DNA of 64,000 nt from a bacterium (GTDB lineage: Bacteria > UBA8248): positions 1,696,001 through 1,760,000 of the forward strand of contig CBDCRP010000003.1 of assembly GCA_965221165.1 (NCBI GenBank). The letters are read 5' to 3'. How positions within the stretch are numbered: position 1 is the first letter of the stretch; every line of letters begins with the position of its first letter. Both the position numbers and the translations under genes were made by a program. A model generated the notes under the pieces. It worked only from the letters and a program-made list of their open reading frames with translations, ran no database searches and had not been told where the DNA came from. Of this stretch, positions 1 to 64,000 are shown piece after piece.

Positions 1-120
1 TTCGGCAAGGTGGCCAAAGGTATGGACGTGGTGGAGAAAATCGGCGAAACGCCCGTGGGGACGGGAAGCATCCCCCAGAAAAAAGTGCGAATCATCTCGA
101 TCCGGGTTCATCAGCCATGA
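1..120 (+). CDS. Cyclophilin-type peptidyl-prolyl isomerase, C-terminal fragment (5' end outside window)
   Basis: Frame 1 reads FGKVAKGMDVVEKIGETPVG...KKVRIISIRVHQP*, matching the cyclophilin FGxVxxGMDVV motif. Confidence 0.85.
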   Translation, partial: FGKVAKGMDVVEKIGETPVGTGSIPQKKVRIISIRVHQP

Positions 121-174
121 GGCAAGCGTAAGGAAGGGGCGGCGAAGCCGCCGGCCGTGAACGCTCCCGGAGCG

Positions 175-783
175 CTACATTTCACGCCGCCCTTCCAGGG
201 AGCGGGTGAGCGTCATCTCGTCCGCATATTCGAGATGGCTCCCCATGGGCAGGCCGTGCGCCAGCTGGGTGACGCGCACGCCGAGGGGCTTGAGCACCTG
301 GGCGAGATACAGAGAAGTTCCCTCTCCCGCCATATTGGGGTTTAAGGCCAGAATCACCTCTTTCACCTCGCCTCCCTTCACGCGCTCGATCAGCTTGGGG
401 ATGGTGAGGTCCTCGGGCTCCACGCCGTCGAGGGGAGATATCACGCCCATCAGCACATGGTAGCGGCCCTTCACGCCTCCTGCGCGCTCCACTGCGAACA
501 CGTCGGCCGGCTCTTCCACCACGCAGATGACGCCGGGTTCGCGCGCACTGCAGACGGAACAGTCCTCTCCGCCGGCTTCACCCTCCACGAGCATCGAACA
601 CGTGCCGCACAGGCCTACTTTTTCGTGAAGAACCTCACACGAGGCGGCGATTCTGGCCGCGGCTTCAGGGTCTTTGCCCAAAAGGTGAAAAACGATTCTC
701 TGCGCACTCTTGGGCCCGATACCGGGGAGCCTGCGAAACGCCTCGATACACTCTTCCATGGCGGGAAACCGGTTCAGTTGCAT
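175..783 (-). CDS. recR: Recombination mediator RecR
   Basis: HhH motif LPGIGPKSAQR, C4 zinc finger, TOPRIM (ICVVE...GRYHVL...EVILA...EYADE); follows ybaB. Confidence 0.97.
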   Translation of the reverse strand: MQLNRFPAMEECIEAFRRLPGIGPKSAQRIVFHLLGKDPEAAARIAASCEVLHEKVGLCGTCSMLVEGEAGGEDCSVCSAREPGVICVVEEPADVFAVERAGGVKGRYHVLMGVISPLDGVEPEDLTIPKLIERVKGGEVKEVILALNPNMAGEGTSLYLAQVLKPLGVRVTQLAHGLPMGSHLEYADEMTLTRSLEGRREM

Positions 784-822
784 GACGCTCCCTCACGCGC
801 GTTTTCGAGGGCGCGCATCGGC

Positions 823-1140
823 TCAGAACAGGCCGGGAATGGGGAGACCGCCGGTGAGTTTCTTCATCTCTTCGGACATCATGTCCTTGCCTTTCCTGGA
901 TGCCTCGTTGCACGCGGCGCGCACCAGATCTTCCAGCATTTCCACGTCGTCGGGGTCCACCACCTGCGGGTCTATCTTCACCGCCACGACGTCGCCCGCT
1001 CCATTGGCGGTCACGTTCACCATGCCGCCGCCCGCCGAAGCCTCCACCGTCTTCGCCGCCATCTCCTCCTGGAGCTTGGCCATCTTGTCCTGGAGCTGGC
1101 GCGCCTGTTTCATCAAATTGCCGATACCACCTTTTAACAT
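823..1140 (-). CDS. ybaB: YbaB/EbfC nucleoid-associated protein
   Basis: MKQARQLQ...SAGGGMV...DVEMLEDLV; lies between dnaX and recR; start set to ATG at 1140. Confidence 0.95.
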   Translation of the reverse strand: MLKGGIGNLMKQARQLQDKMAKLQEEMAAKTVEASAGGGMVNVTANGAGDVVAVKIDPQVVDPDDVEMLEDLVRAACNEASRKGKDMMSEEMKKLTGGLPIPGLF

Positions 1141-1171
1141 GAGAATCTCCCCGGGGTATTTCCCTGACTGC

Positions 1172-2908
1172 TCAAGCCATTGAATTTCCACCCGATTTTC
1201 TCACTCGCCCTTGGCGAGTGTCGAGTATCATCTTCCCGTTGAACAGATCCACGATTTCCTGAATCAAGGCCTCCTCGTTCTCATCCGCCTTCTGGTGGCG
1301 AGCGTCGCCGGCCTGGGCCGCTCCTTTTGCGGTTTGGGGATGCGCGCCGTTTTCCACGCCCGCTATCTCGACCCTGGCGCTCCAGGGGGAGTGCGTCCTG
1401 AAAAATTCCTCGATTTCGGGCAGCACCTCTTGCGCCAAATGCAAACACTGCGCCGTCTGATTCTCCCGGGCGAGAACCACGCGGACGAGCCCCTCGGTTC
1501 CCAAATCGAGTTCAACGCCCTGAAAAAGCGGACGCCTCATCGGACGCAAGGCCTCCACCGCTCCCGTCCATACGCTGCGCGCCTGGACGGAATCCCACTT
1601 CTGCGCTTCCGCCTGCGCGACGGGAGAATCTCCAGAAGCGCTTTCGGGCTTGGGCGGCGCCGGAGCGGGCGGCGAGGGTTCCCGATGAACCGGAGTGGGC
1701 GCGCTCGCAGGAGCTTCTCCCCGAGGCGAGTCGGTGCGTGGAGGCTTCTCCGATGCCCCTCCGCCCATGGTTTCGAGCCTTTCCATCAAAGAGCCCAGAT
1801 CCACTATCGGCTCAATCTGGCACATCCGCAGAATCGCGACTTCAAGCGTCATTCGGGGATGATCCGATGTTCTGAGCTCGAGTTCCGCCCCCTGCAAGAT
1901 GGAATACGCCTGATGCGCCTCGGCGAAATTCATCTTCCCCGCCACTTCCCTGCGCTCTGCAATCTCCGATGCCGCCACGTCGAAGAGCGCCTCGTCGTCA
2001 CCGGCCGATAACAGCACCATGCAGTCGCGCAGATACTCCAGTAGGTTCGCGGAGAAGAGCCCGAGATCGTGGCCTGCGTCAAACAGGCTTTTCAGTTCGA
2101 CGAGCGCCTTGTTCCCGTCGCGCTCGATCACCGCCTCGACAAGGGCCTTGTACATGCTCCCCGACGGCACGCCGAGCACTTTTTCCACTTCCTCGCTCGA
2201 TGCCGGGTCCTCGGCGGCGAAAGCCAGCACCTGATCGAGCAAGGATTGCGCATCGCGTATGCTGCCCTCCCCCATCCGCGCCAGCAATTTGACGGCCGCC
2301 TCGTCCATCTTCCTCCCCTGCGCCTCGACGATGCGAGAGAGATGCGCCGCGATGACCGAGGTCGCTATTCTCCGGAACTCGAACACCTGGCAGCGGCTCA
2401 AAATGGTGTCGGGGACGTTCTTGACCTCCGTGGTGGCCAGAATGAAAACGACGTGGGGCGGCGGCTCCTCGAGCGTCTTGAGCAACGCGTTGAAAGAGCT
2501 TTTGGAGAGCATGTGCACTTCATCGAAAATCACCGTCTTGTAGCGCCCGCGCGCGGGGTGGTAGCGCAGCCCCTCGCGCAGTTCACGCACGTTGTCGACC
2601 CCCGTATAGGTGGCGGCGTCGATCTCCAGGATATCCGGATGGCTCCCCCTCGTAATCTCCTCGCAAGATGAACACTGGTTGCACGGCTCGGGAAGAGGCC
2701 CTTCTCCCGACTCGCAATTCAGCGCCTTGGCGAGAATGCGCGCGGTGGTCGTCTTGCCGACCCCGCGCGTTCCGCTGAACAGATAAGCGGACGCGACGCG
2801 CCCCGAGGCAAGCGCATTGGAGAGGGTTCGCCGGATATGTTCCTGGCCGATGAGTTCTTCGAAACGCTGCGGCCGCCATTTTCTGGCGCTACCGATGAAG
2901 GCCATCAA
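1172..2908 (-). CDS. dnaX: DNA polymerase III subunit gamma/tau
   Basis: ARKWRPQRF, Walker A GTRGVGKTT, C4 zinc motif, DEVHML, NALLKTLEEPP, SRC. Confidence 0.97.
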   Translation of the reverse strand: MMAFIGSARKWRPQRFEELIGQEHIRRTLSNALASGRVASAYLFSGTRGVGKTTTARILAKALNCESGEGPLPEPCNQCSSCEEITRGSHPDILEIDAATYTGVDNVRELREGLRYHPARGRYKTVIFDEVHMLSKSSFNALLKTLEEPPPHVVFILATTEVKNVPDTILSRCQVFEFRRIATSVIAAHLSRIVEAQGRKMDEAAVKLLARMGEGSIRDAQSLLDQVLAFAAEDPASSEEVEKVLGVPSGSMYKALVEAVIERDGNKALVELKSLFDAGHDLGLFSANLLEYLRDCMVLLSAGDDEALFDVAASEIAERREVAGKMNFAEAHQAYSILQGAELELRTSDHPRMTLEVAILRMCQIEPIVDLGSLMERLETMGGGASEKPPRTDSPRGEAPASAPTPVHREPSPPAPAPPKPESASGDSPVAQAEAQKWDSVQARSVWTGAVEALRPMRRPLFQGVELDLGTEGLVRVVLARENQTAQCLHLAQEVLPEIEEFFRTHSPWSARVEIAGVENGAHPQTAKGAAQAGDARHQKADENEEALIQEIVDLFNGKMILDTRQGRVRKSGGNSMA

Positions 2909-2971
2909 GAATCCATCCTAAAGGATTTTCACCATCGAGCGAGTCCAGCACATCATGAGAATTGATCGGAC

Positions 2972-3104
2972 CCTGCGTTGGAGTCGACCGGCCAGGCGCC
3001 CTCGTGGCGCCCGGGAGTATCCACTTACCGCTGCTTCCTTCCGGACCTGACGGGGTTCGCGGGCTCCCGCCGCACGAGACCCAACCGGCCGAATCCATCG
3101 CAGG
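2972..3104 (-). ncRNA. ffs: Signal recognition particle RNA (4.5S)
   Basis: Minus strand carries CCGTCAGGTCCGGAAGGAAGCAGCGG (helix 8) inside a long hairpin; canonical position upstream of dnaX; ends approximate. Confidence 0.93.
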
Positions 3105-3275
3105 CTCTCAGGGAAATCCTACCCCGTAGGCAGGCCTTTGGGAAGCGGGGGCGTCTGCATTTTCGGCATGGCGAAGTGGCGCGCCGGGGGGAAGCGGATA
3201 ACCCTTCATGTAACACGGCGTTAGGGGGAACCTCCTCCGCGCGGCCGGCAACCAGCGAGGTTCCTTGTCCTGGAA

Positions 3276-3707
3276 TAGGGACGGACCTGTGTGTCCGCCC
3301 GCCTTTGTTTTTGATCGTCATTCCGGCAGTCCCTCCCGCATTGGTCGGGGTAGGACCCGTAGGGGACGGCCCCAAGGAGTCGGTTCCGACCGAAGAGGGA
3401 GGAACCGCCACCTACACCCCGAATGACGACCGTAGTAGGGACAATCCCCTGTGGTTGCCCTTCGTCAGGACAGGCGCGGGAATCGGACAGGCACGGGGGC
3501 TTGTGGGGCAGCCCCGAGGAGGGCAGCCACTACGAAACCATTATGCTCCCGTAGGGGCGGACCTGTGTGTCCGCCCGTCTTTGTTTTTGATCGTCATTCC
3601 GGTGCATGCTGGTGGCAACCGCAGGTTGACCAGGCGGACGGGAAACGCATCGTCAAACCCGACCGAAGAGGGAGAGTTTGTGGATTCCGGCATCCGCCGG
3701 AATGACG
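3276..3707. repeat. Cluster of REP-like palindromes (GTAG- and CGTC-tagged) including a 51-bp direct repeat
   Basis: TAGGG(A/G)CGGACCTGTGTGTCCGCCC...GTCATTCCGG at 3276-3326 and 3552-3602 (2 mismatches); GTAGGGACAATCCCCTGTGGTTGCCCT; GGATTCCGGCATCCGCCGGAATGACG. Confidence 0.85.
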
Positions 3708-3913
3708 TTGGTGGGACCGCTCATGGGTCGGGGATACAAAAAGCCGGGACGATGCAGCGCTAAAGTAGTTATCGGTAAAATTTCTCCGGCGGGCTGCGGA
3801 TGTCGCCATTTCGCCCGCAATGGGGTTACAATGGATTTTCAAATACCCGATCGCGCGAAGCCCTTGGCGCGGGTATCTTTCTTCGCGCCAAATGCGGAAA
3901 GGCAACCCGAAGC

Positions 3914-4777
3914 ATGTCTTATTCGAAGTTAGTCGAACTCTCGGAGGGAAAGGCTTACGTCCTCCACAACACGTTTCCGCTGGATGGCCGAATCAGCGCT
4001 TATCCCATCAGCGCGCGCGGGCATAGCGTCTCGAACTGCTATCTCTTGAAAGAAGAAACAGGCGCGCTTCTGCTCGATACGGGCTACGCCGTTCACGAAG
4101 CCGAAATCCTGGCGCAGCTCGCATCCGTTCTCGACCCCGAGACGCCGCTGTCGCTCCTTCCGCTTCGCATCAACGAATTCATGTCGGTGGGCAACGCCAT
4201 GGCGATCGCCAAGCGCTTCAACGTGGTGGAATGCCTGGCCCCCGTGCCGAAAATAAACGAGTGGCTCGAGTTCGAAACGATTGATCCGGGCGGCGGGAAC
4301 AACGGCAACCCCACCCTCAACACTACGCTATTGAAACCACTCCACCCCTTTGAAATCGGCGAGAGATACATCGAAGTCATGAACGCGCCGATCCGTCTCA
4401 TCAACACCCGCTGGATTTACGACGAGGCCACGCGCACGCTGTTCTCCTCGGACATGTTCTCCCACATCTGGCAAGAACGCGCCGACGGCCCCTGGATGCT
4501 GGATGAAGACGACGTGACGACAAACGCCTTCGTCCGCTCGTTTTTACTGAACACCCGCTACTGGTGGCTCGAGGGCGCGAGGACGGACGACATCCGAAAA
4601 GGGGTCGCCGAAGTCTTCGAGCGTTATGAAATCGAAACCATCGCTCCGGGATACGGCGTCATCCTGCGCGGACGTCATCTGGTCGAGCGGCAATTCTCCG
4701 TGCTCGACGAGGTTCTGGCGGGCCTAGACCGCACGGTCGTCAAACCAGGATACGTCGCCTTGGGCCTCGAGAGATAG
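3914..4777 (+). CDS. MBL-fold (ODP/FprA-like) protein with degenerate metal motif
   Basis: NCYLL...LLLDTG, TLFSSDMF, IAPGYG; lacks the HxExxH motif; paralogous to the next gene; start set to ATG 3914. Confidence 0.7.
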   Translation: MSYSKLVELSEGKAYVLHNTFPLDGRISAYPISARGHSVSNCYLLKEETGALLLDTGYAVHEAEILAQLASVLDPETPLSLLPLRINEFMSVGNAMAIAKRFNVVECLAPVPKINEWLEFETIDPGGGNNGNPTLNTTLLKPLHPFEIGERYIEVMNAPIRLINTRWIYDEATRTLFSSDMFSHIWQERADGPWMLDEDDVTTNAFVRSFLLNTRYWWLEGARTDDIRKGVAEVFERYEIETIAPGYGVILRGRHLVERQFSVLDEVLAGLDRTVVKPGYVALGLER

Positions 4778-4786
4778 GATAAATTC

Positions 4787-5548
4787 ATGAGTTATCCGCT
4801 GCCCCGTGAAATATCGACCGGCGTCTTCTGGCTCGGCGACTGCCTCGTACAACACTCCCAGGGGAAAATCTACCACTCCTACAATGCGGCTTTTCTCGTC
4901 ATCGGCTCGGAAGCCTCCATACTCGTGGAGACGGGGCATCCCAAGGATTTTCCCGCCATCGAGGGGCAGATGCGAGACATTCTGGCCAGAGGCGGCGGGC
5001 CGCTCAAGCACCTGTTCCTGACCCATCAGGAAACCCCCCATTCGGGCGGTCTGGGCCGCGTGCTCGACCGATACCCCGACCTCACCATCCACGGGGATAT
5101 GTGCGACTACCACCTGGCGTTCCCCCAACACGCGGATCGCTTCAAGGAAATGCGGGTGGGAGAGGCCATCGACTTGGGGAACACGAGGTTCATGGCCGTG
5201 GAGCCCGTGATCAGGGACTTGAGGAGTTCTCTTTGGGGATTCGAGACCGCCGGGCGGGTGCTCTTTCCCGGAGACGGCTTCGCCTACAGCCACTACCATA
5301 CGGACGGGCATTGCGGCATGTTCGCGGAGGAGGCCACCTCTCTCGACCTGGTCGACGTGCTGGGCGTATTCGCGGAGCGCGCCCTGTTCTGGACCACCTT
5401 CACCGACATGAACATCTATGCCGACAAGCTCGAAGAACTGATGGATAAGCTGAACGTCGGGGTGGTCGCTCCGACCCACGGCCTCCCGATAAGGAACATC
5501 GCGCAAACGATGCCCAAGGTGAGAGAAGGCCTCGTCAGAGACGAGTAA
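4787..5548 (+). CDS. MBL-fold di-metal protein (ODP/flavodiiron N-terminal-like)
   Basis: YNAAFLV...LVETG, THQETPHSGG, VLFPGDGF, VAPTHG. Confidence 0.8.
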   Translation: MSYPLPREISTGVFWLGDCLVQHSQGKIYHSYNAAFLVIGSEASILVETGHPKDFPAIEGQMRDILARGGGPLKHLFLTHQETPHSGGLGRVLDRYPDLTIHGDMCDYHLAFPQHADRFKEMRVGEAIDLGNTRFMAVEPVIRDLRSSLWGFETAGRVLFPGDGFAYSHYHTDGHCGMFAEEATSLDLVDVLGVFAERALFWTTFTDMNIYADKLEELMDKLNVGVVAPTHGLPIRNIAQTMPKVREGLVRDE

Positions 5549-5584
5549 GGTTCAGCGCCAAGACTCCAGAATATTCAAACCGGC

Positions 5585-5983
5585 TTAGACGTCCTCCACC
5601 AGTTCCCACAGCGCGCCCATGGTGCTTTTGGGCTGGATGAAGGCGATGAGGTGCCCGCCGAAGCCGGGCCTTGATTTCTCGTCAATCAACTCGAAGCCCC
5701 GCGCCTTCAAATCGGCCAGCACGCCGTCGATGTTCTTCACGTCGAAGGCCACGTGGTGGAGGCCCTCGCCGCGCTCTTCGATGAATTTGGCGAGAGGGGT
5801 GCCTTCCTTGATGGGCGAGATGGGCTCGATGAGGTCGCCGCCCAGATCCAGCATCGCCAGATCGGTCGCGCCGTCGGCCGAAGTCTCCCGCGCGAGCAAT
5901 TTAGCGCCCATGCTTTCATACAGAGCAATGGAGGCGTCCATATCCTTCACCGCGACGCCTATGTGATGAAATTTGTTGAACAT
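5585..5983 (-). CDS. VOC-family protein, methylmalonyl-CoA epimerase-like
   Basis: HHIGVAV, GEGLHHVAF, IAFIQPKSTMGALWELVE. Confidence 0.85.
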   Translation of the reverse strand: MFNKFHHIGVAVKDMDASIALYESMGAKLLARETSADGATDLAMLDLGGDLIEPISPIKEGTPLAKFIEERGEGLHHVAFDVKNIDGVLADLKARGFELIDEKSRPGFGGHLIAFIQPKSTMGALWELVEDV

Positions 5984-6205
5984 ATTCGCGTTTCCTCCCG
6001 ATCAGGCGCGGGGACGGGAATTTCCCCCGCCCGCCGCATCGAATGCTCCATGGATTGACGAGACATCTGTTTAGCAGGCTTGCCGGAATTCCACAATCAA
6101 ACCCTTAGTTTTCGGTTCCGGGAAACTATACTTGAGCGCGCGTTTGCCGTATCCTGCACTTATCAGCGGGAATCATACGGACGACATATTCATAAGGAGA
6201 AATTC

Positions 6206-6766
6206 ATGGAAGGCCCGATTGATGGACACGGCACGTCCACGGTTCCGGGTGAGCGCGTCATCGACAAGCCCGAACACCCCGCCGGGGGGCTTTATACGGA
6301 CAACACCGTCCACACCGAGATGCACGAGGGCGCTCTTCAGCTCAAGCGCGGCAGGGCGGGAGATTTCGAGATATTCTGCGACGAGGGCGCCGGGATCGGC
6401 GGCACGGCCCGATACCCCACCCCGATGGCCTATCTCGCGATGGCGACGGGGTTCTGACTGCTCACCCAGGTGTCGCGGTACGCGCACATGATGAAAATGG
6501 AAATCAAGGGGGCGAGCGTCTCGGTCCGGTTCAAAAAGCTGCTGGGCGGCTCCGTTTTGAAGGGAACCGTGTTCAACAAGTGGGAGAGCGTGGACACGCA
6601 CCTGAAAGTCGAATCGGACGAGCCTGCGGACAAGCTCGCGCATCTCATCAAAAACGCCAAGAACGGCTGTTTCGCCGAGGGCTTGATCACCGAGCCGGTG
6701 CCTTTGAACTCCACCGTGGAGGTGAACGGCGAGCCGTTCAGAATCGAAGGGGTAACGGCGGACTGA
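6206..6766 (+). CDS. OsmC-family peroxiredoxin-like selenoprotein (UGA at 6455-6457 read as Sec)
   Basis: RBS AAGGAGA and ATG 6206; the two listed ORFs are in one frame joined by TGA: PTPMAYLAMATGF-U-LLTQVSRY...NGCFAE; hairpin GTGTCGCG-GTA-CGCGCAC at 6470-6487. Confidence 0.85.
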
Positions 6767-6788
6767 CCCGCCATATATGGAGCCATCA

Positions 6789-7238
6789 ATGGAATACTTC
6801 GACGCGTCGCCCGACATATCATTCGGCTCACAGCCCGAGCCTGCGGATCTCGAATCCCTCGCAGATAGAGGGGTCAGGACCATCATCAACACGCGCTTTC
6901 CCGAGGAAGACCAGGGCGAGTTGCCGCCCGCGCGCGCGAAGGCCGAGGCCGAGGCGCTGGGGATGCGCTACGTGAACATCCCCGTCTCGCCGGTGGAGTT
7001 CAGTCCCGATTCGCTCGCCGAGGTGAGCCGCGCGCTCGATGAGTCCAAGGCCCACGGGCCTACGTTCGTGCACTGAAAGGCCACTGGGCGGGCCGGGATT
7101 TGCTCGCTGAACCATCTGGCGGATGAGAACGCGTGGAGCGCGGGGGAGATGGAGGGGGCCGCCGACGCCACGGGCTTCGACTGGCGCGAAGCGCCGCTGG
7201 CGCCCAAATACCGCGAATTCTTCGCGCAGAGGGGATGA
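6789..7238 (+). CDS. DUF442/Blh-like rhodanese-phosphatase-fold sulfurtransferase, selenoprotein (UGA at 7074-7076)
   Basis: SQPEPADL...GVRTIINTRFPEE...YVNIPV...PTFVH-U-KATGR matches the HCx4R loop; frame stays open 53 codons to TGA 7236-7238. Confidence 0.82.
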
Positions 7239-7546
7239 CCCCCCCTACCCCCCGAAAAGGGCGATTTTGGGCCGATCTGTTTTCTATCTATTTGATTATA
7301 CTTGACTTACCGCCCATTTAATTTTCAGATATTTTCGCCTAATTTCGCCTATTTTCAGATATTTTCACTTATTCGCGCCCCCGCTCCGCGCATGACGCTC
7401 CGCTTCACCACCATACACGCCCGCGCCCCGAGGCCGGTGACGGGATTTGCGGCCAAATGCGTGGTTCAATTCCGAGCGATGAGGGAGGGATTGTTCCGAC
7501 CAATACGAGAGGCATTCCTGAGCGGTCGTGGCTCCCTTCATCTGCG

Positions 7547-7875
7547 CGGGCCGCATGTATGCGGCCCCTACAATCGCCACGCATGCTTTTTCCGTAGGGG
7601 TCGCATATATGCGACCCGACGGCACAATTCCCACCTATAAAGGAAACCCACTCCCCCCTACGGGTCAAACCCGACCGGGGAGGGAGGGGCTGCCGACCGG
7701 GGAGGGGTTGGTTGCGCGTCTTCTGTAGGGGCGGACCTGTGTGTCCGCCCGCCTTCGTCATATCCGCCCCTGCGCCCGCCCTATGGTGGGGTGATGCAAT
7801 GGGCGGACACACAGGTCCGCCCCTACGATCAATCGCGACCGATGAGGTCAATCCCGACCGGGGAGGGAGGGATTG
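7547..7875. repeat. REP-like cluster with inverted REP pairs
   Basis: Perfect 26-bp inverted pair 7725-7750 / 7801-7826 (GTAGGGGCGGACCTGTGTGTCCGCCC); second pair 7547-7571 / 7594-7618; hairpin modules at 7664 and 7847. Confidence 0.88.
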
Positions 7876-8028
7876 GATTGCTGGCCGAGGAGCGGAGAAT
7901 AGCCTGCGGGTATGATTTCGCCCGTCATACCGGAATGGTCCTATCCGGTATCCAGAGACTTTGCGGACGAGGAAACAACCCCGATCTCAAAGCGATGCTT
8001 TCACGGCATATTCTGAAATAAGGGGGTT

Positions 8029-10452
8029 TCAGGCGTCCTCCCCCCACACCCTTGCGACCGCCGCCTGAATCTTTTTCTCGAAGCGATCGATGAGTTTGCG
8101 GTTGGATTCGACCATGGCCTGCTCGGCTTCTATCTCGGCGACGATGTCCTGTTGGGTTTCAAGGGGTGGAAGGGGAATTAGTATTCTCTCCAAATTTCCT
8201 TTCGTGATGTGGACAAGACCAACACCACCATGAAGATTTTCTTCAACCTCCGCAACTGCTCTATTTAGTACGTAGTGCAAATACATTTTCATTGTCTGAC
8301 TTTGATTGAATTCGATCTTGAAAATGTGCTGGTTCAATATGGCCTTGCCGCCACTCCAAATATGCGCTCCAAAAGAGGTGCCTCGTGAGCCAGACCATGA
8401 GAACAAAAGCTGCCCTCGGCTAATAATGTACTGATCTTTCACTTTCCCAGTGTAATAATTAAACTCACTGCTAGGGGAATTTAGGTTTTGAATTCGTACA
8501 ATCGGGAGGCCACCACTATCGGCACGCTCCCAGTCCTGTGGCTTAAAAGCACGCCCGTTGACAAGGTTGCAAATATCACCAATCGCCACCATCGGCCATT
8601 CAGGATCGACCGCGATATGCGGGCGATAATTGTCGACCACCGCGCGCGCTCCGTCGATGACCTTCTGGTAGCCCTCGATTTCGGCGACGATCTCCTTTTG
8701 AATATCGAGAGGAGGGAGGGGGATTTTGTGCGTTTGGTAAACTTCCGTCCTGTTAAGGCCCGGAATACCCGCACCGCCCCTCAATTCTTGAAGTTTTAGG
8801 CTCTTCAAGACCCAATAGAGATAAACGAGCTCAGATTCACTGGGGTTGGTTTGCCTAACGTAATACGTCGTATCTATAGGAAAGCAATTTTGCTGAATAA
8901 ATGTCACTTCACCTGCCGATCCTTTTCTTCCGACGACAATTGCAGGCCCCTCGATGAGGAAATCGTTATGGTATCCAGTGATACCGTTCGAGCCAACGAC
9001 AGGAAAGGAACCCTCGACACGCTTTGCTTTTGGTAGGCTCGCACCATATTCAAGTGTGCAGACATCTTCAAATTGGCATAACGGAAACTTGGATCTAGCT
9101 TGAGCTGCCTCTCGATACCTCTCCCCACTCAGATTGTACTCCCCGTTCTCCGCAATCTTCTCCTTCTCGACGATCAGCCCGAGCGTCGGCTCGAAATCAT
9201 CCAGTGGTTCCCCCGCCCGCAGCCGCCGCAGGTATTCGATTATCTCCGTCTTAGCTTGAGGCAGGTTGTTCTTATCAATCTCCCGCCGCTGCGCTCCCAG
9301 GTCGTAGCCGTCGTTCTCGACTTTGAAGAAGGCGACGTGGTTCGCCCTCCTCGCCAGCGGCTTATCCAGAATGAGGATGGAGGTCTTGACACCCGAATAG
9401 GGCTGGAACACGCCCGGAGGCAAAGAGACCACGGCGACGAGATATTCTTCCACCAGCATCTTGCGAAGCTGCTTATAAGCGTTCTGGCTCTGGAAGATGA
9501 TTCCCTCGGGCACGATGATGCCCGCGCGGCCCCCCGTCGTCAGGTGCCCGGCCATGTAGTCCACGAAGAGCACCTCGCTGCGCCTGGATTGCACCGAGAA
9601 GCGGTTGTGCGGGCGGATGCCGCCTTTGGGGGACATGAACGGCGGGTTCGCCAGAATAACGTCCGCGAATTCGTTCCAGTTATCTTCGCTCGTGAGCGTG
9701 TCGTACTCGGAAATATGCGGGTCGGTGAACCCGTGCAGGTACATGTTCGCCAGAGAGAGCCGCACCATGTCGGGCGAAATGTCGTAGCCCTTGAGATTGG
9801 CGGCCAGCCGTGTCTTCTCGTCCGGCGTCAGGCTGCTCCCGCCGTTTTCATCCGTGTTGGCCTTTAGAACGTGCTTGTAGGCGGAAATCAGAAAGCCTGC
9901 GGTGCCGCAGGCGGGGTCGAGCAGCCTCTCGTCTTTTTTGGGGTCTACTATCCCGACGATGAAGTCGATGATGTGGCGTGGGGTGCGGAACTGCCCGGCG
10001 TCGCCCTGGGAGCCGAGCACGGAGAGCAGGTACTCGAAGGCGTCGCCCAGCCGTTCCGAGTGATCGTAAGTAAACTCGTCGATAATTTTGAGAAAGGCGC
10101 GCAGGGTTTCGGGGTCTCGGTAGGGCAGATAGGCGTTCTTGAAGATGTCGCGAAACAGCGGCGGAACCCCCGGGTTCTCCGGCATCCGGGTGATGGCCTC
10201 GGCGTAGAGGTTCAGGGTCTCATGGCCGCCCAGGCCCGCGCGGGTCAGCTTCGCCCATCCGTAGCGGGCGAAATCACCGGCGAAAAAGCTGCGCTTCCCG
10301 CCCAACTCCTCGCTTTCGGCGTCGATGTCGTCCATGAACTTGTAGATCAAGGCGATGGTTATCTGCTCGACCTGGCTTTTGGGGTCGGGCACCTTGCCCA
10401 CGAGAATGTCGCGGGCGGTGTCGATGCGGCGTTTTGTGTCGGCGTCGAGCAT
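8029..10452 (-). CDS. Type I RM N6-adenine methyltransferase fused to specificity subunit (HsdM-HsdS, two TRDs)
   Basis: GQFRTP, DPACGTAGFL, NPPF, then two TRDs each closed by IPLPPLxxQxxIVAEIE. Confidence 0.92.
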   Translation of the reverse strand: MLDADTKRRIDTARDILVGKVPDPKSQVEQITIALIYKFMDDIDAESEELGGKRSFFAGDFARYGWAKLTRAGLGGHETLNLYAEAITRMPENPGVPPLFRDIFKNAYLPYRDPETLRAFLKIIDEFTYDHSERLGDAFEYLLSVLGSQGDAGQFRTPRHIIDFIVGIVDPKKDERLLDPACGTAGFLISAYKHVLKANTDENGGSSLTPDEKTRLAANLKGYDISPDMVRLSLANMYLHGFTDPHISEYDTLTSEDNWNEFADVILANPPFMSPKGGIRPHNRFSVQSRRSEVLFVDYMAGHLTTGGRAGIIVPEGIIFQSQNAYKQLRKMLVEEYLVAVVSLPPGVFQPYSGVKTSILILDKPLARRANHVAFFKVENDGYDLGAQRREIDKNNLPQAKTEIIEYLRRLRAGEPLDDFEPTLGLIVEKEKIAENGEYNLSGERYREAAQARSKFPLCQFEDVCTLEYGASLPKAKRVEGSFPVVGSNGITGYHNDFLIEGPAIVVGRKGSAGEVTFIQQNCFPIDTTYYVRQTNPSESELVYLYWVLKSLKLQELRGGAGIPGLNRTEVYQTHKIPLPPLDIQKEIVAEIEGYQKVIDGARAVVDNYRPHIAVDPEWPMVAIGDICNLVNGRAFKPQDWERADSGGLPIVRIQNLNSPSSEFNYYTGKVKDQYIISRGQLLFSWSGSRGTSFGAHIWSGGKAILNQHIFKIEFNQSQTMKMYLHYVLNRAVAEVEENLHGGVGLVHITKGNLERILIPLPPLETQQDIVAEIEAEQAMVESNRKLIDRFEKKIQAAVARVWGEDA

Positions 10453-10463
10453 GGGGTTCCTCT

Positions 10464-13016
10464 CTAGGGGTACGGCGCGAACCGGTTCAGAGAAACGTAA
10501 TCCTTGACGTAGTTCGGAATCAGAGCGCGGTATTTCTCCGGCACGTTGCTAAAGGCGGCGAAAGAGAGGGCCGGTTCCGTGGCGAGGGCGGGGTATCGCC
10601 TCTCGTCGATGATGGCGCGAATCCTGTCGCTCGTGGCATACGCCTCGAAGTAGCTCCGCATGGCCGGGATGGCGGCGGCGTCCTCGGGTTCATGATCAAC
10701 GAGGAACTTGGCGAATTCCTCCTCCAGCAGGTCGCGCTTCGACTTGAAATCGGGAATGAAGCCGAAGACTTTCTCCAGAATCTCGCGGAGGGTGAGGCGT
10801 CTATCGGCATCAGCCGCCTTACGCAGCTTGTCGAGGTTGTAATAATCCTCTGGCTTGTCGAACACCTCGCGGTTCACGTGGTCGATCACGCGCTCCCACT
10901 CACCGGCCTGGACGGCGGCAGCGATGTTCGCGTCCTCCCGCACGGTATCGCGAAACCTGTCGAAGAGCATTCGGTCGACCTTCATGCCCCGATACCCGAT
11001 GGGCACTTCCTTGACGCCCGCGAGGATGTCCTCGCCTGTGTGCTCGTAAACGCCTCGTATCTGAGTAGGCCCGTCGCCCTCACCGGGATCACCCCCGCCG
11101 CGCTTGCGGATCTGCGGCAGCTTCAACACTTGCTCGTAGTCGTACTCGGTCTCGAAGTATTCGTAGTTGCCGAAGAAATCGAAGAGCCTGAACGCTGTTT
11201 TTTGCGTCTCCTCCGACTCGGGAATATCTTGTAAAAGCCTCTCGTCGGTGATCTGCTGCCTGAAATCGTGCATACGCGTGCCGCGTCCTTTGATCTGCAC
11301 GAAATCCGTGGGCGAGAAGATGGGGCGGAACAGGCCGACGTTCAAGACGTCGGTGCAGTCGTAACCCGTCGTCATCATCCCCACCGTCACGCAAACTCGG
11401 GCCTTGCTCGTCCGGTAGCCGTCCAGAAAATTGGCCGAGCCCAGTAGGTTGTTGTTCGCGAAGTTGACGGTGAACCGCTGGGCGTCTGCGATTTGGGAGG
11501 TCACCTGCACGGCGAAGTCGGACTGATATTTGCCCGGAAACATCCTGTCGGCTATCTCGTTCATTATCTGTGCGAGCTTGGCCGCGTGGTTCTGGCTCAC
11601 GGCGAAGACGATCCCCTTCCCGACCTCCCCGCTCACGGGATCGCGCAGGGCGTTCTCCAGAAAAGTCTTACAAAAAAGCTGGTTGGTGGCTTCGGAGTAG
11701 AAGCATTTTTCGAACTCGCGCTTTTTGTAGATTTCCTCCCACTCCTCGCCCTCATCGTCGGTGAAAGCGGCGACGAAGCCCTCATCCGAAAGAAGCTGCG
11801 TGGTTATGTCCGTGCGGGCGTCCACCACGGTCGCGTTGATCAGGTATCCGTCCCTCACGCCGTCGAGCAGCGAATAATGAAAGGTGGGTTGATCTATCTC
11901 GCAGCCGAATGTGTGGTACGTGTCTCGTTGCAGGCGGCGCTCCACCGCGCGCGGGTCGCGAATGGTCGCGTCTACCTCATCGAAGTTTTTGAGGTAAGCG
12001 CGGGGCGTGGCAGTGAGACCCAGCTTGCAGCCCACGAAGAAATCGAACACGCCGCGGGCGTTGCCGCTTATCGAGCGGTGCGCTTCGTCTGAGATCACGA
12101 GGTCGAAATCCGTCGGCGAAAAAAGTCGCTCGTATTTGTCGTTGAACTGGAAGGATTGCACGGTGGTAACGACGATTTCGGCGCGCCGCCAGTCGTCGGG
12201 GTTGTGCTTGTAGACGACGGTGTCGTAGTCATTCGAAAGCAAATCTTTGAAGGCCTTGAACGCCTGCTCTTCGAGTTCGAGCCTGTCCACCAAGAAGAGC
12301 ACCCGGCGGGCGTTGCCCGTGCGCAGGAACAGTTTGATGACGGCGGCGGCGGTGAGCGTCTTGCCCGTGCCCGTGGCCATCTCGAACAAGAAGCGATCGC
12401 CACCCTCACGCACCGCTTTTTGCAGCGCGTGGATTGCCCGCAGTTGATAAGGGCGCAGAAACCGCAGCTTGTTGGCCCGAATGTATTCTTCGCGCTCGTT
12501 CTCGTTTCTCCAGGCGGCCTCTTTGGCGTAGTTCGGCTGCTGGGTGAGGACGATGTAATCCTCGCCGACTTGCTCGTCGACCAGACGCCCAAGATCCGGG
12601 GAAAACTCCCGGCGTGCGGAGGCTGAGTCCGGCGTCGGGAACGCGGTGATGGGATGGGGGTTGCCGTGCTCCAGGTCCCAGAAGTGGTGCTGGTTGCCGT
12701 TCGAGAGGATGACGAAACGGCAGTTCTGCGAGCGGGCGTATGTGCGGGCCTGCTCTTTTCCTACGAGCGGATTTATCCTCTCGGACTTCGCCTCCAGGAC
12801 GATGAACGGGAATCCCGCCTCATCGAGCAGCAGGAAGTCGATGAAGCCCCTGGAGGTTTGCTCGAAGTCATCACCCAGGCCGTCCAGGTCCGCCGTCTTG
12901 ATGGTGACGCTCGGCTCCAGGCGGATGTTGGCGGGCTTTCCGTCTTCGGAGAAAAAGCGCCAGCCGGCCTCTTCGAGCAGCTTGTTTATCTTGACGCGAG
13001 CAGCAGCCTCGCTCAT
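10464..13016 (-). CDS. hsdR: Type I restriction endonuclease subunit R
   Basis: N-terminal nuclease (IDF...LEAK...QAR.YA), Walker A MATGTGKT, DEAH, LTATP, TTGYD, QIKGRGTR; start set to ATG 13016. Confidence 0.92.
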   Translation of the reverse strand: MSEAAARVKINKLLEEAGWRFFSEDGKPANIRLEPSVTIKTADLDGLGDDFEQTSRGFIDFLLLDEAGFPFIVLEAKSERINPLVGKEQARTYARSQNCRFVILSNGNQHHFWDLEHGNPHPITAFPTPDSASARREFSPDLGRLVDEQVGEDYIVLTQQPNYAKEAAWRNENEREEYIRANKLRFLRPYQLRAIHALQKAVREGGDRFLFEMATGTGKTLTAAAVIKLFLRTGNARRVLFLVDRLELEEQAFKAFKDLLSNDYDTVVYKHNPDDWRRAEIVVTTVQSFQFNDKYERLFSPTDFDLVISDEAHRSISGNARGVFDFFVGCKLGLTATPRAYLKNFDEVDATIRDPRAVERRLQRDTYHTFGCEIDQPTFHYSLLDGVRDGYLINATVVDARTDITTQLLSDEGFVAAFTDDEGEEWEEIYKKREFEKCFYSEATNQLFCKTFLENALRDPVSGEVGKGIVFAVSQNHAAKLAQIMNEIADRMFPGKYQSDFAVQVTSQIADAQRFTVNFANNNLLGSANFLDGYRTSKARVCVTVGMMTTGYDCTDVLNVGLFRPIFSPTDFVQIKGRGTRMHDFRQQITDERLLQDIPESEETQKTAFRLFDFFGNYEYFETEYDYEQVLKLPQIRKRGGGDPGEGDGPTQIRGVYEHTGEDILAGVKEVPIGYRGMKVDRMLFDRFRDTVREDANIAAAVQAGEWERVIDHVNREVFDKPEDYYNLDKLRKAADADRRLTLREILEKVFGFIPDFKSKRDLLEEEFAKFLVDHEPEDAAAIPAMRSYFEAYATSDRIRAIIDERRYPALATEPALSFAAFSNVPEKYRALIPNYVKDYVSLNRFAPYP

Positions 13017-13348
13017 GGGGTCCTCTTCCTCGTGTCGAAATATCCACCTTTTGGATACCTTTCTTTTAGAACTTTTCTCCGAGGAGAGCAATCTCACCCG
13101 GCTTTTCCGGCGGAAAACTAACCCCGCCCCCCATTCATGTCAAAACATCAATTTCCCGTGAATAGTCCCCATAAAACACCCTTCATTCACGCTGAACCGC
13201 CTAAATAACGTGAATGGATTTTCCGCTATGAGGAGTACGCGCGGTCGCAATTGTCTTTCTTCTTGACACGCATCATGCGTCTCGCTAGGTTTGCTTGGCA
13301 CTCCACACATCTGTCCTGTGTTTGTCGCCGCAAGTCCAGGGGGGGACC

Positions 13349-15031
13349 ATGGCCATCGCATCGGACGTCGAAATCGCACAGGGGGCGAAGCTCAAGCCCA
13401 TCGCCCAAATCGCCGAAGAACTGGGACTCGGGCCGGACGAGATAGAGCTCTACGGCGCGCACAAGGCCAAGGTCGATCTCGCAGCGCTCGCGCGGCGCGA
13501 GAACGACCCCGACGGCAAGCTCATTCTCGTCACCGCCATGACGCCCACCCCGCTCGGCGAGGGCAAGACCCTGACCACGGTGGGGCTCGGCCAGGCCCTC
13601 GCGCGGCTGGGGAAAAAGAGCGTCATCTGCGTGCGCGAACCCTCGCTGGGGCCCGTGTTCGGCATCAAGGGCGGGGCGGCGGGCGGCGGCATGTCCCAGG
13701 TGCTGCCCATGGAGGACATCAACCTCCACTTCACTGGCGACATCCACGCGGTCACCTCCGCCCACAACCTGCTTTCCGCCCTCTTGGACGCGCACGTGTT
13801 CCACGGCAACGAACTGGCGCTCGACGTGAACCGCATCACCTGGAAGCGCGTGATGGACATGAACGACCGCGCGCTGCGCCACGTCCTCGTCGGCCTCGGC
13901 GGCAGGACGCACGGCGTCCCCCGTGAGGAGGGCTTCATGATCACGGCGGCGTCCGAGATCATGGCCGTGCTCTGCCTCGCGAGCGACCCGGTGGACATGA
14001 AAGAGCGCATCGGGCGCGTCGTGGTCGGCTATACGCGAAAGGGCGCGCCCGTCACCGCAGCGGATTTGAACGCATCGGGCGCGATGGCCATGCTCTTAAA
14101 AGACGCCATCAAGCCCAACCTCGTACAGACCTTGGAGCACTCCCCGGCCTTCGTCCACGGGGGCCCCTTTGGGAACATCGCCCACGGGACGAACTCCATC
14201 ATCGCGGACAGGCTCGCGCTCAAGCTCGCCGACGCGATCGTCGTGGAAGCGGGCTTCGGTTCGGATTTGGGCGCCGAGAAATTCTTCGACATCACGGCGC
14301 GAACGGCGGGGCTGAACGTGGACGCGGTCGTGCTCGTGGCCTCCGTCCGCGCGCTCAAACTCCACGGCGGCGTTTCCTTCGAGGCGGACGCTTTGGCCGA
14401 GGAAAACGTCGACGCCATCACCCGGGGATTCGAGAACCTGAGAACCCACATCGAGAACATGAAGAGCTTCGGCGCGCCCGTGGTGGTGGCCGTCAACCGC
14501 TTTGAGGCGGATACCGATGCCGAAATCGCGCGCATAAAAGATCTTTGCATGGAGGCGGGAGCGCCCTGCTGCGCGCATGAGCTTCACTCGAGAGGCGGCG
14601 AGGGGGGCCTGGAACTCGCCGAGACGGCGTATGGCCTCGCGGCGGAGGCGGATAAACGCTACACGCCGCTCTACCCTCTCGACATGCCGCTCAAGGAGAA
14701 GATAGAGACCATCGCGACGCGCATCTACCGCGCGGAGGGGGTGAGCTTCGAGCCCGCCGCCGCGCGCAGCCTGCGCTCACTGACGAGGCTGGGCTACGGC
14801 GAATTACCCGTCTGCATCGCCAAAACGCAGGCCTCGCTGTCTGACGACTCCAGGAAGATCGGCGCGCCGACGGGCTTCACGGTGAACGTGCGCGAGGTGT
14901 ACGTCTCCGCAGGAGCGGGCTTCGTGGTCGCCACCGCGGGGAGCATCATGCAGATGCCGGGCCTCGCGAAAACTCCCGCTGCGGCGGGGATGGACATCAC
15001 CGCAGACGGCAGGATTACGGGACTTTTCTAG
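13349..15031 (+). CDS. fhs: Formate--tetrahydrofolate ligase
   Basis: TPTPLGEGKT, REPSLGPVFGIKGGAAGGG, INLHFTGD, HGGPFGNIAHG, C-terminal GRITGLF. Confidence 0.97.
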   Translation: MAIASDVEIAQGAKLKPIAQIAEELGLGPDEIELYGAHKAKVDLAALARRENDPDGKLILVTAMTPTPLGEGKTLTTVGLGQALARLGKKSVICVREPSLGPVFGIKGGAAGGGMSQVLPMEDINLHFTGDIHAVTSAHNLLSALLDAHVFHGNELALDVNRITWKRVMDMNDRALRHVLVGLGGRTHGVPREEGFMITAASEIMAVLCLASDPVDMKERIGRVVVGYTRKGAPVTAADLNASGAMAMLLKDAIKPNLVQTLEHSPAFVHGGPFGNIAHGTNSIIADRLALKLADAIVVEAGFGSDLGAEKFFDITARTAGLNVDAVVLVASVRALKLHGGVSFEADALAEENVDAITRGFENLRTHIENMKSFGAPVVVAVNRFEADTDAEIARIKDLCMEAGAPCCAHELHSRGGEGGLELAETAYGLAAEADKRYTPLYPLDMPLKEKIETIATRIYRAEGVSFEPAAARSLRSLTRLGYGELPVCIAKTQASLSDDSRKIGAPTGFTVNVREVYVSAGAGFVVATAGSIMQMPGLAKTPAAAGMDITADGRITGLF

Positions 15032-15068
15032 GAGAAGTGCGCGACGCCCGGCTTTGGTTCATCCCGAA

Positions 15069-15269
15069 TCAGGGCTGACTTTCACCCACGCGATTCCATA
15101 ATCTATCTACGTGATCTCGCAATTCATTCGCCTGATCGGAAAGATTGTCCATCCTCTCCGTAATCCTTCTGACGTATACGAAACCGGCAATAGCAATCAA
15201 GGAAGGCAGCGCAACGCCAATAACCGCCATGAGTATGGAAATAATTTGTAATTGGAATTCGATATTCAC
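15069..15269 (-). CDS. Small single-TM/coiled-coil protein (66 aa), translationally coupled to the GIY-YIG gene
   Basis: GTG start overlaps the upstream TGA (GTGA); hydrophobic ILMAVIGVALPSLIAIAGFVYV followed by a heptad-like tail. Confidence 0.55.
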   Translation of the reverse strand: MNIEFQLQIISILMAVIGVALPSLIAIAGFVYVRRITERMDNLSDQANELRDHVDRLWNRVGESQP

Positions 15270-15502
15270 TTGGCCGAATCCCCCACCAAGCCCCTTCTGG
15301 TGGGGTTGCCCCATCGCGCCTGCTCGCTCTCCCATTTGAGTGCGGCGTCCATCGTGGTCGCGCCCCCCACCTGCTTGATGTAGCCGTCCTCCCCGAACTC
15401 CTGTTTGAGTTCGCACTCGCGCTTTTCGAGATCCTTGGTGATCCCGGAATACAATGTCTTCCTGCCCTTCTTGAAGTGATACTTGTAGGTCTTTCTGGCC
15501 AT
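15266..15502 (-). CDS. Minimal GIY-YIG nuclease-like protein
   Basis: TYKYHFK...LYSGITKDLEKRE...AALKWE matches the GIY/YIG-T-R-E core; RBS GGAGG. Confidence 0.7.
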   Translation of the reverse strand: MARKTYKYHFKKGRKTLYSGITKDLEKRECELKQEFGEDGYIKQVGGATTMDAALKWESEQARWGNPTRRGLVGDSAK

Positions 15503-15584
15503 CTGAGCCTCCATGAGTAGAGCGTGGAGTCGCACCTCATGGTATCGGCAAACACCGGACGCGGCAACGGCCTGCTACTCCCCC

Positions 15585-16217
15585 CTACCCGCTCAGCTCA
15601 TCCAGCTTCTCCTCCAGCCGCTCGATGACCTCGGCGGCATCGGGGGCCTCGTTGTAGTCCTGCGCGAGGTCGCCGTCCCCGCAGGGGCTCTTGGCGGCGA
15701 AGAACACCGCCTTATCGCTGATGGTGCGCCCGCCGTGGCGGGTGTTCCGGGGGATATGCACGAGGTCTCCCGGCTCGACGACGCGCTCCTCATCGCCCAC
15801 GATCACGTACCGCCTGCCCTTCAGGACGAGGATGAACTGCTCCTCGTTGGGGTGAAAATGGGGCGTGGCGCCTTCCTGATCGAGCCGCCCGTCGCCCGAA
15901 GGACTCTTGGCGGTGAACATGCGGAATTCCTCGTCGATGATGACGCCGCCGTGCTTCGCCCCCCGGGGGATGTGAACCAGGTCGCCCGGGCCGATGAGCC
16001 GCTCCTCGTCTCCCACGATCATCCACTGCCTGCCCTCGAGGATTAAGAGGAACTGCTCCTCGTTCGGGTGGTAGTGCGGCCTCGACACCTTGCCCTTGGG
16101 ATAGGTGACGAAGCCCACCTTCATCAACTCCCCCGCCAGACCCTTGAAGCGGCCCATGGGCTGGGCGGCCACGCGGGATTCCGCCATCTCGGATACTCTG
16201 TAAAACGGCATTTTCAT
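15585..16217 (-). CDS. Cupin protein with internal duplication
   Basis: Two PHxHPNEEQF...GDLVHIPR..HGG motifs. Confidence 0.85.
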   Translation of the reverse strand: MKMPFYRVSEMAESRVAAQPMGRFKGLAGELMKVGFVTYPKGKVSRPHYHPNEEQFLLILEGRQWMIVGDEERLIGPGDLVHIPRGAKHGGVIIDEEFRMFTAKSPSGDGRLDQEGATPHFHPNEEQFILVLKGRRYVIVGDEERVVEPGDLVHIPRNTRHGGRTISDKAVFFAAKSPCGDGDLAQDYNEAPDAAEVIERLEEKLDELSG

Positions 16218-16478
16218 ACGTCTCCTTCCGTCTTTTCCCCTAACACTGCGTAGAGAGTGCGCGGGGCGGCTGCTCCTGAGCGGGAGAAACCCGGGGTTGT
16301 TGGGATTTCCTGTCATGACGACGCCCGAGTTTTCCCCATCTTATAGAACCCGCCGGTTTTTCGCACGAGAACGCAGCCTGGGCCAAGCTTCCGGGCGATT
16401 CGAGAGACCTGGAGGATGTGGTAATATCCCTTTGAGGACCCGGGCATTTTATGCAAAAACTCCTGGAGGAATTTCACC

Positions 16479-17069
16479 ATGAGCCGCTATGCCTCGTCCG
16501 CACCCAGACTCCTCAGCGCAATCGCACTCGCTCTATTTCTCTCCGGCTGCGCGGTGCAGACGTTCCCCACCCACGGGATATTGCACGAAGGCCTCTCCGG
16601 CATGGTGGGTTCTCCCGTCGAGGGCCTCGTCGGGAAGATAGGGTACCCGGACAGCGAAGTCACGGTCGGCGGCCGGAAAGTCTATACCTGGGACCACAGA
16701 AGAGCCTTCACCTATACGGTGCCGGAGACCATCTGCCGCGAAAAAATCGTGGAGCGTTTCATTCCGAACCGGCCCCGCGCGCCCGTGCGCCGCAAGTTGG
16801 TACAGGAGTGCGAAACACATCAGGTGGAAAAAACACGGCTGCATTCCTGCACGATAAAGATCGAGACCGACATCGCGGAGGAAATCACCGGATACACCTT
16901 TGACGGGAACAAACAAGGATGCGAGCACTTCGCCGTGGTTTTCCGGAATCTCCCCTACGAGGCGTGCATCAAAAATCTCTCCGGCCTTAAGTTCGCGGTG
17001 AATATCGGGACGGAGCCCAAGGAGAAGCTATCCGCCGCGATAGCCCGGTGCGAGAGAATGCACCGCTAG
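16479..17069 (+). CDS. Putative lipoprotein
   Basis: Signal peptide with lipobox LSGC; RBS GGAGG. Confidence 0.65.
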   Translation: MSRYASSAPRLLSAIALALFLSGCAVQTFPTHGILHEGLSGMVGSPVEGLVGKIGYPDSEVTVGGRKVYTWDHRRAFTYTVPETICREKIVERFIPNRPRAPVRRKLVQECETHQVEKTRLHSCTIKIETDIAEEITGYTFDGNKQGCEHFAVVFRNLPYEACIKNLSGLKFAVNIGTEPKEKLSAAIARCERMHR

Positions 17070-17113
17070 CACATCACGACGCCGGAAATCTCACGGAGAA
17101 TGGCCTGAAAGCT

Positions 17114-18508
17114 TCACACCGCCTGTTCCGCCGGCTCCTCCCGTGCGCCCGCACCGCCCAGAAGACGCATCAAGGAATCGATCTCAGGCTGCGCTTCGAG
17201 TGTCTCGAGACGCGCGAGCACGTCCTCGTATACTTCCTCCGGCATGGAGGATTTCGCGCAGTCGCGGAACTTGGAGCGTATCTTGGCATCCTCCATCGGC
17301 CAGAGCGCGCAGCCACGCGAGACGTCCGTTCTCTTTCTCAGCACGCGGCCATCGTGTAAGTGAAGGCGCACGTCGCTCGGCTTGCGCATGCCGGGCCGCC
17401 AGCCCATATCGTCGGCGGTGACGTGAATCTTGCTTACCCACTCCTGAAGCAGGGGTTCGCGCACCGCCTCGTCCGTGAAGGTCTCGAGGCGCAAATCGCC
17501 ATCCAGCAGCATCCGCGCGAGACAATACTCGATGGAGAATTTGCCCTCGAGGCCCGTTTCAGGCGCATGGTAGCGAAGAACCTGCGTGGCGATTTCGACG
17601 AGTGAGACCTCGACCCGCGCGACGTCCGCCGCCGTGATGCTCGACTCCTCCATGATGTCATAGAGCGCATCCACCGCCGGGTGGGTCGAGAGACAACACG
17701 GATAGGGCTTCATGTTCATGCCGGGATCCGCCAGGGCGTAAGGACTCCCGAGGCTTGTTACTATCTCCTCCGGGTTGGGGGAGCCGCCTCCGGCGAAGGC
17801 GTCGAGGAACCCGCGCGGGGCTTCGAGGATAGTCGTGCTCGCCGTGAGGCCTGCGGCTGCGAGCGCAACCGCGCGCAGGCCGGCTTCGGGTGCCAAGCCG
17901 GCGTGTAAGGGCTTCGTCATCGTGCCGAAGTTCGCGTGAACGCCCGAAGCATGGGAGGCGGCGCAGCCCAGGGCGTGGCGCGTCGTTTCTAAGTCCAATC
18001 CCCGCAGGTGGGCGGCGGCGGCCGCAGCGCCCATGGTGCCGAGCGTGCAGGTGGCATGCCAACCCGCGCCGTAGTGTTCGGGATTCATGCCCTCGCCGAG
18101 CTTGGTCGATATCTCATAGCCGATGATGAAGGCCTCTAAAACCTCGCGTCCCGACGCCCCTTGCATCTCTCCCTGCGCCAGGACGGCGGGCAGCACGCCC
18201 ACGCTCGGATGGCCGTTCAGCAGATAGCTCGAATCATCGAAATCAAGCGCGTGGCCCATCGCGCCGTTGGCGAGGGCGGCCATCGGCGCGGCCGCACGGG
18301 CCCCGACGCCGATGATGGTCGCCTCGGGCGCGCCGCCCATCTTTTGCGCGAAATGGGCCACGATGCGCCCGACGGGCTCACCCGCTCCCGCCAGCGTCAC
18401 GCCCACGGTGTCGACCACCGCCTTCTTCGCGCGCTCGATAACCAGTTCGGGAAAATCCGACCACTTCGTCTCGACGATGAATTCCGCCATCCGTCCGGTA
18501 ACGCTCAT
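17114..18508 (-). CDS. MmgE/PrpD family protein
   Basis: HALDFDD, GHPS, GWH, TKPLHAG, KPYPCC, GKFSIEY. Confidence 0.93.
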   Translation of the reverse strand: MSVTGRMAEFIVETKWSDFPELVIERAKKAVVDTVGVTLAGAGEPVGRIVAHFAQKMGGAPEATIIGVGARAAAPMAALANGAMGHALDFDDSSYLLNGHPSVGVLPAVLAQGEMQGASGREVLEAFIIGYEISTKLGEGMNPEHYGAGWHATCTLGTMGAAAAAAHLRGLDLETTRHALGCAASHASGVHANFGTMTKPLHAGLAPEAGLRAVALAAAGLTASTTILEAPRGFLDAFAGGGSPNPEEIVTSLGSPYALADPGMNMKPYPCCLSTHPAVDALYDIMEESSITAADVARVEVSLVEIATQVLRYHAPETGLEGKFSIEYCLARMLLDGDLRLETFTDEAVREPLLQEWVSKIHVTADDMGWRPGMRKPSDVRLHLHDGRVLRKRTDVSRGCALWPMEDAKIRSKFRDCAKSSMPEEVYEDVLARLETLEAQPEIDSLMRLLGGAGAREEPAEQAV

Positions 18509-18543
18509 GCGACGCCTCCTCGCTTACGAGCCTTGGGGTCGGC

Positions 18544-18648
18544 TCAACTCTCCAGAAAGTTTTCCACCTCACGATACAACTCCTCGCGGCGTTTTTCGAA
18601 TTCCATATAGTGGGTGCCGTCGCCGATGACGACGAAGCGCTTGACGGA
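18544..18648 (-). pseudogene. Orphan C-terminal remnant of an alpha/beta hydrolase
   Basis: Reads SVKRFVVIGDGTHYMEFEKRREELYREVENFLES* with no start codon; begins 11 bp after the previous gene's stop. Confidence 0.6.
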
Positions 18649-18659
18649 ATAAGCTCGCC

Positions 18660-19826
18660 TCAAGCCCTAAGTTTCTCGCGCAGCCAGTCGTAGATGTAGG
18701 TCGTCCCCAGCGTCATGTTGTCGCGCTGGCAGTGTTGCGCGCCGCCTTCTTTCGACGTGAACACCTTGAAGGTCTTGTCCTTTGAACCCACGGCATTAAA
18801 CAGCTTGCGGGCGGCGCGCATGGGTATCTGCTTGTCCTGCGCCCCGTGGACGAGGAGAAAGGGGCAGCGCATCTTCTGCACCACGCCGTCGAGGCGAAAA
18901 CCCTCGAGCTTACGAAGCGCATCTTCGGTCGTCCTGGCGTTCATGATCCACAGGATGTGATGATCGGGCACCGCGTGTAAGGACGTGCCCCAGGCCGCAA
19001 GGCGCTTTTTCCAGGTGGCGTGGTAGTCCCAAATCGCCCCCCATGCGACGCAGGCCTTGTAGCGGCGGTCCATGCTCGCCGCCCTGGGCGCGTAATATCC
19101 GCCCGCGCTGAGCGCGATGATGGCCGCGCGACGCGCGTTCACGTCCCCTCGCGTTTCGAGGTAATCGAGCGCGGCCGAGCCCGCGACCTCGTAATCGTGG
19201 CGCAGGTAGAGGTTTCTGAAGCGCGCGGCCTCGCCGGAACCCGGCCCGTCCACGACGAGACAACTCATCCCGCGCGCGACGAGACTCTCCACCCCCCGGA
19301 CGTAGACGAGTTCCTTGGTGTTGTCGAGACCATCGAAGAAGACCACGACGGGAGGCTTTCTTTTTCTCGTGTTCTCCGCATGAACGAGGTAGGCGGGCAG
19401 CGACGCGCCGTTTTCGTAGGGAATCTCGACGCACTCGATTCGCGGACGCTCGCTCAGACGGGCGAAGCGGTGAAAACAATCGAGCGATTTCCTGAAGACG
19501 GTGTGGCCCCGCCTGTCCTTGGGCGTGCGGAAGCGCTCCCCCATCTGGTAATAGACGCAGGCCCGCAGATGGTGGGCGGACGCGGTGAAGCTCGAAGCCT
19601 CGCGCTCCGCCGCCAGGCCGAGTGCGCGAACGTGACCGGCCATGCGGACCCATTCGCGGAACCAGGCCTCGTCATCGCCGGGCTTGCGGGCGAGCCGACG
19701 CCCCACCCGGTCGACCTCTCCAATTTCCGAAGCGCCCCATCTGGCGCAGGAAATCATGAAACACACCGCCGAGGACCACCGGTACTCGCCCGGAAAATAC
19801 GTGAACCAGTTCGCCTCCGCCGGCAT
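18660..19826 (-). CDS. Alpha/beta hydrolase, 2,6-dihydroxypseudooxynicotine hydrolase/FrsA-like
   Basis: FDGLD, DGPGSGE, nucleophile ALSAGGYYA, GGAQHCQ. Confidence 0.88.
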   Translation of the reverse strand: MPAEANWFTYFPGEYRWSSAVCFMISCARWGASEIGEVDRVGRRLARKPGDDEAWFREWVRMAGHVRALGLAAEREASSFTASAHHLRACVYYQMGERFRTPKDRRGHTVFRKSLDCFHRFARLSERPRIECVEIPYENGASLPAYLVHAENTRKRKPPVVVFFDGLDNTKELVYVRGVESLVARGMSCLVVDGPGSGEAARFRNLYLRHDYEVAGSAALDYLETRGDVNARRAAIIALSAGGYYAPRAASMDRRYKACVAWGAIWDYHATWKKRLAAWGTSLHAVPDHHILWIMNARTTEDALRKLEGFRLDGVVQKMRCPFLLVHGAQDKQIPMRAARKLFNAVGSKDKTFKVFTSKEGGAQHCQRDNMTLGTTYIYDWLREKLRA

Positions 19827-20264
19827 ATCCGCCAAAATTCCACCTCCCGCACCACACCGCCGATTCGCCTCGACCGAAGTGGGTGATCGGAATTATCAAC
19901 CGTTTCCATATTCTCTATTCATGGATGAGAGTTTTCTACACTCCAGCATCCATTCTAGGTCTACGGTCTGTGGGTGGCCCGGATCTTCCCTGTCCCTCGG
20001 TGCCCTGTGTCGCAATATCGTTATTAGAATAATAACAAATCCAGAATTTATTTTGTAGATTGTAGTCATTTTTCGCTCGACTCCGGCGTGTCCAATAGCG
20101 ATGTTTTGATCTAACCTCGCAAAAACTTTACAAACAAAATGCGCCATGATAGCTTCGACGAAATAAATCACCCAGAAAATCTGCCCGGTTCCCACTTGCT
20201 ATGTTGCATGATTTCGTGCGCTCAGAGGACTGAATTTCTATATTGCCAAACATGGAGTGTAATA

Positions 20265-21713
20265 ATGAGTAGCATCGACGATATTTTAGAGAAAGCCCAA
20301 CTCGCAAGGCTTATTCCTACGATTGCCGACTCCCGCAAGGAAGGGCGGCTTGTATCCGTTCTGCTCTCAACGCTGTCCGTGGTGCATCCGTTCGCCAAAC
20401 AGCTTTTGGATCGCTGTGGAATGAGGATGGGAAAGACATCCAAATTACTCAGCCATACGGAGGTCAAATTTCCAACCTCTGATGAAAGCGGCAATGGAAG
20501 TAGTGAAGACCGGCCCGATGGTGTCTTGACTCTATCAACAGGTAAGTCCCGGTGGAGAGCACTGGTCGAAGCGAAGATTGACAATGTCGAGATTGATCAA
20601 GAGCAGGTGCATCGGTACGCAAGAATCGCACGAACTTGCGGGATCGACGCAGTGATCACGTTGTCGAATCAGCTAACGCCTTTGCCAACACATATCCCGT
20701 ACTCAATGCCAAAGACACTCAGAAATCGCGTCGATTTCTTTCATATTTCCTGGATTAGCGTACTCACCCAAGCATCATTGATTTTGAGGGATAAAGAAGA
20801 AATAAGCAGCGAGCAAGCATTCATTCTCGAAGAGATGGTTCGTTATTTCGAACATCCAAAGTCCGGGGTCAAGCGGTTCGATCAAATGAATAAAGAATGG
20901 CGGCCACTCGTTAGCGGAATTAGTAATGGGCAAAAGTTCAGCCGCTCCGCTCCCGAGATCGAGAATACGATTTCCAGTTGGCATCAGGAAGAGCGAGACG
21001 TTTGTCTATTGTTGAGCCGTCTCATCAGAAAACACGTCGATATCCGCCTCTCTCGCAAGCACCAGAACGATACCACGCTGAGGTTTCGTGAAGCATGTGA
21101 TTCGCTGATTGCTTCCCATGAACTGCGTTCCAGCTTCAGTGTACCGAATGCCGCCGGCGACATAGAAGTAACAGCGAATTTGGAGCGTAGAACGATTTCC
21201 TGCTCCATGAAACTGAATGCGCCCGGCGACAAGAAGCGAGCCGGCGCGAGAATTAACTGGCTCCTTCGACAGTTGCGAGACGTTGCCGGGGATGATGTGA
21301 TCGTTCGGGCTTTATGGCCTAGGGGAGCAACGACTCAGGAGTACCTATCAAAGGTCCGAGGCGATATCAATTGTCTTGAAATCGGGCGTCCAGGCGCAAC
21401 GCTTACAAGTTTCGAGGTTGTGATGGTCGAATACCTCGCAGGCCGTTTCTCAGGGCCACGGAACTTCATTGAAGATTTGGAAGAATTAGTACCTGAATTC
21501 TACGACATAATTGGTCAGCGTTTACGGCGTTGGTCTCCCCCACCCCCACCGATCGATAAGCGCGACCCAATCCAGGAACCCACTACCTCTAAAGCATCCG
21601 AAGAGAGAAGTGTGAACGAATCTCCGCCATTGGAGACGAACCAAACTCACGATCTTCCCGAATCAAACGATACGAACTCATCATCCACGGAGCATCCACA
21701 CAGGATGGTTTAA
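20265..21713 (+). CDS. PD-(D/E)xK nuclease-domain protein, AT-richer insert
   Basis: EDRPDG...LVEAK...QVHRY motif; lower GC than flanks; RBS GGAG before ATG 20265. Confidence 0.65.
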   Translation: MSSIDDILEKAQLARLIPTIADSRKEGRLVSVLLSTLSVVHPFAKQLLDRCGMRMGKTSKLLSHTEVKFPTSDESGNGSSEDRPDGVLTLSTGKSRWRALVEAKIDNVEIDQEQVHRYARIARTCGIDAVITLSNQLTPLPTHIPYSMPKTLRNRVDFFHISWISVLTQASLILRDKEEISSEQAFILEEMVRYFEHPKSGVKRFDQMNKEWRPLVSGISNGQKFSRSAPEIENTISSWHQEERDVCLLLSRLIRKHVDIRLSRKHQNDTTLRFREACDSLIASHELRSSFSVPNAAGDIEVTANLERRTISCSMKLNAPGDKKRAGARINWLLRQLRDVAGDDVIVRALWPRGATTQEYLSKVRGDINCLEIGRPGATLTSFEVVMVEYLAGRFSGPRNFIEDLEELVPEFYDIIGQRLRRWSPPPPPIDKRDPIQEPTTSKASEERSVNESPPLETNQTHDLPESNDTNSSSTEHPHRMV

Positions 21714-21785
21714 TTCCACAAAACCAGACAGAGGATCCCGGGAGGAAACCCGGACGACCCCGTCACCCCGACAGAGGAGCGCGTC

Positions 21786-22961
21786 ATGCCGGAAGCCCCC
21801 GCCAACACCCGATGGTTCACCTACTTTCCAGAGGATTGCCGCTGGTCTTCGGACGTCGTGAACTGCCTCTCCGTGGCCCCCTGGGGCGGAGCCGACATCG
21901 GCGAGGTCGATCAGGTGGGCAGACGGCTCAGAAAAGACATCGGAAACGACGCGCTGTGGTTCCGCGAATGGGTTCGCATGGCGAACAAGGTGCGCGATCT
22001 GGGGCTGGCGGCAGAGGAGAAAAAACACCGCTTAAGCGCCGCCTACCACCACAAGCGCGCCGCCATGTACTACCAGATAGGGGAGCGCTTCCGCACGCCC
22101 AAGGACAAGCGGGCGAAAGACGCCTACAGACTCGCGCTCGACAGTTTTTTACGCTTCACGAAGCTCACCGATGCTCCCAGAATCGAGCGCGTGGAAGTGC
22201 CATTCGAGAACGGCGTGAACCTGCCGGGATATTTCGTCCACGCGCAGAACACGAAAAAGGCCAAGCCGCCCGTTATCGTCTACTTCGACGGTCTCGACAT
22301 CACGAAGGAGATTCAATACCTGCGCGGCGCGGAAGAATTCGTGCGGCGCGGCATGAGCTGTCTCGTCATGGACGGGCCGGGAACCGGGGAGGCCATCCGC
22401 TTCAGGGAGCAATATCTGCGCCCCGACTACGAGGCGGCGGGCTCGGCCGCGCTCGATTATCTCGAAACGCGAGGCGACGTGAACGCAGGCAAAGCCGCCG
22501 TGGTGGCCATCAGTCTCGGGGGATACTACGCGCCCCGCATCGCCGGCATGGAGAGGCGGTATAAGGCGTGCGTCGCCTGGGGGGCGTGCTGGGATTATCA
22601 CGCGACGTGGAAAAAGCGCGTCGCCGCCTCCATGAAGACGGAACTCTCCGTACCGGGCCACCACATCATGTGGGTGTTCAACACCAAGAACTATGAGGAC
22701 ACCTTCAAAAAGCTGGAAGCCTTCCGCCTGGACGGCGTGGTGCAGAAGATGCGCTGTCCCTTCCTGCTCACCCACGGCATCGACGACAAGCAGGCGCCCA
22801 CGAGCGACGCGCGCAAGCTGTTTGGCGCCGTGGGCTCCAGGGACAAGACGCTCAAGATATTCACCGTCAGGGAGGGGGGCTCCCAGCACTGCCAGCGCGA
22901 CAACCTCTCGCTCGGCGTCACCTACGTCGCGGATTGGCTGATGGAGAAGCTGAGGCCTTGA
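21786..22961 (+). CDS. Alpha/beta hydrolase, paralog of 18660-19826
   Basis: WFTYFP..RWS, FDGLD, AISLGGYYA, GGSQHCQRDN. Confidence 0.88.
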   Translation: MPEAPANTRWFTYFPEDCRWSSDVVNCLSVAPWGGADIGEVDQVGRRLRKDIGNDALWFREWVRMANKVRDLGLAAEEKKHRLSAAYHHKRAAMYYQIGERFRTPKDKRAKDAYRLALDSFLRFTKLTDAPRIERVEVPFENGVNLPGYFVHAQNTKKAKPPVIVYFDGLDITKEIQYLRGAEEFVRRGMSCLVMDGPGTGEAIRFREQYLRPDYEAAGSAALDYLETRGDVNAGKAAVVAISLGGYYAPRIAGMERRYKACVAWGACWDYHATWKKRVAASMKTELSVPGHHIMWVFNTKNYEDTFKKLEAFRLDGVVQKMRCPFLLTHGIDDKQAPTSDARKLFGAVGSRDKTLKIFTVREGGSQHCQRDNLSLGVTYVADWLMEKLRP

Positions 22962-23069
22962 GCGAGACTTGGGTGAATAGCTAGTTGACCATAGCTCCCG
23001 ATGTGTCGAGAATAGCACTTGCAACTTGAAAGCTTTATTTTGATGTGCCTCTCGAAGGGATTAAGTAAA

Positions 23070-24200
23070 ATGCCTAGAAAACAATCAGGCGGCCACCTTC
23101 ACCTTCATGATCTAGCGATCAAGGGGTTTCGCGGAATTAAAAGTCTTTCCCTTCCCCGGCTGGGCCGTGTGACCTTGCTCGCCGGAAAGAACGGTGTCGG
23201 AAAATCCACCGTACTCGAAGCGGTCGCGGTATACGCAGCGCGCCGTTATTGCAATGAAGTTCTTTCCAATATGCTGAAAAAGCGTGAGGAATTGTCTATT
23301 GCGCAAGATGAAAATGGCGATACGTTTCCTGTACCCAATATTGAAGCTCTTTTCCACGGTTGGGATGCATCGAAAAATGCGTTTATCGTGATTGGCCCAT
23401 CTAAAGAGCCAGATCAACTCAGAATTGAAAATGCCTCTCACAACGATCTCACAAATGAACAGATGGTACTTGAAGGCTTCAGGTCTGAATCGTACCACTA
23501 TGATGATATGCAATGGCTAAATATCAAATTTCGAGGCAAACAGAATATTTTCCCTTGGGCAAATCTCAAAAGCCGTCGCCCGCTAAGAGGTAGGTGGGGA
23601 TTCGTTGCAGAAGCAAATCTTCCAAAAGAAATAAAATGTGAGACATTGGGTCCGGGCCTACTTAACAACGATGAGATAGCAAAGTTTTGGGACAAAATCG
23701 CGCTGACCTCTGAAGAGGATCAGACAGTTAATGCCCTGAAGTTGATCTTCGGAGTCAAAGTGGAGCGCATTGCGGTCACTGCAGAAGAATATAAACAGCA
23801 TGGTCGCCGCGTTATCGTAAAGCTCAAGGATCACTCTGACCCCGTTCCTCTGAAAAGCTTGGGAGACGGCGCGATTCGCCTTTTCAGCATTGCCCTGGCT
23901 TTGGCGAACAGTAGGGACGGCATCCTGTTAATCGACGAAGCGGAAAACGGAATTCACCATTCCGTGCAATCGGATTTCTGGCGCATGGTGCTGCGAATGG
24001 CGAACGAGAACAACACGCAGGTTCTGGCCACGACCCATAGCTGGGACTGCGTGCGGGGATTCGCACAAGCCGCGACCGATGACGAAGACACCGAGGGCAT
24101 TCTCTTTCGCCTCGAACGGGACGACGAAGACGTTTGGGCGATCTTCTACCCTGAAGATCAACTTAAGATCGCCGCCGAACAGGGCACCGAAGTCAGGTAA
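23070..24200 (+). CDS. ABC-type ATPase (AAA_15/AAA_21-like), putative defence sensor
   Basis: IKGFRGI, Walker A GKNGVGKS, SLGDG signature, ILLIDEAENGIH, TTHS; AT-richer. Confidence 0.88.
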   Translation: MPRKQSGGHLHLHDLAIKGFRGIKSLSLPRLGRVTLLAGKNGVGKSTVLEAVAVYAARRYCNEVLSNMLKKREELSIAQDENGDTFPVPNIEALFHGWDASKNAFIVIGPSKEPDQLRIENASHNDLTNEQMVLEGFRSESYHYDDMQWLNIKFRGKQNIFPWANLKSRRPLRGRWGFVAEANLPKEIKCETLGPGLLNNDEIAKFWDKIALTSEEDQTVNALKLIFGVKVERIAVTAEEYKQHGRRVIVKLKDHSDPVPLKSLGDGAIRLFSIALALANSRDGILLIDEAENGIHHSVQSDFWRMVLRMANENNTQVLATTHSWDCVRGFAQAATDDEDTEGILFRLERDDEDVWAIFYPEDQLKIAAEQGTEVR

Positions 24201-24205
24201 AAAGT

Positions 24206-24913
24206 ATGCCCACCGCTGGTTCGCCATCTTTTCTTTTGTTGGTCGAAGGGCAGGATGATCGTCATTTCGTCAAACAGTTATGGGACAAGCATCACGGCGG
24301 GTCGTCGAAACCGTTATTTTTCAATGGCGCGGAGCCGCCATTTGGCATATCAGACAAAGGAAACTTTAATGAACTCTGCAAAGATATTCCCACACAAATT
24401 ACCACTCCCGGCAGAGAAGTGCTCGGAATTCTCGCGGACGCAAACGGCGACCCAGTGAAGCAGTGGGAAGAAATATCAAGCGAACTTAAAAAAACTTGTG
24501 ACCTGAGAGGCGCAAGTAAACATCTACAACTCGACTCAACTCAAATCCCGAATGCTCCAGACCCAACCGGAACGATCATCAATAGCAAACCACGCATCGG
24601 TATATGGCTGATGCCCGATAACGCATCGCCCGGCGAGTTGGAAGACTTTGCGGTGAAAATGGTTCCCGGTGACGACCCTGTCTGGCCGTTCTCCAAGGAA
24701 TACATCAACAATATCCCAAAGCAACATCGCAAATTTACAAGCGACAAAACGCCAAGAGCCGAGTTGTTCGCATGGCTTGCAACGAGAAAGGAACCCGGGC
24801 GTATGGGAGCAGCCATCGGCGCTGGTGGTTTGACACTGGACAATAAACCTAGCGAAACATTCCTGAAGTGGCTAAACGAGTTATTCAAACAACCTGCGAA
24901 CGTATCTTCTTAA
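24206..24913 (+). CDS. TOPRIM-fold protein (DUF3226/DUF4435-like)
   Basis: LLVEGQDD, GILADAN, GIWLMPDN...GELEDF; 5 bp after the ATPase gene. Confidence 0.8.
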   Translation: MPTAGSPSFLLLVEGQDDRHFVKQLWDKHHGGSSKPLFFNGAEPPFGISDKGNFNELCKDIPTQITTPGREVLGILADANGDPVKQWEEISSELKKTCDLRGASKHLQLDSTQIPNAPDPTGTIINSKPRIGIWLMPDNASPGELEDFAVKMVPGDDPVWPFSKEYINNIPKQHRKFTSDKTPRAELFAWLATRKEPGRMGAAIGAGGLTLDNKPSETFLKWLNELFKQPANVSS

Positions 24914-24977
24914 ACTCAGGCAGAAAAAACACAGGCATTACTCAGAGCGACGTGCGTCGCCAGAACATCTCCCCTAC

Positions 24978-25601
24978 TCACGCTCCCCCAAGCCACTCCT
25001 CCGCCTCATCCCGCACGGCGCGCTCTTCCGCGCTGTGCTGGAGGACGATGTTCCTGGCCGGTGGGTGGCCTATTTTCGCGTTTCGCCAGCAATGGTAGCG
25101 GATGGCCTGGGGATAGCCCGAAAGGTTGATGGAGGCGTAGAACGAGGTGGGGAGTTCGTCGGGCTTATACGGGTCCATCCTGTCTTTCTCGTAGATGTTG
25201 GTCCGCTTCCAGATGCGCCACCCGCCGTCTCGTTTTTCCAGCAGTGCGAGGACGCGGCTCCAGGTGGTGAAATCAAGCTCCACGCCGTCGATCAACCTTC
25301 TCTGGTAGAGGATCAGGTCGTGCTCGGCCGCGGCGCGCGTGTCTTTCAGGCGCACCCAGGGGTTCGTGACGGTGTGCTTCTGGCTCTCGCCGGGGTGGCG
25401 CGCTATCTTCATCTTTTTCGCGGCGTCGACGAATTCATCCCGCGTTCCGCTGAACCACGATGTCGTGAGCGTGGCGTCGGGGTGATAACACGCGCCCCAC
25501 TCCTCCCAGAGGCCTGCGTCGCGCGCGTAGTTCACGACCGAAAGAACGTCTTTTATCTCGCTCTTGTCGAGGTTTTCCTGCGCTCTCCTTTCCGCTTCCA
25601 T
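24978..25601 (-). CDS. SnoaL/NTF2-like protein
   Basis: ARDAGLWEEW..CYHPDA, H-x5-V pattern, EKRDGGWRI, YEKDRMDP. Confidence 0.8.
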   Translation of the reverse strand: MEAERRAQENLDKSEIKDVLSVVNYARDAGLWEEWGACYHPDATLTTSWFSGTRDEFVDAAKKMKIARHPGESQKHTVTNPWVRLKDTRAAAEHDLILYQRRLIDGVELDFTTWSRVLALLEKRDGGWRIWKRTNIYEKDRMDPYKPDELPTSFYASINLSGYPQAIRYHCWRNAKIGHPPARNIVLQHSAEERAVRDEAEEWLGGA

Positions 25602-25614
25602 GAAAATCCTTTCT

Positions 25615-26031
25615 TCAGATGAACTCGTGCACCTCGGCGAACATGCCCTTCACGATCCCCCCGCTCAGGTGGCCGACCAGGATTTCGTCCGGCTGGTAGG
25701 GGCCGCCGCTCAGCGCGAGATGGAGGTGAATATAGGGCTGGGGTTCATCCCACGTCTCATCCCCCCGAACGGCGGGAGGCTTTTCGGGCCAGGAGATGTT
25801 TCCCACGGCGATGAGTTCGCGCCAGTCGTGGAAATAGCGCCGGGCCGAGGGGCCGATGACTTCCCTGAAACCCGTACGGACGTCTGATTCCTTGAGCGCG
25901 CCGAACACGATGAGCGAAGCGCTCCGTATGTTCTTCTCTTTCACGAAATAATTGAATTCCTCGAAAAAATCATCGTCCTCATCGAATTCCAGATGAAAGA
26001 CGCGGCCCAGCTTCTTCTCTTCCGCTCGCAT
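25615..26031 (-). CDS. DUF296/PPC-domain protein
   Basis: FGAL, ELIAVGNI, PYIHLHLALS, GHLSGG; start set to ATG 26031. Confidence 0.8.
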   Translation of the reverse strand: MRAEEKKLGRVFHLEFDEDDDFFEEFNYFVKEKNIRSASLIVFGALKESDVRTGFREVIGPSARRYFHDWRELIAVGNISWPEKPPAVRGDETWDEPQPYIHLHLALSGGPYQPDEILVGHLSGGIVKGMFAEVHEFI

Positions 26032-26033
26032 AC

Positions 26034-26897
26034 CTAGCCCTCCCTCACCTCCGTGTAGAGGTTCTCGAGCCCCCGCCGGAAAGTCCTCCTCCTGTGCGCG
26101 ACCCAGGATGCTCCCCGCCCCGTATCGGACCAGAAGAACTTCTCGAAACCGGCGTCTGCGGCGGCGGCTTCTCGCTCCATTCCTTTTTTCACGAGGTTTT
26201 CCATCATCCCCCACATCTCTAAAAAAAAGTTCTTGAAACGCCGCACCTCTTCGATTCCGCATATCTCCCCGTGGCCGGGAACGACGTGCGCCACGGGCAG
26301 GCTCTCCATCCACGCGAGCGCCCCTATCCATTCCTGAAAACGCGCTTCGCGCATCCCGGGGCCCGACTCGTTTATCATCACGTCGCCCGTGAAGATGACG
26401 CCTTCCTCAGGCACGTACACCGAACTGCAGGCGGGCGTGTGACCGCCCAGGCGATACATTTGAAACGTCAGGGGACGTAAGTGGAGCGTCATCCCCTCAT
26501 CGAAACAAACCTGAGGCAGGGGGAGGACGGCTTCTTCGATCTCCCGCGCCTCGTCATGCGCGCCGATGTCGTTCAAGGTGTTGATGAAGGTCTCGCGCCC
26601 CGCGAGGGGGTTATCCTTCGCGGCGAGCGCATCGTACACGCGCTGGGGAGCAATGGAAACGACCCCCGCATCCTCGATGAACGCGGAGCCGATGGCGTGA
26701 TCGCCGTGATAATCCGTCGAAATGCGGTAGCGGATGCCTCTGGGGCTAAGCGTCCTTAGTTTTTCTTGCCAGTCCCTTGAATCCGAGGGCCGCACGGGAC
26801 AGTCGATGAGCACCACGCCGGCCTCGGTGACGCCCGCGCCCACGTTCGCCCAGAGATATTCGGTCTCCGCCACCAAATGCTTGCTCAGCCGCCGCAT
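26034..26897 (-). CDS. MBL-fold hydrolase (cyclase-like)
   Basis: NVG, LIDCP, TDYHGDH, GGHT, FTGD, VPGHG. Confidence 0.88.
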   Translation of the reverse strand: MRRLSKHLVAETEYLWANVGAGVTEAGVVLIDCPVRPSDSRDWQEKLRTLSPRGIRYRISTDYHGDHAIGSAFIEDAGVVSIAPQRVYDALAAKDNPLAGRETFINTLNDIGAHDEAREIEEAVLPLPQVCFDEGMTLHLRPLTFQMYRLGGHTPACSSVYVPEEGVIFTGDVMINESGPGMREARFQEWIGALAWMESLPVAHVVPGHGEICGIEEVRRFKNFFLEMWGMMENLVKKGMEREAAAADAGFEKFFWSDTGRGASWVAHRRRTFRRGLENLYTEVREG

Positions 26898-26990
26898 GGT
26901 TCATGCCCGCCCATACCTGGAAAAGCCGCAGGCGGGGGCGCGAACAGACACCCCCGCCGCGATTACCGGCTTCTCATGAACGCCCGGGCT

Positions 26991-27980
26991 TTAGTTTCTA
27001 ATTTTGACCCCGGCATTTTTGAAAATAGTCTTGTTGCTATTGTACTCCGCCTTCAACTCCTTCAAGAGTTGCTCTTCGACAACCGGCTGGGAGCTAACGC
27101 CCATCTTCTTGAGAAGGCGCTTGAAGGTCTTGTCCTTGGCCATCTTGAGCAGGGCGTTCCTCAGAATCTCTATTCTGTCCTTGGGCGTTCCCGCGGGCGC
27201 CATGACGATTCGCTTCGAATGCAGGAGAAGGTCTACTCCCTCCTCCCTGAGAGTCGGGACATCCGGAAACGTTTTGTATCGCTTCGCGGCGGCGACGGCC
27301 AGAATGCGTATTTTGCCGGATTTGTAGTTGGAGAGAACGCCGCCCGTCGCCGGGTTGGCGCCCGCCGTTTGCACGTGTCCGCCCAGCATGGCGAGCATGG
27401 CCGGGCCGCCACCTCGGAAGGGAACGTGGTTCAGCGTCGTCTTCGTGTCGTAGGCGATCTTGAGCAGCATGGTGTGGCTGAGGCCATACGCTCCCGTAGA
27501 GCCGTGCATGATCTTGCCTTTGCTCTTTTTCGCCGCGGCGATGTATTCCTTGAAATTCTTCCAGGGCCTGTTCCCCAACGAGACCAGCAGATAGGGAAGC
27601 TCGTTAATCTGAAAAACGGGGATGAAATCCTTGAAGGGGTCAATACCCATGTCCTTCACATGGGTAGACAGGTAGAGCTGGCTGTTCGAGCCCATCAAGA
27701 GGGTGTAGCCGTCGGGTTTGGCCCGCTTGAGCGCTCCCATCCCTATCTTCCCGCCGCCGCCCGGCATGAGCTGCACGAACGCCGGCTGGCCGATGTATTG
27801 GTGAAGAACGCTGGCCACGGCGCGCGCATGGAGGTCGTGCGAGCCGCCCGCTCCTAAGGGCACGATGATCTTGATGGGTTTCGAGGGATACTTCTCCGCC
27901 GCCGCGGGGGGGGCGGTGAAAGTGAGGAGCCCGAGCGACAAGACTACCGCCAGGACGATCTTCCATGATTTGCGCATCAT
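26991..27980 (-). CDS. Tripartite tricarboxylate transporter substrate-binding protein (TctC/Bug)
   Basis: YPSKPIKIIVPLGAGGSHD, PGGGG, PDGYTL, VPFRGGG, PDVPTLRE. Confidence 0.92.
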   Translation of the reverse strand: MMRKSWKIVLAVVLSLGLLTFTAPPAAAEKYPSKPIKIIVPLGAGGSHDLHARAVASVLHQYIGQPAFVQLMPGGGGKIGMGALKRAKPDGYTLLMGSNSQLYLSTHVKDMGIDPFKDFIPVFQINELPYLLVSLGNRPWKNFKEYIAAAKKSKGKIMHGSTGAYGLSHTMLLKIAYDTKTTLNHVPFRGGGPAMLAMLGGHVQTAGANPATGGVLSNYKSGKIRILAVAAAKRYKTFPDVPTLREEGVDLLLHSKRIVMAPAGTPKDRIEILRNALLKMAKDKTFKRLLKKMGVSSQPVVEEQLLKELKAEYNSNKTIFKNAGVKIRN

Positions 27981-29515
27981 CTTGGTTCCTCCTTTGAATT
28001 GGATGAATTGGCTCCCGTTTGCGGCTTCAAGGTCGAAGCCCACGGACGCCTCCAAATACTCAACGTCAGCATCAGTACGGTCATGGCGATGAAAAAAGCA
28101 GCGATGGGGCGGGTGATGAAAACCGAATAATCGCCCCGTGAAATGATGAGCGTCTGCTGTAAGGCCTCCTCCGCCCGAGGCGCGAGAATGAACGCGATGA
28201 CGAGCGGGGCCATGGGAAATTTCAATTTCCTCAGCCCGTATCCGAACAGGCCCGCGATGAGCGCCAGAACGAGGTCGCCCAGGTTGCTGTGATAGACATA
28301 CGCCCCCACGAGGCAGGAGACGATGATGCCCGGCACCAGTAGCGACTGCCTGATGGTGACGATCTTGGCGAACATGCCCGTGAGCAGCCAGCCCTGGACC
28401 AGCATGATGGGGTTGCCCAGCAGGAGAAGCGTGAAGATGGCGTACATGACGGGGGCGTGTTCCTGAAAAAGGCTCGGCCCCGGCCGCAGCCCCTGGGCGA
28501 TGAACGCGCCCATGAGAATCGCAGCGCTCGGATCCCCCGGGATTCCGAACGTGAGGGTGGGTATCAGGTCCGCTCCCGCGACCGCGCTGTTGGCGGCTTC
28601 AGAAGCCGCGACGCCCTCGTAGCTGCCGTGGCCGAACTCCTCCGGTTTTTTGGATGCGCGTTTCGCCGCCGCGTAGCTCACGAAGGTGGCGATGGCCGCC
28701 CCCGTACCCGGAATCGCGCCGACGAATGTGCCTATCATGGACGAGCGCAGGATGGTGCGCGCGGAATGCCAGACCTCGATGATCTTGAGCTTCCTGCCGC
28801 CTTTCAGGTGCAGGGTATCGGGCGGGCGCGCCAAATCGACGGCCCGCTTTTCCGCTTGGATGAAAACCTCGCTCATGGCGAAAAGCCCGATGAGTAGGGG
28901 CACCACTCCCACTCCTTCGGCCAGGCCGGGAAGGCCGAACGTGAAGCGCTCCCCTCCCGAGACGATGTCCGTACCCACCATGCCGAGTTGGAGTCCGATG
29001 AGGGCGGAGAGTATTCCCTTCACCACGGAGGTCCCCGTAACACTGGAGATGATGGCCATTCCCATGAGCAGGAGCCCGAAAAACTCGGCCGGCCCGAACA
29101 GGAGCGCCACCGCGGCCAGCGGAAGCGCCGCCAGGATGAGTACGAGATCGCTGAAGGTATCCCCGATGGTGGAGGAATAGAGCGCCATCTGGATGGCGCT
29201 CCTCGCCTCTCCTTTTTGCGCGAGCGGAAACCCGTCCATACACGTCGCCGCAGCGGGCGCGGTTCCCGGCGTGTTCACCAGAATGGCCGGAATGGAGCCG
29301 CCGAAGAGCGTTCCCTTGTGAATCCCCAGCAGAAAGGGGATACCCAACACGGGCGGCATGAAAAACGAGAAGGGAACCAGAATCGCCGTCGCCATGACGC
29401 TGGTGAGTCCCGGAATCGCTCCCACCGTGATGCCTACGAAGACGCCCACCGCTATCATGGCCAGACCCTGCCATGTGAGCGCCATCGTGATCCCCTGGAG
29501 TATCTGCTCGAACAT
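27977..29515 (-). CDS. Tripartite tricarboxylate transporter large permease (TctA)
   Basis: GAIPGL, GGSIPAILVNTPGT, DGFPLA..G, EAANSA, GIPG. Confidence 0.93.
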   Translation of the reverse strand: MFEQILQGITMALTWQGLAMIAVGVFVGITVGAIPGLTSVMATAILVPFSFFMPPVLGIPFLLGIHKGTLFGGSIPAILVNTPGTAPAAATCMDGFPLAQKGEARSAIQMALYSSTIGDTFSDLVLILAALPLAAVALLFGPAEFFGLLLMGMAIISSVTGTSVVKGILSALIGLQLGMVGTDIVSGGERFTFGLPGLAEGVGVVPLLIGLFAMSEVFIQAEKRAVDLARPPDTLHLKGGRKLKIIEVWHSARTILRSSMIGTFVGAIPGTGAAIATFVSYAAAKRASKKPEEFGHGSYEGVAASEAANSAVAGADLIPTLTFGIPGDPSAAILMGAFIAQGLRPGPSLFQEHAPVMYAIFTLLLLGNPIMLVQGWLLTGMFAKIVTIRQSLLVPGIIVSCLVGAYVYHSNLGDLVLALIAGLFGYGLRKLKFPMAPLVIAFILAPRAEEALQQTLIISRGDYSVFITRPIAAFFIAMTVLMLTLSIWRRPWASTLKPQTGANSSNSKEEPR

Positions 29516-29523
29516 ACGCGACC

Positions 29524-30042
29524 TTAACTAAAAAGACTGCCTTCGGGCAGCGCCAGCTTGAAGGCGAACCAGAAGAAATAATTCACCACGATGGGGAACA
29601 GAATGGCCATGGAGACGACGTACCGCCAGTCGCGCGTACCCATGAAGGTGATCAGGATCGCGAGAAAAACGGGAGAACTCACCAGAAAGCCGAAATACGC
29701 CAAAGACTCGACGTAGACGTAGCAGAGGACGAAAACGGCGCAGACTTGCAATAGCGCTCTTTTACTCGTGATCGTTTGCGCGCCCGCTTCATTTCTCCTG
29801 AGCGCTCCGAACAGGAACACGAGGCTCACCAACCCGAAGGTGACGACGGCCGAGGTGGGAAAAAACGTCGGCAGGAAGACGGCGTTCGAGACCTCTTCGG
29901 GCGGAATGGCGTATTGAATCTGTGTGGGAATGATATAGAAAAAACCGATGAGGCTATAGAGCAGAAAAACGACCGCTGTACAGACATCGGCTCTTCGCAC
30001 GTCCGGCCCCCTAAGCGGTTGTGGAATACACGCTGCCCTCAT
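29524..30042 (-). CDS. Tripartite tricarboxylate transporter small permease (TctB)
   Basis: Four TM segments, PTFFP, LALPEG; precedes tctA; start uncertain. Confidence 0.82.
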   Translation of the reverse strand: MRAACIPQPLRGPDVRRADVCTAVVFLLYSLIGFFYIIPTQIQYAIPPEEVSNAVFLPTFFPTSAVVTFGLVSLVFLFGALRRNEAGAQTITSKRALLQVCAVFVLCYVYVESLAYFGFLVSSPVFLAILITFMGTRDWRYVVSMAILFPIVVNYFFWFAFKLALPEGSLFS

Positions 30043-30272
30043 TCATGCCGCCGCCGAGGCCACAGCCTTGATTCCTGGATGCGCCGTCACTCTTGAATCT
30101 TCTTTGCGTATGAGAAAAAGACTAGCAAGAATCGCCGCGCGTGTCATCTTGAGAAGAGGCTCGAAAGCGGGTTCTACCATAATCATCCTCCACTCCCTCT
30201 CTAGTGAAATGTGGGATAAGCTACTGGAAATTGTCTTGCCCATTTCAAAATTCAAATTTGTCAGGAGTGTAT

Positions 30273-31556
30273 ATGAGCACCGACCCAACAATCATATGCC
30301 CGGAGTGTTCTGAGGAGATCAAACTTACAGAGTCATTAGCAGCGCCTCTTATCAAAACCGTCCAAACGGAATACGAGGCAAAAATCACTGAGAAAGAAAT
30401 GGAAGTTTCAAAGCGCGAGAATGAAATTCGCGCCCAACAAAGAGATATCGAGCGCGCGCAAAATGCGATTGATGAACAAGTTGCAGAAAAACTAAAAATG
30501 GAACGCGCTGCAATTTCGGAGGAGGAAGCTCAAAAGGCGAAACGTGCCGCTGCGTCTGACCTAGAAGCTAAAACAAAGGAGTTGGAAGAACTCGAAGAAG
30601 TCCTTAAGCAACGTGATCAGAAGCTGGAAGAGGCACAAAAAGCTGAAGCTGAACTACGTCGTAAGCAGCGCGAACTCGATGATGCCAAGCGCGAGTTAGA
30701 GCTAACTGTGGAAAAACGTGTCCAAGCCTCCGTGGAGGAAGTACGACAGAAAGCGAAGCAAGATGCAGAAGAAGACCTCAGGCTCACGGTCACAGAAAAG
30801 GAAGAACAGATTTCCTCGATGAAGCGCCAAATTGAGGATTTACAAAAAAAGGCAGAACAAGGATCCCAACAACTACAAGGGGAAGCTCTTGAACTGGAGC
30901 TTGAAACAAGATTGAACGTGAAATTTTCGTCAGATAGCATCGAGCCTGTTCCGAAAGGTGAGTCTGGCGCTGATGTGATCCAAAAGGTTGTTGGTCCGAT
31001 AGGTCAGACTTGTGGTCATATCCTCTGGGAATCAAAAAGGACTAAAAACTGGAACGATGAATGGCTTGCAAAACTCAGAAATGACCAACGCGCGGCCAAA
31101 GCGGAGATTGCTATTATCGTATCGACTGCATTGCCAAAAGACATAGAGACATTCGGGAATAGAGACGGCGTATGGATAACAGAACCTCGTTTTGCAATGC
31201 CACTGGCGGGTTGTCTTCGCCAATCTTTAATCGACGTGGCGAATACCCGAAAAGCACAAGAGGGTCAAGAAACAAAAATGGAGATGGTTTACCAGTATTT
31301 GACGGGGCCAGGATTCAAACACCGGGTAGAAGCAATCGTTGAAAAATTTTCAGATATGCAAGAGGACCTCGATAGAGAACGAAAAACCATGACACGATTG
31401 TGGGCGAAGCGCGAAGCACAAATCCAAGGAGTCATAGAATCAACGGCTGGCATGTATGGAGATCTCCAAGGCATTGCTGGCCGTGAACTTCAAGAAATTG
31501 AAAGTTTGGAGATCCCTCTTCTTGACGCCGGTGTGATTGATCATGATGGTGAGTAA
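30273..31556 (+). CDS. DUF2130 coiled-coil protein with C-terminal nuclease-like domain
   Basis: N-terminal CPEC, long coiled coil, QGSQQLQGEALE, GAD, WESKRTK; AT-rich. Confidence 0.85.
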   Translation: MSTDPTIICPECSEEIKLTESLAAPLIKTVQTEYEAKITEKEMEVSKRENEIRAQQRDIERAQNAIDEQVAEKLKMERAAISEEEAQKAKRAAASDLEAKTKELEELEEVLKQRDQKLEEAQKAEAELRRKQRELDDAKRELELTVEKRVQASVEEVRQKAKQDAEEDLRLTVTEKEEQISSMKRQIEDLQKKAEQGSQQLQGEALELELETRLNVKFSSDSIEPVPKGESGADVIQKVVGPIGQTCGHILWESKRTKNWNDEWLAKLRNDQRAAKAEIAIIVSTALPKDIETFGNRDGVWITEPRFAMPLAGCLRQSLIDVANTRKAQEGQETKMEMVYQYLTGPGFKHRVEAIVEKFSDMQEDLDRERKTMTRLWAKREAQIQGVIESTAGMYGDLQGIAGRELQEIESLEIPLLDAGVIDHDGE

Positions 31557-31716
31557 CAACAAAAGGATCGTAGTACGATGACCAAATATATGCGCATATC
31601 GAATTTTAGGAGCTTTGCAGAGTTTGTTTTTGAAATAAGAAGGTCCTAGGGTTCAAGATTTCGTCAATTGAAGCACGAATTTTTTGAAAAATTACATTGC
31701 AAGAAGGAGTGGGTTC

Positions 31717-32369
31717 ATGTCCAGAGTCCCGTTGCTCGGCCGAGAAGGCGCGGAGGGAGAGATCGCGCGCACCTTCGGCATCCTGGGTAACTTCCAGCGC
31801 AGGCAGGTCAATTCCACCCGGGCGACGGCGCACTCCCCGTTTCTCGCCCGCATTTTCTATCCCCTCGTCCAGACCCTGATGCGCGAGGGGCTCGGCACCG
31901 TCCTCTCCTCCAGGATAAAAGAAATCGCCGTCATCAAAACCAGCCGGATGAACGGGTGTGACTACTGACTCGCCCACAACACCGCTCTCGGCCGGGTGCT
32001 GGGAATCACGGATGACCACGTCGCCGCCATCGGATCGGACGACTACATGGATTCGCCGCTCCTCAGTCTCCAGGAGAAAGCGACCGTCCTGTGGCCGAAC
32101 ACGTGACGCGCAACACCGCCAAATCAAGAGACGACGTGGCCGGGGAGGTGCAAAGGCATTTCACGGACGCGGAGTTCGTCGAGCTCACCTTCGTCATCAG
32201 CTACTTCAACATGCGAAACCGCTACCACGACTCCCTGAAGCTGCCGAACGATGAGGCGGAAATCGTCGAGGACGTGGGCCCCCTCCGGCCCGACCCGGAA
32301 AAGCTTAAAAAATTCTTGCAGGAAATTCTCGATAACTGGCCGGACGCCTTCCCGCAGCCTAACGAATGA
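31717..32369 (+). CDS. AhpD/carboxymuconolactone-decarboxylase-like selenoprotein (CxxU; UGA 31966-31968) with a 1-nt frameshift near 32093
   Basis: KEIAVIKTSRMNGCDY-U-LAHN; downstream LW|AEHVT...FTDAEFVEL...NMRNR needs one extra G at TGGCC. Confidence 0.78.
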
Positions 32370-32407
32370 AGGCGTCCATGAATCACTCCAAAGAGAGGAA
32401 CCGATAG

Positions 32408-33133
32408 ATGGACCGAGGAATCTGGGCGGTATGGTACGACCTTCCCGAGGAAGGTGAGGATGAATATCTTTCCTGGCTTCATGAAGTCCATACCCCCGAG
32501 GCGCTCGCGCGTCCGGGCTACCTGTGGGCGGCGCACGTGAAAAACGTGGTGACGCCCGAGCGTGAAGAGAGAATTCGCGGAGTCGTCCACCACACGGATG
32601 ATGCGAGCGTTCCCACGGGGGTTCAGTATCTGATGCTCTTCGGCGCGCTTTCACCCACCGTTTTTCTGGACCCGAGTCCCGAGCAAATGGCGGAGAAGAT
32701 GACGGCCGATGAACGCGAAATGCTTGCGCGGCGGCAGAACCCGCGCTCTTGCGTCTTCATGGAGCACAACCGGGTCGACGGCCCCGAGGTGAAAACCCGC
32801 GCGCCGGGCATCGCGCCCGGACCCGGGGTCCAGTTCGGAACCTTCAACATCAACGCCGTCGAAAACGAGGACGAACTGGGGTGCTGGTACGCCCAGGTGC
32901 GGATGCCGCGCCTGACGAGCATGGAGGGATGCGTCGGGGCGCGCAATCTGGTTTCGGTCTCGGGCTGGGCGAAGCACGGGATTCTCTATGAGTGGGTATC
33001 CTTGGAATCGCTTCAGAAAAATTTTACCACGGAGAAGATACCCCGCTCGCGCCGGGCGGTTGACACCCTGGTACACGCTCCCAGTTCGCCCAGCGTGGGA
33101 GAGCGCATCTGGCCGCCTGCGGGTGATGCGTGA
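32408..33133 (+). CDS. Hypothetical protein, duplicated dimeric alpha-beta barrel (EthD/DUF4286-like)
   Basis: Two repeats of the W(Y/L)xxxHxP-like motif (WLHEVHTPE; WYAQVRMP). Confidence 0.6.
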   Translation: MDRGIWAVWYDLPEEGEDEYLSWLHEVHTPEALARPGYLWAAHVKNVVTPEREERIRGVVHHTDDASVPTGVQYLMLFGALSPTVFLDPSPEQMAEKMTADEREMLARRQNPRSCVFMEHNRVDGPEVKTRAPGIAPGPGVQFGTFNINAVENEDELGCWYAQVRMPRLTSMEGCVGARNLVSVSGWAKHGILYEWVSLESLQKNFTTEKIPRSRRAVDTLVHAPSSPSVGERIWPPAGDA

Positions 33134-33214
33134 TTCCCCCGGATCCCGGAACTATCTCGCTTATCAGACCCCTTGCGAAAAGAGGCTCGGGACCTGGACG
33201 CATGGACGCTGGAA

Positions 33215-34600
33215 TCAATATGTGAGTTTCGAGAATCCCTCGAACAGGCGCGCGAGAAATTTCTCGGACTGGAGAATGCCCGACACCTGCGCGTATTCAT
33301 TCGCCGCATGTTTTCGCATGGCGTTGCACGGAAGCCCGCCGATCCAGGGCACGCCCAACTCTTCCGTCCACAAGGCCACGGGCATCCCCGCCGGGTGCAC
33401 GGGCCAGACCTCGGGGTCCGCGCCCATGTCCGCATGGGCCTGCAGGAAACACTGGATCAGAGGATGCTCCAGCGGCGTTCCGCCACCGGCGTAGTGGTTG
33501 TTCACGACGAATTCGACGTCGCCGTAGCCACCCTCGGCCAGAATGGCGCGCACGTTCTCGATGCGCTCATCGGGGTCTTCTCCCGGCTGAAAACGCATGT
33601 TCACCACGGCCTGCGCCTCTGAGGGAATACTGACCTTCACGGACTTCCCCTCGCCCACGAAGCCCGCCTGAAGGCCCGTGAGAGTGAATTCCGCCTTGAA
33701 CAGATGGGAGTGAACCGAGGCGTGGAAATCATCCTGCCGGAAACGCTTGACCCCCAGGCTTTGCTTCATCATCTCCGGGTCCATGCGATCGGCCAACCGG
33801 CGGCACAACTCTTCCTCGGCGTCGCTCGGCGTCCACCCCTCGCCGTTTTGATAAATCTCCTCCAGCCTTGCCTGCAGATAGGCGATCGCCTCGACGATGC
33901 GCTCCGCCGGATTGCCTATCCAGTTGCAATTGAGCGCATGAATCTCGTTGCCCACCGGCCCGCCCCATTCTCCGGGACGGCAGAACAGCCTGCCCATCAG
34001 GTTGCCCTTGAGACCCAGCGGGACGATCGGCGTGCCGTCGGTCTGCCCCATCGGACAAATCCAGTAGGCCGCGTTCGCCTTTTGCATCTTCTCCTTGTAG
34101 CGCGGGAAGAAATCCTTGATGCCGCCGCTGCCGAGTTCAGACGCCTCGTGAACGAACATCAAGTTGAGCGGGAGCTTCTCGCCTGCGGCGCGCGCCGCGT
34201 AGACCGTGTTCATCACGCAGGCGATGCCGGTCTTCATGTCCTCCGCTCCCCGGCCCACGACGCAACGCCCCAGGCCGGCGAGTTCCTGAATCTGAGGGTC
34301 GAAGGGAGGATTGATCCAGTTGGGTTCTTCCGCCGGCGTCACGTCGTAGAGGCCGTGGAAAAGAAGCGTCCGCTCCGCGCCAACGTCGATAAGGCCGTAG
34401 ACGACGGGAAATTCCGCCGTCTCCACCACCTCCGCTTCTCCGCCGACCTCGATGATCTCATCGGCCAGCATCCGCGCCATTTCCGTGTTCCCGAGGTTCA
34501 GGGCGGAAACGCTCGGCTGGCGTATGTATTTCAAAAGGCGCTCGATGTGGGAAGATTCGAAATCCGCTTCGATTTGCGCGATGACGCGTTCGACATCCAT
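33215..34600 (-). CDS. M20 family peptidase/deacylase (non-canonical metal site)
   Basis: RQPSVS, HGLYDVTP, GRGAEDMK, EASELGS, HAANE. Confidence 0.85.
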   Translation of the reverse strand: MDVERVIAQIEADFESSHIERLLKYIRQPSVSALNLGNTEMARMLADEIIEVGGEAEVVETAEFPVVYGLIDVGAERTLLFHGLYDVTPAEEPNWINPPFDPQIQELAGLGRCVVGRGAEDMKTGIACVMNTVYAARAAGEKLPLNLMFVHEASELGSGGIKDFFPRYKEKMQKANAAYWICPMGQTDGTPIVPLGLKGNLMGRLFCRPGEWGGPVGNEIHALNCNWIGNPAERIVEAIAYLQARLEEIYQNGEGWTPSDAEEELCRRLADRMDPEMMKQSLGVKRFRQDDFHASVHSHLFKAEFTLTGLQAGFVGEGKSVKVSIPSEAQAVVNMRFQPGEDPDERIENVRAILAEGGYGDVEFVVNNHYAGGGTPLEHPLIQCFLQAHADMGADPEVWPVHPAGMPVALWTEELGVPWIGGLPCNAMRKHAANEYAQVSGILQSEKFLARLFEGFSKLTY

Positions 34601-34641
34601 CGGAAAACCTCCTCATCCCCGGCAGGGGAAAGCTTGAGATT

Positions 34642-34953
34642 TCAGGGAATCATGAGACCGAGCAGCGGGCCGTGCTGCTGCGCGCCGTACACGTCGCGAT
34701 CGCCCGGCGCGCCCGAGGTCGGCCCCTTTCTCGGCAGGGTGATCTTGATTGCGTTGGCCGCGTCGAAATGGACTATCTTCACGTCCTCGGGCGCCATCTC
34801 ATACAACTCGGAAACCACGCCCGGCGTGAGCGCCTCGCTGTCGGCGACCCGTTGATAGGTCGCCTCGTCTGCGAACAACAGATCCAGCGTAATGTGCAGG
34901 GGGCCTGCGTTCTTGCTCCGCAGCACTTCTGCGAGGTCGTAGAGTCGTTCCAT
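34642..34953 (-). CDS. DUF4387 family protein
   Basis: VLRSKNAGP, TLDLLF, GDRDVYGAQQHGPL. Confidence 0.88.
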   Translation of the reverse strand: MERLYDLAEVLRSKNAGPLHITLDLLFADEATYQRVADSEALTPGVVSELYEMAPEDVKIVHFDAANAIKITLPRKGPTSGAPGDRDVYGAQQHGPLLGLMIP

Positions 34954-34955
34954 TC

Positions 34956-36362
34956 TCAGCCCACCTGTGCGAATTCGACCTCGAAGGGCGCGCTTGCGTC
35001 TTCGAGTTCCACGAGATGATAGATATGAAACTCATACACCGGACCTCCCTCGAAATCAGAGGGTGAAAACGGGAAGGCGAGGTTCCCCGCGGTGGCTTTC
35101 CGGCCATCGAACCCGCAGTGTAAAAACGTGCTCCGCGCGAGGGACAACACCGCGTTCGCCGTCTGCTGATCCTTCGCAACCGCTTCCATCACCACGCCGA
35201 CCTCTTGGGGTGCGCCCGGCCCGTCGGGCGCAGGGCGTGGGTCGGCCGGCGCCGGTTGTGGGCCGACCGGCATCGGTCGGCCCATTACGCCGTCACGTCC
35301 ATAGAAGATGAAGCGCAATTCGTAGTCCTCGGGCGACAACGTGCCCCGAACCATTTCCGCGACGGTGCTCTTTACGCTCGCCTCCACGTCGTCGAGGCTC
35401 GCGAGTAGGCGCGGGTCCGTCATTCCGGCGACGGCGATGGTGCGGTATCCCCTGAGGCGCACGCCCTCGATCTTGATGGTGGGGGTCTGCGCGGGCACGA
35501 AGCGGCTGCCGCTCACCCGCACGCGGCGCTCGCTTATTTGCTCGAACGCGGAATTTTTGAGATCGATCATCCCTTCCGGTTCGTAGAACAGATAGGGGTC
35601 CGGCTGTTCATACATCATGTGGGCCGCCACGGAGTTGGGCGTCACCCGCATTTTGTCGTTCATCGGCTCGAGTTCGAAGTGATCGCCTCGCAGCGTGCCC
35701 AGAATGCAGTCGTTCGCCCCGATGGGCATGGCGCACTGCGCGCCGCACTCGATGATCTTGGCCATGTGGAAGGCCAACCCCAAGTCGAATCCCCGCATCG
35801 CGGCGTAAGAGGTGTATATGGCCGTGTCGCAGGAGCGTCCGGCGAGAACGACGTCCGCACCACCCTCCAGGGCCGTCATGAAAGGCTCCAGCCCCATCTG
35901 CCCCACGATGCGGACACTCTCGTCCACCATCTCTTCGGTGAGTTCGGGGAGTTTCCCCAGGGTGCGCGTTCTTTTTTCCCGAACGGCGCGCTTCACGAAC
36001 TCCTTGTCCATTTCGGAGCGGATCACGGCGAGCTTGAAGCGGTGCCCGTCGCGCCGCGCCAGTTCGTGCATCACGTCGAGCACGCTGTCCACGTGGGGGT
36101 TCCCGCCCGCCGTCCCGGCGGAGCCGATGATGTAGGGAATCTTTTTCTTTCTGGCGGCGGCCAAGGAGAAGCCCAGGTCGCGAAGAATCTGCGCACGCTT
36201 GGTGAGTTGATCGCCGCTGCCGAGATAATAAGGCCCCGCGTCGGTCGAGCCGTTGTCCGCGCCCATGATGTGCGGGTCTTGCGCCAAGCCGTTTTCGAGA
36301 GAGGTTTTTGGAAACCCATAGCCGAGATTGCCACAAACGGATAAAACCCTGAGTTCATCCAT
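34956..36362 (-). CDS. AtuA-like (DUF1446) protein
   Basis: GNLGYGF, DNGSTDAGPYYLG, AGRSCD, KIIECGA, AHMMYE, TAGNLAFPFSP. Confidence 0.88.
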   Translation of the reverse strand: MDELRVLSVCGNLGYGFPKTSLENGLAQDPHIMGADNGSTDAGPYYLGSGDQLTKRAQILRDLGFSLAAARKKKIPYIIGSAGTAGGNPHVDSVLDVMHELARRDGHRFKLAVIRSEMDKEFVKRAVREKRTRTLGKLPELTEEMVDESVRIVGQMGLEPFMTALEGGADVVLAGRSCDTAIYTSYAAMRGFDLGLAFHMAKIIECGAQCAMPIGANDCILGTLRGDHFELEPMNDKMRVTPNSVAAHMMYEQPDPYLFYEPEGMIDLKNSAFEQISERRVRVSGSRFVPAQTPTIKIEGVRLRGYRTIAVAGMTDPRLLASLDDVEASVKSTVAEMVRGTLSPEDYELRFIFYGRDGVMGRPMPVGPQPAPADPRPAPDGPGAPQEVGVVMEAVAKDQQTANAVLSLARSTFLHCGFDGRKATAGNLAFPFSPSDFEGGPVYEFHIYHLVELEDASAPFEVEFAQVG

Positions 36363-36611
36363 GCGAGACTCCCGATATTTTTGGGATGGAAGATAACCGA
36401 AACTTACACGATCGCCCGCCCGGGGTAAACGCCGCCGGGTCTGAAACCGGTGTGTAAAACGCGGGATTTTCCCGGCTGCTATCGCCGGGCGTTTTCCGAT
36501 TTGCCACCGTCCCGGCGAGCGGGATATCCATCATGGACGCTTGAAGACGCGCTATCGACCCGATGGGCTTTACCAAGGCGCGGACTTACTCCCACGCCTA
36601 CCGGCGCGGCG

Positions 36612-37049
36612 CTAGGGCTGTACGCGCAGCCGCTCGGGCTCGATGATGGCTTCCACCGTTATCTCTACCATCGCGTCCGGGGGACCCAGCCGGGAGATTT
36701 CGATCAGCGTGCTGGCCGGGCGAACGTCCTTGAAGTATTTGAAGCGCTCATCAGAATGCTTGTAGTACTCCATGATGTCGGTCACATACGTCGTGGAACT
36801 GACGATGTCGTTGAAAGTCGCGCCCGCGTGGGCCAGACCCTTGCCGATGTTCTCACACGTAACCCGTATCTGGGTGCGCATGTCTCCCACGCCTTCCACC
36901 TCGCCGCTCGGCCTGCGGGGCACCTGGCCGGAAAGATAGATATGGGCGTGGTCCGCGCCATGAATCGTCACTACGGGCACGTAGAGCAACTCGCCGTTTT
37001 CCACGCGGGACCACATGTCGTCGGGCTGCATGAACTGTCTCTGGATCAT
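36612..37049 (-). CDS. RidA/YjgF family protein
   Basis: IYLSGQV, conserved Arg, PASTLIEISRL, MVEI. Confidence 0.88.
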   Translation of the reverse strand: MIQRQFMQPDDMWSRVENGELLYVPVVTIHGADHAHIYLSGQVPRRPSGEVEGVGDMRTQIRVTCENIGKGLAHAGATFNDIVSSTTYVTDIMEYYKHSDERFKYFKDVRPASTLIEISRLGPPDAMVEITVEAIIEPERLRVQP

Positions 37050-37076
37050 GTCGTAGGTTCCTCTTTAGGTTTTCAT

Positions 37077-37892
37077 TTAATCTGTCACCCAGGCGGGTCC
37101 GCCGTCGGACTGACCCGTGAGCCTGGCCAGCGTCTCGGCCACCTTTCTTTCACATTCGAGAAATTCCACCGATAGCGCATCGCGCGGGCGCGGCAGGTCG
37201 ATCTTGATCTCCTCCGCTATCCGGCCGGGACGAGGAGACATCAAAAGCACCCTGTCGGAGAGATAGGCCGCCTCGCGAACGCTATGGGTCACGAAGAGCA
37301 CGGTTTTGTGGGTTTCCATCCATACCTGCACGAGAAGCTGCTGAAGGCTCGAGCGGGTCTGGGCGTCGAGAGCGCCGAAGGGCTCATCCATGAGCATCAC
37401 CTCGGGGTCGAAAGCCAGCGCGCGCGCGATGCCCACCCGCTGCTTCATTCCGCCAGAGAGCCGGTAGGGATAGATGTTCTTGAAACCCTGGAGCTCCACC
37501 AGCCCCAGAAGGCGCTCGACGACGGGGTCGCGCTCGGTTTTCGGGATTCCTTTCATGCGCATGCCGAAGCGGACGTTTCCCGAGACCGTCAGCCAGGGGA
37601 AAACGGCGAACTCCTGGAACACGACTCCTCGGTCGAAACCCGTGCCGTCGATGTGGTGATCGTCCAAGACGACGTCGCCCGAGGTTTTCTCATACAGGCC
37701 CGCCACTATCATCAACAGCGTGCTCTTGCCGCATCCACTCGGCCCGATCAGGGTAACGAACTCACCCGCGCGGACGTCGAAGTTCACCCCTTCGAGAGCG
37801 GTGATGTCCGTGGTCCTCCCCCATCCCTCGTCGATGGTGAAGATTTTTCCCAAATCCTTGACCTGCAGTTTTACAGGGCCCTGAATCGCCAA
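37077..37892 (-). CDS. ABC transporter ATP-binding protein (TauB/SsuB/NitT type)
   Basis: GPSGCGKST, LSGGMKQR, LMDEPFGALD. Confidence 0.95.
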   Translation of the reverse strand: MAIQGPVKLQVKDLGKIFTIDEGWGRTTDITALEGVNFDVRAGEFVTLIGPSGCGKSTLLMIVAGLYEKTSGDVVLDDHHIDGTGFDRGVVFQEFAVFPWLTVSGNVRFGMRMKGIPKTERDPVVERLLGLVELQGFKNIYPYRLSGGMKQRVGIARALAFDPEVMLMDEPFGALDAQTRSSLQQLLVQVWMETHKTVLFVTHSVREAAYLSDRVLLMSPRPGRIAEEIKIDLPRPRDALSVEFLECERKVAETLARLTGQSDGGPAWVTD

Positions 37893-37912
37893 GACACTCT
37901 CCTATCTGCGCG

Positions 37913-38773
37913 TTATTCGCGCAGCGTTCCCCAACGCTGAACCGTGGTCAGCTCGATGCTCCGCAAGAAAACACGCTCTACGATCACGCCCAGGATGCCG
38001 ACGACCACCACGCCCCCGTACATCATATCCGCCGCCAGGAAATCCCGGGCCGCGAAAATCCGAAAACCCAATCCCGCCTCGAGAGCGACTATCATCTCGC
38101 CGGTCACGACGATGCGCCACGCGCGGCTGAACGCAATCCGGTAGCCCGCGATGAGGCTCGGCATCGCGCCCGGAACCATCACCTGAAAGAAAAGCGTCAT
38201 GCCCTTTGCGCCCATGGCCCTGCCCGCGCGGATGAGGGACGCATCCACGGTCTTCACCCCCGTCCAGGCGCTCACCATCACGGTGATCATTCCCTCGAAC
38301 CAGAGCACGGAGATGAGGGTGAAATCACTCAGTCCGAACCACAGGATGACGATGGGAAACAGCGCGAGACCCGGCACGGCCAGAAAAAAGTACATCGGCG
38401 GCGCGAGAGCCCGCTCCACCGTCTTGTTCATTCCCATCACCAGCCCGACCAGGGTTCCCGAAACGATGGCGAGGGCCGCCCCGACCAGGAGCCGGTAGAG
38501 TGAAACGTAGATGTCGAGCCAGAGGATGCCGGACTTCGCCTGCTTCACCATCGTGAACCAGATGACTTCCAGGGGAGGAAAAAGGACGGGATGAAGCGTT
38601 CCCGAATGCGCGAGCAACTCCCAGAAGATGAGCAATCCGATGAGAGGCGCAGTCATCTGAAAGAGCGCTTTACCGGAGTTTCGGAAAACCACGTTCCAGT
38701 TCGGAGGCCCGAGTTTTCTCTCTGTCCCCGGCGGCGCTCCGGGCTGTTCTTGCGCTTTATCGGCCGTCGCCAC
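37913..38773 (-). CDS. ABC transporter permease (TauC/SsuC type)
   Basis: Multi-TM, RAGRAMGA EAA loop, AW...GEM...GLG. Confidence 0.92.
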   Translation of the reverse strand: MATADKAQEQPGAPPGTERKLGPPNWNVVFRNSGKALFQMTAPLIGLLIFWELLAHSGTLHPVLFPPLEVIWFTMVKQAKSGILWLDIYVSLYRLLVGAALAIVSGTLVGLVMGMNKTVERALAPPMYFFLAVPGLALFPIVILWFGLSDFTLISVLWFEGMITVMVSAWTGVKTVDASLIRAGRAMGAKGMTLFFQVMVPGAMPSLIAGYRIAFSRAWRIVVTGEMIVALEAGLGFRIFAARDFLAADMMYGGVVVVGILGVIVERVFLRSIELTTVQRWGTLRE

Positions 38774-38787
38774 GAAAATTTCCTTTC

Positions 38788-40137
38788 TCAGCTTCCGAGA
38801 GCCGTTATTCGTCCGCTTCCAAGAGCTTCTATTTGTCCGGGCTCGGGCAGGTTCGCGTAGGGGTCCTGCGCGATGGCGGAGGCGTTACGCTCCCGCGTGC
38901 ACAGATCCAGCGCTGCGAGGGCGAATATTTTTGTCGTGTCCACCAGCGCGTCGACGTGGATGTGCTCGCCCATGTCGGCGTTCCAGCCGTAACCCGCCGT
39001 CGCCGTTCGGCCCGCCAATCCGTAAGTGATGGTCTGAATGCCGTAGCGGTTCATGTGGGCGGCGTCGAGATAGGAAGTCTTCACGATGATGTTGGGCTTC
39101 TCCCCCATGATTTGCTCGTGCGCCCGGATCATCGCCTTGGAAGGCAGCGAATCGACGGGAATTCCGGAGGGTGGATGCGAGGAGAACACCTCGACCTTGG
39201 CCCCGATGTCGGGCTGCTCTTCGTTCACCTGCGCGATCATCGCCTTGAATTCCGCCTCCACGTCCTGGACCCTTTGTCCCGGAACCAGGCGAACGTCCAC
39301 GTAAAGACGGCACTCGATGGGCGAGCGCGCACAGCGGTAAGGCCACCCGCCCTCGATCGCAGCCATGTTCACGTGGGGGCGTTCCCCCAGGAATTCATTG
39401 CGTCCCCGGTACTCGGGAATCCATTTCCGAATGGCCGCCTGCACCCTTTCCATCCGCTCGATAGCGCTTGCCGTATAGTCGCCATAGCACGTATGGCCCA
39501 TCAGCCCCCGTGTCGTGAGCTTGAACCACACCGTGCCCCCGTGCCAGGGCGCGACCTGCATGCCGGTCGGCTCGCCGAGAATGCAAAAATCCGTCAGATA
39601 ACCGTGCGAGATGAGGTGCCGGGTGCCGACGCCGTAGCCGTCATAAAGCACGTCCTGGTATTGGTCGATCCGGTTTTTTTCAATCTCTCCCACGACGGAG
39701 GCCAGGACGATGTCGCCCTTGAGTTCCACGCCCGCGTCCGCGAGGGCCTTCGCCGCGCCTAAGTAGGAGACGTCGGCGCTTTTCATGTTGGCCGCGCCGT
39801 TTCCGAAAATCCAGTCCCCTTCGCGAATCGCCTTGTTCTTGTAACCCGGCTGGGTGAGTTCGGGCTCCTCGCCGGAATAGGAGGTATCCAGATGGCCGTT
39901 GAACATCAGGGAATAACCGCCGCCGGCGCCCGGCGAGATGCCGACCGCGTTGTAGCGGCCCTCGGCCACCGTTTGCAGATGCGCCTCGAAGCCGGCCTCC
40001 TCGTACTTCGCGTGCATGTAGCGGGCCGCCTCTTCCTCCGATCCGGTGGGGCTCGGTATATCCACGAGTTCCATGGTGGTTTTCACGAGGAACTCCTCAT
40101 CCACCGCGTCGACGACTTTCTTTTGAAGCTCATCCAT
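38788..40137 (-). CDS. M20A (ArgE/DapE-like) amidohydrolase
   Basis: IPSPTGSE, FNGHLDT, GAANMK, GEPT, GEHI. Confidence 0.88.
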   Translation of the reverse strand: MDELQKKVVDAVDEEFLVKTTMELVDIPSPTGSEEEAARYMHAKYEEAGFEAHLQTVAEGRYNAVGISPGAGGGYSLMFNGHLDTSYSGEEPELTQPGYKNKAIREGDWIFGNGAANMKSADVSYLGAAKALADAGVELKGDIVLASVVGEIEKNRIDQYQDVLYDGYGVGTRHLISHGYLTDFCILGEPTGMQVAPWHGGTVWFKLTTRGLMGHTCYGDYTASAIERMERVQAAIRKWIPEYRGRNEFLGERPHVNMAAIEGGWPYRCARSPIECRLYVDVRLVPGQRVQDVEAEFKAMIAQVNEEQPDIGAKVEVFSSHPPSGIPVDSLPSKAMIRAHEQIMGEKPNIIVKTSYLDAAHMNRYGIQTITYGLAGRTATAGYGWNADMGEHIHVDALVDTTKIFALAALDLCTRERNASAIAQDPYANLPEPGQIEALGSGRITALGS

Positions 40138-40257
40138 GATTCTCGATTCTCCTCGACTCACCCGCGATGCGCGCGCAAAACTTCTTTCGCCCCTCCGGAG
40201 GGATGAATCGTCCTTCCGGAGGGGCAGGGGGAAAGGTGTTCCGGGTTATCTCTCGCC

Positions 40258-41253
40258 TTACTTCATCAAATTAAAGTAGGCGTTCTCCACCAACTGGGTG
40301 TCGATGTGGGCGGTGACGTCGATGCGCTTGGGCAGCTTGCCCTTCTTCACGCTGACTTCCACTCCGTCCTGCACTTCCTTGATGTCCCTGTGCGTGATCA
40401 TCGCGCGATCCCAGCGCATGAACCTGTAGAGATTGCTCTTCACCTTCTTGAGGTCGAAGTCGAAGCCCTGGCTCTTCCAGAACTCCTGCACTATCTTCGT
40501 GGACTCATCCCGGTTGCGGTTCAGGAAACGCATAGCCCGAACGTGGGCGTTCATGAAACGCTGCGCGCCGTCCGGGTTTTCCTTCTTGATGTAGGACCAC
40601 GAACTCGTCAGGAAGACGGGGGAAGTGTAGCCCAGCAGATCGTCATACTCCTTCGGCCCCATGACCATCCGGCCCAGGCCCTTGTCGACGATAATCGAAC
40701 CCCAGGGCTCCCAGGTCAGTCCCGCATCCAGCGCGCCGGTCTCGAAGGCGGCGGGCAGCGAACCGGTTTTCGTGTTGCGGATCTTGAAGTCCTTGTCCGA
40801 CAAGCCGATACGCGAGAGATACGTCATCCAGGTGGCCCAGGTGCCCGTACCCATCTGCGCGCCCACGGTCTTGCCCTTGAGGTCCATCACCGATTTCGTG
40901 GTCTTGTCCTTCACGGGGACGAGCACCATGTTCTGGTTCCCGTAGCGGTTCAGCGCGATGCCCACGACGTCCAGTCCGCGCGCCGCGATTTGGCCCACGC
41001 GGGAGCCGCGCGTGCTGATGATGTCGGCGGTGCCGCCGATGAGAGCGTCAATCAGCGCGCGGGGACTCGTGACCCTGCGCTTCACGTTGACCCCCTCGGC
41101 TTTGTAATACCCCTTCTTCTCCGCGATGTAGGGGATGGCCGCGTGCGAGGTGTTGTCGTGAATCAAGTTGATGACGCCTTTCGCCGCCAGCGCATTCGTG
41201 GTCATTCCGAATACAGCGATAGTTGCAATCAAAACCAGGCCGAACTTTTTCAT
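40258..41253 (-). CDS. ABC substrate-binding protein (SsuA/NMT1 type)
   Basis: Signal peptide, IAEKKGYY..EG, DLKGKTVG, TWEP. Confidence 0.9.
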   Translation of the reverse strand: MKKFGLVLIATIAVFGMTTNALAAKGVINLIHDNTSHAAIPYIAEKKGYYKAEGVNVKRRVTSPRALIDALIGGTADIISTRGSRVGQIAARGLDVVGIALNRYGNQNMVLVPVKDKTTKSVMDLKGKTVGAQMGTGTWATWMTYLSRIGLSDKDFKIRNTKTGSLPAAFETGALDAGLTWEPWGSIIVDKGLGRMVMGPKEYDDLLGYTSPVFLTSSWSYIKKENPDGAQRFMNAHVRAMRFLNRNRDESTKIVQEFWKSQGFDFDLKKVKSNLYRFMRWDRAMITHRDIKEVQDGVEVSVKKGKLPKRIDVTAHIDTQLVENAYFNLMK

Positions 41254-41335
41254 CTTACTCTCCTCCACGTTTGAGAACGCATTGCCTCTACGTCAACCAG
41301 AGATAAAACGACCAAAACCGACCAAGAGCTCCTTT

Positions 41336-41698
41336 TTACTCTCTCGCCGGGTGAAATACGGCCAGCAGCTTTACGTCCTTCTCTCCTCCCGTCATGCTCC
41401 GGTGCATGGTTTTCCGGGGAAGAAAAATGCAGTCTCCCCCTCGAAACTCGATGCTCTTATCCTCGAGTTCGTATCGGCCTTCGCCATCGATGATGTAGAT
41501 GAGTTCGTCTTCTTCGTGATCGTGCCATTCGTGGGTCTCGCCCGGACGAAAAACCGTCAGCCAGGCGTCGACGTTCCAGCCGTGGTCTTCTCGCGAAGTC
41601 ATCCGCCAGGCTTGCGCTCCACCGTCGAGCACTTTGTGCTTCCGGGTTTCCGGCCTTATCAGGCAGGCTTCGCGTTCGGCCAATCCGTCATCTCCCAA
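41336..41698 (-). CDS. Cupin-domain protein
   Basis: HEWHDHEEDELIYIIDG...GDCIFLP...H. Confidence 0.85.
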   Translation of the reverse strand: MGDDGLAEREACLIRPETRKHKVLDGGAQAWRMTSREDHGWNVDAWLTVFRPGETHEWHDHEEDELIYIIDGEGRYELEDKSIEFRGGDCIFLPRKTMHRSMTGGEKDVKLLAVFHPARE

Positions 41699-41814
41699 GC
41701 CGTTACTCGGCGAGCGCGATGAAACCGCCGCTCATGGTTTTTGGATGATATTCGAAGATGCTATCACTTGACCCGAAAATGTCAATCGCGCGGGCATACC
41801 CGGGCTCACCACCC

Positions 41815-43296
41815 TCAGGTCTTTTTCGCGCGCCCTCTGCGGAAGATACCGTCGTAGAAGGTGAACACGGAAACGGCCATCAGAAGGGTGGCGATGGGGC
41901 TCGAGAGGAAATACCAGAACGGCTTGTTCTCGAATGTGATCAGGGCGCGGCGCAGATTCTCATCGGCCAGGGAGCCGAGGATGATGGCCAGAACCATGGG
42001 CGCCAGCGGAAGGCCCAAGCTTCTGAGAGCATAGCCGACGAAGCCCGAGGCCAGCATCACGTAGACGTCGAACATGCTCAGGCGCACGGCGTACGCCCCC
42101 AGGATGCAGATGGGGATGATGATGGGCATCAACAGGGTGCGGGGCAGGCTGTAGAGCTTCACCGCCGGCTTCACCAGCAGGAGGCCGAACACGTACATCA
42201 GGAAGTTGGCCACGATGAGCGCCCCGTAGATGAAATACACCAAGCCGGGGTTTTCGATGTTGATCGTGGGGCCCATCACCACGTGCTTGAGTTCCAGAGC
42301 GGCCATGAAGGCGGCGGCGGGCGGACTGCCCGGAATCCCGAGCGTGAGCGTGGGGAGAATGGTTCCTCCGATACAAGCGTTATTCGCCACCTCCCCGCAC
42401 ACGATGCCCTCGTAACTCCCCTTGCCGAACTTCGCGCGTTCTTCGGGACTCGCCCGGCGCTTGCCCACGTCGTAGGCCACGAAGGCGGCTATGTTCCCGC
42501 CCGCACCGGGGATGGCGCCAATCACCGTGCCGATGATGCCCGAGCGCACCGATGAGCGGGCGTATCGCCAGAGCATGGAGAAGGGAGGCACCACACGGTC
42601 CACTTTTTCGGGAATCGTGGACGGCTCTTTCTGGGGAAGCACCCAGAGAACCTCGGTGAGGCCGAAAAAACCGATGATCACCGGAATATAGCTGATGCCG
42701 TCCTCTAAGAGCACGTTTCCGAAGGTGAAGCGCGGAAAGCCGTATATGTTGTCGAGCCCGACGAAGGCGATGAGGAGCCCCAGCCAGCCGGATATCCAGC
42801 CCTTGATGGGGGCCTCGCCCGAGGTGAGCGTTCCGCAAATGGCGATCCCCCAAAGTGCCAGGAGGAACATCTCCCAGGAGCGGAACTGCAGGGCGATGAG
42901 CAAAATGAGGGGGATGAACGCCACCAGAAGCAGGATGCCCACCCAGTTCCCGAGAAACGAAGCCACCAGGGCGGTGCCCAGCGCCAGTCCGCCCTCCCCC
43001 CTTTGGGCCAGGGGGTACCCCTCGATCATGGTGGGAACGGCGGCGGGCGTGCCGGGGATGTTGATCAATACAGCGGTGATCGAACCGCCGAAGACGCTCG
43101 CCGTATACACGCCCAGCAGGAACATGATGGCCACGTCCTGGCTCATCTGGGTGGAAAGCCCGATCAGGAGCACCATGGACATGGTCGTCGAGATGCCCGG
43201 CATCGACCCCCAGAGCAATCCCAGGATGGTGCCCAGCATGCAGATGAACACCAGATACGGGTTCAGCGCATGGATGAGTTGCTCGATAAAAAACAT
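41815..43296 (-). CDS. TctA tripartite tricarboxylate transporter permease
   Basis: GSMPGI, GGSITAVLINIPGTP, EVANNA, GIPGSPP. Confidence 0.93.
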   Translation of the reverse strand: MFFIEQLIHALNPYLVFICMLGTILGLLWGSMPGISTTMSMVLLIGLSTQMSQDVAIMFLLGVYTASVFGGSITAVLINIPGTPAAVPTMIEGYPLAQRGEGGLALGTALVASFLGNWVGILLLVAFIPLILLIALQFRSWEMFLLALWGIAICGTLTSGEAPIKGWISGWLGLLIAFVGLDNIYGFPRFTFGNVLLEDGISYIPVIIGFFGLTEVLWVLPQKEPSTIPEKVDRVVPPFSMLWRYARSSVRSGIIGTVIGAIPGAGGNIAAFVAYDVGKRRASPEERAKFGKGSYEGIVCGEVANNACIGGTILPTLTLGIPGSPPAAAFMAALELKHVVMGPTINIENPGLVYFIYGALIVANFLMYVFGLLLVKPAVKLYSLPRTLLMPIIIPICILGAYAVRLSMFDVYVMLASGFVGYALRSLGLPLAPMVLAIILGSLADENLRRALITFENKPFWYFLSSPIATLLMAVSVFTFYDGIFRRGRAKKT

Positions 43297-43299
43297 GGC

Positions 43300-43941
43300 C
43301 TACCCCGAGCCCGGCAGCGGAATCCTGAAACCGTAGCGAAACGCGGCGGCCAGAACCATAGTCGATACGAAAGAGACGACGAGACACCGCAGAAAGGTCT
43401 TCGGCCAGAAGATGCGAAGGACAATCGCCAGCATGGGGATGGTGACGGCCTCGAAGCTGCTGAAACCGAACCGCCATCCCGCAATCTCCAGCGGGATCGC
43501 GACCTCGAACGTCACCCAATCGATGAGAAATATATAGAAAACCACCACGCCCATCAGGATGAGCGCCCATTGGTTCTCATAATCGGAGAAATAACCGCGC
43601 AGCAACTCTCCAGGCGAGAAATCCATACTCTCCCAGGCGCCCTTTTTGCGGGCGCTCGCCGCGAGACCCACGGTCATGGCCAGCAGGCTCAAGCCCGTCA
43701 AGACGGGCATGAAGCCCGGTGCGGTGAAGATGTTGCTCTCCGGGTTGGGCATGAGCAGCCCGAGGATAATGGCGAGAACCGCCACGGCGCCCACGAAGAT
43801 CGCCACCACCAGATCCTTTCCCGGAGTGGCGCCGTCCGCTCCCTCTTCGGAGAGAAGGGGGGAGGCGACGGAACTTTCCGGCTCATCCGCAGCTTCTGCA
43901 GGCGGATAGGTCTTGCGGTCATCGTCGTTCGAAGAAACCAT
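43300..43941 (-). CDS. TctB-like small permease
   Basis: TM segments, APGFMP, FRIPLP; between tctC and tctA. Confidence 0.78.
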   Translation of the reverse strand: MVSSNDDDRKTYPPAEAADEPESSVASPLLSEEGADGATPGKDLVVAIFVGAVAVLAIILGLLMPNPESNIFTAPGFMPVLTGLSLLAMTVGLAASARKKGAWESMDFSPGELLRGYFSDYENQWALILMGVVVFYIFLIDWVTFEVAIPLEIAGWRFGFSSFEAVTIPMLAIVLRIFWPKTFLRCLVVSFVSTMVLAAAFRYGFRIPLPGSG

Positions 43942-43989
43942 GCAACTCTCTCGGCATAGAACAAATCAAGGAAAACGGCCTTCCCGATA

Positions 43990-44016
43990 GGGCCGCCTCG
44001 TCTCTGGGGCGGCCCT
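43990..44016. terminator. Intergenic hairpin after tctC
   Basis: GGGCCGCCTC...GGGGCGGCCC inverted repeat. Confidence 0.45.
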
Positions 44017-44046
44017 ATCGGGGCAGGCATTGCGTGATAAGCCCCT

Positions 44047-45195
44047 CTAGCTCATGCGGGGCTTGTATCCCTTGGGTGGCCACCAGGCGTCGAAATCCTT
44101 CGGGTCGGGCAATCCGAGTTCCTTGGGTCCGCGCACCTTTTTGCCGATGTGCTTCTGCAGCTTGAGCAACGTCGCAGCGCTCAGGCACTCGAGCTGCGCG
44201 GCCCGGCGATCCGCGTCCGCCCCCACGCGGATGTCGATCTGGAAGTACTTGCGCGTGGCGATTTTCCCGAAGGCTTCGGAATTGGCGGCCGCGATCCAGA
44301 CCGGCTTGATCTTCTCGAGCACGTCGACGGGCGTCTGCCGCCTCAGGGCGATGCTGTACATCCCGCCCATCGGTAACAGGGCCTTGAGCGCGGGTATGTA
44401 GTTGGCGATGTTGTAAGCCTTCCCGTAATCGGGGATGTCCAGATCCTTCGGCCCCGTGTGCATGAGGTTTCTCAGTTTGCCCGCCCGCAGGAATTCGACG
44501 TGTTCGTGCACGCCTCCACCGGCGATGTCCACCTCGCCTTGTAAGCCCGCGACGGTTGCGGGTTTTCCGCCCTTGTAGGGCACGAAGCGCAATTCGATGC
44601 CCGCTGCGTCCGCGACGGTGGCGCCCACCTCGTGCCAGATGCTGCCCACGCCCGAAGTCGAGATGGTGAGCTTGCCGGATTTCTTCTTGGCCGCGGCGAC
44701 TACGTCGTTGAAGGTCTTGAAAGGCGAGTCGGGCCGCACCGACCAGCTCGCGAGCGAAGCAGCCGCCGCGAAGTGCTGCCAGTCCACCCACGCCGCCGAA
44801 TCCGCGTATCCCATCGGCCGGACGAATTTGTTGTAGTTCCCGGCGCCCAGCCAGGTGTAGCCGTCCGCCGCCTTGTTGAGCACGTACCGGGTGGCTATCC
44901 CTCCCACCGAGCCGGGACGGTTGATGACGTTGACGGGCCAGCCGGTAGAGCGGGCCATCTCGCCGCACAGGGTGCGGATGACGGTGTCCGTGCCGCCGCC
45001 CGCGGCGTACATCACCACCCCCGTGATGGGGCGCGCGGGCCAGTTCGCGGCGCTCGCCTTTCTGGTCGTGAACACCATGGGTGCCACCGCGGCGGCGCCG
45101 GCGACCCCAAGGGTCTGGATAAAGCTCCTGCGCGTGAGATCGGATGATTCGGGGATGATGATTTCGGGATGCTCATGAAACTCTTTGCTGGACAT
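44047..45195 (-). CDS. TctC/Bug substrate-binding protein with Tat signal
   Basis: TRRSFI twin-arginine motif, WPARPI, AAGGGTD, DGYT, VPYKGG; start set to ATG 45195. Confidence 0.9.
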   Translation of the reverse strand: MSSKEFHEHPEIIIPESSDLTRRSFIQTLGVAGAAAVAPMVFTTRKASAANWPARPITGVVMYAAGGGTDTVIRTLCGEMARSTGWPVNVINRPGSVGGIATRYVLNKAADGYTWLGAGNYNKFVRPMGYADSAAWVDWQHFAAAASLASWSVRPDSPFKTFNDVVAAAKKKSGKLTISTSGVGSIWHEVGATVADAAGIELRFVPYKGGKPATVAGLQGEVDIAGGGVHEHVEFLRAGKLRNLMHTGPKDLDIPDYGKAYNIANYIPALKALLPMGGMYSIALRRQTPVDVLEKIKPVWIAAANSEAFGKIATRKYFQIDIRVGADADRRAAQLECLSAATLLKLQKHIGKKVRGPKELGLPDPKDFDAWWPPKGYKPRMS

Positions 45196-45545
45196 GATGC
45201 TCTCCTCCGGTTGAGATGAAAGGGCCGCTTGAGATAAAACGGCGACCGGGCACAGAACGTCGTCTGGCGCACGAACTGTCCAGAATTTCCTATTCTGTTT
45301 TTCGACTGACTGGATTTTATCACAAAAGGCGCACGGCATTGCAAACCATAATTTTGGGGACGCGGGCGAGAACTCTCTTCCGGTCGCGTCGGTATTATTT
45401 ATAACCGCATTCTCTCGATAAAACCGGGGAATAGTTCTTCATCCAATCGTAACCCGCTCAACACCCAATCGTAATTTGGCTGTGATAAAATAGGCCGAAT
45501 GCGAAAAAGAGATGAATTCCACCTCACCAGAAGGAAACGCGAGAT

Positions 45546-46574
45546 ATGAAGCTAGGCGTATTGACGGGGGGCGGAGACTGCCCCGGCCTGAACGCGGTCA
45601 TCCGCGCGGTGACGGCATCGAATTTTCATCGCGGGAGCCATACGTTGGGCATTCGCCGTGGCTGGCGCGGCCTGGTGGATGGGGATTTCGTCGAAATTAC
45701 GGGCCCGATGATCTCGGGTATCCTCGATAAGGGCGGAACCATTCTGGGCTCCTCGAGAACGAACCCCACAAAAGACCCGGCCATGCTCGAACAACTCAAG
45801 GAAAACTGGCGCGCCTCGCGCATCGACGGCCTCATCGCCATCGGGGGGGATGATACGCTGAGCGTCGCCGCCTTCCTGAACAAGGAGGGCATGAACGTCA
45901 TCAGCGTGCCCAAGACGATAGACAACGACATCGGCTTCACGGACTACTCGTTCGGCTTCCACACCGCCGTCGGCGTCATCACCGACGCCATCGACCGCCT
46001 GCGCACCACGGCGGAGGCGCACGACCGCGTCATCATTTTAGAAGTCATGGGACGCCACTCGGGCTGGCTCGCCACCTATGCGGGAATCGCCGGCGGCGCG
46101 GACCTCATCCTCGTGCCCGAGCGTCCCTTCGACATCGAGGAGGTTGTCTCTGTTCTCAAGGCGCGCTTCGCACGCAGGCGCAACTTCGCCAACGTGGTCG
46201 TGGCCGAGGGCGCAAAGCCCGAAGGGATAGATAACTACATCACGCGCAGCGAGGCGGTGGATGAGTTCGGGCACGTGCAGCTTGGCGGAGTCGGCGAATA
46301 CCTCGCCCAGCAAATCGGGGACAGGATGAACGTGGATACGCGCGCCGTCATCCTGGGACACATCCAGCGAGGCGGCTCCCCCGTGCCCTACGACAGGGTG
46401 CTGGCGACGCGCCTGGGCGTGCGGGCGAGCGAATTCGCGCACGAGGGAACCTGGGGCGTCATGGCCGCGCTGCAGGGCCGCGACATCAACCCGGTTCCAC
46501 TGGGAGAAGTGCTCGGAAAGGTGAACACGCTGCGCGAGGATTTCTTCGACACCTCGGCGCTGTTTTTCGGATAG
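45546..46574 (+). CDS. pfkA: 6-phosphofructokinase (group III; likely PPi-dependent)
   Basis: LTGGGDCPGLN, GGTILGSSR, GGDDT, PKTIDND, EVMGR, LGHIQRGG. Confidence 0.93.
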   Translation: MKLGVLTGGGDCPGLNAVIRAVTASNFHRGSHTLGIRRGWRGLVDGDFVEITGPMISGILDKGGTILGSSRTNPTKDPAMLEQLKENWRASRIDGLIAIGGDDTLSVAAFLNKEGMNVISVPKTIDNDIGFTDYSFGFHTAVGVITDAIDRLRTTAEAHDRVIILEVMGRHSGWLATYAGIAGGADLILVPERPFDIEEVVSVLKARFARRRNFANVVVAEGAKPEGIDNYITRSEAVDEFGHVQLGGVGEYLAQQIGDRMNVDTRAVILGHIQRGGSPVPYDRVLATRLGVRASEFAHEGTWGVMAALQGRDINPVPLGEVLGKVNTLREDFFDTSALFFG

Positions 46575-46747
46575 CCCGCCGAGCATCTCCCCGCATTTCC
46601 GCGCATATGCCGGTGCGGCGTTTCGCCCGGACCCCCTAGACTCGGCAAAGTACCGAACGCGGGAGGGTGGTGCGCCCGCGCCGGGGGTGAATTCGGGAAA
46701 GTAATTTTCGGGAATTTGTCGAATTTTGTCGAAATTTTCAGATATTC

Positions 46748-47098
46748 GGCGGCGACCGGCTGGTCGGCGGCGAGGGCAAAGACCGCATCTACGGCCGCTA
46801 GGGCAAAGACACCCTCACCGGCGGAACCGGGGACGACACGCTCACCGGCGTGGCCGGGGCCGACACCTTCGTGTTCAACCCCGATGACGGGAACGACACG
46901 ATCGCCGATTTCGAAAACGGCGCGGACAAGATCGATCTCTCCGCCGTCTCCTCGATAAGCGGGTATTCCGACCTCACGATCACGCAGGAGGGCGACGACA
47001 CGAAGATCGACTTGAGCGCCCACGGCGGGAGCGAGATAATACTCGATAATTTCACCTCGACCGATCTGGACGCGTCGGATTTCGAGTTTGGGATGTAG
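46748..47098 (+). pseudogene. Truncated RTX/hemolysin-type Ca-binding repeat gene
   Basis: GGxGxD repeats with no start codon, in-frame TAG at 46799-46801, ends DASDFEFGM*. Confidence 0.7.
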
Positions 47099-47209
47099 CG
47101 CGCATCCGGGCCGCTTGCACGTGCCGGCTTGAAACATCAAAATCGCTGCAACCATGAAATCCCCGCCATCTCATAATGGAGACGACGGGAATGGAAAAGG
47201 AGATACCCC

Positions 47210-47620
47210 ATGACGGACGAAACCAAAATAGGCACTGAGTTTGGCGACGTATTATATGGCGGCGAAGGCGACGACGAATTGTATGGCGGCGCGGGCAAAG
47301 ACCAGCTGTTCGGTGGTGATGGGGACGACACCATCGAGGGCGGCGAGCGCGGCGACATACTCACCGGTGGGGCCGGGGCCGACACCTTTGTATATTCCAC
47401 CGGTGACGGAAGAGACACGATCACCGACTTCACCGACGGGGAAGACAAGATCGACCTCTCCGGGACCGGCATCACCAGTTTTGACGACCTGACGTTCAGG
47501 CAGGATGGGAACGACGCCGTGATCGACCTCGGCACCAGCGACAATCCCGACGACGTGATCCTGCTCGAGAACTTCGATATGAACAACTTCGATGCATCGG
47601 ATTTCGACTTTGGGATGTGA
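47210..47620 (+). CDS. Small RTX nonapeptide-repeat protein (T1SS substrate-like)
   Basis: RBS AAGGAGA; [43 protein letters not shown]. Confidence 0.85.
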
Positions 47621-47684
47621 TACGCATCCGGGCCGCTCGCCCGGGCCTGTCCGGTCCGGGAACGCAAAAGCCGACGACAACATG

Positions 47685-47722
47685 ATCCCCGCTGTCATGT
47701 CAGGAGACGGCGGGGATTTTTT
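47685..47722 (+). terminator. Rho-independent terminator
   Basis: ATCCCCGCTGTC...GACGGCGGGGAT followed by TTTTT. Confidence 0.7.
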
Positions 47723-47896
47723 GTGTCTCGGGATGAAAAATTCTCTACCCCTCACTTGCGCACAGAGACATCCATCCTCAGGCCATGAGAAGCAGAGTAA
47801 TACCGATTGACGAAGGGAGGGATTGGCGCGTCATTCCGGCGTAGGCCATTAAATGGCTACGAGAGATGAGATGGGCCGCCGGGTCTGCCATATCGA

Positions 47897-47991
<95 letters not shown>

Positions 47992-48088
47992 GCGTCATGT
48001 GGCTACTCGGACAATCGCGAATCGACCATGCGGGGATTTGTATATCACGGACAATGCTGAACTGTCAGTCCGGCATTCACTTTTCGCC

Positions 48089-48117
48089 TTGACTTTTCCT
48101 CTCACTTTTTCGATGAT
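48089..48117 (+). promoter_or_regulatory. Putative sigma70 promoter
   Basis: TTGACT-N17-GATGAT upstream of the candidate ncRNA. Confidence 0.55.
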
Positions 48118-48123
48118 CCCAAG

Positions 48124-48298
48124 TACGTCAGAAAGGAGGTGATCCTAATATGAAAATACACTGTAGGGACGAGGTGACCGGCGCCTAGGGGAGAGAGCCC
48201 TGAGGAGATTCCCCCGGGTTCATTCTTCGCCCAGGCGAATCCCCACCAGGTCACCGAACGATGTGAAACCCCGGTCCGAGAGGGCCGGGGTTTTTCAC
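48124..48298 (+). ncRNA. Candidate structured RNA / leader with extended SD, 12-codon ORF and terminator
   Basis: AGAAAGGAGGTGATCC at 48130-48145; helix GGTGACC/GGTCACC enclosing two hairpins; terminal hairpin with T-run. Confidence 0.5.
48263..48298 (+). terminator. Rho-independent terminator
   Basis: CCCCGGTCC-GAGA-GGGCCGGGG-TTTTT. Confidence 0.8.
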
Positions 48299-48363
48299 GT
48301 CGCGCCATTTGCGAAACTCTCACTTTTCACATCATCTGTTTTCAAGGATAAGGAGCGCGTTTC

Positions 48364-48822
48364 ATGTCTCAGACGAGTTGGACGGTCTATCTTTCAGGAG
48401 AAGTGCACACCGACTGGCGCGAGCGAATCACCGAGGGCGCGGAGAAGGCGGGGCTGCCGATCACCTTTCTCGCCCCCGTCACGGACCACGACGCGAGTGA
48501 CGATTGCGGCGTATCGATTCTCGGCGGTGAGGAAAAACCGTTCTGGAAAGACCGCAAGGGCGCGGGCGTGAACGCCATCAGAACGCGCACGCTGATTGAA
48601 AAGGCCGACGTGGTGGTCGTTCGCTTCGGGGAGAAATACAGGCAGTGGAACGCCGCGTTCGACGCGGGCTACGCGGCGGCTCTGGGAAAAGCCGTTATCA
48701 CCTTACACGACCCGGGCCACACCCATGCGCTCAAGGAAGTCGACGCCGCCGCCATGGCCGTGGCCGAAGAACCCGAGCAGGTGGTGCGGATTCTGGGCTA
48801 CGCCATCAACGGAACTTTATAG
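48364..48822 (+). CDS. YtoQ family protein (nucleoside 2-deoxyribosyltransferase-like fold)
   Basis: VYLSGEVHTDWR, HDASDDCG, KYRQWNAAFDAG, HALKEV. Confidence 0.92.
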   Translation: MSQTSWTVYLSGEVHTDWRERITEGAEKAGLPITFLAPVTDHDASDDCGVSILGGEEKPFWKDRKGAGVNAIRTRTLIEKADVVVVRFGEKYRQWNAAFDAGYAAALGKAVITLHDPGHTHALKEVDAAAMAVAEEPEQVVRILGYAINGTL

Positions 48823-48995
48823 AGGGCGTATATATTTGCCCCTCTCCGGGGTCTTCGCCTGCGCGCATTTATCCCGAATCAACGGCGCCACACCCTGAGC
48901 CACCTTGGGCGTGGGACGCATATCTGGGGCTGTTGAAAAAGCCCCCCCAAAAAAACAGGGAATGGATTTCTCAATCGACATACGCTTATAAAATG

Positions 48996-49299
48996 ACTCC
49001 TCCCCTTGAGGGTCGGGCATCTCCTCTTCGGGATGCCCGACAGCAATACGTGCAGCAAGAAATTCACTCCCCCCTTGAGGGGGAGTCAGCAAGGCAAGGA
49101 CGAAGTCCGCAGCCGCGCTGGTGGGGGGTGAATTCCGACTGAGAAAGGAGGATTTGCGCCTTTTGTAGGGGCCGCCCCTCCTCGGGACTGCCCCACCGTT
49201 CGCGAACGGCCCCTACGGAGAGAGCCAAATAGAGCCGTCATTCCGGTGTCAAACCCGATCAATGAGGGAGGTCAAACCCGACCGAGGAGCGAGGGTTTG
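48996..49299. repeat. REP-like palindrome cluster
   Basis: CTCCCCCCTTGAGGGGGAG, GTAGGGGCCG...CGGCCCCTAC, GTCATTCCGG and tandem GTCAAACCCGA modules. Confidence 0.8.
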
Positions 49300-49663
49300 C
49301 GACCGGGGAGGCGTCGTGCTCCTTTTTAATACTCGAACACCGTGGGGCCGTCCACTTTTTAGGCCAACGCCTACGACGGCGGCGACCAGATAACGTGACG
49401 CTTTGCAGATCGGCGGCGCCGGCTTCGATGTCATGAAATCGGTGAGCGCATGAGCCGGGAATGAAACCGTAATGGGGGCGCTTGGGTCAGGTCCGAGTTT
49501 AGGTTCGAACCACCATCGGGAACGTGAGGCTGGTCGCCCGATCCGATTATTGCGAAAATAGTATGATTCTCCTAAAATTCCCCCCGGAATCATCGGGAGG
49601 AGAGGAAGGGTCGTTTTTTCGGGCCATTCGCAGTTATTTTGTCCGACCAGAGAGGAGGCTCCG

Positions 49664-50692
49664 ATGCGGGCCATGGTTCTGCATGAATGGGGAGGTCCCC
49701 TGACGCTCGAAACGGTGCCCGACCCGGCGCCGGGTATCGGAGAAGTCGTGCTGCGCGTGCGCGCCTGCGCGCCGGATCAGTTCGACGTGACCATCCGCGC
49801 GGGCCGGATCGGCGGAAAGCTGCCCCTCATCATGGGGCACGAGATCGCGGGCGAGGTGGCCGCGCGGGGGCCGGGCGTCGAGGGATGGGAGGAGGGCGCC
49901 CGCGCGGTCGTCCACGCCTATCTCACCTGCGGGCGGTGCCGGTTTTGCCTGCTCGGTCGGGTGACCCTCTGCGAGAATTTCCGGGGCTACTTCGGGGTGC
50001 ATCGAGACGGCGGCTACGCCGAGTACGTGCGGGTCCCGGCGGAGAACCTGTGCGCCATTCCCGAAGGAGTGGGGTACGCCGAGGCCACGACCATCGTGAG
50101 CCCGGTGGCGACCCCGCTCAAGGCCATCAAAACGCGCGCGGGCGTGCGCCCGGGGGATGACGTGGTCGTCGTCGGCGCCTGCGGCGGCGTGGGAATTCAC
50201 GCCGTCCAGATCGCCAAGGCCTTCGGCGCGCGCGTCATCGCGGTGGACATCGACGACGCCAAGCTCGCCCGGGCCCGGGAGTTGGGCGCGGACCACGCGG
50301 TGAACGGCCTGGAGGAGGACTTCGCCGCGGTCGTGAGGGAGGTCACGCACGGCAAGGGAGCCGAGGCCGTGCTGGAGTTCGTGGGCACGGAGCAGACGTT
50401 GCCGAAGAGCTTCGCTTCGCTGACGAGGACGGGCGTCCTCGTCGTCGTGGGCTTTCAACCGGGAACGGTCTTCGCGAGCGACCCCACCCGCTTCGTGGAC
50501 GATGAGATCACGGTGACCGGCTCGCGCTACGTGAATCGCGCGGAGTTGGCCGAGGCCGCCGCCTGGGTCGGGTCGGGCCGGGTGAAGCCGGTCGTTTCGG
50601 GGACGTACCCCCTGGCCGAGGTGGAGAAGGCGCTGGCCGACCTCTCGGAAAACCGGGTGGTCGGTCGAGCGCCGATTCTGATCGATTCGTGA
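49664..50692 (+). CDS. Zinc-binding MDR alcohol dehydrogenase family protein
   Basis: GHEIAG, structural Zn CGRCRFC...C, DGGYAEY, GACGGVG. Confidence 0.9.
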   Translation: MRAMVLHEWGGPLTLETVPDPAPGIGEVVLRVRACAPDQFDVTIRAGRIGGKLPLIMGHEIAGEVAARGPGVEGWEEGARAVVHAYLTCGRCRFCLLGRVTLCENFRGYFGVHRDGGYAEYVRVPAENLCAIPEGVGYAEATTIVSPVATPLKAIKTRAGVRPGDDVVVVGACGGVGIHAVQIAKAFGARVIAVDIDDAKLARARELGADHAVNGLEEDFAAVVREVTHGKGAEAVLEFVGTEQTLPKSFASLTRTGVLVVVGFQPGTVFASDPTRFVDDEITVTGSRYVNRAELAEAAAWVGSGRVKPVVSGTYPLAEVEKALADLSENRVVGRAPILIDS

Positions 50693-50737
50693 GAGCGCGT
50701 CCCGCGCAGTTCTCTTGAGACGCTTTCATTTCAGAAT

Positions 50738-50779
50738 CACTCCCTTGAGGGTCAAACCCGACCGGTGAGGGAGGGTTTG
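50738..50779 (+). repeat. Truncated REP joined to a GTCAAACCC hairpin module
   Basis: CACTCCCTTGAGG followed by GTCAAACCCGACCGGTGAGGGAGGGTTTG. Confidence 0.7.
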
Positions 50780-50866
50780 CGTACCGTTGTTTTCCTCGTC
50801 CGTAGCAATCGCTCCTTCATCAGTCGCGTCAAACATTCATTCATCAATCGTGTTTGACCCCACCGA

Positions 50867-51709
50867 TTAGGTGATCGCCGGTGACCAGTCGTATATCCGC
50901 TGCAAGGCGCCTCCCATGAGATCCGCGCGCTCGTCATCGCTCAGGCGGTCCGTGAGGCGGAACGGCGTGACACCCTGCTCGTAGGTCAGCAGATTGACCG
51001 CGCGGGTCCAGTCGGTGCCCCACAGGCACCGATCGAAACCGAATGCGTCGAAGACCCGGCGGAGCGGGTCCCAGAGATCGTCGTAGGGGTAGGGCTCACA
51101 GGACAGCGTGCAGGCGCCGGTGATCTTCACGGCGACGTTGTCGTGATCCGCCAGATCCAGGAGCTTGGGGAGGTCGGCGAAGGGCGCAGGCGGCGCCGGC
51201 GGGTCGAAAGGCTGCTCCAGGCCCAGGTGATCGATGACCAGCATCGTGCTCGGGTGCTCGCGCGCATACCGCGCGGCATGCTCCAGCAAGCCCCAGCACA
51301 TGAGATTGACCGGCAGCGAGGCGCGGGCGGCGGCGGCGAGAACCCGGTCGATGCCCGGATGCTCCGGATCGAGGGGCAGGCCGGGGTTCAGCATGATCCG
51401 GACCCCCACCGCCCCCTCCTGCGCGGCCCAGTCGGCGATCGTTTCCGCGGCGGCGGGATCGGTCGGGTCGACCGGCTTGATCAAGGCGAACCGGCCCGGA
51501 TGCGCGGCATGAACCTCGAGCGCATAGCCGGCATCGTAGCGGTACAGGGCGAACGGCGAGATCAGCAGGGCGGCATCGACGCCGACCGTATCCATGGCCG
51601 CGACCATGCCGTCGCCGGTGACCTCGGGCGGTCCCGGCAGAACTCCGGCCCACGGCCGCCCCGGGCGGTCCCTTTCATAGGCGTGGACCTGAGCGTCGAT
51701 CGTCGGCAT
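50867..51709 (-). CDS. Amidohydrolase_2 family protein
   Basis: IDAQVH, VGVR, VIDHLG, NVAVK, RCLWGTDW. Confidence 0.88.
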   Translation of the reverse strand: MPTIDAQVHAYERDRPGRPWAGVLPGPPEVTGDGMVAAMDTVGVDAALLISPFALYRYDAGYALEVHAAHPGRFALIKPVDPTDPAAAETIADWAAQEGAVGVRIMLNPGLPLDPEHPGIDRVLAAAARASLPVNLMCWGLLEHAARYAREHPSTMLVIDHLGLEQPFDPPAPPAPFADLPKLLDLADHDNVAVKITGACTLSCEPYPYDDLWDPLRRVFDAFGFDRCLWGTDWTRAVNLLTYEQGVTPFRLTDRLSDDERADLMGGALQRIYDWSPAIT

Positions 51710-51952
51710 GCCTTCTGTCCCCGTTCCCGGCGGGCAAGGGCGCAATGATTCCGTTTCGGTACGCTACCACATCGGCCACTCGAAGCGCACGGCTCGTCAC
51801 GGTCTCACACTCCCGGGTTCCGGCCGGGATAAAACCCTAAAGCGTTTTGGACCAGTACGGAGCTTGCCCCGACCTCCCGTGAGGAACTGCTTACGGAAGG
51901 GGTCGAGCGCCTTGTCGAGGCGCTCGGTGTAGCCGGAGAAAAATAATTGCAA

Positions 51953-52078
51953 AAGGGCCGGCAGGACGTGCTTCTCCGGCACGGAGCGGTACGCCGCGAC
52001 GGTGCCCGGCTGTAAGCGCGCGCCGGCGTGGACGCGCATGAAGCGCTCGGCCGGTCCGGCCACGGTGAGTTCCGCCTC
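51953..52078 (-). pseudogene. Remnant of a tyrosine integrase core-binding (SAM-like) domain
   Basis: ELTVAGPAERFMRVHAGARLQPGTVAAYRSVPEKHVLPAL resembles the TVxELAERxxxxH...T...Y...HILPALG pattern; no catalytic domain. Confidence 0.55.
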
Positions 52079-52094
52079 GGGCGGCGCGGGCGCA

Positions 52095-52402
52095 GGGTCC
52101 GTGAGCGGCTCGCCTCGGCGCAGGCATGTCTGGTGAAGATGGAAGTCAACGCTCCGGAGACGCCCCCTGCGCCGGAGTAGGAAAATTCCACTTTTTTCGC
52201 ATATTTTTTCTCTCGCGCATTTGCCCGCAGCACACCGCGCCTGCCCGCATTTGCGTGAGAAAGGGCGCTACTTTCGGATGGCGCCGAAGCTGAATCCCGT
52301 GATGAGGTGCTTCTGGATAAGGACGCCGAGGATGACCACGGGAACGGTGATGACGGTTCCTATCGCCGCCCGGGGACCGTAGAGCCTTCCCTCCGGCGCG
52401 CT
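52095..52402. repeat. Direct repeat copy 1 (orphan 3' end of the ABC permease plus downstream DNA)
   Basis: Aligns with 56269-56579 with scattered substitutions; encodes EGRLYGPRAAIGTVITVPVVILGVLIQKHLITGFSFGAIRK*. Confidence 0.93.
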
Positions 52403-55400
52403 AGGCGTCGCCGACGACGACCAGCAGATCCTTGGTGTTGACCGTGGTGCCGGCCGGCGCAACGACCTCCTGGACGACGCCGCTCCGCTCGGCGCAGATC
52501 ACGGTTTCCATCTTCATCGCCTCGATCGCCACCAACACGTCGCCCTCCTCGACCGCCTCGCCTTCGGCGAAGAACACCTTGACCACCATCCCCGGCATCG
52601 GCGCGCCGAGGTGGCCGGGGTCGCCTTCCTCGGCCTTGGGCAGCGCCGTGCTCGCGGCGGCGGCGCTGCGGTCGGCGACGCGCACCGTCCGGGGCTGTCC
52701 GTTCAACTCGAAGAAGACCGTGCATTCGCCCTTCCGGTCGGTCTCGCTGCGCGCGAGATAGCGGATGAACAGGGTGCGCCCGCGCTCGATGTCGACGGCG
52801 ATCTCCTCGCCCGGCTCCATGCCGTAGAAATAAACCGGGGTCGGCAGCACGCTGACGTCGCCGTATTTGCGCCGCGCGGCGGCGTAGTCGGCGAAAACCT
52901 GCGGGTACATCAGCCAGGACGCGAACTCGGCATCGCTGATCGGGCGCTGGGCCTTCCTTTCGGCTTCCTCGCGGCAGGCTTCGAGATCGGCGTCGGACAT
53001 CACCGAGCCGGGCCGCACGGTGATCGGCTCCCTTCCTTTGAGGATCTTCTCCTGCAGGGCGCGCGGGAATCCGCCGTGCGGCTGCCCCAGCTCGCCCGCG
53101 AACAGCGAGACCACCGATTCCGGAAAGGCAATCTCGCGCTCGGGGTCGGCCACGTCTTCCGGCGTCAGCCCGCCCGTCACCATCATCAGCGCCATGTCGC
53201 CGACCACCTTGGAGGAGGGCGTGACCTTCACGATGTCGCCGAACATGCGGTTGACCTCGGTATAGGTCCGCGAGACCTCCGGCCAGCGCTGGTTGTCGAT
53301 ACCCAGCGCCCGCGCCTGCTCGCGCAGATTGGTGTACTGGCCGCCCGGAATTTCGTGGTTGTAGACATCCGACGTGCCGGCGCGGAAATCGCTCTCGAAG
53401 GCGCGATAGAGGTTTCGCACCTGCTCCCAATAGGTGGACAGCGTCATCACCGTATCGGGGTCGATTCCGGGGTCGCGCGCGGAGTGGCGCAAAGCCGCGG
53501 TGATCGAGCCGAAGCTCGGCTGCGAGGTGAGCCCGCTCATCGAATCCATCGCCGCATCCACGGCATCCACCCCGGCCTCCACCGCGGCGAGCACGCTCGC
53601 GGCGGAAATCCCGCTGGTGTCGTGGGTGTGGAAGTGGATGGGGATGCCGATCTCCTGCCTCAGGGTTTCGACGAGGATCCGGGCCGCCGCCGGCTTGCAC
53701 AGACCCGCCATGTCCTTGAGGCCCAGGATATGGGCGCCCGCGGCCTCGAGCTCGCGGGCGAGCGCGACATAGTACCCGAGGTCGTACTTGGTGCGGTTGG
53801 GGTCGGTGATGTCGCCGGTGTAGCAGATCGCCGCCTCGCAGAGCTTGCCGGTCTCCAGCACCGCGTCCATCGCCGGGCGCATGTTCTCGACCCAGTTGAG
53901 CGAATCGAAGATGCGGAACAGGTCGACCCCGTTCTCGGCCGATTGGCGCACGAAATAGCGCACCACATTGTCGGGATAGGTGGTGTAGCCGACGCCGTTC
54001 GACGCGCGCAGCAGCATCTGGGTCAGGAGGTTGGGCATCGCGGCGCGCAGCCGTTCGAGCCACGTCCAGGGACATTCGTCGAGAAAGCGCATCGCCACGT
54101 CGAAGGTCGCGCCGCCCCAGCATTCGACCGAGAGAAGCTGGGGCAGCAGCCGCGCATAGGCCGGCGCGATGGCGAGAAGGTCATAGCTCCGGACCCGTGT
54201 CGCCAGCAGCGACTGATGCGCGTCCCGGAACGTGGTGTCGGTCATCAGCACCCGTTCCTGGTCGCGCATCCACCGGGCGAAACCCTCAGGGCCGAGGGCA
54301 TCGAGCAGCTGGCGCGAACCGTCCGGGACCTCGACGCCGGGGACCTCCGGCGCGCTCGGAGTCTGGCGCGTCGGCGGTTCGGGCCGGCCTTCGACGGCGC
54401 CGTTGCCGTTGACGATCACCTCCCCCAGATAGCGCAGCAGCCGGGTCGCGCGGTCCCGCCTGTAGACGAAGCTGAACAACTCCGGCGTCTCGTCGACGAA
54501 GCGCGTCGTGCAAGCGCCTTCCAGGAACTGCGGATGGCCGATGACGTTCTCGAGAAAGGCGAGGTTGGTGGCGACGCCGCGGATGCGGAATTCACGGAGC
54601 GCCCGGTCCATCCGCCGGATCGCCTCATCCAGCGTCGGCGCCCAGGCCGTCACCTTCTCCAGCAGCGAGTCGTAGAACGGCGTGATCCGCGCGCCCGAAT
54701 AGGCGGTGCCGCCGTCTAGGCGCACGCCGAACCCGGTAGCGCCGCGATAGGCGGTGAGCACCCCGTAATCCGGAATAAAGTTGTTCTCCGGGTCCTCGGT
54801 GGTCACCCGGCATTGCATGGCATGGCCGTTCACCCGGATGTCACCCTGGCTCGGGATTCCGCTCTCAGGCGCGCCGATCACGGCCCCGTCGGCGATGCGG
54901 ATCTGCGCCTTCACCAGGTCGACGCCGGTCACCACCTCGGTGACCGTGTGCTCGACCTGGATGCGCGGATTGACCTCGATGAAGTGGAACGCGCCGGTGT
55001 CGTCGTCGACCAGGAACTCGACGGTGCCGGCATTGTCGTAGCCCACCGCGCGGCCGATCTCGAGCGCGCTCTCGTGGATCGCCGCGCGGGTCGCCGCGTC
55101 GAGATAATGCGCCGGCGCGCGCTCGACGATCTTCTGGTTGCGCCGCTGCACCGAGCAGTCCCTCTCGTGGAGATGCACCAGGTTGCCGTGATTGTCGCCG
55201 AGGATCTGGACCTCGACGTGCCGCGCGCGGCGAATCAGTTTTTCGAGATAGACCTCGTCGTTCCCGAACGCCGCCAGGCACTCGCGCCGCGCGGCCTCGA
55301 CTCCGTCGGCGAGCTCGGCCTCGCTCTCGATCGCGCGCATGCCGCGCCCGCCGCCGCCCCAGCTCGCCTTGAGCATGACGGGAAAACCGACCTCCCGGGC

Positions 55401-55865
55401 GAGACGCGCGGCCTCCTCCGGGTCGCGGGGGAGCGGGCCGGTCGCCGGAACCACCGGAACGCCGGCCGATTGCGCGATCTCCCGCGCCGCCACCTTGTTG
55501 CCGAGTGCGCGCATGATCTCGGGCCGCGGGCCGACGAAGGCGACATCTGCGTTCGCACACGCCTCGGCAAAGTCCGGGTTCTCGGACAGGAAGCCATAGC
55601 CCGGGTGGATCGCATCGGCGGCGTTCTCGCGCGCAACGCGGATCACCTCGTCGATGCTGAGGTAGGCCTCGATCGGGCCCATTCCCCGGCCCACCGGATA
55701 GGCCTCGTCGGCCTTGAAGCGGTGCAGCGCGAAGCGGTCCTCTTGTGAGTAGATCGCGATCGTCATGATGCCGAGCTCGACCGCGGCGCGCAGCACGCGG
55801 ATGGCGATTTCGCTCCGGTTGGCGACCAGGATACGGCGGAAATTGGTCTGCGGCTTGCTAATCAT
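52401..55865 (-). CDS. pyc: Pyruvate carboxylase
   Basis: Biotin carboxylase (ANRSEIAIR, HPGYGFLSEN), CT domain (RDAHQSL, WGGATFD, HTHD), biotinyl EAMKM. Confidence 0.98.
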   Translation of the reverse strand: MISKPQTNFRRILVANRSEIAIRVLRAAVELGIMTIAIYSQEDRFALHRFKADEAYPVGRGMGPIEAYLSIDEVIRVARENAADAIHPGYGFLSENPDFAEACANADVAFVGPRPEIMRALGNKVAAREIAQSAGVPVVPATGPLPRDPEEAARLAREVGFPVMLKASWGGGGRGMRAIESEAELADGVEAARRECLAAFGNDEVYLEKLIRRARHVEVQILGDNHGNLVHLHERDCSVQRRNQKIVERAPAHYLDAATRAAIHESALEIGRAVGYDNAGTVEFLVDDDTGAFHFIEVNPRIQVEHTVTEVVTGVDLVKAQIRIADGAVIGAPESGIPSQGDIRVNGHAMQCRVTTEDPENNFIPDYGVLTAYRGATGFGVRLDGGTAYSGARITPFYDSLLEKVTAWAPTLDEAIRRMDRALREFRIRGVATNLAFLENVIGHPQFLEGACTTRFVDETPELFSFVYRRDRATRLLRYLGEVIVNGNGAVEGRPEPPTRQTPSAPEVPGVEVPDGSRQLLDALGPEGFARWMRDQERVLMTDTTFRDAHQSLLATRVRSYDLLAIAPAYARLLPQLLSVECWGGATFDVAMRFLDECPWTWLERLRAAMPNLLTQMLLRASNGVGYTTYPDNVVRYFVRQSAENGVDLFRIFDSLNWVENMRPAMDAVLETGKLCEAAICYTGDITDPNRTKYDLGYYVALARELEAAGAHILGLKDMAGLCKPAAARILVETLRQEIGIPIHFHTHDTSGISAASVLAAVEAGVDAVDAAMDSMSGLTSQPSFGSITAALRHSARDPGIDPDTVMTLSTYWEQVRNLYRAFESDFRAGTSDVYNHEIPGGQYTNLREQARALGIDNQRWPEVSRTYTEVNRMFGDIVKVTPSSKVVGDMALMMVTGGLTPEDVADPEREIAFPESVVSLFAGELGQPHGGFPRALQEKILKGREPITVRPGSVMSDADLEACREEAERKAQRPISDAEFASWLMYPQVFADYAAARRKYGDVSVLPTPVYFYGMEPGEEIAVDIERGRTLFIRYLARSETDRKGECTVFFELNGQPRTVRVADRSAAAASTALPKAEEGDPGHLGAPMPGMVVKVFFAEGEAVEEGDVLVAIEAMKMETVICAERSGVVQEVVAPAGTTVNTKDLLVVVGDA

Positions 55866-56268
55866 ATCGCTCCCTGTGCGCCCACGCGGAGCCTCCGCCC
55901 GCCGGTCCGCGGTTCGGGCTCCGGTAACCGTCCGGACCGGTTGGCGTCTCGTGAATCATCCGGGTCGAAAACCTGTACCAAACCGGTGTCCGCCAAGGTT
56001 GGAGGCCGAGTCGTCGACCTGTCCCATCCTTCATGACATGGGCGCTCTCGCCCCTGATACCGAAGCCAGTCTGCGTCGGCTCTTCCCGGCAACTTCTTAG
56101 AACCCGCAGAGGACGGATTTTCGCATGTTGTTGCGTAACCGGCCAACGCCACCCGGACAAGTCCGCTCCGGTGAGGGTTCGGAGGGAGCGGGGCCGGCTC
56201 GAGGGAGGTGGAGAGGTCGAAGGAAGCGCTGGGATCGGGTGAAGGGCGAGCGCCAGAGGCCGAAAGCC

Positions 56269-56579
56269 GGGTCCGTGATCGGCTTGCCTCGGTGCAGGCA
56301 TATCTGGTGAAGATGGAAGTCAACGCTCCGGAGACGGCCCCCGCGCCGGAGTAGGAAAATTCCACTTTTTTCGCATATTTTTCTCTCGCGCATTTGCCCG
56401 CAGCACACCGCGCCTGCCCGCATTTGCGGGCCTGAGAAAGGGCGCTACTTTCGGATGGTGCCGAAACTGAATCCCGTGACGAGGTGTTTCTGGATAAGGA
56501 CGCCGAGAATGACCACGGGAAGGGTGATGACGGTTCCTATCGCAGCCTGCGGTCCGTAGAGTCTTCCCTCCATCGCGCT
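56269..56579. repeat. Direct repeat copy 2 (includes the functional permease 3' end)
   Basis: Aligns with 52095-52402. Confidence 0.93.
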
Positions 56580-57413
56580 CTGGAACTTGTTGAGCAGGAT
56601 GGGCAGCGTGATGACGTTCGGCTGGGTCAGCGTCAGGGCGAGCAAAAACTCGCTCCAGTTCAGGATGAAGATGAACAGGAAGGTCACCACCATGCCCGGC
56701 GCAACCAGGGGCACGACCACGCGGCGCAGCGTGTAGATGCGGCCCGCGCCCATGATTTGCGCGGCGTGCTCGATGGTTTTGGGCACCTCCTCGATGAAGT
56801 TCAGCATCATCCAGATGACGAACGGCAACGTGGTCGCCGTGTAGAGGAGGCCCAGGCCGATGTAGGTGTCGATCATGCTGATTCTAATCCCGAGGACCGA
56901 TTGGGTGGTGAACGGAATCAGGATGGCGTAGTACATCACGACGGGAATCGCGATGATGATGGGCGGGACCATGCGGATGGTCAGAATCATATAGCGGAAA
57001 TACTTTCCGCCGACGCTGAACCTCGATATCGAATAGGCCAGAAACGTGCCCAGCAGGAGCGCGAACAGCGCGCTGATGGAGGAGATGAGCATCGAATCCC
57101 GCACCGCTCCCCAGATGGTGTAGGCCTGATCGGTGGCTTCGCGGCTGAGGCCTTCGCCGTGCCCGACCACGCTGAAAATCTGCCGGTAGTTCAGCAGAGT
57201 GGGTTCATACCCCCCGCCTAAGAAGGTCGGAAACCAGTTCGGCGGCCAGGCCACCCAGTCGCCCGAATCCTTGAAGGAGGTCGATATCATCCAGAAGATC
57301 GGGAACATGATCATGACCGCCCAGCCCAGCAGCGCGGCGTGGCGGAGCCAGAAGAAGAGGTTGTAGCGCTTGGCGAAGGACATTTCCTCGCGCATGCCTG
57401 CGTCGTTCGTCAT
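56445..57413 (-). CDS. Carbohydrate ABC transporter permease (MalG-like)
   Basis: FPIFWMISTSFK, EHAAQIMGA loop, WSEFLLAL. Confidence 0.93.
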   Translation of the reverse strand: MTNDAGMREEMSFAKRYNLFFWLRHAALLGWAVMIMFPIFWMISTSFKDSGDWVAWPPNWFPTFLGGGYEPTLLNYRQIFSVVGHGEGLSREATDQAYTIWGAVRDSMLISSISALFALLLGTFLAYSISRFSVGGKYFRYMILTIRMVPPIIIAIPVVMYYAILIPFTTQSVLGIRISMIDTYIGLGLLYTATTLPFVIWMMLNFIEEVPKTIEHAAQIMGAGRIYTLRRVVVPLVAPGMVVTFLFIFILNWSEFLLALTLTQPNVITLPILLNKFQSAMEGRLYGPQAAIGTVITLPVVILGVLIQKHLVTGFSFGTIRK

Positions 57414-58360
57414 CCCATTCGCTCCTCTTCGACGATGGAACGCTCACGGACGAGCAGATAAATGCCGTAGAAGATGAGTCCCCCGAACATGAAGAGCAGC
57501 AGCACCGAGGCGGCCGCGCCGAAGCTGTACTTGTTGAACTGCCACACCTGGCGCCAGAGGAAGAACGCGATGGTTTCAGTCGAAGTGCCCGGCCCGCCGA
57601 AGGTGAGCAGCACGGACAGATCGAAGAGTTTGAGCGCCTCCATCGATCGAATGATGACGGCGATCATGATCGCGGGCTTTAACAGCGGGAGGTGGACTTT
57701 CCAGAATATCTGCCACCTGCTCGCTCCCAGAACGCGCGCGGCGTTGGTGAGTTGCTGTGGAAGCGCGGCGAAGCCAGAGAGAAAAATCAGGAACGTCAAT
57801 GATGTCCACTGCCATACGTCGGCGAGGATGATCGCCCACTGCGCGGCGATGGGGTGAGAGAGCCAGCGGATGCGCGGGTTCACGCCCATGGCTTCGGTGA
57901 TCGGAGCCAAAAGCTGGTTGAGGGGCCCTGAGTCGATGTAGATCATCGAAAAGTTGTAGCCCCCCACGACCGGAACCACCATCATGGGAATCAGGAAAAT
58001 GGTGATGTAAATCCGCCTCCCCCGGAACTGTCTGTAGGCCAGCATGGCGAGAAGAAAACCGAAGAGCAACTCGAGGGTGACCGCCGTTCCCGCGAAATAA
58101 AAGGTTCGCCCGAGGGCCCACCAGAAATCTTCGGTGGTGAGGACGCGGACATAATTCAATAAGCCGTGAAAATAAGCCTGCTCAAACGGACGGTTGGCGC
58201 GCCATTTGAGGAGGCTGATGTAGATGGTGAGTATAAAAGGAACAGCGAGAAGCAGGAGGAAGGTCGCCTCCACCATGATAAACGGAATCAGGCGGAACAC
58301 CTTCTCCTGCGAGAGCCAGGCGGAGAGACTTTTTCGCTGCTTTATCGACGCTTGGGCCAT
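57410..58360 (-). CDS. Carbohydrate ABC transporter permease (MalF-like)
   Basis: GLLNY, IPMMVVPVV, DVWQWT, AARVLGA, GGPG. Confidence 0.93.
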   Translation of the reverse strand: MAQASIKQRKSLSAWLSQEKVFRLIPFIMVEATFLLLLAVPFILTIYISLLKWRANRPFEQAYFHGLLNYVRVLTTEDFWWALGRTFYFAGTAVTLELLFGFLLAMLAYRQFRGRRIYITIFLIPMMVVPVVGGYNFSMIYIDSGPLNQLLAPITEAMGVNPRIRWLSHPIAAQWAIILADVWQWTSLTFLIFLSGFAALPQQLTNAARVLGASRWQIFWKVHLPLLKPAIMIAVIIRSMEALKLFDLSVLLTFGGPGTSTETIAFFLWRQVWQFNKYSFGAAASVLLLFMFGGLIFYGIYLLVRERSIVEEERMG

Positions 58361-58394
58361 TTTTCCGTCTTTATCTCAACGTGTATCGCGCAAG

Positions 58395-58430
58395 GCGCCT
58401 GCCCCGGCTTGGTGCGCCGGAGCAGGCGCT
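58395..58430. terminator. Intra-operon hairpin after the SBP gene (mRNA stabiliser/attenuator)
   Basis: GCGCCTGCCCCGGC...GCCGGAGCAGGCGC. Confidence 0.5.
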
Positions 58431-58444
58431 CTTGAGCGCGGTGC

Positions 58445-59923
58445 TTAATTCGTCGGTGCGAACTTGTCGATATAGGCGCCGCTGGCGACGCTCGCTCTCC
58501 AAGCCGCGATCTGCTCTTTCCTGCCGATGTCGTCGGTTATCCGGTTCCAGCCTTTCTCGATGTTTTTCGCCGCCTGTGCAGCGGAGATGTTGCCCTGCAT
58601 GACCTGGGCCAAGTTCTTGTCGAGCACGTTGAAGTACTCGTAGTTACCCTCGATCATGAGAAGGGAAATGGCGTTTTTCGCATTTTTCAGCGTCATCTTG
58701 ACGAAAGGTTCGGTGTGCTTGGCGAGCACGGCCTTGTTCGTCAGGTTCGAGGCGCGCATCGGGTCCCAGAAGCCCGCGGGATCGGCGATGGCTATGTCGC
58801 CTTGGGTCGGGCCCGTGAACCACTGGATGAAGTAGTAGGCGAGCTCGGGGTGCTTGCTGTGCGCGTTCACCATGTAGCCGGTGCCGGCCGCCTGGGGAGC
58901 GCGACGAACCATCTTGCCGCTCGCTCCTTTCACGGCGGGAGCCGGGCAGGCGAGCTGATGGCCGCTGATCTTGCTCTTCGGGCTGCGGTTGGCGTAGCCC
59001 ATCGCCGAGGGGAAGGACATGAAGGAGAAGGCCCGTCCACTACCCCAGTGAGGATACAACTGCGGCGTTCCCCAACCCTGCACGTCGGGAGGCATGTACT
59101 TGACGAGGGAGGAGAATTCCTTGATGGCCCGGATGCCGTTCGGGCTGTTGACGGTGGGGTTCATGTTCTTGTCGAAGAGCAGTCCGCCCAGATATGCCGG
59201 GAAATGCCGGTAGGAGAAGTTGATGCTCCGGTAGGCCTGGGCGCCGTAGAGCGGCTGGTCGAACTTTTTGCCCCAGCGGGTCTGGCCCTTTTTCGTGTGG
59301 AAGAATTTGGCCATCTGTTCCCACTCGGCCATCGTGTCGGGACACCCGGGCGCCTTGCCGAACTTGGCCTTGTATTCGGCCGCGCCCAGCTTCATGATGT
59401 CCGAGCGCAGGAACAAGGCGAGGTGGTCGCCGTCGAGAATGAACCAGTAGGTTTTCTCCTTGTATTTCTGCTGCGCCAGCAGGCCGGAGTCGATGCCCGT
59501 AAAATCGGGTTTCCCCTTGGCCATGTAGGCGTCGAGCGGCTGAAGAGTGCCCGCGCCCACCGCGTCGGGGATGACGTAGGGGAAGTGGTTGATGACGTCG
59601 TAGTTCCCCGTCTTCGCCACGGCTTCCGCCATGATTTTGGCCGGGATGTCGGTGTAGCCGTACTGGATGGTCTTGATCTTGACGCCGGTGAGCTTCTCCC
59701 ATTCCCTGAGATATTTCGGTTGGGAGTTTTTGAAGAGCGAAATCAGAAGCATGGTCTGGGTCGGATTCTTCAGATTATGCTTCTTGACGTACGCTTTCGC
59801 TCCGTTGATGGCGCGCTCCTCGACCGTCTTTCCGGGGTGCACCATCATGGCGGCGATAGCCGTTGAGGCCACGAATGCCGTGAAGCCGATCAGAATCAGT
59901 GTTGCGAGAATGATTCTCTTCAT
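58445..59923 (-). CDS. Carbohydrate ABC transporter substrate-binding protein
   Basis: Signal peptide, WEKLTGVKI, DGD, NAHSKHPELAY; operon context; start set to ATG 59923. Confidence 0.88.
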   Translation of the reverse strand: MKRIILATLILIGFTAFVASTAIAAMMVHPGKTVEERAINGAKAYVKKHNLKNPTQTMLLISLFKNSQPKYLREWEKLTGVKIKTIQYGYTDIPAKIMAEAVAKTGNYDVINHFPYVIPDAVGAGTLQPLDAYMAKGKPDFTGIDSGLLAQQKYKEKTYWFILDGDHLALFLRSDIMKLGAAEYKAKFGKAPGCPDTMAEWEQMAKFFHTKKGQTRWGKKFDQPLYGAQAYRSINFSYRHFPAYLGGLLFDKNMNPTVNSPNGIRAIKEFSSLVKYMPPDVQGWGTPQLYPHWGSGRAFSFMSFPSAMGYANRSPKSKISGHQLACPAPAVKGASGKMVRRAPQAAGTGYMVNAHSKHPELAYYFIQWFTGPTQGDIAIADPAGFWDPMRASNLTNKAVLAKHTEPFVKMTLKNAKNAISLLMIEGNYEYFNVLDKNLAQVMQGNISAAQAAKNIEKGWNRITDDIGRKEQIAAWRASVASGAYIDKFAPTN

Positions 59924-60090
59924 CTTGATTCCTCCTCCCTCCGTGTTTGGAAAGGCGATGACTTGCTTCCGAATCGCCGAGATCGAACACAAAAATTCGT
60001 GTAACAAGTTGTTTCCAGCTACGTTGCAACTTCCATGCTACGCTGAATTTTCCAAACCTTCGCTTTTTTCGTACTTTCCGGCGCGGGCTT

Positions 60091-61182
60091 TTACTCCAGC
60101 CGCGCCCCACTTTCCGCATCGAAAAAGTGTATCGCGCTCGATTGAAAACCAAAGCGGATTTGATCGCCGGGGCTGAACTCGCGCTCGGCGTCGACTTTGG
60201 CCACGAGAAACTCCTCATCCCCGCAGGAGAAGAAAACGAGCGTTTCGTCTCCCATCGGTTCGATGAGCCGCACCTCGCCGGGCGCTCCCTCATCCCCGAT
60301 GGTTACGTTCTCGGAGCGCACGCCGATATTGAGTGTTTTGTTTCCGGCGGATGCGGGCACGACATCCGGCGCGAGGTTCATCTCGAAATGCTCGGACAGG
60401 AACCTGGAAGAGCCGTTGTTTTCAATATGCCCCGAGATGACGTTCATCGTCGGTTGACCGAAGAACGTGGCGACGAACTGATTCTTGGGTTTCCTGTATA
60501 TTCCGAGAGGGGTATCGATCTGCTGCACATAGCCGCTTTCCATGACCATGATGCGGTCCGCCATCGTCATGGCTTCGGCCTGATCGTGGGTGACGTAGAC
60601 GAAGGTGGATTTCAAATTCTCGTGGAGGCGCTTGAGTTCGGTGCGCATCTCGATGCGCAGCTTGGCGTCCAGGCTGGAGAGCGGCTCGTCCATGAGCAGG
60701 ACTTGCGGCTGGGTCACGATCGTTCGCGCCAGGGCGACCCGCTGCGCCTCGCCGCCTGAGCACTGGGCTGGTTTTTTGGAAAGAATGTAGGAGATCTTCA
60801 TGGTTTGGGCGACTTTCGAAACCCGCTCCTTCACCTCCGCGTCAGGCCTCTTGTCCACCCGCAAACCGAAGGCGATGTTTTCAAAGACGCTCATGTGGGG
60901 AAACAGGGCGAGGTCCTGGAACACCATCCCAAGACCCCGGTCTCCCGGTTCGAGGTGATTCACCACGCGATCGCCTATCAGCATCGTGCCGCTCGTGGGT
61001 TCCTCGAATCCGGAAATCATGTTGAGCGTGGTGGTTTTTCCGCAGCCCGAAGGCCCGACCACCACCATGAACTCGCCGTCAATCACCTCGAGGTCGACAC
61101 CCGCGACCGCGGTGACGGTTTCACCAAATTTTTTGACAAGGTTTTTGAGCGTGATGGACGCCACCGCAATTTTCCCCTTCAA
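60091..61182 (-). CDS. Carbohydrate ABC transporter ATP-binding protein (MalK-like)
   Basis: GPSGCGKTT, SGGEAQRVALAR, MDEPLSSLD, YVTHDQ, TOBE tail. Confidence 0.95.
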   Translation of the reverse strand: MKGKIAVASITLKNLVKKFGETVTAVAGVDLEVIDGEFMVVVGPSGCGKTTTLNMISGFEEPTSGTMLIGDRVVNHLEPGDRGLGMVFQDLALFPHMSVFENIAFGLRVDKRPDAEVKERVSKVAQTMKISYILSKKPAQCSGGEAQRVALARTIVTQPQVLLMDEPLSSLDAKLRIEMRTELKRLHENLKSTFVYVTHDQAEAMTMADRIMVMESGYVQQIDTPLGIYRKPKNQFVATFFGQPTMNVISGHIENNGSSRFLSEHFEMNLAPDVVPASAGNKTLNIGVRSENVTIGDEGAPGEVRLIEPMGDETLVFFSCGDEEFLVAKVDAEREFSPGDQIRFGFQSSAIHFFDAESGARLE

Positions 61183-61585
61183 ATTCGATGATCAACGAAC
61201 ATCGTCCCGAGCGTAATGGACGATGCGGTAGAAAGATTTTGCTCTGATAGTGGAATTATGCGCGGATTTATCTTTTTTTTCAACCACTTCTTTTAGCGCC
61301 TCGACCCCGACGCCTTGAGCCCGCGTGATGCGGGGGCGATTTTGGGCTTCAAATTTCTCTGATTTGTTTGGCCGAGAGATATGCAGGCATTCGGCCCCCA
61401 AGCGGTTCTGCTTTCGTTTCTCATTTGAGCGCTCGATAAAATTGCGCAGGCGCGAGAAGGCGTCGACACGAGGGAGCGTAGCGATTCGTTATTTTCCTCG
61501 TGTTGAATTTATTTGCATAATTGATTACTAGAACAAGGTTCCATACAAACCGGGTTGATGCCTTGATTGGTGGTGGGGGATAAAG

Positions 61586-62278
61586 TTGGCTCAAAAAATT
61601 CTCGTCATAGAAGACGAGTCCGATATTCGCGAACTTCTGACCTACAACCTCGACCTGGAAGGGTTCGAGGTGGTGGGCGTGGCCAACGGCGAGGATGCCT
61701 TGAAGGCGCTCAAGACCGAATCGGTTCAGTTGGTCGTTCTCGATCTGATGCTTCCCGATATTTCGGGTCTTGAGATTTGCCGCTACATCCGGCGCGATTC
61801 CGCCCTGAGCCGGCTTCCCGTCATCATGCTGACCGCCAAGGGCGAAGAGGTGGACCGGATCGTCGGCTTCGAGTTGGGCGCGGACGATTACGTGACCAAG
61901 CCCTTCAACATCCGGGAAATGATCCTGCGGGTGAAAGCGGTGCTCGCGCGATCGAAGATGACGCCGGTTGCGGGCAAAGCGCTCAAGCGCGGCGCGCTCA
62001 CCATCGATCCCGAGCAATACGAAGCGACGGTGGATGGGCGCCAGCTCTCCTTGACGGCGACGGAATTCCGCCTTTTGCATCATCTGGCGGCTCACCCGGG
62101 GCACGCCCGGAATCGTGACGAGTTGCTCGACATCATCTGGGGAGAAGACAAATTCGTCACTCCGCGCACCGTGGACACGTATATCCGCCGCCTCCGGGAG
62201 AAGCTCGGCCCGGCGGGGGACATGATCCAGACGCTTCGGGGCGTAGGCTACCGGTTCCGGAAAATGTCCGAAGAGTAA
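61586..62278 (+). CDS. phoB: OmpR/PhoB-family response regulator (PhoB-like)
   Basis: IEDE, LDLMLP, IMLTAK, GADDYVTKPF, RTVD, TLRGVGY; upstream of a PhoR-like kinase. Confidence 0.8.
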   Translation: MAQKILVIEDESDIRELLTYNLDLEGFEVVGVANGEDALKALKTESVQLVVLDLMLPDISGLEICRYIRRDSALSRLPVIMLTAKGEEVDRIVGFELGADDYVTKPFNIREMILRVKAVLARSKMTPVAGKALKRGALTIDPEQYEATVDGRQLSLTATEFRLLHHLAAHPGHARNRDELLDIIWGEDKFVTPRTVDTYIRRLREKLGPAGDMIQTLRGVGYRFRKMSEE

Positions 62279-62308
62279 GCCTACCTGGCGCTTGGGGGAA
62301 ACCCGAAT

Positions 62309-64000
62309 ATGCGCAAGTCGTTCTACAAGAAGCTGATGGCGAGCTATCTGGTAGTCATCACCGTGGTGTTCGCGGCGGGGATGATCTATCTCCATTTCGG
62401 CCTCTCCGCCCAGTTGATGGAGCAGGCGAAAGAGAATCTCGCGCGCAATGCGCGCCTCGCCCGCCGCCAGTTGGTTTCATCGACTTCCCGGAACCCGCAG
62501 AGTTACCGGATGGATGAACTCGTCGATGAAATCGGCCGCGCGCTTGGAGTGCGGGTGACCGTCGTATCTCCCTCGGGGCGGTTGCTTGCGGATTCCGACC
62601 TCGCGCTCGATTCATCGAAGAAAGTCCAAAGTCGCGCCGACCGGCCCGAAGTCATCGCGGCGAGGAAGAAGGGAATGGGTTCGAGCGTCCGGCGCAGTCC
62701 GATGGGCGAGGGGGATTTGCTCTATCTGGCTCTTCCGATAGGCGCGGGCCCGGTTTCCGGCGGCGTGATTCGGCTGGCGATGAGCCTTCGGGAAATCGAG
62801 GAGACGATAGGCAAGATGCGGGGTCTTCTCCTCCTGGCCGGCGTTTTCGCGTTCTTGCTCGCCGTCGCGGTCAGCTTCGGGGCGGGGGTGATCGTGCGTC
62901 GGGGGTTTGACGAGGTCTACAATGCCGTGGAGAAGATTTCCCGCGGCGACTTCAGCTACCGCATCGCTTCCAGGCGCCGGGATGAGTTGGGCGAACTCGC
63001 CCGAACCATGGACAGGCTCGCCTCGGAAGTGGAGGCCCATCTCGATGAACTGCGTGACGAGCGCGACCGGCTGGAGGCGATTCTCGAAGGAATGACCGAG
63101 GGCGTCATGGTCACGAACGCCTCGGGCGACATCCTTCTCGTGAATTCCGCGATCAGGGATTTCTTTCCCTCGCTCCCGGGTTTCGAGGACGGCGCGCCGA
63201 TCCCCCTGGAGGCCGTGCGCTCCACCGAGGTGCAGGAAGCGGTGCGGGATATGCTCTCGCGCTCCGCCACCCGGATGGAGCGTGAGGTCGAAGTGCTGCC
63301 CGCCCGCACGTTGACCCTGCACGCCAAGCGGGCGAGGGCGGAAAAGGAATCGAACCTCGTTCTGGTGTTTCACGACATCACCGAGGTCAAACGGCTCGCG
63401 GGAATTCGGCGGGAGTTCACCGCCAACGTCTCCCATGAGTTGCGCACGCCCTTGACGGCGATACAGTGGGCGTCCCAGACGCTCGAAGCGACGGCGCACT
63501 CCGACCCCGAGGCGACGCGCCGGTTCGCCTCGACCATCAATCGGCACGCCCGGCGGCTCTCGGCCCTGGTGGAGGACCTGCTCGAGTTGGGCAGGATAGA
63601 ATCCAAGGAAGAACACGTCCGGCCCGAGGAAGTTTCCATACGAAGCGCGATGGACTCGGTCGCGCATACGCTGGCTCCCGCCGTCGAGAAAAGAGGCATT
63701 CGCCTGGTTATGGAAGTTCCCGAGGAGGCCGACCGTGTCTGGGCGGACCCGGCGGCCCTGGAGAGGATTCTGATCAATTTGGCCGAAAACGGGGTGAACT
63801 ACAGTTCGGAGGGAAGCCGAATCAGCGTTTCGGTAGAGTTGCGCGGAGATGGTTTCGTCGAGGTTGCCGTGGCCGATCAGGGAGAGGGAATTCCCCCCGA
63901 GCATCTTTCCCGCATATTCGAGCGGTTCTACCGGGTGGATTCGGCTCGCTCCCGGGAGAATGGGGGCACGGGCTTGGGGCTCTCCATCGTGAAGCATCTC
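62309..64000 (+). CDS. phoR: PhoR-like sensor histidine kinase (runs off the window end)
   Basis: ATG 62309, two TMs, RPEV sensor motif, HAMP, PAS, EFTANVSHELRTPL, DQGEGI, RIFERFYRVD, GTGLGL. Confidence 0.85.
   Translation, partial: MRKSFYKKLMASYLVVITVVFAAGMIYLHFGLSAQLMEQAKENLARNARLARRQLVSSTSRNPQSYRMDELVDEIGRALGVRVTVVSPSGRLLADSDLALDSSKKVQSRADRPEVIAARKKGMGSSVRRSPMGEGDLLYLALPIGAGPVSGGVIRLAMSLREIEETIGKMRGLLLLAGVFAFLLAVAVSFGAGVIVRRGFDEVYNAVEKISRGDFSYRIASRRRDELGELARTMDRLASEVEAHLDELRDERDRLEAILEGMTEGVMVTNASGDILLVNSAIRDFFPSLPGFEDGAPIPLEAVRSTEVQEAVRDMLSRSATRMEREVEVLPARTLTLHAKRARAEKESNLVLVFHDITEVKRLAGIRREFTANVSHELRTPLTAIQWASQTLEATAHSDPEATRRFASTINRHARRLSALVEDLLELGRIESKEEHVRPEEVSIRSAMDSVAHTLAPAVEKRGIRLVMEVPEEADRVWADPAALERILINLAENGVNYSSEGSRISVSVELRGDGFVEVAVADQGEGIPPEHLSRIFERFYRVDSARSRENGGTGLGLSIVKHL

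Follow-up and report, generated by a model that had tools for sequence, protein, structure and literature searches.

A selenocysteine-containing DUF442 gene beside an OsmC-related selenoprotein gene in a bacterial genome

Two consecutive genes lie on the + strand of the window, the whole 64-kb stretch of DNA that was analysed. Gene 1 (6206..6766; ATG at 6206, terminal TGA at 6764-6766) encodes an OsmC-related selenoprotein of 186 aa, and gene 2 (6789..7238; ATG at 6789, terminal TGA at 7236-7238) encodes a protein of 149 aa assigned to the rhodanese-like sulfur transferases of the DUF442/PF04273 family and containing selenocysteine (Sec). Reading of the sequence places a 22-nt spacer between them at 6767-6788. 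The UGA assigned to Sec is codon 84 in gene 1 (6455-6457) and codon 96 in gene 2 (7074-7076), and a bSECIS-like hairpin follows in each case, at 6470-6487 and 7087-7108, respectively. The ribosome-binding site of gene 1, AAGGAG (6194-6199), is located 6 nt 5′ of the ATG, with its GGAG kept in the intergenic alignment, while gene 2 possesses its own GGAG (6779-6782), also 6 nt 5′ of the ATG. The start of gene 2 is placed at 6789, where the N-termini of homologues begin; an alternative ATG is found at 6777. Upstream of the pair, the MCE-OsmC intergenic regions of the window and 10 loci align with two conserved blocks on the + strand, GAAACTATACTTG and GCGTTTGCCGTATCCT (6122-6134 and 6140-6155), and the segment they span (6122..6155) is a candidate promoter or operator of the gene pair. 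A scan of 5500-8100 found no match to the sigma-70 consensus and no terminator either between the two genes or directly after them. The genes are probably co-transcribed in the source lineage.

Gene 1 belongs to a known, curated selenoprotein family. Its product scores 164.2 bits against the NCBIfam model NF041052 (OsmC_like_Se, "OsmC-related (seleno)protein"), for which the cutoff is 95, and matches Pfam OsmC at 2.6e-12. It carries the motif U84-L-L-T87 (UxxT) and the second conserved Cys, C154, so that score, motif, and second Cys together make it a member of NF041052. PDB entry 3cje aligns with a Cys at U84 and another at C154, and the Cys-form homologues P0069, P0070, P0072, and P0073 read GFCL(L/M)TQ at the position of U84. 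In the alignment, Sec84 and Cys154 fill the peroxidatic and the resolving positions of the OsmC/Ohr thiol peroxidases, in which the first Cys is the peroxidatic one, and hydroperoxide reductase activity is predicted for gene 1. Both PMC1088965, in its tables, and PMC13188914, in its Table 1, give the UxxT motif for the OsmC-like selenoprotein, and the protein itself (COG1765) was reported in the Sargasso Sea survey of 2005 (PMC1088965). Gene 1 shows no material difference from this family and adds nothing new to it; what is unusual is only the neighbouring gene.

The product of gene 2 scores 52.1 bits against Pfam PF04273 (DUF442 / BLH_phosphatase), above the gathering cutoff of 26.1, and 50.7 bits against TIGR01244, below the curated cutoff of 85.85. 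It is therefore a divergent relative of the TIGR01244 sulfur transferase subfamily that lies outside the curated membership. Its active-site loop is H95-U96-K-A-T-G-R101 (H-U-X4-R), in which U96 and R101 are invariant in the family alignment, and the Arg at +5 from Sec reproduces the C-X4-R spacing of DUF442 sulfur transferases. C105, nine residues after Sec, is nearly invariant in the family. The best PDB profile matches are the DUF442 structures 2f46 and 3gxg, both of which place their active-site Cys at U96, and the Cys-form protein P0036 aligns HCKAIGRAGVCS with HUKATGRAGICS of gene 2. Sulfur-transferase activity has been reported as measured for DUF442 domains (PMC5823870, PMC6441731, PMC9163753), and Cys94 and Arg99 are described as essential for it (C94/R99; PMC6441731). 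Since gene 2 falls below the TIGR01244 cutoff and shares ~30-38% identity with Cys-type DUF442 proteins, the sulfur-transfer activity assigned to it is extrapolated.

A rival reading takes gene 2 for a phosphatase of the PTP type or an enzyme resembling arsenate reductase, with Sec96 as the nucleophile and Cys105 as the back-door resolving residue. The near invariance of Cys105 in the family is consistent with this, as are PDB profile matches to TpbA and to plant glucan phosphatases and weak matches to the Pfam DSP-PTPase families PF22741 (1.5e-05), PF22784 (4e-04), PF13350, and PF22785. However, every one of these Pfam matches is below its curated cutoff. The U-X4-R loop is one residue shorter than CX5R, requiring a gap in alignment with TpbA-type chains, and the C-X5-R signature is absent. 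The best matches are instead to DUF442 (2f46, 3gxg, and PF04273), whose members with reported sulfur-transferase activity have the same C-X4-R spacing, and a phosphatase or arsenate reductase is accordingly considered very unlikely.

A TGA-split reading frame is by itself no evidence of recoding, as a mechanical scan of the window returned 132 such ORF pairs. Conservation is what sets these two genes above chance. The in-frame TGA of gene 1 is present in each of the 18 related OsmC loci and that of gene 2 in all 32 loci compared (L001-L032), a conservation that reaches down to ~41% protein identity; the four more distant relatives of gene 2 that were examined (L033-L036) have Cys instead of Sec. 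Past the TGA, the frame continues ungapped for 102 codons in gene 1 and 53 codons in gene 2. At codon positions 1/2/3 of gene 1, pairwise variation averages 0.08/0.07/0.27 before the TGA and 0.07/0.05/0.27 after it, and the values for gene 2 are 0.25/0.21/0.48 and 0.25/0.26/0.46. Thus, the region following the TGA evolves as coding sequence in both genes. Five of the 132 TGA-split candidates were followed further for other selenoprotein genes, without a match to any selenoprotein family; among the five was an ABC ATPase whose match begins only after the TGA.

Public annotation contains truncated versions of both genes. The OsmC-Sec genes appear as fragments of 83-84 and 92 aa, and 58 of the 66 database matches to gene 2 have a length of 95 aa, as would result from annotation ending at the Sec-UGA; all 11 of the 95-aa entries inspected end at the position of this UGA. 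In addition, neither selA, selB, selD, nor tRNA-Sec was found in the 64-kb window, including among the ORFs scanned against Pfam or NCBIfam. Both observations would suit nonsense mutations in pseudogenes or split genes, or an organism-wide reading of UGA as an amino acid. Decay, however, is incompatible with a TGA retained in the same column of every genome compared and followed by sequence under coding constraint. A change of the code is contradicted by the terminal stop, which is TGA in gene 1, gene 2, and many other long ORFs of the window; UGA is normally a stop here, and, since each gene ends in an ordinary TGA, recoding is position-specific and the genetic code unchanged. The in-frame TGA is, moreover, always aligned with Cys. 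On these comparative data, and because TGA serves as a stop, the pseudogene and code-reassignment readings retain almost no probability and are rejected. The aligned sequences instead identify gene 1 and gene 2 as genuine selenoprotein genes, in each of which the UGA falls on the column of the catalytic Cys and is followed by a SECIS-like hairpin. That the source organism decodes Sec is suggested by this conservation and by a distant relative: for the metagenome-assembled genome (MAG) from which L019 comes, 54 selenoprotein genes are listed (PMC13326102).

In the hairpin of gene 1, GUG(U)CGCG / GUA / CGCGCAC, a single bulged U interrupts a 7-bp stem, and the loop GUA begins 20 nt past the UGA. 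The nucleotides of this hairpin are invariant in 19 sequences. In gene 2, the stem GGCGGGC/GCUCGCU (7 bp) carries the loop CGGGAUUU (7094-7101), 17 nt past the UGA; RNAalifold on 23 sequences retains 7 of 7 pairs, with one position alternating G/A opposite U. No compensatory base-pair change was found in either hairpin. Section 5 of PMC13188914 gives the bSECIS rules as a loop of 3-9 nt, a G within the first two loop nucleotides, a spacing of 16-37 nt, and a minimum free energy of -7.5 kcal/mol or lower. The gene 2 hairpin, at -9.7 kcal/mol, conforms to all four, whereas that of gene 1 conforms in loop, G, and spacing and is borderline in energy, reaching -6.7 kcal/mol alone and passing the limit only when 3-nt flanks are included (-8.1 kcal/mol). 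Neither hairpin is more stable than shuffled sequence (z-scores +0.49 and -0.16). Folding energy being non-significant against shuffles, conservation was relied on instead. Within codons +4 to +11 of gene 2, 6 of 8 columns use a single codon, whereas outside this stretch 1 of 39 does so (Fisher p = 1.7e-5), and the corresponding figures for codons +1 to +11 of gene 1 are 8 of 10 and 31 of 128 (p = 6.5e-4). Synonymous variation is therefore suppressed within the hairpin codons of both genes, which supports both hairpins, and the bSECIS core of gene 2 is among the most strongly conserved one could ask for. An Rfam search returned no SECIS match, with only SRP RNA and one tRNA above the gathering threshold.

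The first-pass annotation had described two genes 22 bp apart, each with UGA at the catalytic Cys and a hairpin behind it, and the coordinates, the Cys alignments with homologues and PDB chains, and the folds all agree with that description. Its argument that the UGAs are not chance nonsense is borne out by their retention across loci, the coding constraint downstream, and the frozen synonymous sites of the hairpins. Its family assignments, an "OsmC-type oxidoreductase" and a "persulfide carrier," are reasonable in light of the OsmC_like_Se score and the PF04273/DUF442 match.

The same annotation coupled the two proteins in a relay. In such an arrangement, the DUF442-Sec protein would serve as a carrier of persulfide or polysulfide sulfur, or of selenium, and would exchange this cargo or redox equivalents with the OsmC-type selenoprotein by direct transfer, the two together forming a new system for reactive-sulfur or peroxide detoxification. 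The genes are co-oriented with no terminator-like site between them, gene 2 has its own ribosome-binding site, and the spacer measures 21-25 nt in 14 of the 18 loci that have both genes. The presence of Sec in both of two neighbours is unusual, and the pair is not among the selenoprotein operons of section 9 of PMC13188914. The adjacency, however, is confined to one closely related clade. OsmC-Sec adjoins Sec-DUF442 in 18 of the 32 loci (L001-L018), whose gene 2 products are 77-93% identical to that of the window and which share wider flanking synteny (MCE in 18/18, MBL genes in 17/18), so shared ancestry explains the arrangement. Sec-DUF442 comprises two paralogous clades, and OsmC is not adjacent in the remaining 14 loci, namely L019, L020, L021, L027, and all 10 clade-B paralogues; in 12 loci without OsmC, the neighbour is a transglutaminase-like gene. 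Even within the paired clade, the spacer widens to ~72 nt in L015 and L017, ~205 nt in L014, and 697 nt in L016, where an ORF on the opposite strand separates the pair. In one Nitrospinaceae MAG, the locus tags of the two genes, HOC91_03525 and HOC91_06430, lie far apart.

Abundance and the Cys-type relatives also argue against a relay. Fragments of OsmC-Sec form 871 clusters versus 58 for DUF442-Sec, and most OsmC-Sec genes therefore cannot have a DUF442-Sec partner. At 46 Cys-type DUF442 loci, a scan of the gene on each side (91 genes in all) gave no OsmC match at E ≤ 1e-10, a threshold that could miss weak OsmC matches. A dedicated relay, proposed from an adjacency that is confined to one clade, is considered unlikely. 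The lack of linkage in other genomes, which the first-pass annotation had named as grounds for refutation, is therefore borne out in part: the genes adjoin in the 18 loci of that clade, with an interruption in L016, but not in the other 14, and the MAG has distant tags. Conservation of adjacency beyond close relatives, by which a two-gene module would be recognised, is not observed. The pairing is a recent, lineage-specific arrangement, which makes two independent enzymes the best reading. The 21-25 nt spacing would also fit a functional operon, so a degree of coupling is conceivable.

It is therefore likely that the locus holds two genuine selenoprotein genes whose products are independent Sec-for-Cys redox/sulfur enzymes sharing a transcript in this lineage, with no obligate relay between them. 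Each gene has its own Shine-Dalgarno sequence, Sec-UGA, and bSECIS hairpin and ends at an ordinary TGA, and the two may share regulation. In gene 1, Sec84 takes the place of the OsmC fold's first conserved Cys and Cys154 that of the second, and by analogy with the OsmC/Ohr thiol peroxidases the protein may act as a hydroperoxide reductase. Cys154 would resolve the selenenic acid formed at Sec84 into a selenenylsulfide, and re-reduction would fall to a cellular thiol system. Gene 2, a DUF442/PF04273 domain with a PTP fold and a rhodanese-like active site, would use Sec96 in place of the catalytic Cys of its six-residue loop, U-K-A-T-G-R. By analogy with Cys-type DUF442 proteins, it may bind sulfane sulfur, or selenium, in a Se-S(e) adduct before handing it to thiols, sulfite, or a partner. 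A more far-reaching proposal, which is judged quite unlikely, is that gene 2 is an unrecognised DUF442-type selenol carrier of sulfane sulfur or selenium that was recruited beside the OsmC-type selenoprotein as a two-selenol module, detoxifying persulfides, polysulfides, or peroxides, or trafficking selenium, within a bacterial lineage that ranks among the richest in selenoproteins.

Known members of DUF442/PF04273/TIGR01244 include the N-terminal domain of Blh (Xylella/Agrobacterium), the DUF442 domain of Cupriavidus pinatubonensis SQR, and 2F46 of N. meningitidis. Gene 2 shares with them the domain and the H-C-X4-R active-site spacing (C94/R99 as described in PMC6441731). It differs in having Sec for the catalytic Cys, in standing alone at 149 aa rather than being fused to a persulfide dioxygenase or SQR, in scoring below the TIGR01244 cutoff, and in possessing an extra conserved Cys and a family-specific C-terminal segment (W, GFDW). 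As in forms 1-5 of the rhodanese-like selenoproteins (PMC13188914, Table 1), Sec occupies the persulfide-carrying position of a sulfur-transferase-type loop. However, those proteins belong to PF00581 or NF041203/NF045694, whereas gene 2 is a PTP-fold PF04273 protein, of another fold and Pfam family. The selenoprotein operons named in section 9 of PMC13188914 are grdA-grdB, prdB-prdC, Prx with SelW-like, Prx-like with AhpD-like, SAO, and Tso. Gene 1 and gene 2 resemble these in lying side by side with a UGA and SECIS each; they differ in that the OsmC-Sec/DUF442-Sec combination is not listed in that section and that its adjacency is confined to one clade. The grd and prd pairs, in contrast to gene 1 and gene 2, encode parts of one enzyme.

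The idea of an undescribed system, also raised in the first-pass annotation, survives only in part. It does not hold for gene 1, which has been a curated selenoprotein family since 2005, while gene 2 alone appears to represent an uncatalogued selenoprotein family. A catalogue of 119 families from 2026 does not include Sec-DUF442, though BSepDB or review supplements may hold an earlier listing, and a Sec-specific model for DUF442 was not found in NCBIfam. Gene 2 by itself as such a family had been missed by that annotation.

The adjacency to OsmC-Sec is a useful lead for co-regulation and, on present evidence, does not constitute a new system. Current pipelines truncate gene 2 at its Sec-UGA, which leaves selenoproteome counts of Nitrospinota-labelled genomes too low and causes the DUF442 chemistry in these genomes to be missed. 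Gene 2 would enlarge the prokaryotic selenoproteome by a PTP-fold, rhodanese-like sulfur transferase in which Sec replaces the persulfide-carrying Cys. As DUF442 occurs naturally in Sec and Cys forms, the contribution of selenium to sulfane-sulfur transfer could be tested cleanly in this domain.

Two adjacent genes on the forward strand, separated by a 22-nt spacer, are each interrupted by one TGA when translated with table 11. Gene 1 (6206-6766, +), for the OsmC-related selenoprotein (OsmC-Sec, 186 aa), follows the Shine-Dalgarno sequence AAGGAG (6194-6199) and contains an in-frame TGA at codon 84 (6455-6457). Gene 2 (6789-7238, +), for the DUF442 selenoprotein (DUF442-Sec, 149 aa), follows GGAG (6779-6782) and contains its TGA at codon 96 (7074-7076). 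Direct reading of the sequence and this translation bore out the coordinates and description of both genes in the first-pass annotation. Since both genes also terminate in TGA, UGA is ordinarily a stop in the host organism. We infer that the two are co-transcribed in the window genome. Upstream of gene 1 (6122-6155), the blocks GAAACTATACTTG and GCGTTTGYCGTATCCT are kept among 11 aligned, elsewhere variable, intergenic regions; they do not fit the sigma-70 consensus.

On the 5′ side lie two tandem metallo-beta-lactamase-fold (MBL) genes (3800-5548, +), which weakly match ODP and the flavorubredoxin diiron domain, followed by a divergently oriented methylmalonyl-CoA-epimerase-like (MCE) gene (5585-5983, -). 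The long intergenic region 3′ of gene 2 (7239-8028) holds five AT-rich repeats spaced by 10 nt (7321-7389) and REP-like palindromes, also found at 3279-3300 and 3555-3576, whose 22-nt core GGGCGGACACACAGGTCCGCCC occurs four times in the window versus zero expected. A type I restriction-modification locus follows (8029-13097, -), in which methylase and specificity domains are fused in one 807-aa protein adjoining an 877-aa restriction subunit. At 23019-24913 (+), an AAA_15 ATPase and a DUF3226 protein match components A and B of the PADLOC candidate defence system PDC-M38 (8.2e-85 and 9.5e-32); their third-position G+C of ~0.52, versus ~0.8 in neighbours, suggests horizontal acquisition. Third-position G+C is also low in genes at 20139-21713 and 30204-31556 (DUF2130). 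A bacterial small SRP RNA (71 bits) lies at 2987-3086 (-), and a 261-aa ORF on the opposite strand (2978-3763) is probably spurious, as it overlaps this RNA and is without a family match.

A mechanical scan of the window (60% G+C) found 132 TGA-split ORF pairs, and a TGA-split ORF alone is not evidence of recoding. The hairpins 3′ of the two TGA codons are no more stable than shuffled sequence (z = +0.49 for gene 1 and -0.16 for gene 2). The case for recoding, as a reading of sequence, rests on comparison with relatives. A protein search with gene 2 returned 66 matches, 58 of them 95 aa long, as expected of annotation that takes the UGA for a stop; all 11 of these whose sequences were read terminate in "VH" or "IH" right before it. 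One match, the database protein P0036, is a full-length Cys form (HCKAIGRAGVCS versus HUKATGRAGICS). One genome scan with gene 2 gave 78 loci, of which L001-L036 were translated; the codon-96 column covers these only, leaving out L037-L078. The codon is TGA, with conserved sequence 3′ of it, in 32/32 of L001-L032 (Nitrospinota-labelled MAGs and one Tectomicrobia MAG), and Cys in L033-L036, from other phyla. Codon 84 of gene 1 is TGA in all 18 loci holding the gene, and its Cys-form homologues read GFCL(L/M)TQ there. Codon-position variation is the same on both sides of each TGA: mean pairwise values at positions 1/2/3 are 0.25/0.21/0.48 before and 0.25/0.26/0.46 after in gene 2, and 0.08/0.07/0.27 before and 0.07/0.05/0.27 after in gene 1.

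The bacterial SECIS (bSECIS) model specifies a 3-9-nt loop that carries G in its first two positions, a distance of 16-37 nt to the UGA, and an energy <= -7.5 kcal/mol (PMC13188914, section 5). The gene 2 hairpin (7087-7108, +; 7-bp stem, loop CGGGAUUU, 17 nt spacing, -9.7 kcal/mol) agrees with every rule. Across 23 aligned sequences all seven pairs are retained; G and A alternate at one position that faces an invariant U, and no compensatory double change occurs. The gene 1 hairpin (6470-6487, +) has a 7-bp stem with a bulged U, a GUA loop and 20 nt spacing, and is borderline on the energy rule (-6.7 kcal/mol alone, -8.1 with flanks). When conserved degenerate codons were compared inside the hairpin and elsewhere, single-codon columns made up 6/8 versus 1/39 in gene 2 (p = 1.7e-5) and 8/10 versus 31/128 in gene 1 (p = 6.5e-4). 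This synonymous freeze is an RNA-level constraint exactly where a bacterial SECIS would be expected. In both genes the Sec-UGA is conserved, and a separate SECIS-like hairpin accompanies each.

The first-pass annotation had named the pair a candidate for an undescribed system, a description that fails for gene 1, which belongs to an already known family, NCBIfam NF041052, "OsmC-related (seleno)protein" (164 bits, cutoff 95). It has the UxxT motif that the Sargasso Sea survey gave for its OsmC-like selenoprotein (PMC1088965) and that a 2026 review still lists (PMC13188914, section 7 parts 1-2, Table 1). In PDB 3cje, Cys aligns to both U84 and C154 of the gene 1 product. By analogy, the protein could follow a peroxidase-type cycle via a selenenic acid and then a Se-S bond to C154.

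Gene 2 encodes a Sec-containing form of an established enzyme family, a form that appears to be uncatalogued as a selenoprotein. It scores above the cutoff of Pfam PF04273 (BLH_phosphatase, formerly DUF442) and below the curated TIGR01244 cutoff, and its family profile retrieves the DUF442 structures 2f46 and 3gxg first, then TpbA-type phosphatases. Its active-site loop, H-U-K-A-T-G-R, conforms to U-X4-R and falls one residue short of the CX5R of phosphatases; a gap is required at this point to align it with TpbA-type chains. The spacing equals that of C94 and R99 in the Cupriavidus DUF442 domain, where Cys94 is essential and a persulfide carrier (PMC6441731, PMC9163753); the DUF442 domain of Xylella Blh is a measured thiosulfate:cyanide sulfur transferase (PMC5823870). 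By analogy, the gene 2 product may transfer sulfane sulfur or selenium via a Se-S(e) adduct on U96, which together with R101 would occupy a positively charged pocket. The family also has a second, almost invariant Cys, C105. The 119 families and subfamilies in Table 1 of the 2026 review (PMC13188914) include no entry for PF04273, TIGR01244 or DUF442, NCBIfam has no Sec-specific model for the family, and a full-text literature search, with subscription papers and supplementary lists outside its scope, found nothing linking these names to Sec. The NCBI record for the 95-aa stump reads "sulfur transferase domain-containing protein".

The first-pass interpretation is partly supported: both Sec-UGA genes and their hairpins stand, but the selenium-based sulfur/peroxide relay proposed between the two products is not supported. 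Among L001-L032, OsmC-Sec is directly upstream of DUF442-Sec in L001-L018 only; the 14 other loci (L019, L020, L021, L027 and the ten clade-B paralogues, L022-L026 and L028-L032) have no OsmC relative within 6 kb of DUF442-Sec. The opposite-strand MCE-like gene is common to all of L001-L018 and MBL-fold genes to 17 of these 18 (none in L017; ~3 kb further upstream in L016). With protein identities of 77-97%, these shared flanks indicate that common descent accounts for the arrangement. In 14 loci the two genes are 21-25 nt apart; the spacer is longer in the other four, at ~72 nt in L015 and L017, ~205 nt in L014 and 697 nt in L016, the one genome in which a 127-aa ORF of lower G+C (5423-5806, -) interrupts the pair on the opposite strand. 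The locus tags of the two genes lie far apart in one Nitrospinaceae MAG (HOC91_03525 and HOC91_06430), and short fragment clusters number 871 for OsmC-Sec versus 58 for DUF442-Sec. At 46 loci with a Cys-type DUF442 gene, the 91 genes immediately alongside include no OsmC protein at E <= 1e-10; ArsR-type regulators (3) and TauE sulfite exporters (2) recur among them, recalling the BigR operon. That the two selenoproteins act as a direct relay is conceivable but improbable.

DUF442-Sec has another recurrent neighbour. In 12/32 loci it lies 26-66 nt 3′ of a co-oriented Transglut_core2 (PF13369) gene (L019, 5002-6447; L027, 5017-6450; all ten clade-B loci, ~5134-6471), close to a flavin amine oxidase gene and ilvD. 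The Transglut_core2 neighbour persists at 41-66% identity to the window protein, a much wider divergence than for the OsmC neighbour, and so may mark the older functional context of DUF442-Sec. In the DUF442-Sec tree, whose root between clade A (the gene 2 side) and clade B is unsure because of long branches, the OsmC-context genes form a nested group with L019, L027, L020 and L016 unresolved at its base; both paralogues occur in at least eight genomes. The gene 1-gene 2 pair is best described as an arrangement specific to its lineage, not as an established system. The selenoproteome reported for that lineage is very large: the MAG supplying L019 is listed with 54 selenoprotein genes (PMC13326102).

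Follow-up and report, generated by a model that had tools for sequence, protein, structure and literature searches.

Within the window (the whole 64-kb stretch of DNA that was analyzed), a gene of the DUF442/BLH_phosphatase type is interrupted by an in-frame UGA at the codon of its catalytic residue and is preceded by a gene for an OsmC-related selenoprotein. The features of this locus, together with the two noncoding RNA genes assigned in the window, are the following.

2987-3086, minus strand: small bacterial SRP RNA (Rfam)
6206..6766, plus strand: OsmC-related selenoprotein gene, 186 aa, with its Sec-UGA at 6455-6457 (G-F-U-L-L-T-Q) and a second conserved Cys (G-C-F-A-E)
6470..6487, plus strand: hairpin after the OsmC UGA, GUG.CGCG / loop GUA / CGCGCAC (centroid structure)
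6779..6782, plus strand: ribosome-binding site GGAG, 6 nt 5' of the ATG at 6789
6789..7238, plus strand: predicted Sec-containing DUF442/BLH_phosphatase-type coding sequence, 149 aa with U96; final stop TGA at 7236-7238
7074..7076, plus strand: in-frame UGA, putative Sec codon U96, at the catalytic Cys position of the H-C-x4-R loop
7087..7108, plus strand: putative bSECIS hairpin, 7-bp stem 7087-7093/7102-7108 with an 8-nt loop at 7094-7101, CGGGAUUU
47899-47991, minus strand: tRNA-Ser(GGA)

Translated with table 11, the open reading frame from the ATG at 6789 ends in ..H-G-P-T-F-V-H at the TGA at 7074-7076, just as the original prediction had it: a frame that closes after VH, at the spot of the catalytic Cys. 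When this TGA is read as U, the sequence becomes H95-U96-K-A-T-G-R101 and continues A-G-I-C-S-L; the predicted readthrough through H-U-KATGR, with 53 sense codons after the UGA up to the stop TGA at 7236-7238, is present in the sequence, for a total of 149 aa. The GGAG motif is equally spaced from the ATG of the DUF442 gene in seven related loci (L001-L007), and since the frame of an alternative ATG at 6777 is lost in relatives, 6789 is taken as the start of the gene. An open stretch of 53 codons is by itself weak evidence of readthrough. What raises readthrough above chance is that the matches to PF04273 and NF040641 span the TGA, that Cys forms of the family align downstream of it, and that the TGA is kept in 8/8 loci. 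A split gene with a separate C-terminal protein was excluded, in that no in-frame start codon lies between the TGA and Met121, the first such start.

A genome scan with one genome per species returned nine loci (L001-L009). All eight close loci (L001-L008) have a TGA at codon 96 followed by a conserved downstream frame, and pairwise dN/dS among close loci was 0.03-0.46 downstream of the TGA, with similar values upstream. One of the eight, L008 (6001-6465), is a Sec-type DUF442 paralog of 43% identity that shares a chromosome with L004; in the ninth, L009 (28% identity), the codon-96 position is occupied by Cys. The original prediction had named a simple nonsense mutation, without a TGA in any other homolog and without conservation after it, as the outcome that would overturn it; the TGA in 8/8 close loci and the dN/dS range downstream run against that outcome.

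The same column recurs in protein collections. A search of 5.8 billion protein clusters yielded 66 relatives of the DUF442 protein, 59 of which end in x[FY][VI]H, immediately ahead of the TGA column: 58 have a length of exactly 95 aa (the window's own protein among them) and one has 100 aa, with identities from 100% down to 45%. The sole close full-length relative among the 66, P0036 (162 aa, 49% identity), reads V-F-V-H-C-K-A-I-G-R-A-G-V-C-S. An exhaustive search of 1.84 billion representatives gave 1559 relatives at E <= 0.001, the best 150 of which are mostly Cys-bearing and 140-200 aa long, along with further truncated forms (P0073, P0075, and P0162). One 53-aa sequence, P0078, consists of the C-terminal piece alone and is 69% identical to residues 98-149. 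For the distant truncated forms P0056, P0060, P0062, P0073, and P0162, the TGA is deduced from the ends of the predicted proteins. The TGA/Cys pairs that the original prediction had proposed to look for at this column were found, with TGA in the 8 loci and Cys in P0036 and 22 other Cys forms.

Two additional records have irregular structures. P0047 (112 aa) looks like a frameshifted copy of a DUF442 relative. P0167 (94 aa) has the N-terminal part joined directly to the post-TGA C-terminal part, so that at least one record contains the post-TGA frame as predicted coding sequence.

With respect to family membership, the protein matched Pfam PF04273 (BLH_phosphatase, formerly DUF442) with 52 bits against a cut-off of 26.1 (residues 11-106 of P0001). 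Its score with the NCBIfam model TIGR01244 family sulfur transferase was below threshold (50.9 bits against 85.85), as was that with the Blh model NF040641 (51.5 bits against 625; residues 8-135 on profile positions 5-130 of 423), and the dioxygenase domain is absent from the protein. Judged by these scores under both cut-offs, the protein is a divergent branch, related to TIGR01244 but outside it. Alignment A4, with 30 sequences (7 Sec forms and 23 Cys forms), has as its invariant columns E40, G58, P65, H95, C/U96, and R101, and U96 aligns with a Cys that is invariant in the 23 Cys forms. The loop Gly of U-K-A-T-G-R lies at +4, the usual form C-x-x-G-x-R having its Gly at +3. The classical signature loop of Cys-based PTP/DSP enzymes is C-x5-R; U-K-A-T-G-R departs from it in having four residues between nucleophile and Arg.

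Structural comparisons gave the same assignment. A PDB search with a single sequence returned no match, and one with the A4 profile recovered 2f46 (5e-19) and 3gxg (7e-17), both of them solved DUF442 structures, with true phosphatases far weaker. The AlphaFold2 model of the readthrough protein, built with alignment input, had a pLDDT of 95.1 and a pTM of 0.90; in it, strand 92-95 leads through the loop into helix 100-114, and the post-UGA residues make up the loop and three helices. Foldseek placed 3gxg/3gxh at ranks 1-3 and 2f46 at rank 4 for this model (TM 0.72-0.79). The PTP-like fold and the H-C-x4-R loop by which PF04273 is recognized are both present, with DUF442 structures as the nearest ones, and the original assignment to the DUF442/BLH_phosphatase family with an H-C-x4-R loop holds by Pfam, PDB profile search, and fold. 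A further Cys, Cys105 (U+9, window 7101-7103), is found in all 9 Sec forms read from DNA, in the fragment P0078, and in the Cys form P0036; none of the other 22 Cys forms in A4 has a Cys in this column, and 4 of them have one 1-3 positions away. From this distribution, Cys105 may be a resolving Cys.

The hairpin that had been predicted 10 nt past the UGA, GGCGGGC/GCTCGCT, was located at 7087-7108. It consists of GGCGGGC (7087-7093), the loop CGGGATTT (7094-7101), and GCTCGCT (7102-7108), with a 10-nt spacer from the UGA, a UGA-to-loop distance of 17 nt, and an MFE of -11.4 kcal/mol. The bSECIS model, as quoted from PMC13188914, has a loop of 3-9 nt, a stem of 4-16 bp, a G in the first two loop positions, a UGA-to-loop distance of 16-37 nt, and an MFE <= -7.5 kcal/mol; the hairpin at 7087-7108 lies within every one of these quoted limits. 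Its energy was unexceptional relative to shuffled sequences (z = 0.29, with 119/200 shuffles equally or more stable), and an Rfam search of the whole window returned the SRP RNA and one tRNA only, with no SECIS-type family. RNAalifold on 9 sequences found no compensatory change in any of the 15 predicted pairs, as these sequences hardly differ across the hairpin; the sole stem change is G.U to A-U in L008. No other 23-nt stretch of the gene varies as little across the 9 sequences as positions 7086-7108, which have 1 variable column where 13-16 are typical, and third codon positions vary at 119/144 across the gene. Where the encoded residue is invariant, more than one synonymous codon is used at 2/8 sites inside the hairpin versus 34/40 outside (Fisher one-sided p = 0.0016); one of the two varying hairpin codons preserves its pair, and the second falls immediately beyond the stem. 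The low variability of this stretch and the frozen synonymous sites together argue for a constraint on the hairpin at the RNA level beyond that on the protein.

The gene immediately upstream provides a second case of an in-frame TGA. Its readthrough reached 164.2 bits on NF041052 (OsmC_like_Se; cut-off 95), across the whole profile; its U aligns with the Cys of five/five full-length Cys forms, and the second Cys is invariant. The OsmC TGA and the following ~45 nt are identical in L001-L007, and the hairpin, whose loop lies 20 nt from the UGA, has an invariant sequence in 8/8. Gene callers would split this gene into ORFs at 6080-6457 and 6470-6766. A curated selenoprotein of the OsmC-like type, in which a TGA is likewise conserved, is thus encoded next to the DUF442 gene, and for this reason the host organism very probably decodes Sec.

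A gap of 22 nt separates the OsmC-like and DUF442 genes, and their linkage is kept in the window and in L001-L007; the two are very probably cotranscribed and may function together. The gene order in L001-L006 is dnaX, SRP RNA, two ODP-type beta-lactamase-fold genes, a divergent glyoxalase/methylmalonyl-CoA-epimerase-like gene, OsmC(Sec), and DUF442(Sec), where the comparison covered the protein genes and the SRP RNA was placed in the window only; L007 has the conserved order except for a dnaX match. In L008, the U and C105 are kept along with a nearly identical hairpin, there is no OsmC neighbor, and the flanking genes (transglutaminase-like, TPP enzyme, and dihydroxy-acid dehydratase) offer no functional lead. 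No gene for sulfide:quinone reductase, persulfide dioxygenase, or rhodanese was found near the DUF442(Sec) gene; the local neighbors are of a peroxide/stress type, and sulfur oxidation is not specifically supported by them. Upstream, an ORF at 2978-3763 (plus strand) overlaps the SRP RNA and is matched by relatives only in its first 42-91 residues; the start of this ORF may accordingly be spurious in its 5' portion.

Downstream of the DUF442 gene, short direct repeats (units like ttttcagatattttc) occur in an AT-rich stretch at ~7280-7370, between it and a type I restriction-modification pair at 8029-13097 (minus strand) that comprises a fused methylase/specificity gene and an EcoAI-type R subunit. 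This pair had no tblastn match in the flanks of L001-L007. In the window, 6 kb separate the DUF442 gene from a formate-tetrahydrofolate ligase gene downstream of it, compared with 3.6 kb in L003; the restriction-modification genes may be an insertion specific to the strain. An ABC transporter at 37077-41268 (minus strand; ATPase, permease, and binding protein) had SaoA, SaoP, and SaoX, models of a selenoprotein-associated system, as its best or near-best NCBIfam matches, all of them well under their cut-offs, and may be of an ordinary sulfonate/nitrate type.

A crude scan of the window for pairs of ORFs separated by a TGA and followed by a hairpin gave 16 candidates, the DUF442 gene itself included. 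Eight were scanned with NCBIfam, of which only a CMD/AhpD-like one gave a selenoprotein-type match; the remaining 7 were discarded on visual inspection, because they fall within annotated genes, out of frame or on the opposite strand. The CMD/AhpD-like gene (31717-32366, plus strand) has an in-frame TGA at 31966-31968 in a C-x-x-U motif and matched Pfam CMD with 27.3 bits against a cut-off of 23, while its NCBIfam scores stay below threshold. From ~32088 onward, the family's C-terminal part is found in a different frame, pointing to a frameshift near 32085-32092 that could be a genuine lesion or an artifact of assembly. This gene may be a third Sec gene of the window.

Taken as a whole, the evidence makes it highly likely that 6789-7238 encodes a genuine selenoprotein with Sec inserted at U96. 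Conservation alone would show that the codon is translated and says nothing about the residue inserted, and selA, selB, selD, and tRNA-Sec (the last searched for with ARAGORN) were not found within the 64-kb window, so that decoding as a standard amino acid (Trp, Cys, or Gly, by near-cognate or reassigned decoding) has to be weighed. We regard it as very improbable. General reassignment of the stop codon was rejected, in that TGA is an ordinary stop in the window, ending 4 other well-supported genes and absent inside 14 others; moreover, the site is that of the catalytic Cys, the classic position of Sec/Cys exchange, a hairpin that fits the SECIS model and has frozen synonymous sites lies 3' of the UGA, and the adjacent gene is a curated selenoprotein gene whose own TGA column is Cys in 5/5 full-length Cys forms.

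Even less credible is a lesion, whether a plain nonsense mutation or assembly error that makes the gene a pseudogene, or a 95-residue N-terminal fragment as the true product. Gene callers and the source annotation do give a 95-aa protein, and the apparent frameshift near 32088 means that the window may hold at least one indel-type lesion elsewhere; against this stand the identical position of the TGA in 8/8 loci and 59/66 clusters down to 45% identity and the purifying selection downstream of it, and a fragment of 95 aa would miss the catalytic loop and three helices of the fold.

A quick maximum-likelihood tree was built from the N-terminal 95 residues of 16 of the 61 truncated forms, chosen for their spread, and of 25 Cys forms trimmed to end ahead of the catalytic Cys. 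In this tree, 15/16 Sec forms group with the Cys form P0036 (SH-aLRT 87), P0162 lies nearby but outside the supported grouping, and only 2/38 inner branches are strongly supported. The topology would accommodate a single change from Cys to Sec and one later reversion. There are two paralogous Sec lineages, represented by the window and by L008. Two of the truncated clusters have a source name, "Nitrospinae bacterium" in one case and "Nitrospinaceae bacterium" in the other. The BSepDB paper places three UBA8248 organisms (Nitrospinota/Nitrospinaceae/Nitrospinae) among the ten richest bacterial selenoproteomes, with 48-54 genes.

In the decoding that we propose, the UGA at 7074-7076 would be read as Sec, with SelB and Sec-tRNA(Sec) recruited by the stem-loop at 7087-7108 within the coding sequence. 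The product would be a 149-residue single-domain DUF442 (PF04273) protein of PTP/DSP fold, in which Sec96 takes the place of the essential nucleophilic Cys in the H-C-x4-R anion-binding loop. As for its chemistry, the selenolate could accept sulfane sulfur from a persulfide or thiosulfate, an enzyme Se-S intermediate would form in the positively charged pocket (R101), and the sulfur would then be handed to an acceptor in a rhodanese-type double displacement. OsmC(Sec) and DUF442(Sec) would constitute a two-selenoprotein cassette kept in a group of uncultured bacteria, with Nitrospinae or Nitrospinaceae as the labels of its database relatives.

The proposal of sulfur transfer draws on characterized DUF442 domains and on rhodanese/DUF442 fusions among the nearest Cys relatives. 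According to PMC5823870, the DUF442 domain of Xylella Blh uses thiosulfate as the donor of sulfane sulfur, with cyanide or glutathione as the acceptor. For a Cupriavidus SQR, PMC6441731 describes a DUF442 domain in which only the conserved Cys94 is essential; this residue carries a reactive persulfide, and Arg99 belongs to the positively charged pocket around it. The spacing of Cys94 from Arg99 equals that of U96 from R101 here. The nearest Cys relatives outside the Sec group include P0072, with a metallo-beta-lactamase fold, 2 rhodanese domains, and DUF442, and P0074, with rhodanese and DUF442. We give sulfur transfer, by analogy with these systems, roughly an even chance of being the chemistry of the DUF442(Sec) protein; the shifted loop Gly, Cys105, and the stress-type neighbors weaken the proposal.

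The shifted Gly and Cys105 leave room for a Sec/Cys redox couple, the main functional rival, in which the protein is likewise a selenoprotein but acts as a redox enzyme or partner through a Sec96-Cys105 selenenylsulfide. Such a couple might reduce an oxyanion bound in the P-loop, as in phosphatase-scaffold arsenate reductases, or recycle the neighboring Sec-OsmC peroxidase. The distribution of Cys105 (9/9 DNA-read Sec forms, P0078, and P0036, versus none of the 22 other Cys forms) speaks for it, as do the tight and conserved link to the Sec-OsmC gene, 22 nt away in the window and linked in L001-L007, and the lack of sulfur-oxidation genes next door. The paralog at L008, however, keeps U and C105 without an OsmC neighbor, and we know of no member of the DUF442 fold family that acts as a Sec/Cys redox couple; we consider this reading unlikely, with clearly lower odds than sulfur transfer. 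Somewhat more speculative still is a first PTP-fold selenoenzyme in a dedicated relay with Sec-OsmC, whose Sec96/Cys105 pair would regenerate the Sec peroxidase or handle mixed Se-S intermediates; if true, this would be a chemistry described for neither the OsmC nor the DUF442 family.

Compared with known systems, the protein is like the DUF442/PF04273 domains (the N-terminal domain of Xylella Blh, Cupriavidus pinatubonensis SQR, 2F46, and 3GXG) in its fold, its H-C-x4-R loop, and a nucleophile 5 residues before the Arg. Unlike the Cys-form DUF442 proteins, it has a predicted Sec nucleophile, a stand-alone single domain, a shifted loop Gly, and an extra Cys105, and its gene is linked to an OsmC-like selenoprotein gene rather than to a persulfide dioxygenase. 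With the Sec rhodanese-like forms 1-5 of Table 1 in PMC13188914, it shares a sulfurtransferase-type loop, the replacement of Cys by Sec, and a prediction based on Sec/Cys pairs; the rhodanese-like proteins, in contrast, have a PF00581 fold and unrelated sequence, and a PF00581 match was not found in the DUF442(Sec) protein. The OsmC-like family (NF041052/PF02566, UxxT) is known from Sec/Cys pairs as a selenoprotein family, and is a different family that supplies the neighbor and probable operon partner. The PTP/DSP phosphatases (TpbA 4R0S, DUSP23 2IMG, and PTPMT1 3RGO) resemble the protein in overall fold and in having the nucleophile at the start of the P-loop, whereas its loop is one residue shorter (C-x4-R) and identity is 13-22%.

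The Sec form of this family appears to have gone unrecorded. Table 1 of PMC13188914 (May 2026) contains 119 prokaryotic selenoprotein families/subfamilies, including OsmC-like and five rhodanese-like forms, and that table has no entry for PF04273, TIGR01244, DUF442, Blh, or phosphatase. A full-text literature search that paired selenoprotein with DUF442 or sulfur transferase domain, and selenocysteine with TIGR01244, returned no report. The deep-Sep paper and 4 supplements to it do not mention the family; in the accessible text of the GOS paper, DUF442 and COG3453 are absent and mentions of "phosphatase" refer to PP2C fusions or belong to the reference list; and NCBIfam release 20 has no selenoprotein model that matches the DUF442(Sec) protein. 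The suspicion voiced in the original prediction, that Sec forms of DUF442 are little known, agrees with the 119-family table of PMC13188914 and with the literature search. Within the literature and catalogs covered, the locus is a case of standard bacterial Sec recoding in a family uncataloged as a selenoprotein family. It is apparently the first selenoprotein on a phosphatase-like fold; the table in PMC13188914 lists none of this fold.

The consequences of these findings concern both annotation and biochemistry. New bacterial selenoprotein families are still regularly reported, and selenoprotein genes are systematically misannotated as truncated; in the present case, 59/66 clusters break off at the catalytic residue, and of the two truncated clusters with a source name, one is entered as "sulfur transferase domain-containing protein" with 95 aa. 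Recognition of the Sec DUF442 family, which is widespread in its clade and misannotated throughout, would correct such truncated database records, add a family to the prokaryotic selenoproteome, and extend the use of Sec to a phosphatase-like fold. The DUF442(Sec) protein and P0036 would serve as a natural Sec/Cys pair for testing what selenium contributes to persulfide-type transfer, and the conserved tandem with Sec-OsmC would offer a small, testable two-selenoprotein module.

Follow-up and report, generated by a model that had tools for sequence, protein, structure and literature searches.

What is the role of a short DNA segment that carries a faultless complement of the 16S rRNA 3' end and lies next to a tRNA gene? 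This is the question raised by positions 48089-48298 (plus strand) of the window, i.e. the whole 64 000-nt stretch of bacterial DNA analysed here. From its sequence and that of its relatives, we think it probable that the segment specifies an independently transcribed small mRNA of ~173 nt, of the kind represented by the rre RNAs and by Ms_IGR-5. Its function would be centred on the ribosome and not on a neighbouring gene, the RNA acting as a translated mini-mRNA which docks on the 30S subunit; we put the probability of this reading at roughly 60%.

A self-contained small transcript, able to pair with the 16S tail and containing a tiny ORF, had been proposed in the initial annotation of the locus; this description fits all the results below, together with the rreB precedent (PMC5711450). 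The sigma-70-like promoter suggested there (48089-48117, plus strand) consists of a -35 TTGACT (48089-48094), a 17-nt spacer and a -10 GATGAT (48112-48117). It was found to be the only promoter-like site in the 47600-48800 region, for which shuffled sequences predict 0.3 site, and TTGAC and an xATxAT -10 box align in all but one of the relatives' 30 rows, the exception ending at a contig edge. Conservation sets in at GTACGTC (48123-48129), which is taken as the predicted 5' end of the RNA and the putative start of transcription. At the other end is a predicted intrinsic terminator (48266-48295; AAACCCCGGTCC, GAGA loop, GGGCCGGGGTTT), formed by a GC-rich hairpin of 12-13 bp (48266-48293) leading into TTTTT, with the T run reaching 48295. 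Compensatory changes at 8 of its 12 pairs in the lineage alignment bear out the strong terminator first noted; a simple terminator scan of the 47600-48800 region listed no site, this hairpin included. The predicted fold of the whole RNA has an energy of -75.3 kcal/mol (z = -4.07), and none of 200 shuffled sequences was as stable. Three studies provide metatranscriptome contigs, 162-186 nt long, which extend over 48137-48330 with a likeness of 93-96%, and none from these studies lies over the spacer upstream of the RNA; they are a hint of a discrete transcript, given that they are assemblies from relatives in mixed samples, from which strand, ends and level are not readable. Separately, one RNA run covered the tRNA and ytoQ only, and its uncovered parts are uninformative.

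The extended Shine-Dalgarno (SD) sequence, AGAAAGGAGGTGATCC, is located at 48130-48145 (plus strand). The 16S gene of the same genome ends with ...GGATCACCTCCTTTCT, then AAGGAG, so that this anti-tail stretch is an exact 16-nt complement (16/16) of the 16S rRNA 3' end; the perfect match announced by the initial annotation thus holds against the genome's own 16S gene. The 13-mer core occurs three times in the 3.69-Mb genome (in the 16S gene, at the RNA locus and at one site within a coding sequence), the reversed 13-mer pattern, used as a control, has no match in the same genome, and a given 16-mer is expected there ~0.002 times by simple arithmetic. The coding-sequence site (C2:591306) was rejected as a second copy of the RNA: it does not extend to 16 nt and gives no match with our covariance model R1 (see below). 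Also set aside was the idea that the site is what remains of a minus-strand rRNA operon, the match being limited to 16 nt with flanks unlike those of 16S. The anti-tail stretch is long enough to pair with all of the single-stranded 3' tail of 16S rRNA, and the resulting duplex has a predicted energy of -28.4 kcal/mol, versus -9.2 kcal/mol for AGGAGG.

To determine how widespread the RNA is, we relied on DNA searches, which found it in all 22 same-genus genomes and in 33 of 36 same-family genomes, and on R1, a covariance model built from 31 sequences of the window lineage only, which, applied to 51 genomes of the phylum, detected the RNA in 43. The titles of the relatives' genomes designate them as Nitrospinota or Tectomicrobia MAGs. 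The RNA is present as a single copy in its own genome (187 bits with R1, the next best match scoring 15.5 bits). The conservation in relatives that the initial annotation proposed to check was found, and so was covariation, in helices P1 and P2 and, across phyla, in P0 (see below). At the curated thresholds of Rfam, only tRNA-Ser passes in the 40000-56000 region. Below threshold, the Ms_IGR-5 family (RF02471) gave a full-length alignment (48125-48310) with matching blocks, at 23.5 bits (E 0.0017) for a gathering score of 45 bits; the other sub-threshold matches (SNORD105 and others) were discarded because they were confined to the SD or the terminator. In the reverse direction, R1 matched all of the 25 actinobacterial loci, with scores of 24-54 bits and E values between 1.5e-12 and 1.8e-4. 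Of 83 loci drawn from several phyla it matched 77; among the latter, a Streptomyces locus (L322) scores 80.5 bits with RF02471. By these sequence comparisons, the window RNA is confirmed as a distant homologue of Ms_IGR-5 (RF02471). The family, which the initial annotation had not recognised, can be placed, the Rfam search itself being sub-threshold and the homology coming from our own covariance model. Its novelty is reduced, since a match to an already described Rfam family is what that annotation had itself set against it. Members were found in at least Actinomycetota, Acidobacteriota, the window's Nitrospinota-like phylum and MAGs titled Zixibacteria and Eisenbacteria; those checked outside Actinomycetota carry no Rfam annotation.

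Among 33 lineage and 119 actinobacterial sequences, the changes seen in the 16-nt stretch are A to G opposite U or C to U opposite G; the exceptions number 2 in position 1 and 6 in position 16. That the variants are almost all wobble-compatible suggests that pairing with 16S is under selection. The same 16S end was found in 4 of the 5 distant carrier genomes checked. The window RNA is not a new kind of molecule: full anti-16S small mRNAs have already been described, once, in Alphaproteobacteria, in the report on rreB and rreR (Hahn et al. 2017, RNA Biol, PMC5711450). As presented there, these mRNAs have 16-17 nt complementary to the 16S end and a tiny ORF, bind 30S tightly, are weakly translated and are assigned no function. 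The rreB RNA co-sediments with 30S and is mostly 30S-bound; its over-long SD and its GTG start lowered translation in tests, and replacement of the start codon, which sets the half-life, stabilises the RNA. The RreB and RreR peptides are given as unstructured and without mutual similarity; overproduction of rreB is reported to have no growth effect, and simple ribosome sequestration was judged unlikely by the authors (PMC5711450).

In the window RNA, the anti-tail stretch is followed, after a 4-nt spacer (TAAT), by a 12-codon sORF (MKIHCRDEVTGA, 48150-48188, plus strand) running from ATG to TAG (48186-48188), exactly where the initial annotation had put it. This frame is well kept. In the lineage, 32 of 32 distinct sequences have 12 codons, an ATG start and a TAG stop; among actinobacterial loci, the length is 12 codons in 116 of 119 and the stop is TAG in 113 of 118, while the start switches among ATG, TTG and GTG with the frame to the stop kept in 118 of 119. 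In the multi-phylum set, an in-frame start is present in 107 of 109 sequences, versus 22/109 and 0/109 in the control frames, and the ORF has 11, 12 or 14 codons, bar one outlier, its length changing in steps of three. Ribosome footprints on MS_IGR-5 in two mycobacteria have been reported (PMC4974804). Judged from the published description of rre and not from a sequence alignment, the likeness is that of a stand-alone short transcript (~165 nt for rre) with a 16-17 nt full complement of the 16S tail before a sORF, and rreB, like the window RNA, adjoins a tRNA gene; 30S binding, weak translation and start-codon-dependent decay are known for rreB only (PMC5711450). The rre sORFs differ in having 14 or 18 codons, and the rre complementarity extends as far as the first nucleotide of the GTG start codon. 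Unlike the window RNA, some Acidobacteriota relatives carry GATCCAGTG, in which complementarity also reaches a GTG start.

The conservation of the frame bears on two other explanations. The RNA could be a non-translated 30S decoy or cap, binding the 16S tail and nothing more, with the ORF-like frame as a side effect of structure. The strength of the 16-bp duplex and the mostly 30S-bound, weakly translated state of rreB (PMC5711450) would suit such a decoy, and helix P1 accounts for the conserved E-V codons. Yet the presence, position and frame of the start are kept even though its identity varies, the ORF length shifts by threes, MS_IGR-5 carries footprints and the stability of rreB depends on its start codon, all of which makes a decoy decidedly unlikely. 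The converse explanation, also put forward by the initial annotation, is that of a micropeptide gene, whose 12-residue product would be active and expressed at a high level owing to the strong SD. The ORF is conserved and preceded by an excellent SD, and peptides are conserved at the clade level (xxxxCRDEVxxx in the lineage), which points in this direction. However, the sole conserved residues, E-V-A/T, are specified by the bases of helix P1, the conserved C-terminal half is encoded by bases engaged in covarying helices, and residues 2-5 vary freely; in addition, the features reported for RreB and RreR (dissimilar, unstructured, without overproduction phenotype) and the lowering of translation by over-long SDs speak against it. 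A micropeptide gene is thus very unlikely, and most probably the peptide of 12 residues arises as a by-product.

Helices P0, P1 and P2 are formed with the 5' leader and with codons 7-13 of the sORF. The 5' strand of P0, CGTC (48126-48129), abuts the anti-tail stretch and pairs with GACG (48168-48171, codons 7-8), as judged from pairing and cross-phylum covariation. P0 is invariant within the lineage, where variation is uninformative; when phyla are compared, covariation is seen at 3 of the 4 pairs. In actinobacterial sequences (n = 119), the corresponding pair is A:U in 64, G:C in 38 and G:U in 5. In 56 of 70 sequences, no spacer separates P0 from SD position 1. The 5' strand of P1, GGTGACCGG (48173-48181, codons 8-11), pairs with CC-A-GGTCACC (48246-48255), in which A48248 is bulged. 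With 97.6% of cells paired, compensatory A:U to G:C changes in 6 lineage sequences and covariation across phyla, the GGTGACC/GGTCACC helix picked out initially (48173-48179/48249-48255) is real. The idea that the P1 3' strand is an anti-SD mimic sequestering the SD was rejected: its variable position changes in step with the 5' strand of P1 rather than with the SD, with which it would form an A:C mismatch in 26 sequences. The 5' strand of P2, GCCTAGG (48183-48189), holds the TAG stop and pairs with CCCAGGC (48230-48236); P2 is paired at 96.8% in the lineage, and compensatory changes affect 6 of 6 pairs across phyla. The apical region of this long hairpin (48190-48229) is variable, poorly alignable beyond the genus and 18 to 100 nt long across phyla.

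Taken as a whole, the structure has 97.3% of cells paired in the lineage versus 92.7% in shuffles, and 94.9% across phyla versus 70.9% in shuffles and 26-47% in slid controls; doubly changed cells across phyla amount to 470 versus 127 in shuffles, these cross-phylum counts being inflated by the fitting of the alignment (A3) to our own covariance model. Of the three-way junction drawn in the initial annotation, the closing helix stands; its inner hairpins (CCTAGGG/CCCTGAGG, and GATTC/GAATC with CCGGG/CCCAGG) are paired at 84.2% and 83.9%, i.e. ~84% versus ~97% for the long-hairpin alternative represented by P2. They could constitute an alternative fold within the genus.

Between P2 and P1, on the 3' side, is an asymmetric 9-nt bulge, GAATCCCCA (48237-48245; family consensus ~RAAUYCCMA), near-invariant in the lineage and recognisable in the Actinomycetota and Acidobacteriota members. 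Among the unpaired elements, only the SD is better conserved across phyla, and docking of the RNA on 30S gives the bulge no role. This C-rich bulge (GAAUCCCCA) could be a seed for G-rich mRNA sites or could bind a protein; the RNA would then be dual-function or purely trans-acting, ribosome docking and sORF translation merely gating the exposure of the bulge or the stability of the RNA. Several sRNAs of Gram-positive bacteria use C-rich loops as seeds, and in both Streptomyces and mycobacteria Ms_IGR-5 builds up as a discrete sRNA. On the other hand, the bulge is inside a stable stack, and nothing ties the family to Hfq or another chaperone across these phyla; we regard this explanation as unlikely. 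A general pseudoknot between the apical loop and the bulge was not retained, the longest complement averaging 4.59 nt versus 4.12 nt in shuffles, with p <= 0.05 in 7 of 68 sequences. Pairing of GAAUCC with GGGUUY is possible for 9 of 14 lineage sequences, a count with little variation behind it.

The neighbouring genes were also considered. The divergent tRNA-Ser(GGA) gene noted at the outset was confirmed at 47899-47991 (minus strand) and is a conserved neighbour in the lineage: an opposite-strand tRNA-Ser or tRNA-Cys gene lies 188-479 nt upstream in 57 of 57 loci (32 distinct). Adjacency to a tRNA gene was rejected as a general rule: elsewhere it is seen at none of 119 loci of the Mycobacteriales type, at 1 of 116 in Alphaproteobacteria and at 9 of 109 in the multi-phylum set. 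On the other side, ytoQ begins 66 nt downstream on the same strand, and the sORF overlaps helices preceding a terminator, as in classic attenuators; both features fit the ribosome-dependent leader or attenuator of ytoQ envisaged by the initial annotation. The linkage does not however extend beyond the genus: within it, 21 of 23 loci have ytoQ directly after the RNA, but among 10 distinct loci from other genera in which the RNA is retained, none does, and neighbours in other phyla are unrelated. Moreover, the RNA and ytoQ are on separate metatranscriptome contigs, and there is no conserved alternative antiterminator pairing. Attenuation of ytoQ is, consequently, extremely unlikely. Protein neighbours were likewise dropped as a functional clue, the genes found in Mycobacteriales (GCV_T-like, THAP4/nitrobindin-like, DUF1416, rhodanese) being unrelated to those of the window.

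Among the closest known systems is Ms_IGR-5, an actinobacterial sRNA first found in Mycobacterium smegmatis. Common to both are a 5' strand (GUAC...P0) that immediately precedes 16 nt of anti-16S sequence, a sORF of 12 codons with E8-V9 that stops at UAG, P1 (GGUGRC.../...GYCACC), the stop-holding P2, the GAAUYCCC bulge and the terminator; the E-V-x-x-x-stop sORF as a trait of Ms_IGR-5 is our own reading of the family. The window RNA differs in belonging to another phylum, in its exact anti-tail stretch (versus 2-3 G.U wobbles in Mycobacteriales), in its ATG start (versus mostly TTG), in having a U-tract at its terminator and in its unrelated apical region. In the literature searched, we found no paper linking Ms_IGR-5 with rre or taking rre beyond Alphaproteobacteria. 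A second likeness is to CC2171 (RF01867), a Caulobacter and alphaproteobacterial sRNA with a 5' GAAAGGAGGUGAUCC, an immediate GUG, a closing helix, a multi-stem body and a terminator, which is expressed in Methylorubrum according to a preprint (10.1101/2022.01.24.477521). RF01867 gave 18.6 bits on the window for a cut-off of 75 bits, over an alignment limited to the SD and the terminator, and no match above cut-off was found in the window's own genome or in 51 genomes of the phylum. Alphaproteobacterial CC2171-type ORFs are variable in length and lack the E-V-x-x-x-UAG end; R1 gives only 14-32 bits on 21 of 25 alphaproteobacterial loci. In Flavobacteria, the mRNA of rpsU (bS21) has a strong SD that senses the availability of the anti-SD. 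Similarly, the unusually good SD of the window RNA could report the availability of the 16S tail, with the difference that it belongs to a stand-alone RNA with a tiny ORF and not to the leader of an ordinary protein gene.

How might a translated mini-mRNA of this type operate? The anti-tail stretch and the start codon would lie within a large loop that P0 closes off, thus making it possible for a free 30S subunit to dock with very high affinity. As P0 starts at +19 from the AUG, the P0-P1-P2 stack would remain intact just outside the initiating ribosome. This folded stack and the over-long SD duplex would together act as a brake, in keeping with the strong 30S binding and weak translation of rreB. 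The elongating ribosome would have to unzip P0, P1 and P2 before terminating at the UAG buried in P2, so that each round of translation would unfold the whole body. Release and decay of the RNA would probably be coupled to translation (compare the start-codon-controlled half-life of rreB described in PMC5711450). Translation may instead be efficient here, and the notion of a brake not transferable from rreB, because the ATG is 4 nt past the duplex, in contrast to the GTG of rreB which overlaps it. This docking model leaves unexplained why UAG is used almost exclusively, why the ORF has an exact length and why the bulge is conserved.

A different proposal, to which we give a fairly small chance, makes use of the position of P0. 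Since no nucleotide intervenes between the start of P0 and the partner of the last 16S base, the 16S 3' terminus could be stacked on the end of P0-P1, forming with it a continuous helix interrupted by a nick. An ancient, multi-phylum RNA would then cap the mature 16S 3' end on idle 30S subunits; the complex could gauge whether the tail is correctly matured, or shield it from 3'-to-5' exonucleases, or both. Translation of the exactly sized sORF up to the UAG in P2 would strip the cap and return the subunit to the pool.

To conclude, Ms_IGR-5, a hitherto uncharacterised actinobacterial sRNA of Rfam, now has a clear homologue in an uncultured, partly sponge-associated phylum, and a single architecture is common to several phyla: an anti-tail stretch abutted by a helix, an 11-14-codon frame ending with E-V-x-x-x-UAG, a stop codon placed in a helix and a conserved bulge. 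Such a precise conservation across distant bacteria implies that the RNA should affect a basic step of ribosome use, and the existence of tractable carriers, M. smegmatis and Streptomyces, makes a role on the ribosome directly testable.

The window RNA is a real and well-conserved RNA, a homologue of the actinobacterial sRNA Ms_IGR-5 (RF02471) and an analogue of the alphaproteobacterial small mRNAs rreB and rreR; the kind is already known, and the phylum carries no earlier annotation of such an RNA. The promoter-like TTGACT-N17-GATGAT reported in the initial annotation is present at 48089-48117 (plus strand, as are the other features of the RNA). It is the only such site found by sequence scan in 47600-48800, where 0.3 are expected, and both of its hexamers line up in 29 of the 30 rows of relatives. 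The stretch complementary to the 16S rRNA 3' end, AGAAAGGAGGTGATCC (48130-48145), would serve as an extended SD and is followed, after a TAAT spacer, by a small ORF (sORF) that runs as claimed from the ATG at 48150 to the TAG at 48186-48188, with the product MKIHCRDEVTGA. The strong terminator also held: a GC-rich hairpin (48266-48293) leads into TTTTT, and 8 of the 12 hairpin pairs show compensatory changes in the lineage alignment, though a simple terminator scan of the RNA region listed no site. The fold of the 179-nt RNA has a predicted energy of -75.3 kcal/mol (z = -4.07), which none of 200 shuffles equalled.

A DNA search bore out conservation in relatives, on which the initial annotation had made its reading depend: all 22 genomes of the same genus have the stretch, as do 33 of the 36 of the same family. 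Similarity among relatives begins at about 48123, right behind the -10 element; outside the order the search gave two matches, to the terminator only. From 31 lineage sequences (alignment A2) we built a covariance model, R1. It finds a single copy in the own genome, at 187 bits against 15.5 for the runner-up, and matches in 43 of the 51 genomes of the phylum: by family, 37/41 in the own, 5/7 in a second and 0/1 in each of two further ones. The phylum genomes without a match are 67-99% complete. Matching public records are titled Nitrospinota and Candidatus Tectomicrobia MAGs.

At curated Rfam thresholds no family is found here except tRNA. At permissive thresholds the best family was Ms_IGR-5 (23.5 bits, E 0.0017, cut-off 45), followed by the alphaproteobacterial CC2171 (RF01867; 18.6 bits, cut-off 75). 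The CC2171 alignment spans the SD and terminator only, and that of Ms_IGR-5 additionally matches GAGGUGRC...UAG and GCGAAUxCCCC.CAG.UCACC. By exact pattern we fetched at least 119 Mycobacteriales-type Ms_IGR-5 loci, at least 116 CC2171-type alphaproteobacterial loci and at least 115 mixed loci (AAGGAGGTGATC, a 23-31 nt gap, then GAGGTGRC-N7-TAG). The matches listed for the mixed set include Streptomyces, Kitasatospora and Nocardioides, Acidobacteriota titles (Pyrinomonadaceae, Blastocatellia, Vicinamibacterales, Thermoanaerobaculia), and Zixibacteria, Eisenbacteria, Acidimicrobiia and one Spirochaetia MAG, such MAG titles being possibly imprecise. R1 recognised 25 of 25 actinobacterial loci tested at the expected place (24-54 bits), 21 of 25 alphaproteobacterial loci at merely 14-32 bits, and 77 of 83 mixed loci, the other six giving no match at E <= 0.01; the top scores outside the lineage came from Pyrinomonadaceae-type members (54-68 bits). 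Among single members submitted to Rfam, one from Streptomyces was RF02471 (80.5 bits) and one alphaproteobacterial was CC2171 (76.7 bits), and no family was found for the Acidobacteriota, Zixibacteria, Eisenbacteria, Spirochaetia-MAG and Nitrospinaceae members checked. From the R1 and Rfam results together we infer that the window RNA is a distant homologue of Ms_IGR-5, outside the curated model. The CC2171-type RNAs resemble it at the SD and terminator; their bodies are at most candidate homologues.

The perfect 16-nt complement of the 16S tail is exact against the genome's own 16S gene (the single one detected), because that gene ends ...GGATCACCTCCTTTCT ahead of the spacer; the mature 16S end is itself deduced, since the Rfam SSU model ends two bases short. 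The predicted duplex with the tail reaches -28.4 kcal/mol, versus -9.2 for AGGAGG. The 13-nt core occurs three times in the 3.69 Mb genome, namely in the 16S gene, at the window locus and as one 13-nt-only match within coding sequence; the reversed pattern gave no match in the same 3.69 Mb. This 13-nt-only complement of the tail, AAGGAGGTGATCC (locus L001, G000:C2:591306-591318 of the own genome, minus strand), precedes a GTG-started ORF by about 90 nt and has neither an extension to 16 nt nor an R1 match. Among 33 distinct lineage sequences, positions 1 (the 5' nucleotide), 4 and 13 of the stretch show A>G, there is one C>T, and six sequences have C>A/G at position 16. In the 119 listed actinobacterial sequences, A>G affects positions 1, 3 and 13, and C>T affects 15 and 16; only two changes, both at position 1, are not wobble-compatible. 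Of 77 sequences, 56 could pair as far as position 1 and 68 as far as position 16; four of five carrier genomes checked have the same 16S end, with no match in the fifth. As read from these alignments, the pattern of changes indicates selection for pairing, not just for sequence.

Three helices shape the body of the RNA. P0 pairs the 5' leader CGUC (48126-48129) with GACG in codons 7-8, P1 pairs GGUGACCGG (codons 8-11) with 48246-48255, and P2 pairs GCCUAGG, the stop codon inside, with 48230-48236. In the lineage 97.3% of cells are paired, versus 92.7% in shuffles and 33-53% in slid controls. Across phyla the values are 94.9%, 70.9% and 26-47%, with 470 doubly changed cells versus 127 in shuffles, in a model-fitted alignment that favours pairing. 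An independent count of the P0-equivalent pair in 119 listed actinobacterial loci gave A:U in 64, G:C in 38, G:U in 5, unpaired in 9 and undetermined in 3. The end of P0 directly adjoins SD position 1 in 56 of 70 sequences. Of the three-way junction proposed initially, the closing GGTGACC (48173-48179) opposite GGTCACC (48249-48255) is present; the inner hairpins fared less well, with 84% of cells paired versus 97% for P2. A 9-nt bulge, GAAUCCCCA (48237-48245), lies between P2 and P1 and is recognisable in all groups. Two further pairings were tested and dropped: a general apical loop-bulge pseudoknot, and one in which the P1 3' strand would alternatively bind the true SD.

Each of the 32 distinct lineage sequences has an sORF of 12 codons that starts with ATG and stops with TAG. 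Among the 119 listed actinobacterial loci, 116 have 12 codons, two have 11 and one has no start; the start codons are TTG (92), ATG (21) and GTG (5), and the stops TAG (113), TAA (4) and TGA (1). The multi-phylum fetch pattern left the start codon free, and in 107 of 109 loci listed a start codon occurs no more than 9 nt from the SD and reads in frame, uninterrupted, to the TAG; the control frames of the same 109 give 22 and 0. Their ORF lengths are 11 (7 loci), 12 (81), 14 (20) and 6 codons (1). Peptide conservation, proposed as a check, was partial: E-V-(A/T) alone is kept, at a constant distance before the stop, and the remaining residues are not. A 14-codon variant, e.g. MDDHSTGSAEVASS, occurs in records titled Vicinamibacterales and Eisenbacteria (loci L317, L332, L337, L373, L388, L404 and similar), with a GTG or TTG start one base after GATCC, as in alphaproteobacterial rre genes; such loci may connect the two groups already described.

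Each of the 57 lineage loci (32 distinct) has a divergent tRNA gene, either tRNA-Ser or tRNA-Cys, at a distance of 188-479 nt upstream, and the divergence noted initially is borne out by a tRNA-Ser(GGA) gene at 47899-47991 (minus strand). Beyond the lineage few loci adjoin a tRNA gene, and the neighbouring protein genes are different ones. Records of Kitasatospora and of some Streptomyces carry one or two tRNA-Met genes 106-165 nt upstream of the homologue and on its strand (L321, L325, L331, L360, L372, L387, L395, L406), a linkage unlike the lineage's. In an AT-rich Nitrospinaceae-titled relative (L048, 3099-3312, minus strand) the RNA is divergent from a tRNA gene, followed by an SRP RNA gene, and the locus therefore lies within a cluster of stable-RNA genes.

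Downstream, ytoQ (48364-48822, plus strand; a YtoQ-family protein of 152 aa, Pfam PF11071 Nuc_deoxyri_tr3, E 2e-65) starts 66 nt past the RNA's terminator. It is directly downstream in 21 of 23 same-genus loci, whereas the 10 distinct loci from other genera all lack it there, so that the linkage is confined to the genus. An 11-nt word, CTCTCACTTTT, is common to the spacer of the RNA promoter (48100-48117) and the region upstream of ytoQ (48318-48340), followed by GATGAT and CATCAT, respectively. The latter copy with CATCAT may be a second, similar promoter, for ytoQ; conservation of the word among relatives is not obvious. Metatranscriptome contigs from three studies (184, 162 and 186 nt; 93-96% likeness) cover 48137-48318, 48167-48308 and 48144-48330; separate contigs cover ytoQ, and none among those listed joins the two. 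For a discrete RNA in relatives this is no more than a hint, because contigs can show neither strand, ends nor level. Elsewhere in the window, two small ORFs (46850-47098 and 47210-47620, plus strand) are rich in GGxGxD-type repeats that by eye look like calcium-binding RTX-type repeats. Also by eye, a 342-aa ORF (45546-46574, plus strand) resembles phosphofructokinase, and a 430-aa ORF (44047-45339, minus strand) a tripartite tricarboxylate transporter substrate-binding protein.

Bradyrhizobium rreB (Hahn et al. 2017, PMC5711450) is described as a 165-nt mRNA in which 17 nt perfectly complement the 16S 3' end, with a 14-codon GTG-started sORF and an adjoining tRNA-Gly gene. There, rreB co-sediments with 30S subunits, is weakly translated owing to the long SD and GTG start, and is stabilised by replacement of the start codon; its overproduction leaves growth unaffected, and its function is termed elusive. 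Ms_IGR-5 is reported to be expressed in M. smegmatis and Streptomyces and to carry ribosome footprints in two mycobacteria (PMC4974804); a preprint describes it as NAD-capped and 'yet uncharacterized'. Within the literature searched, three papers cite Hahn et al. 2017, all from the same group, and none appears to extend rre; a search on the Rfam family names and rreB/rreR found nothing further.

In the mechanism that we propose, P0 would close a loop of about 38 nt in which the SD and AUG sit and would therefore be accessible. Since P0 starts at +19, an initiating ribosome could occupy the RNA with the P0-P1-P2 stack unopened; clearance would be opposed by the stack and by the long duplex alike. 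This putative brake matches the behaviour measured for rreB, which is 30S-bound and weakly translated. The conserved start, frame and length argue that ribosomes do run to the UAG, which would unzip P0, P1 and P2. Translation would then remodel the RNA or set it free, and would probably determine how long it lasts. As far as our literature search extends, one architecture common to several phyla, in which P0 adjoins the nucleotide paired to the last 16S base, is not in print; it leads to a testable idea on idle 30S subunits.
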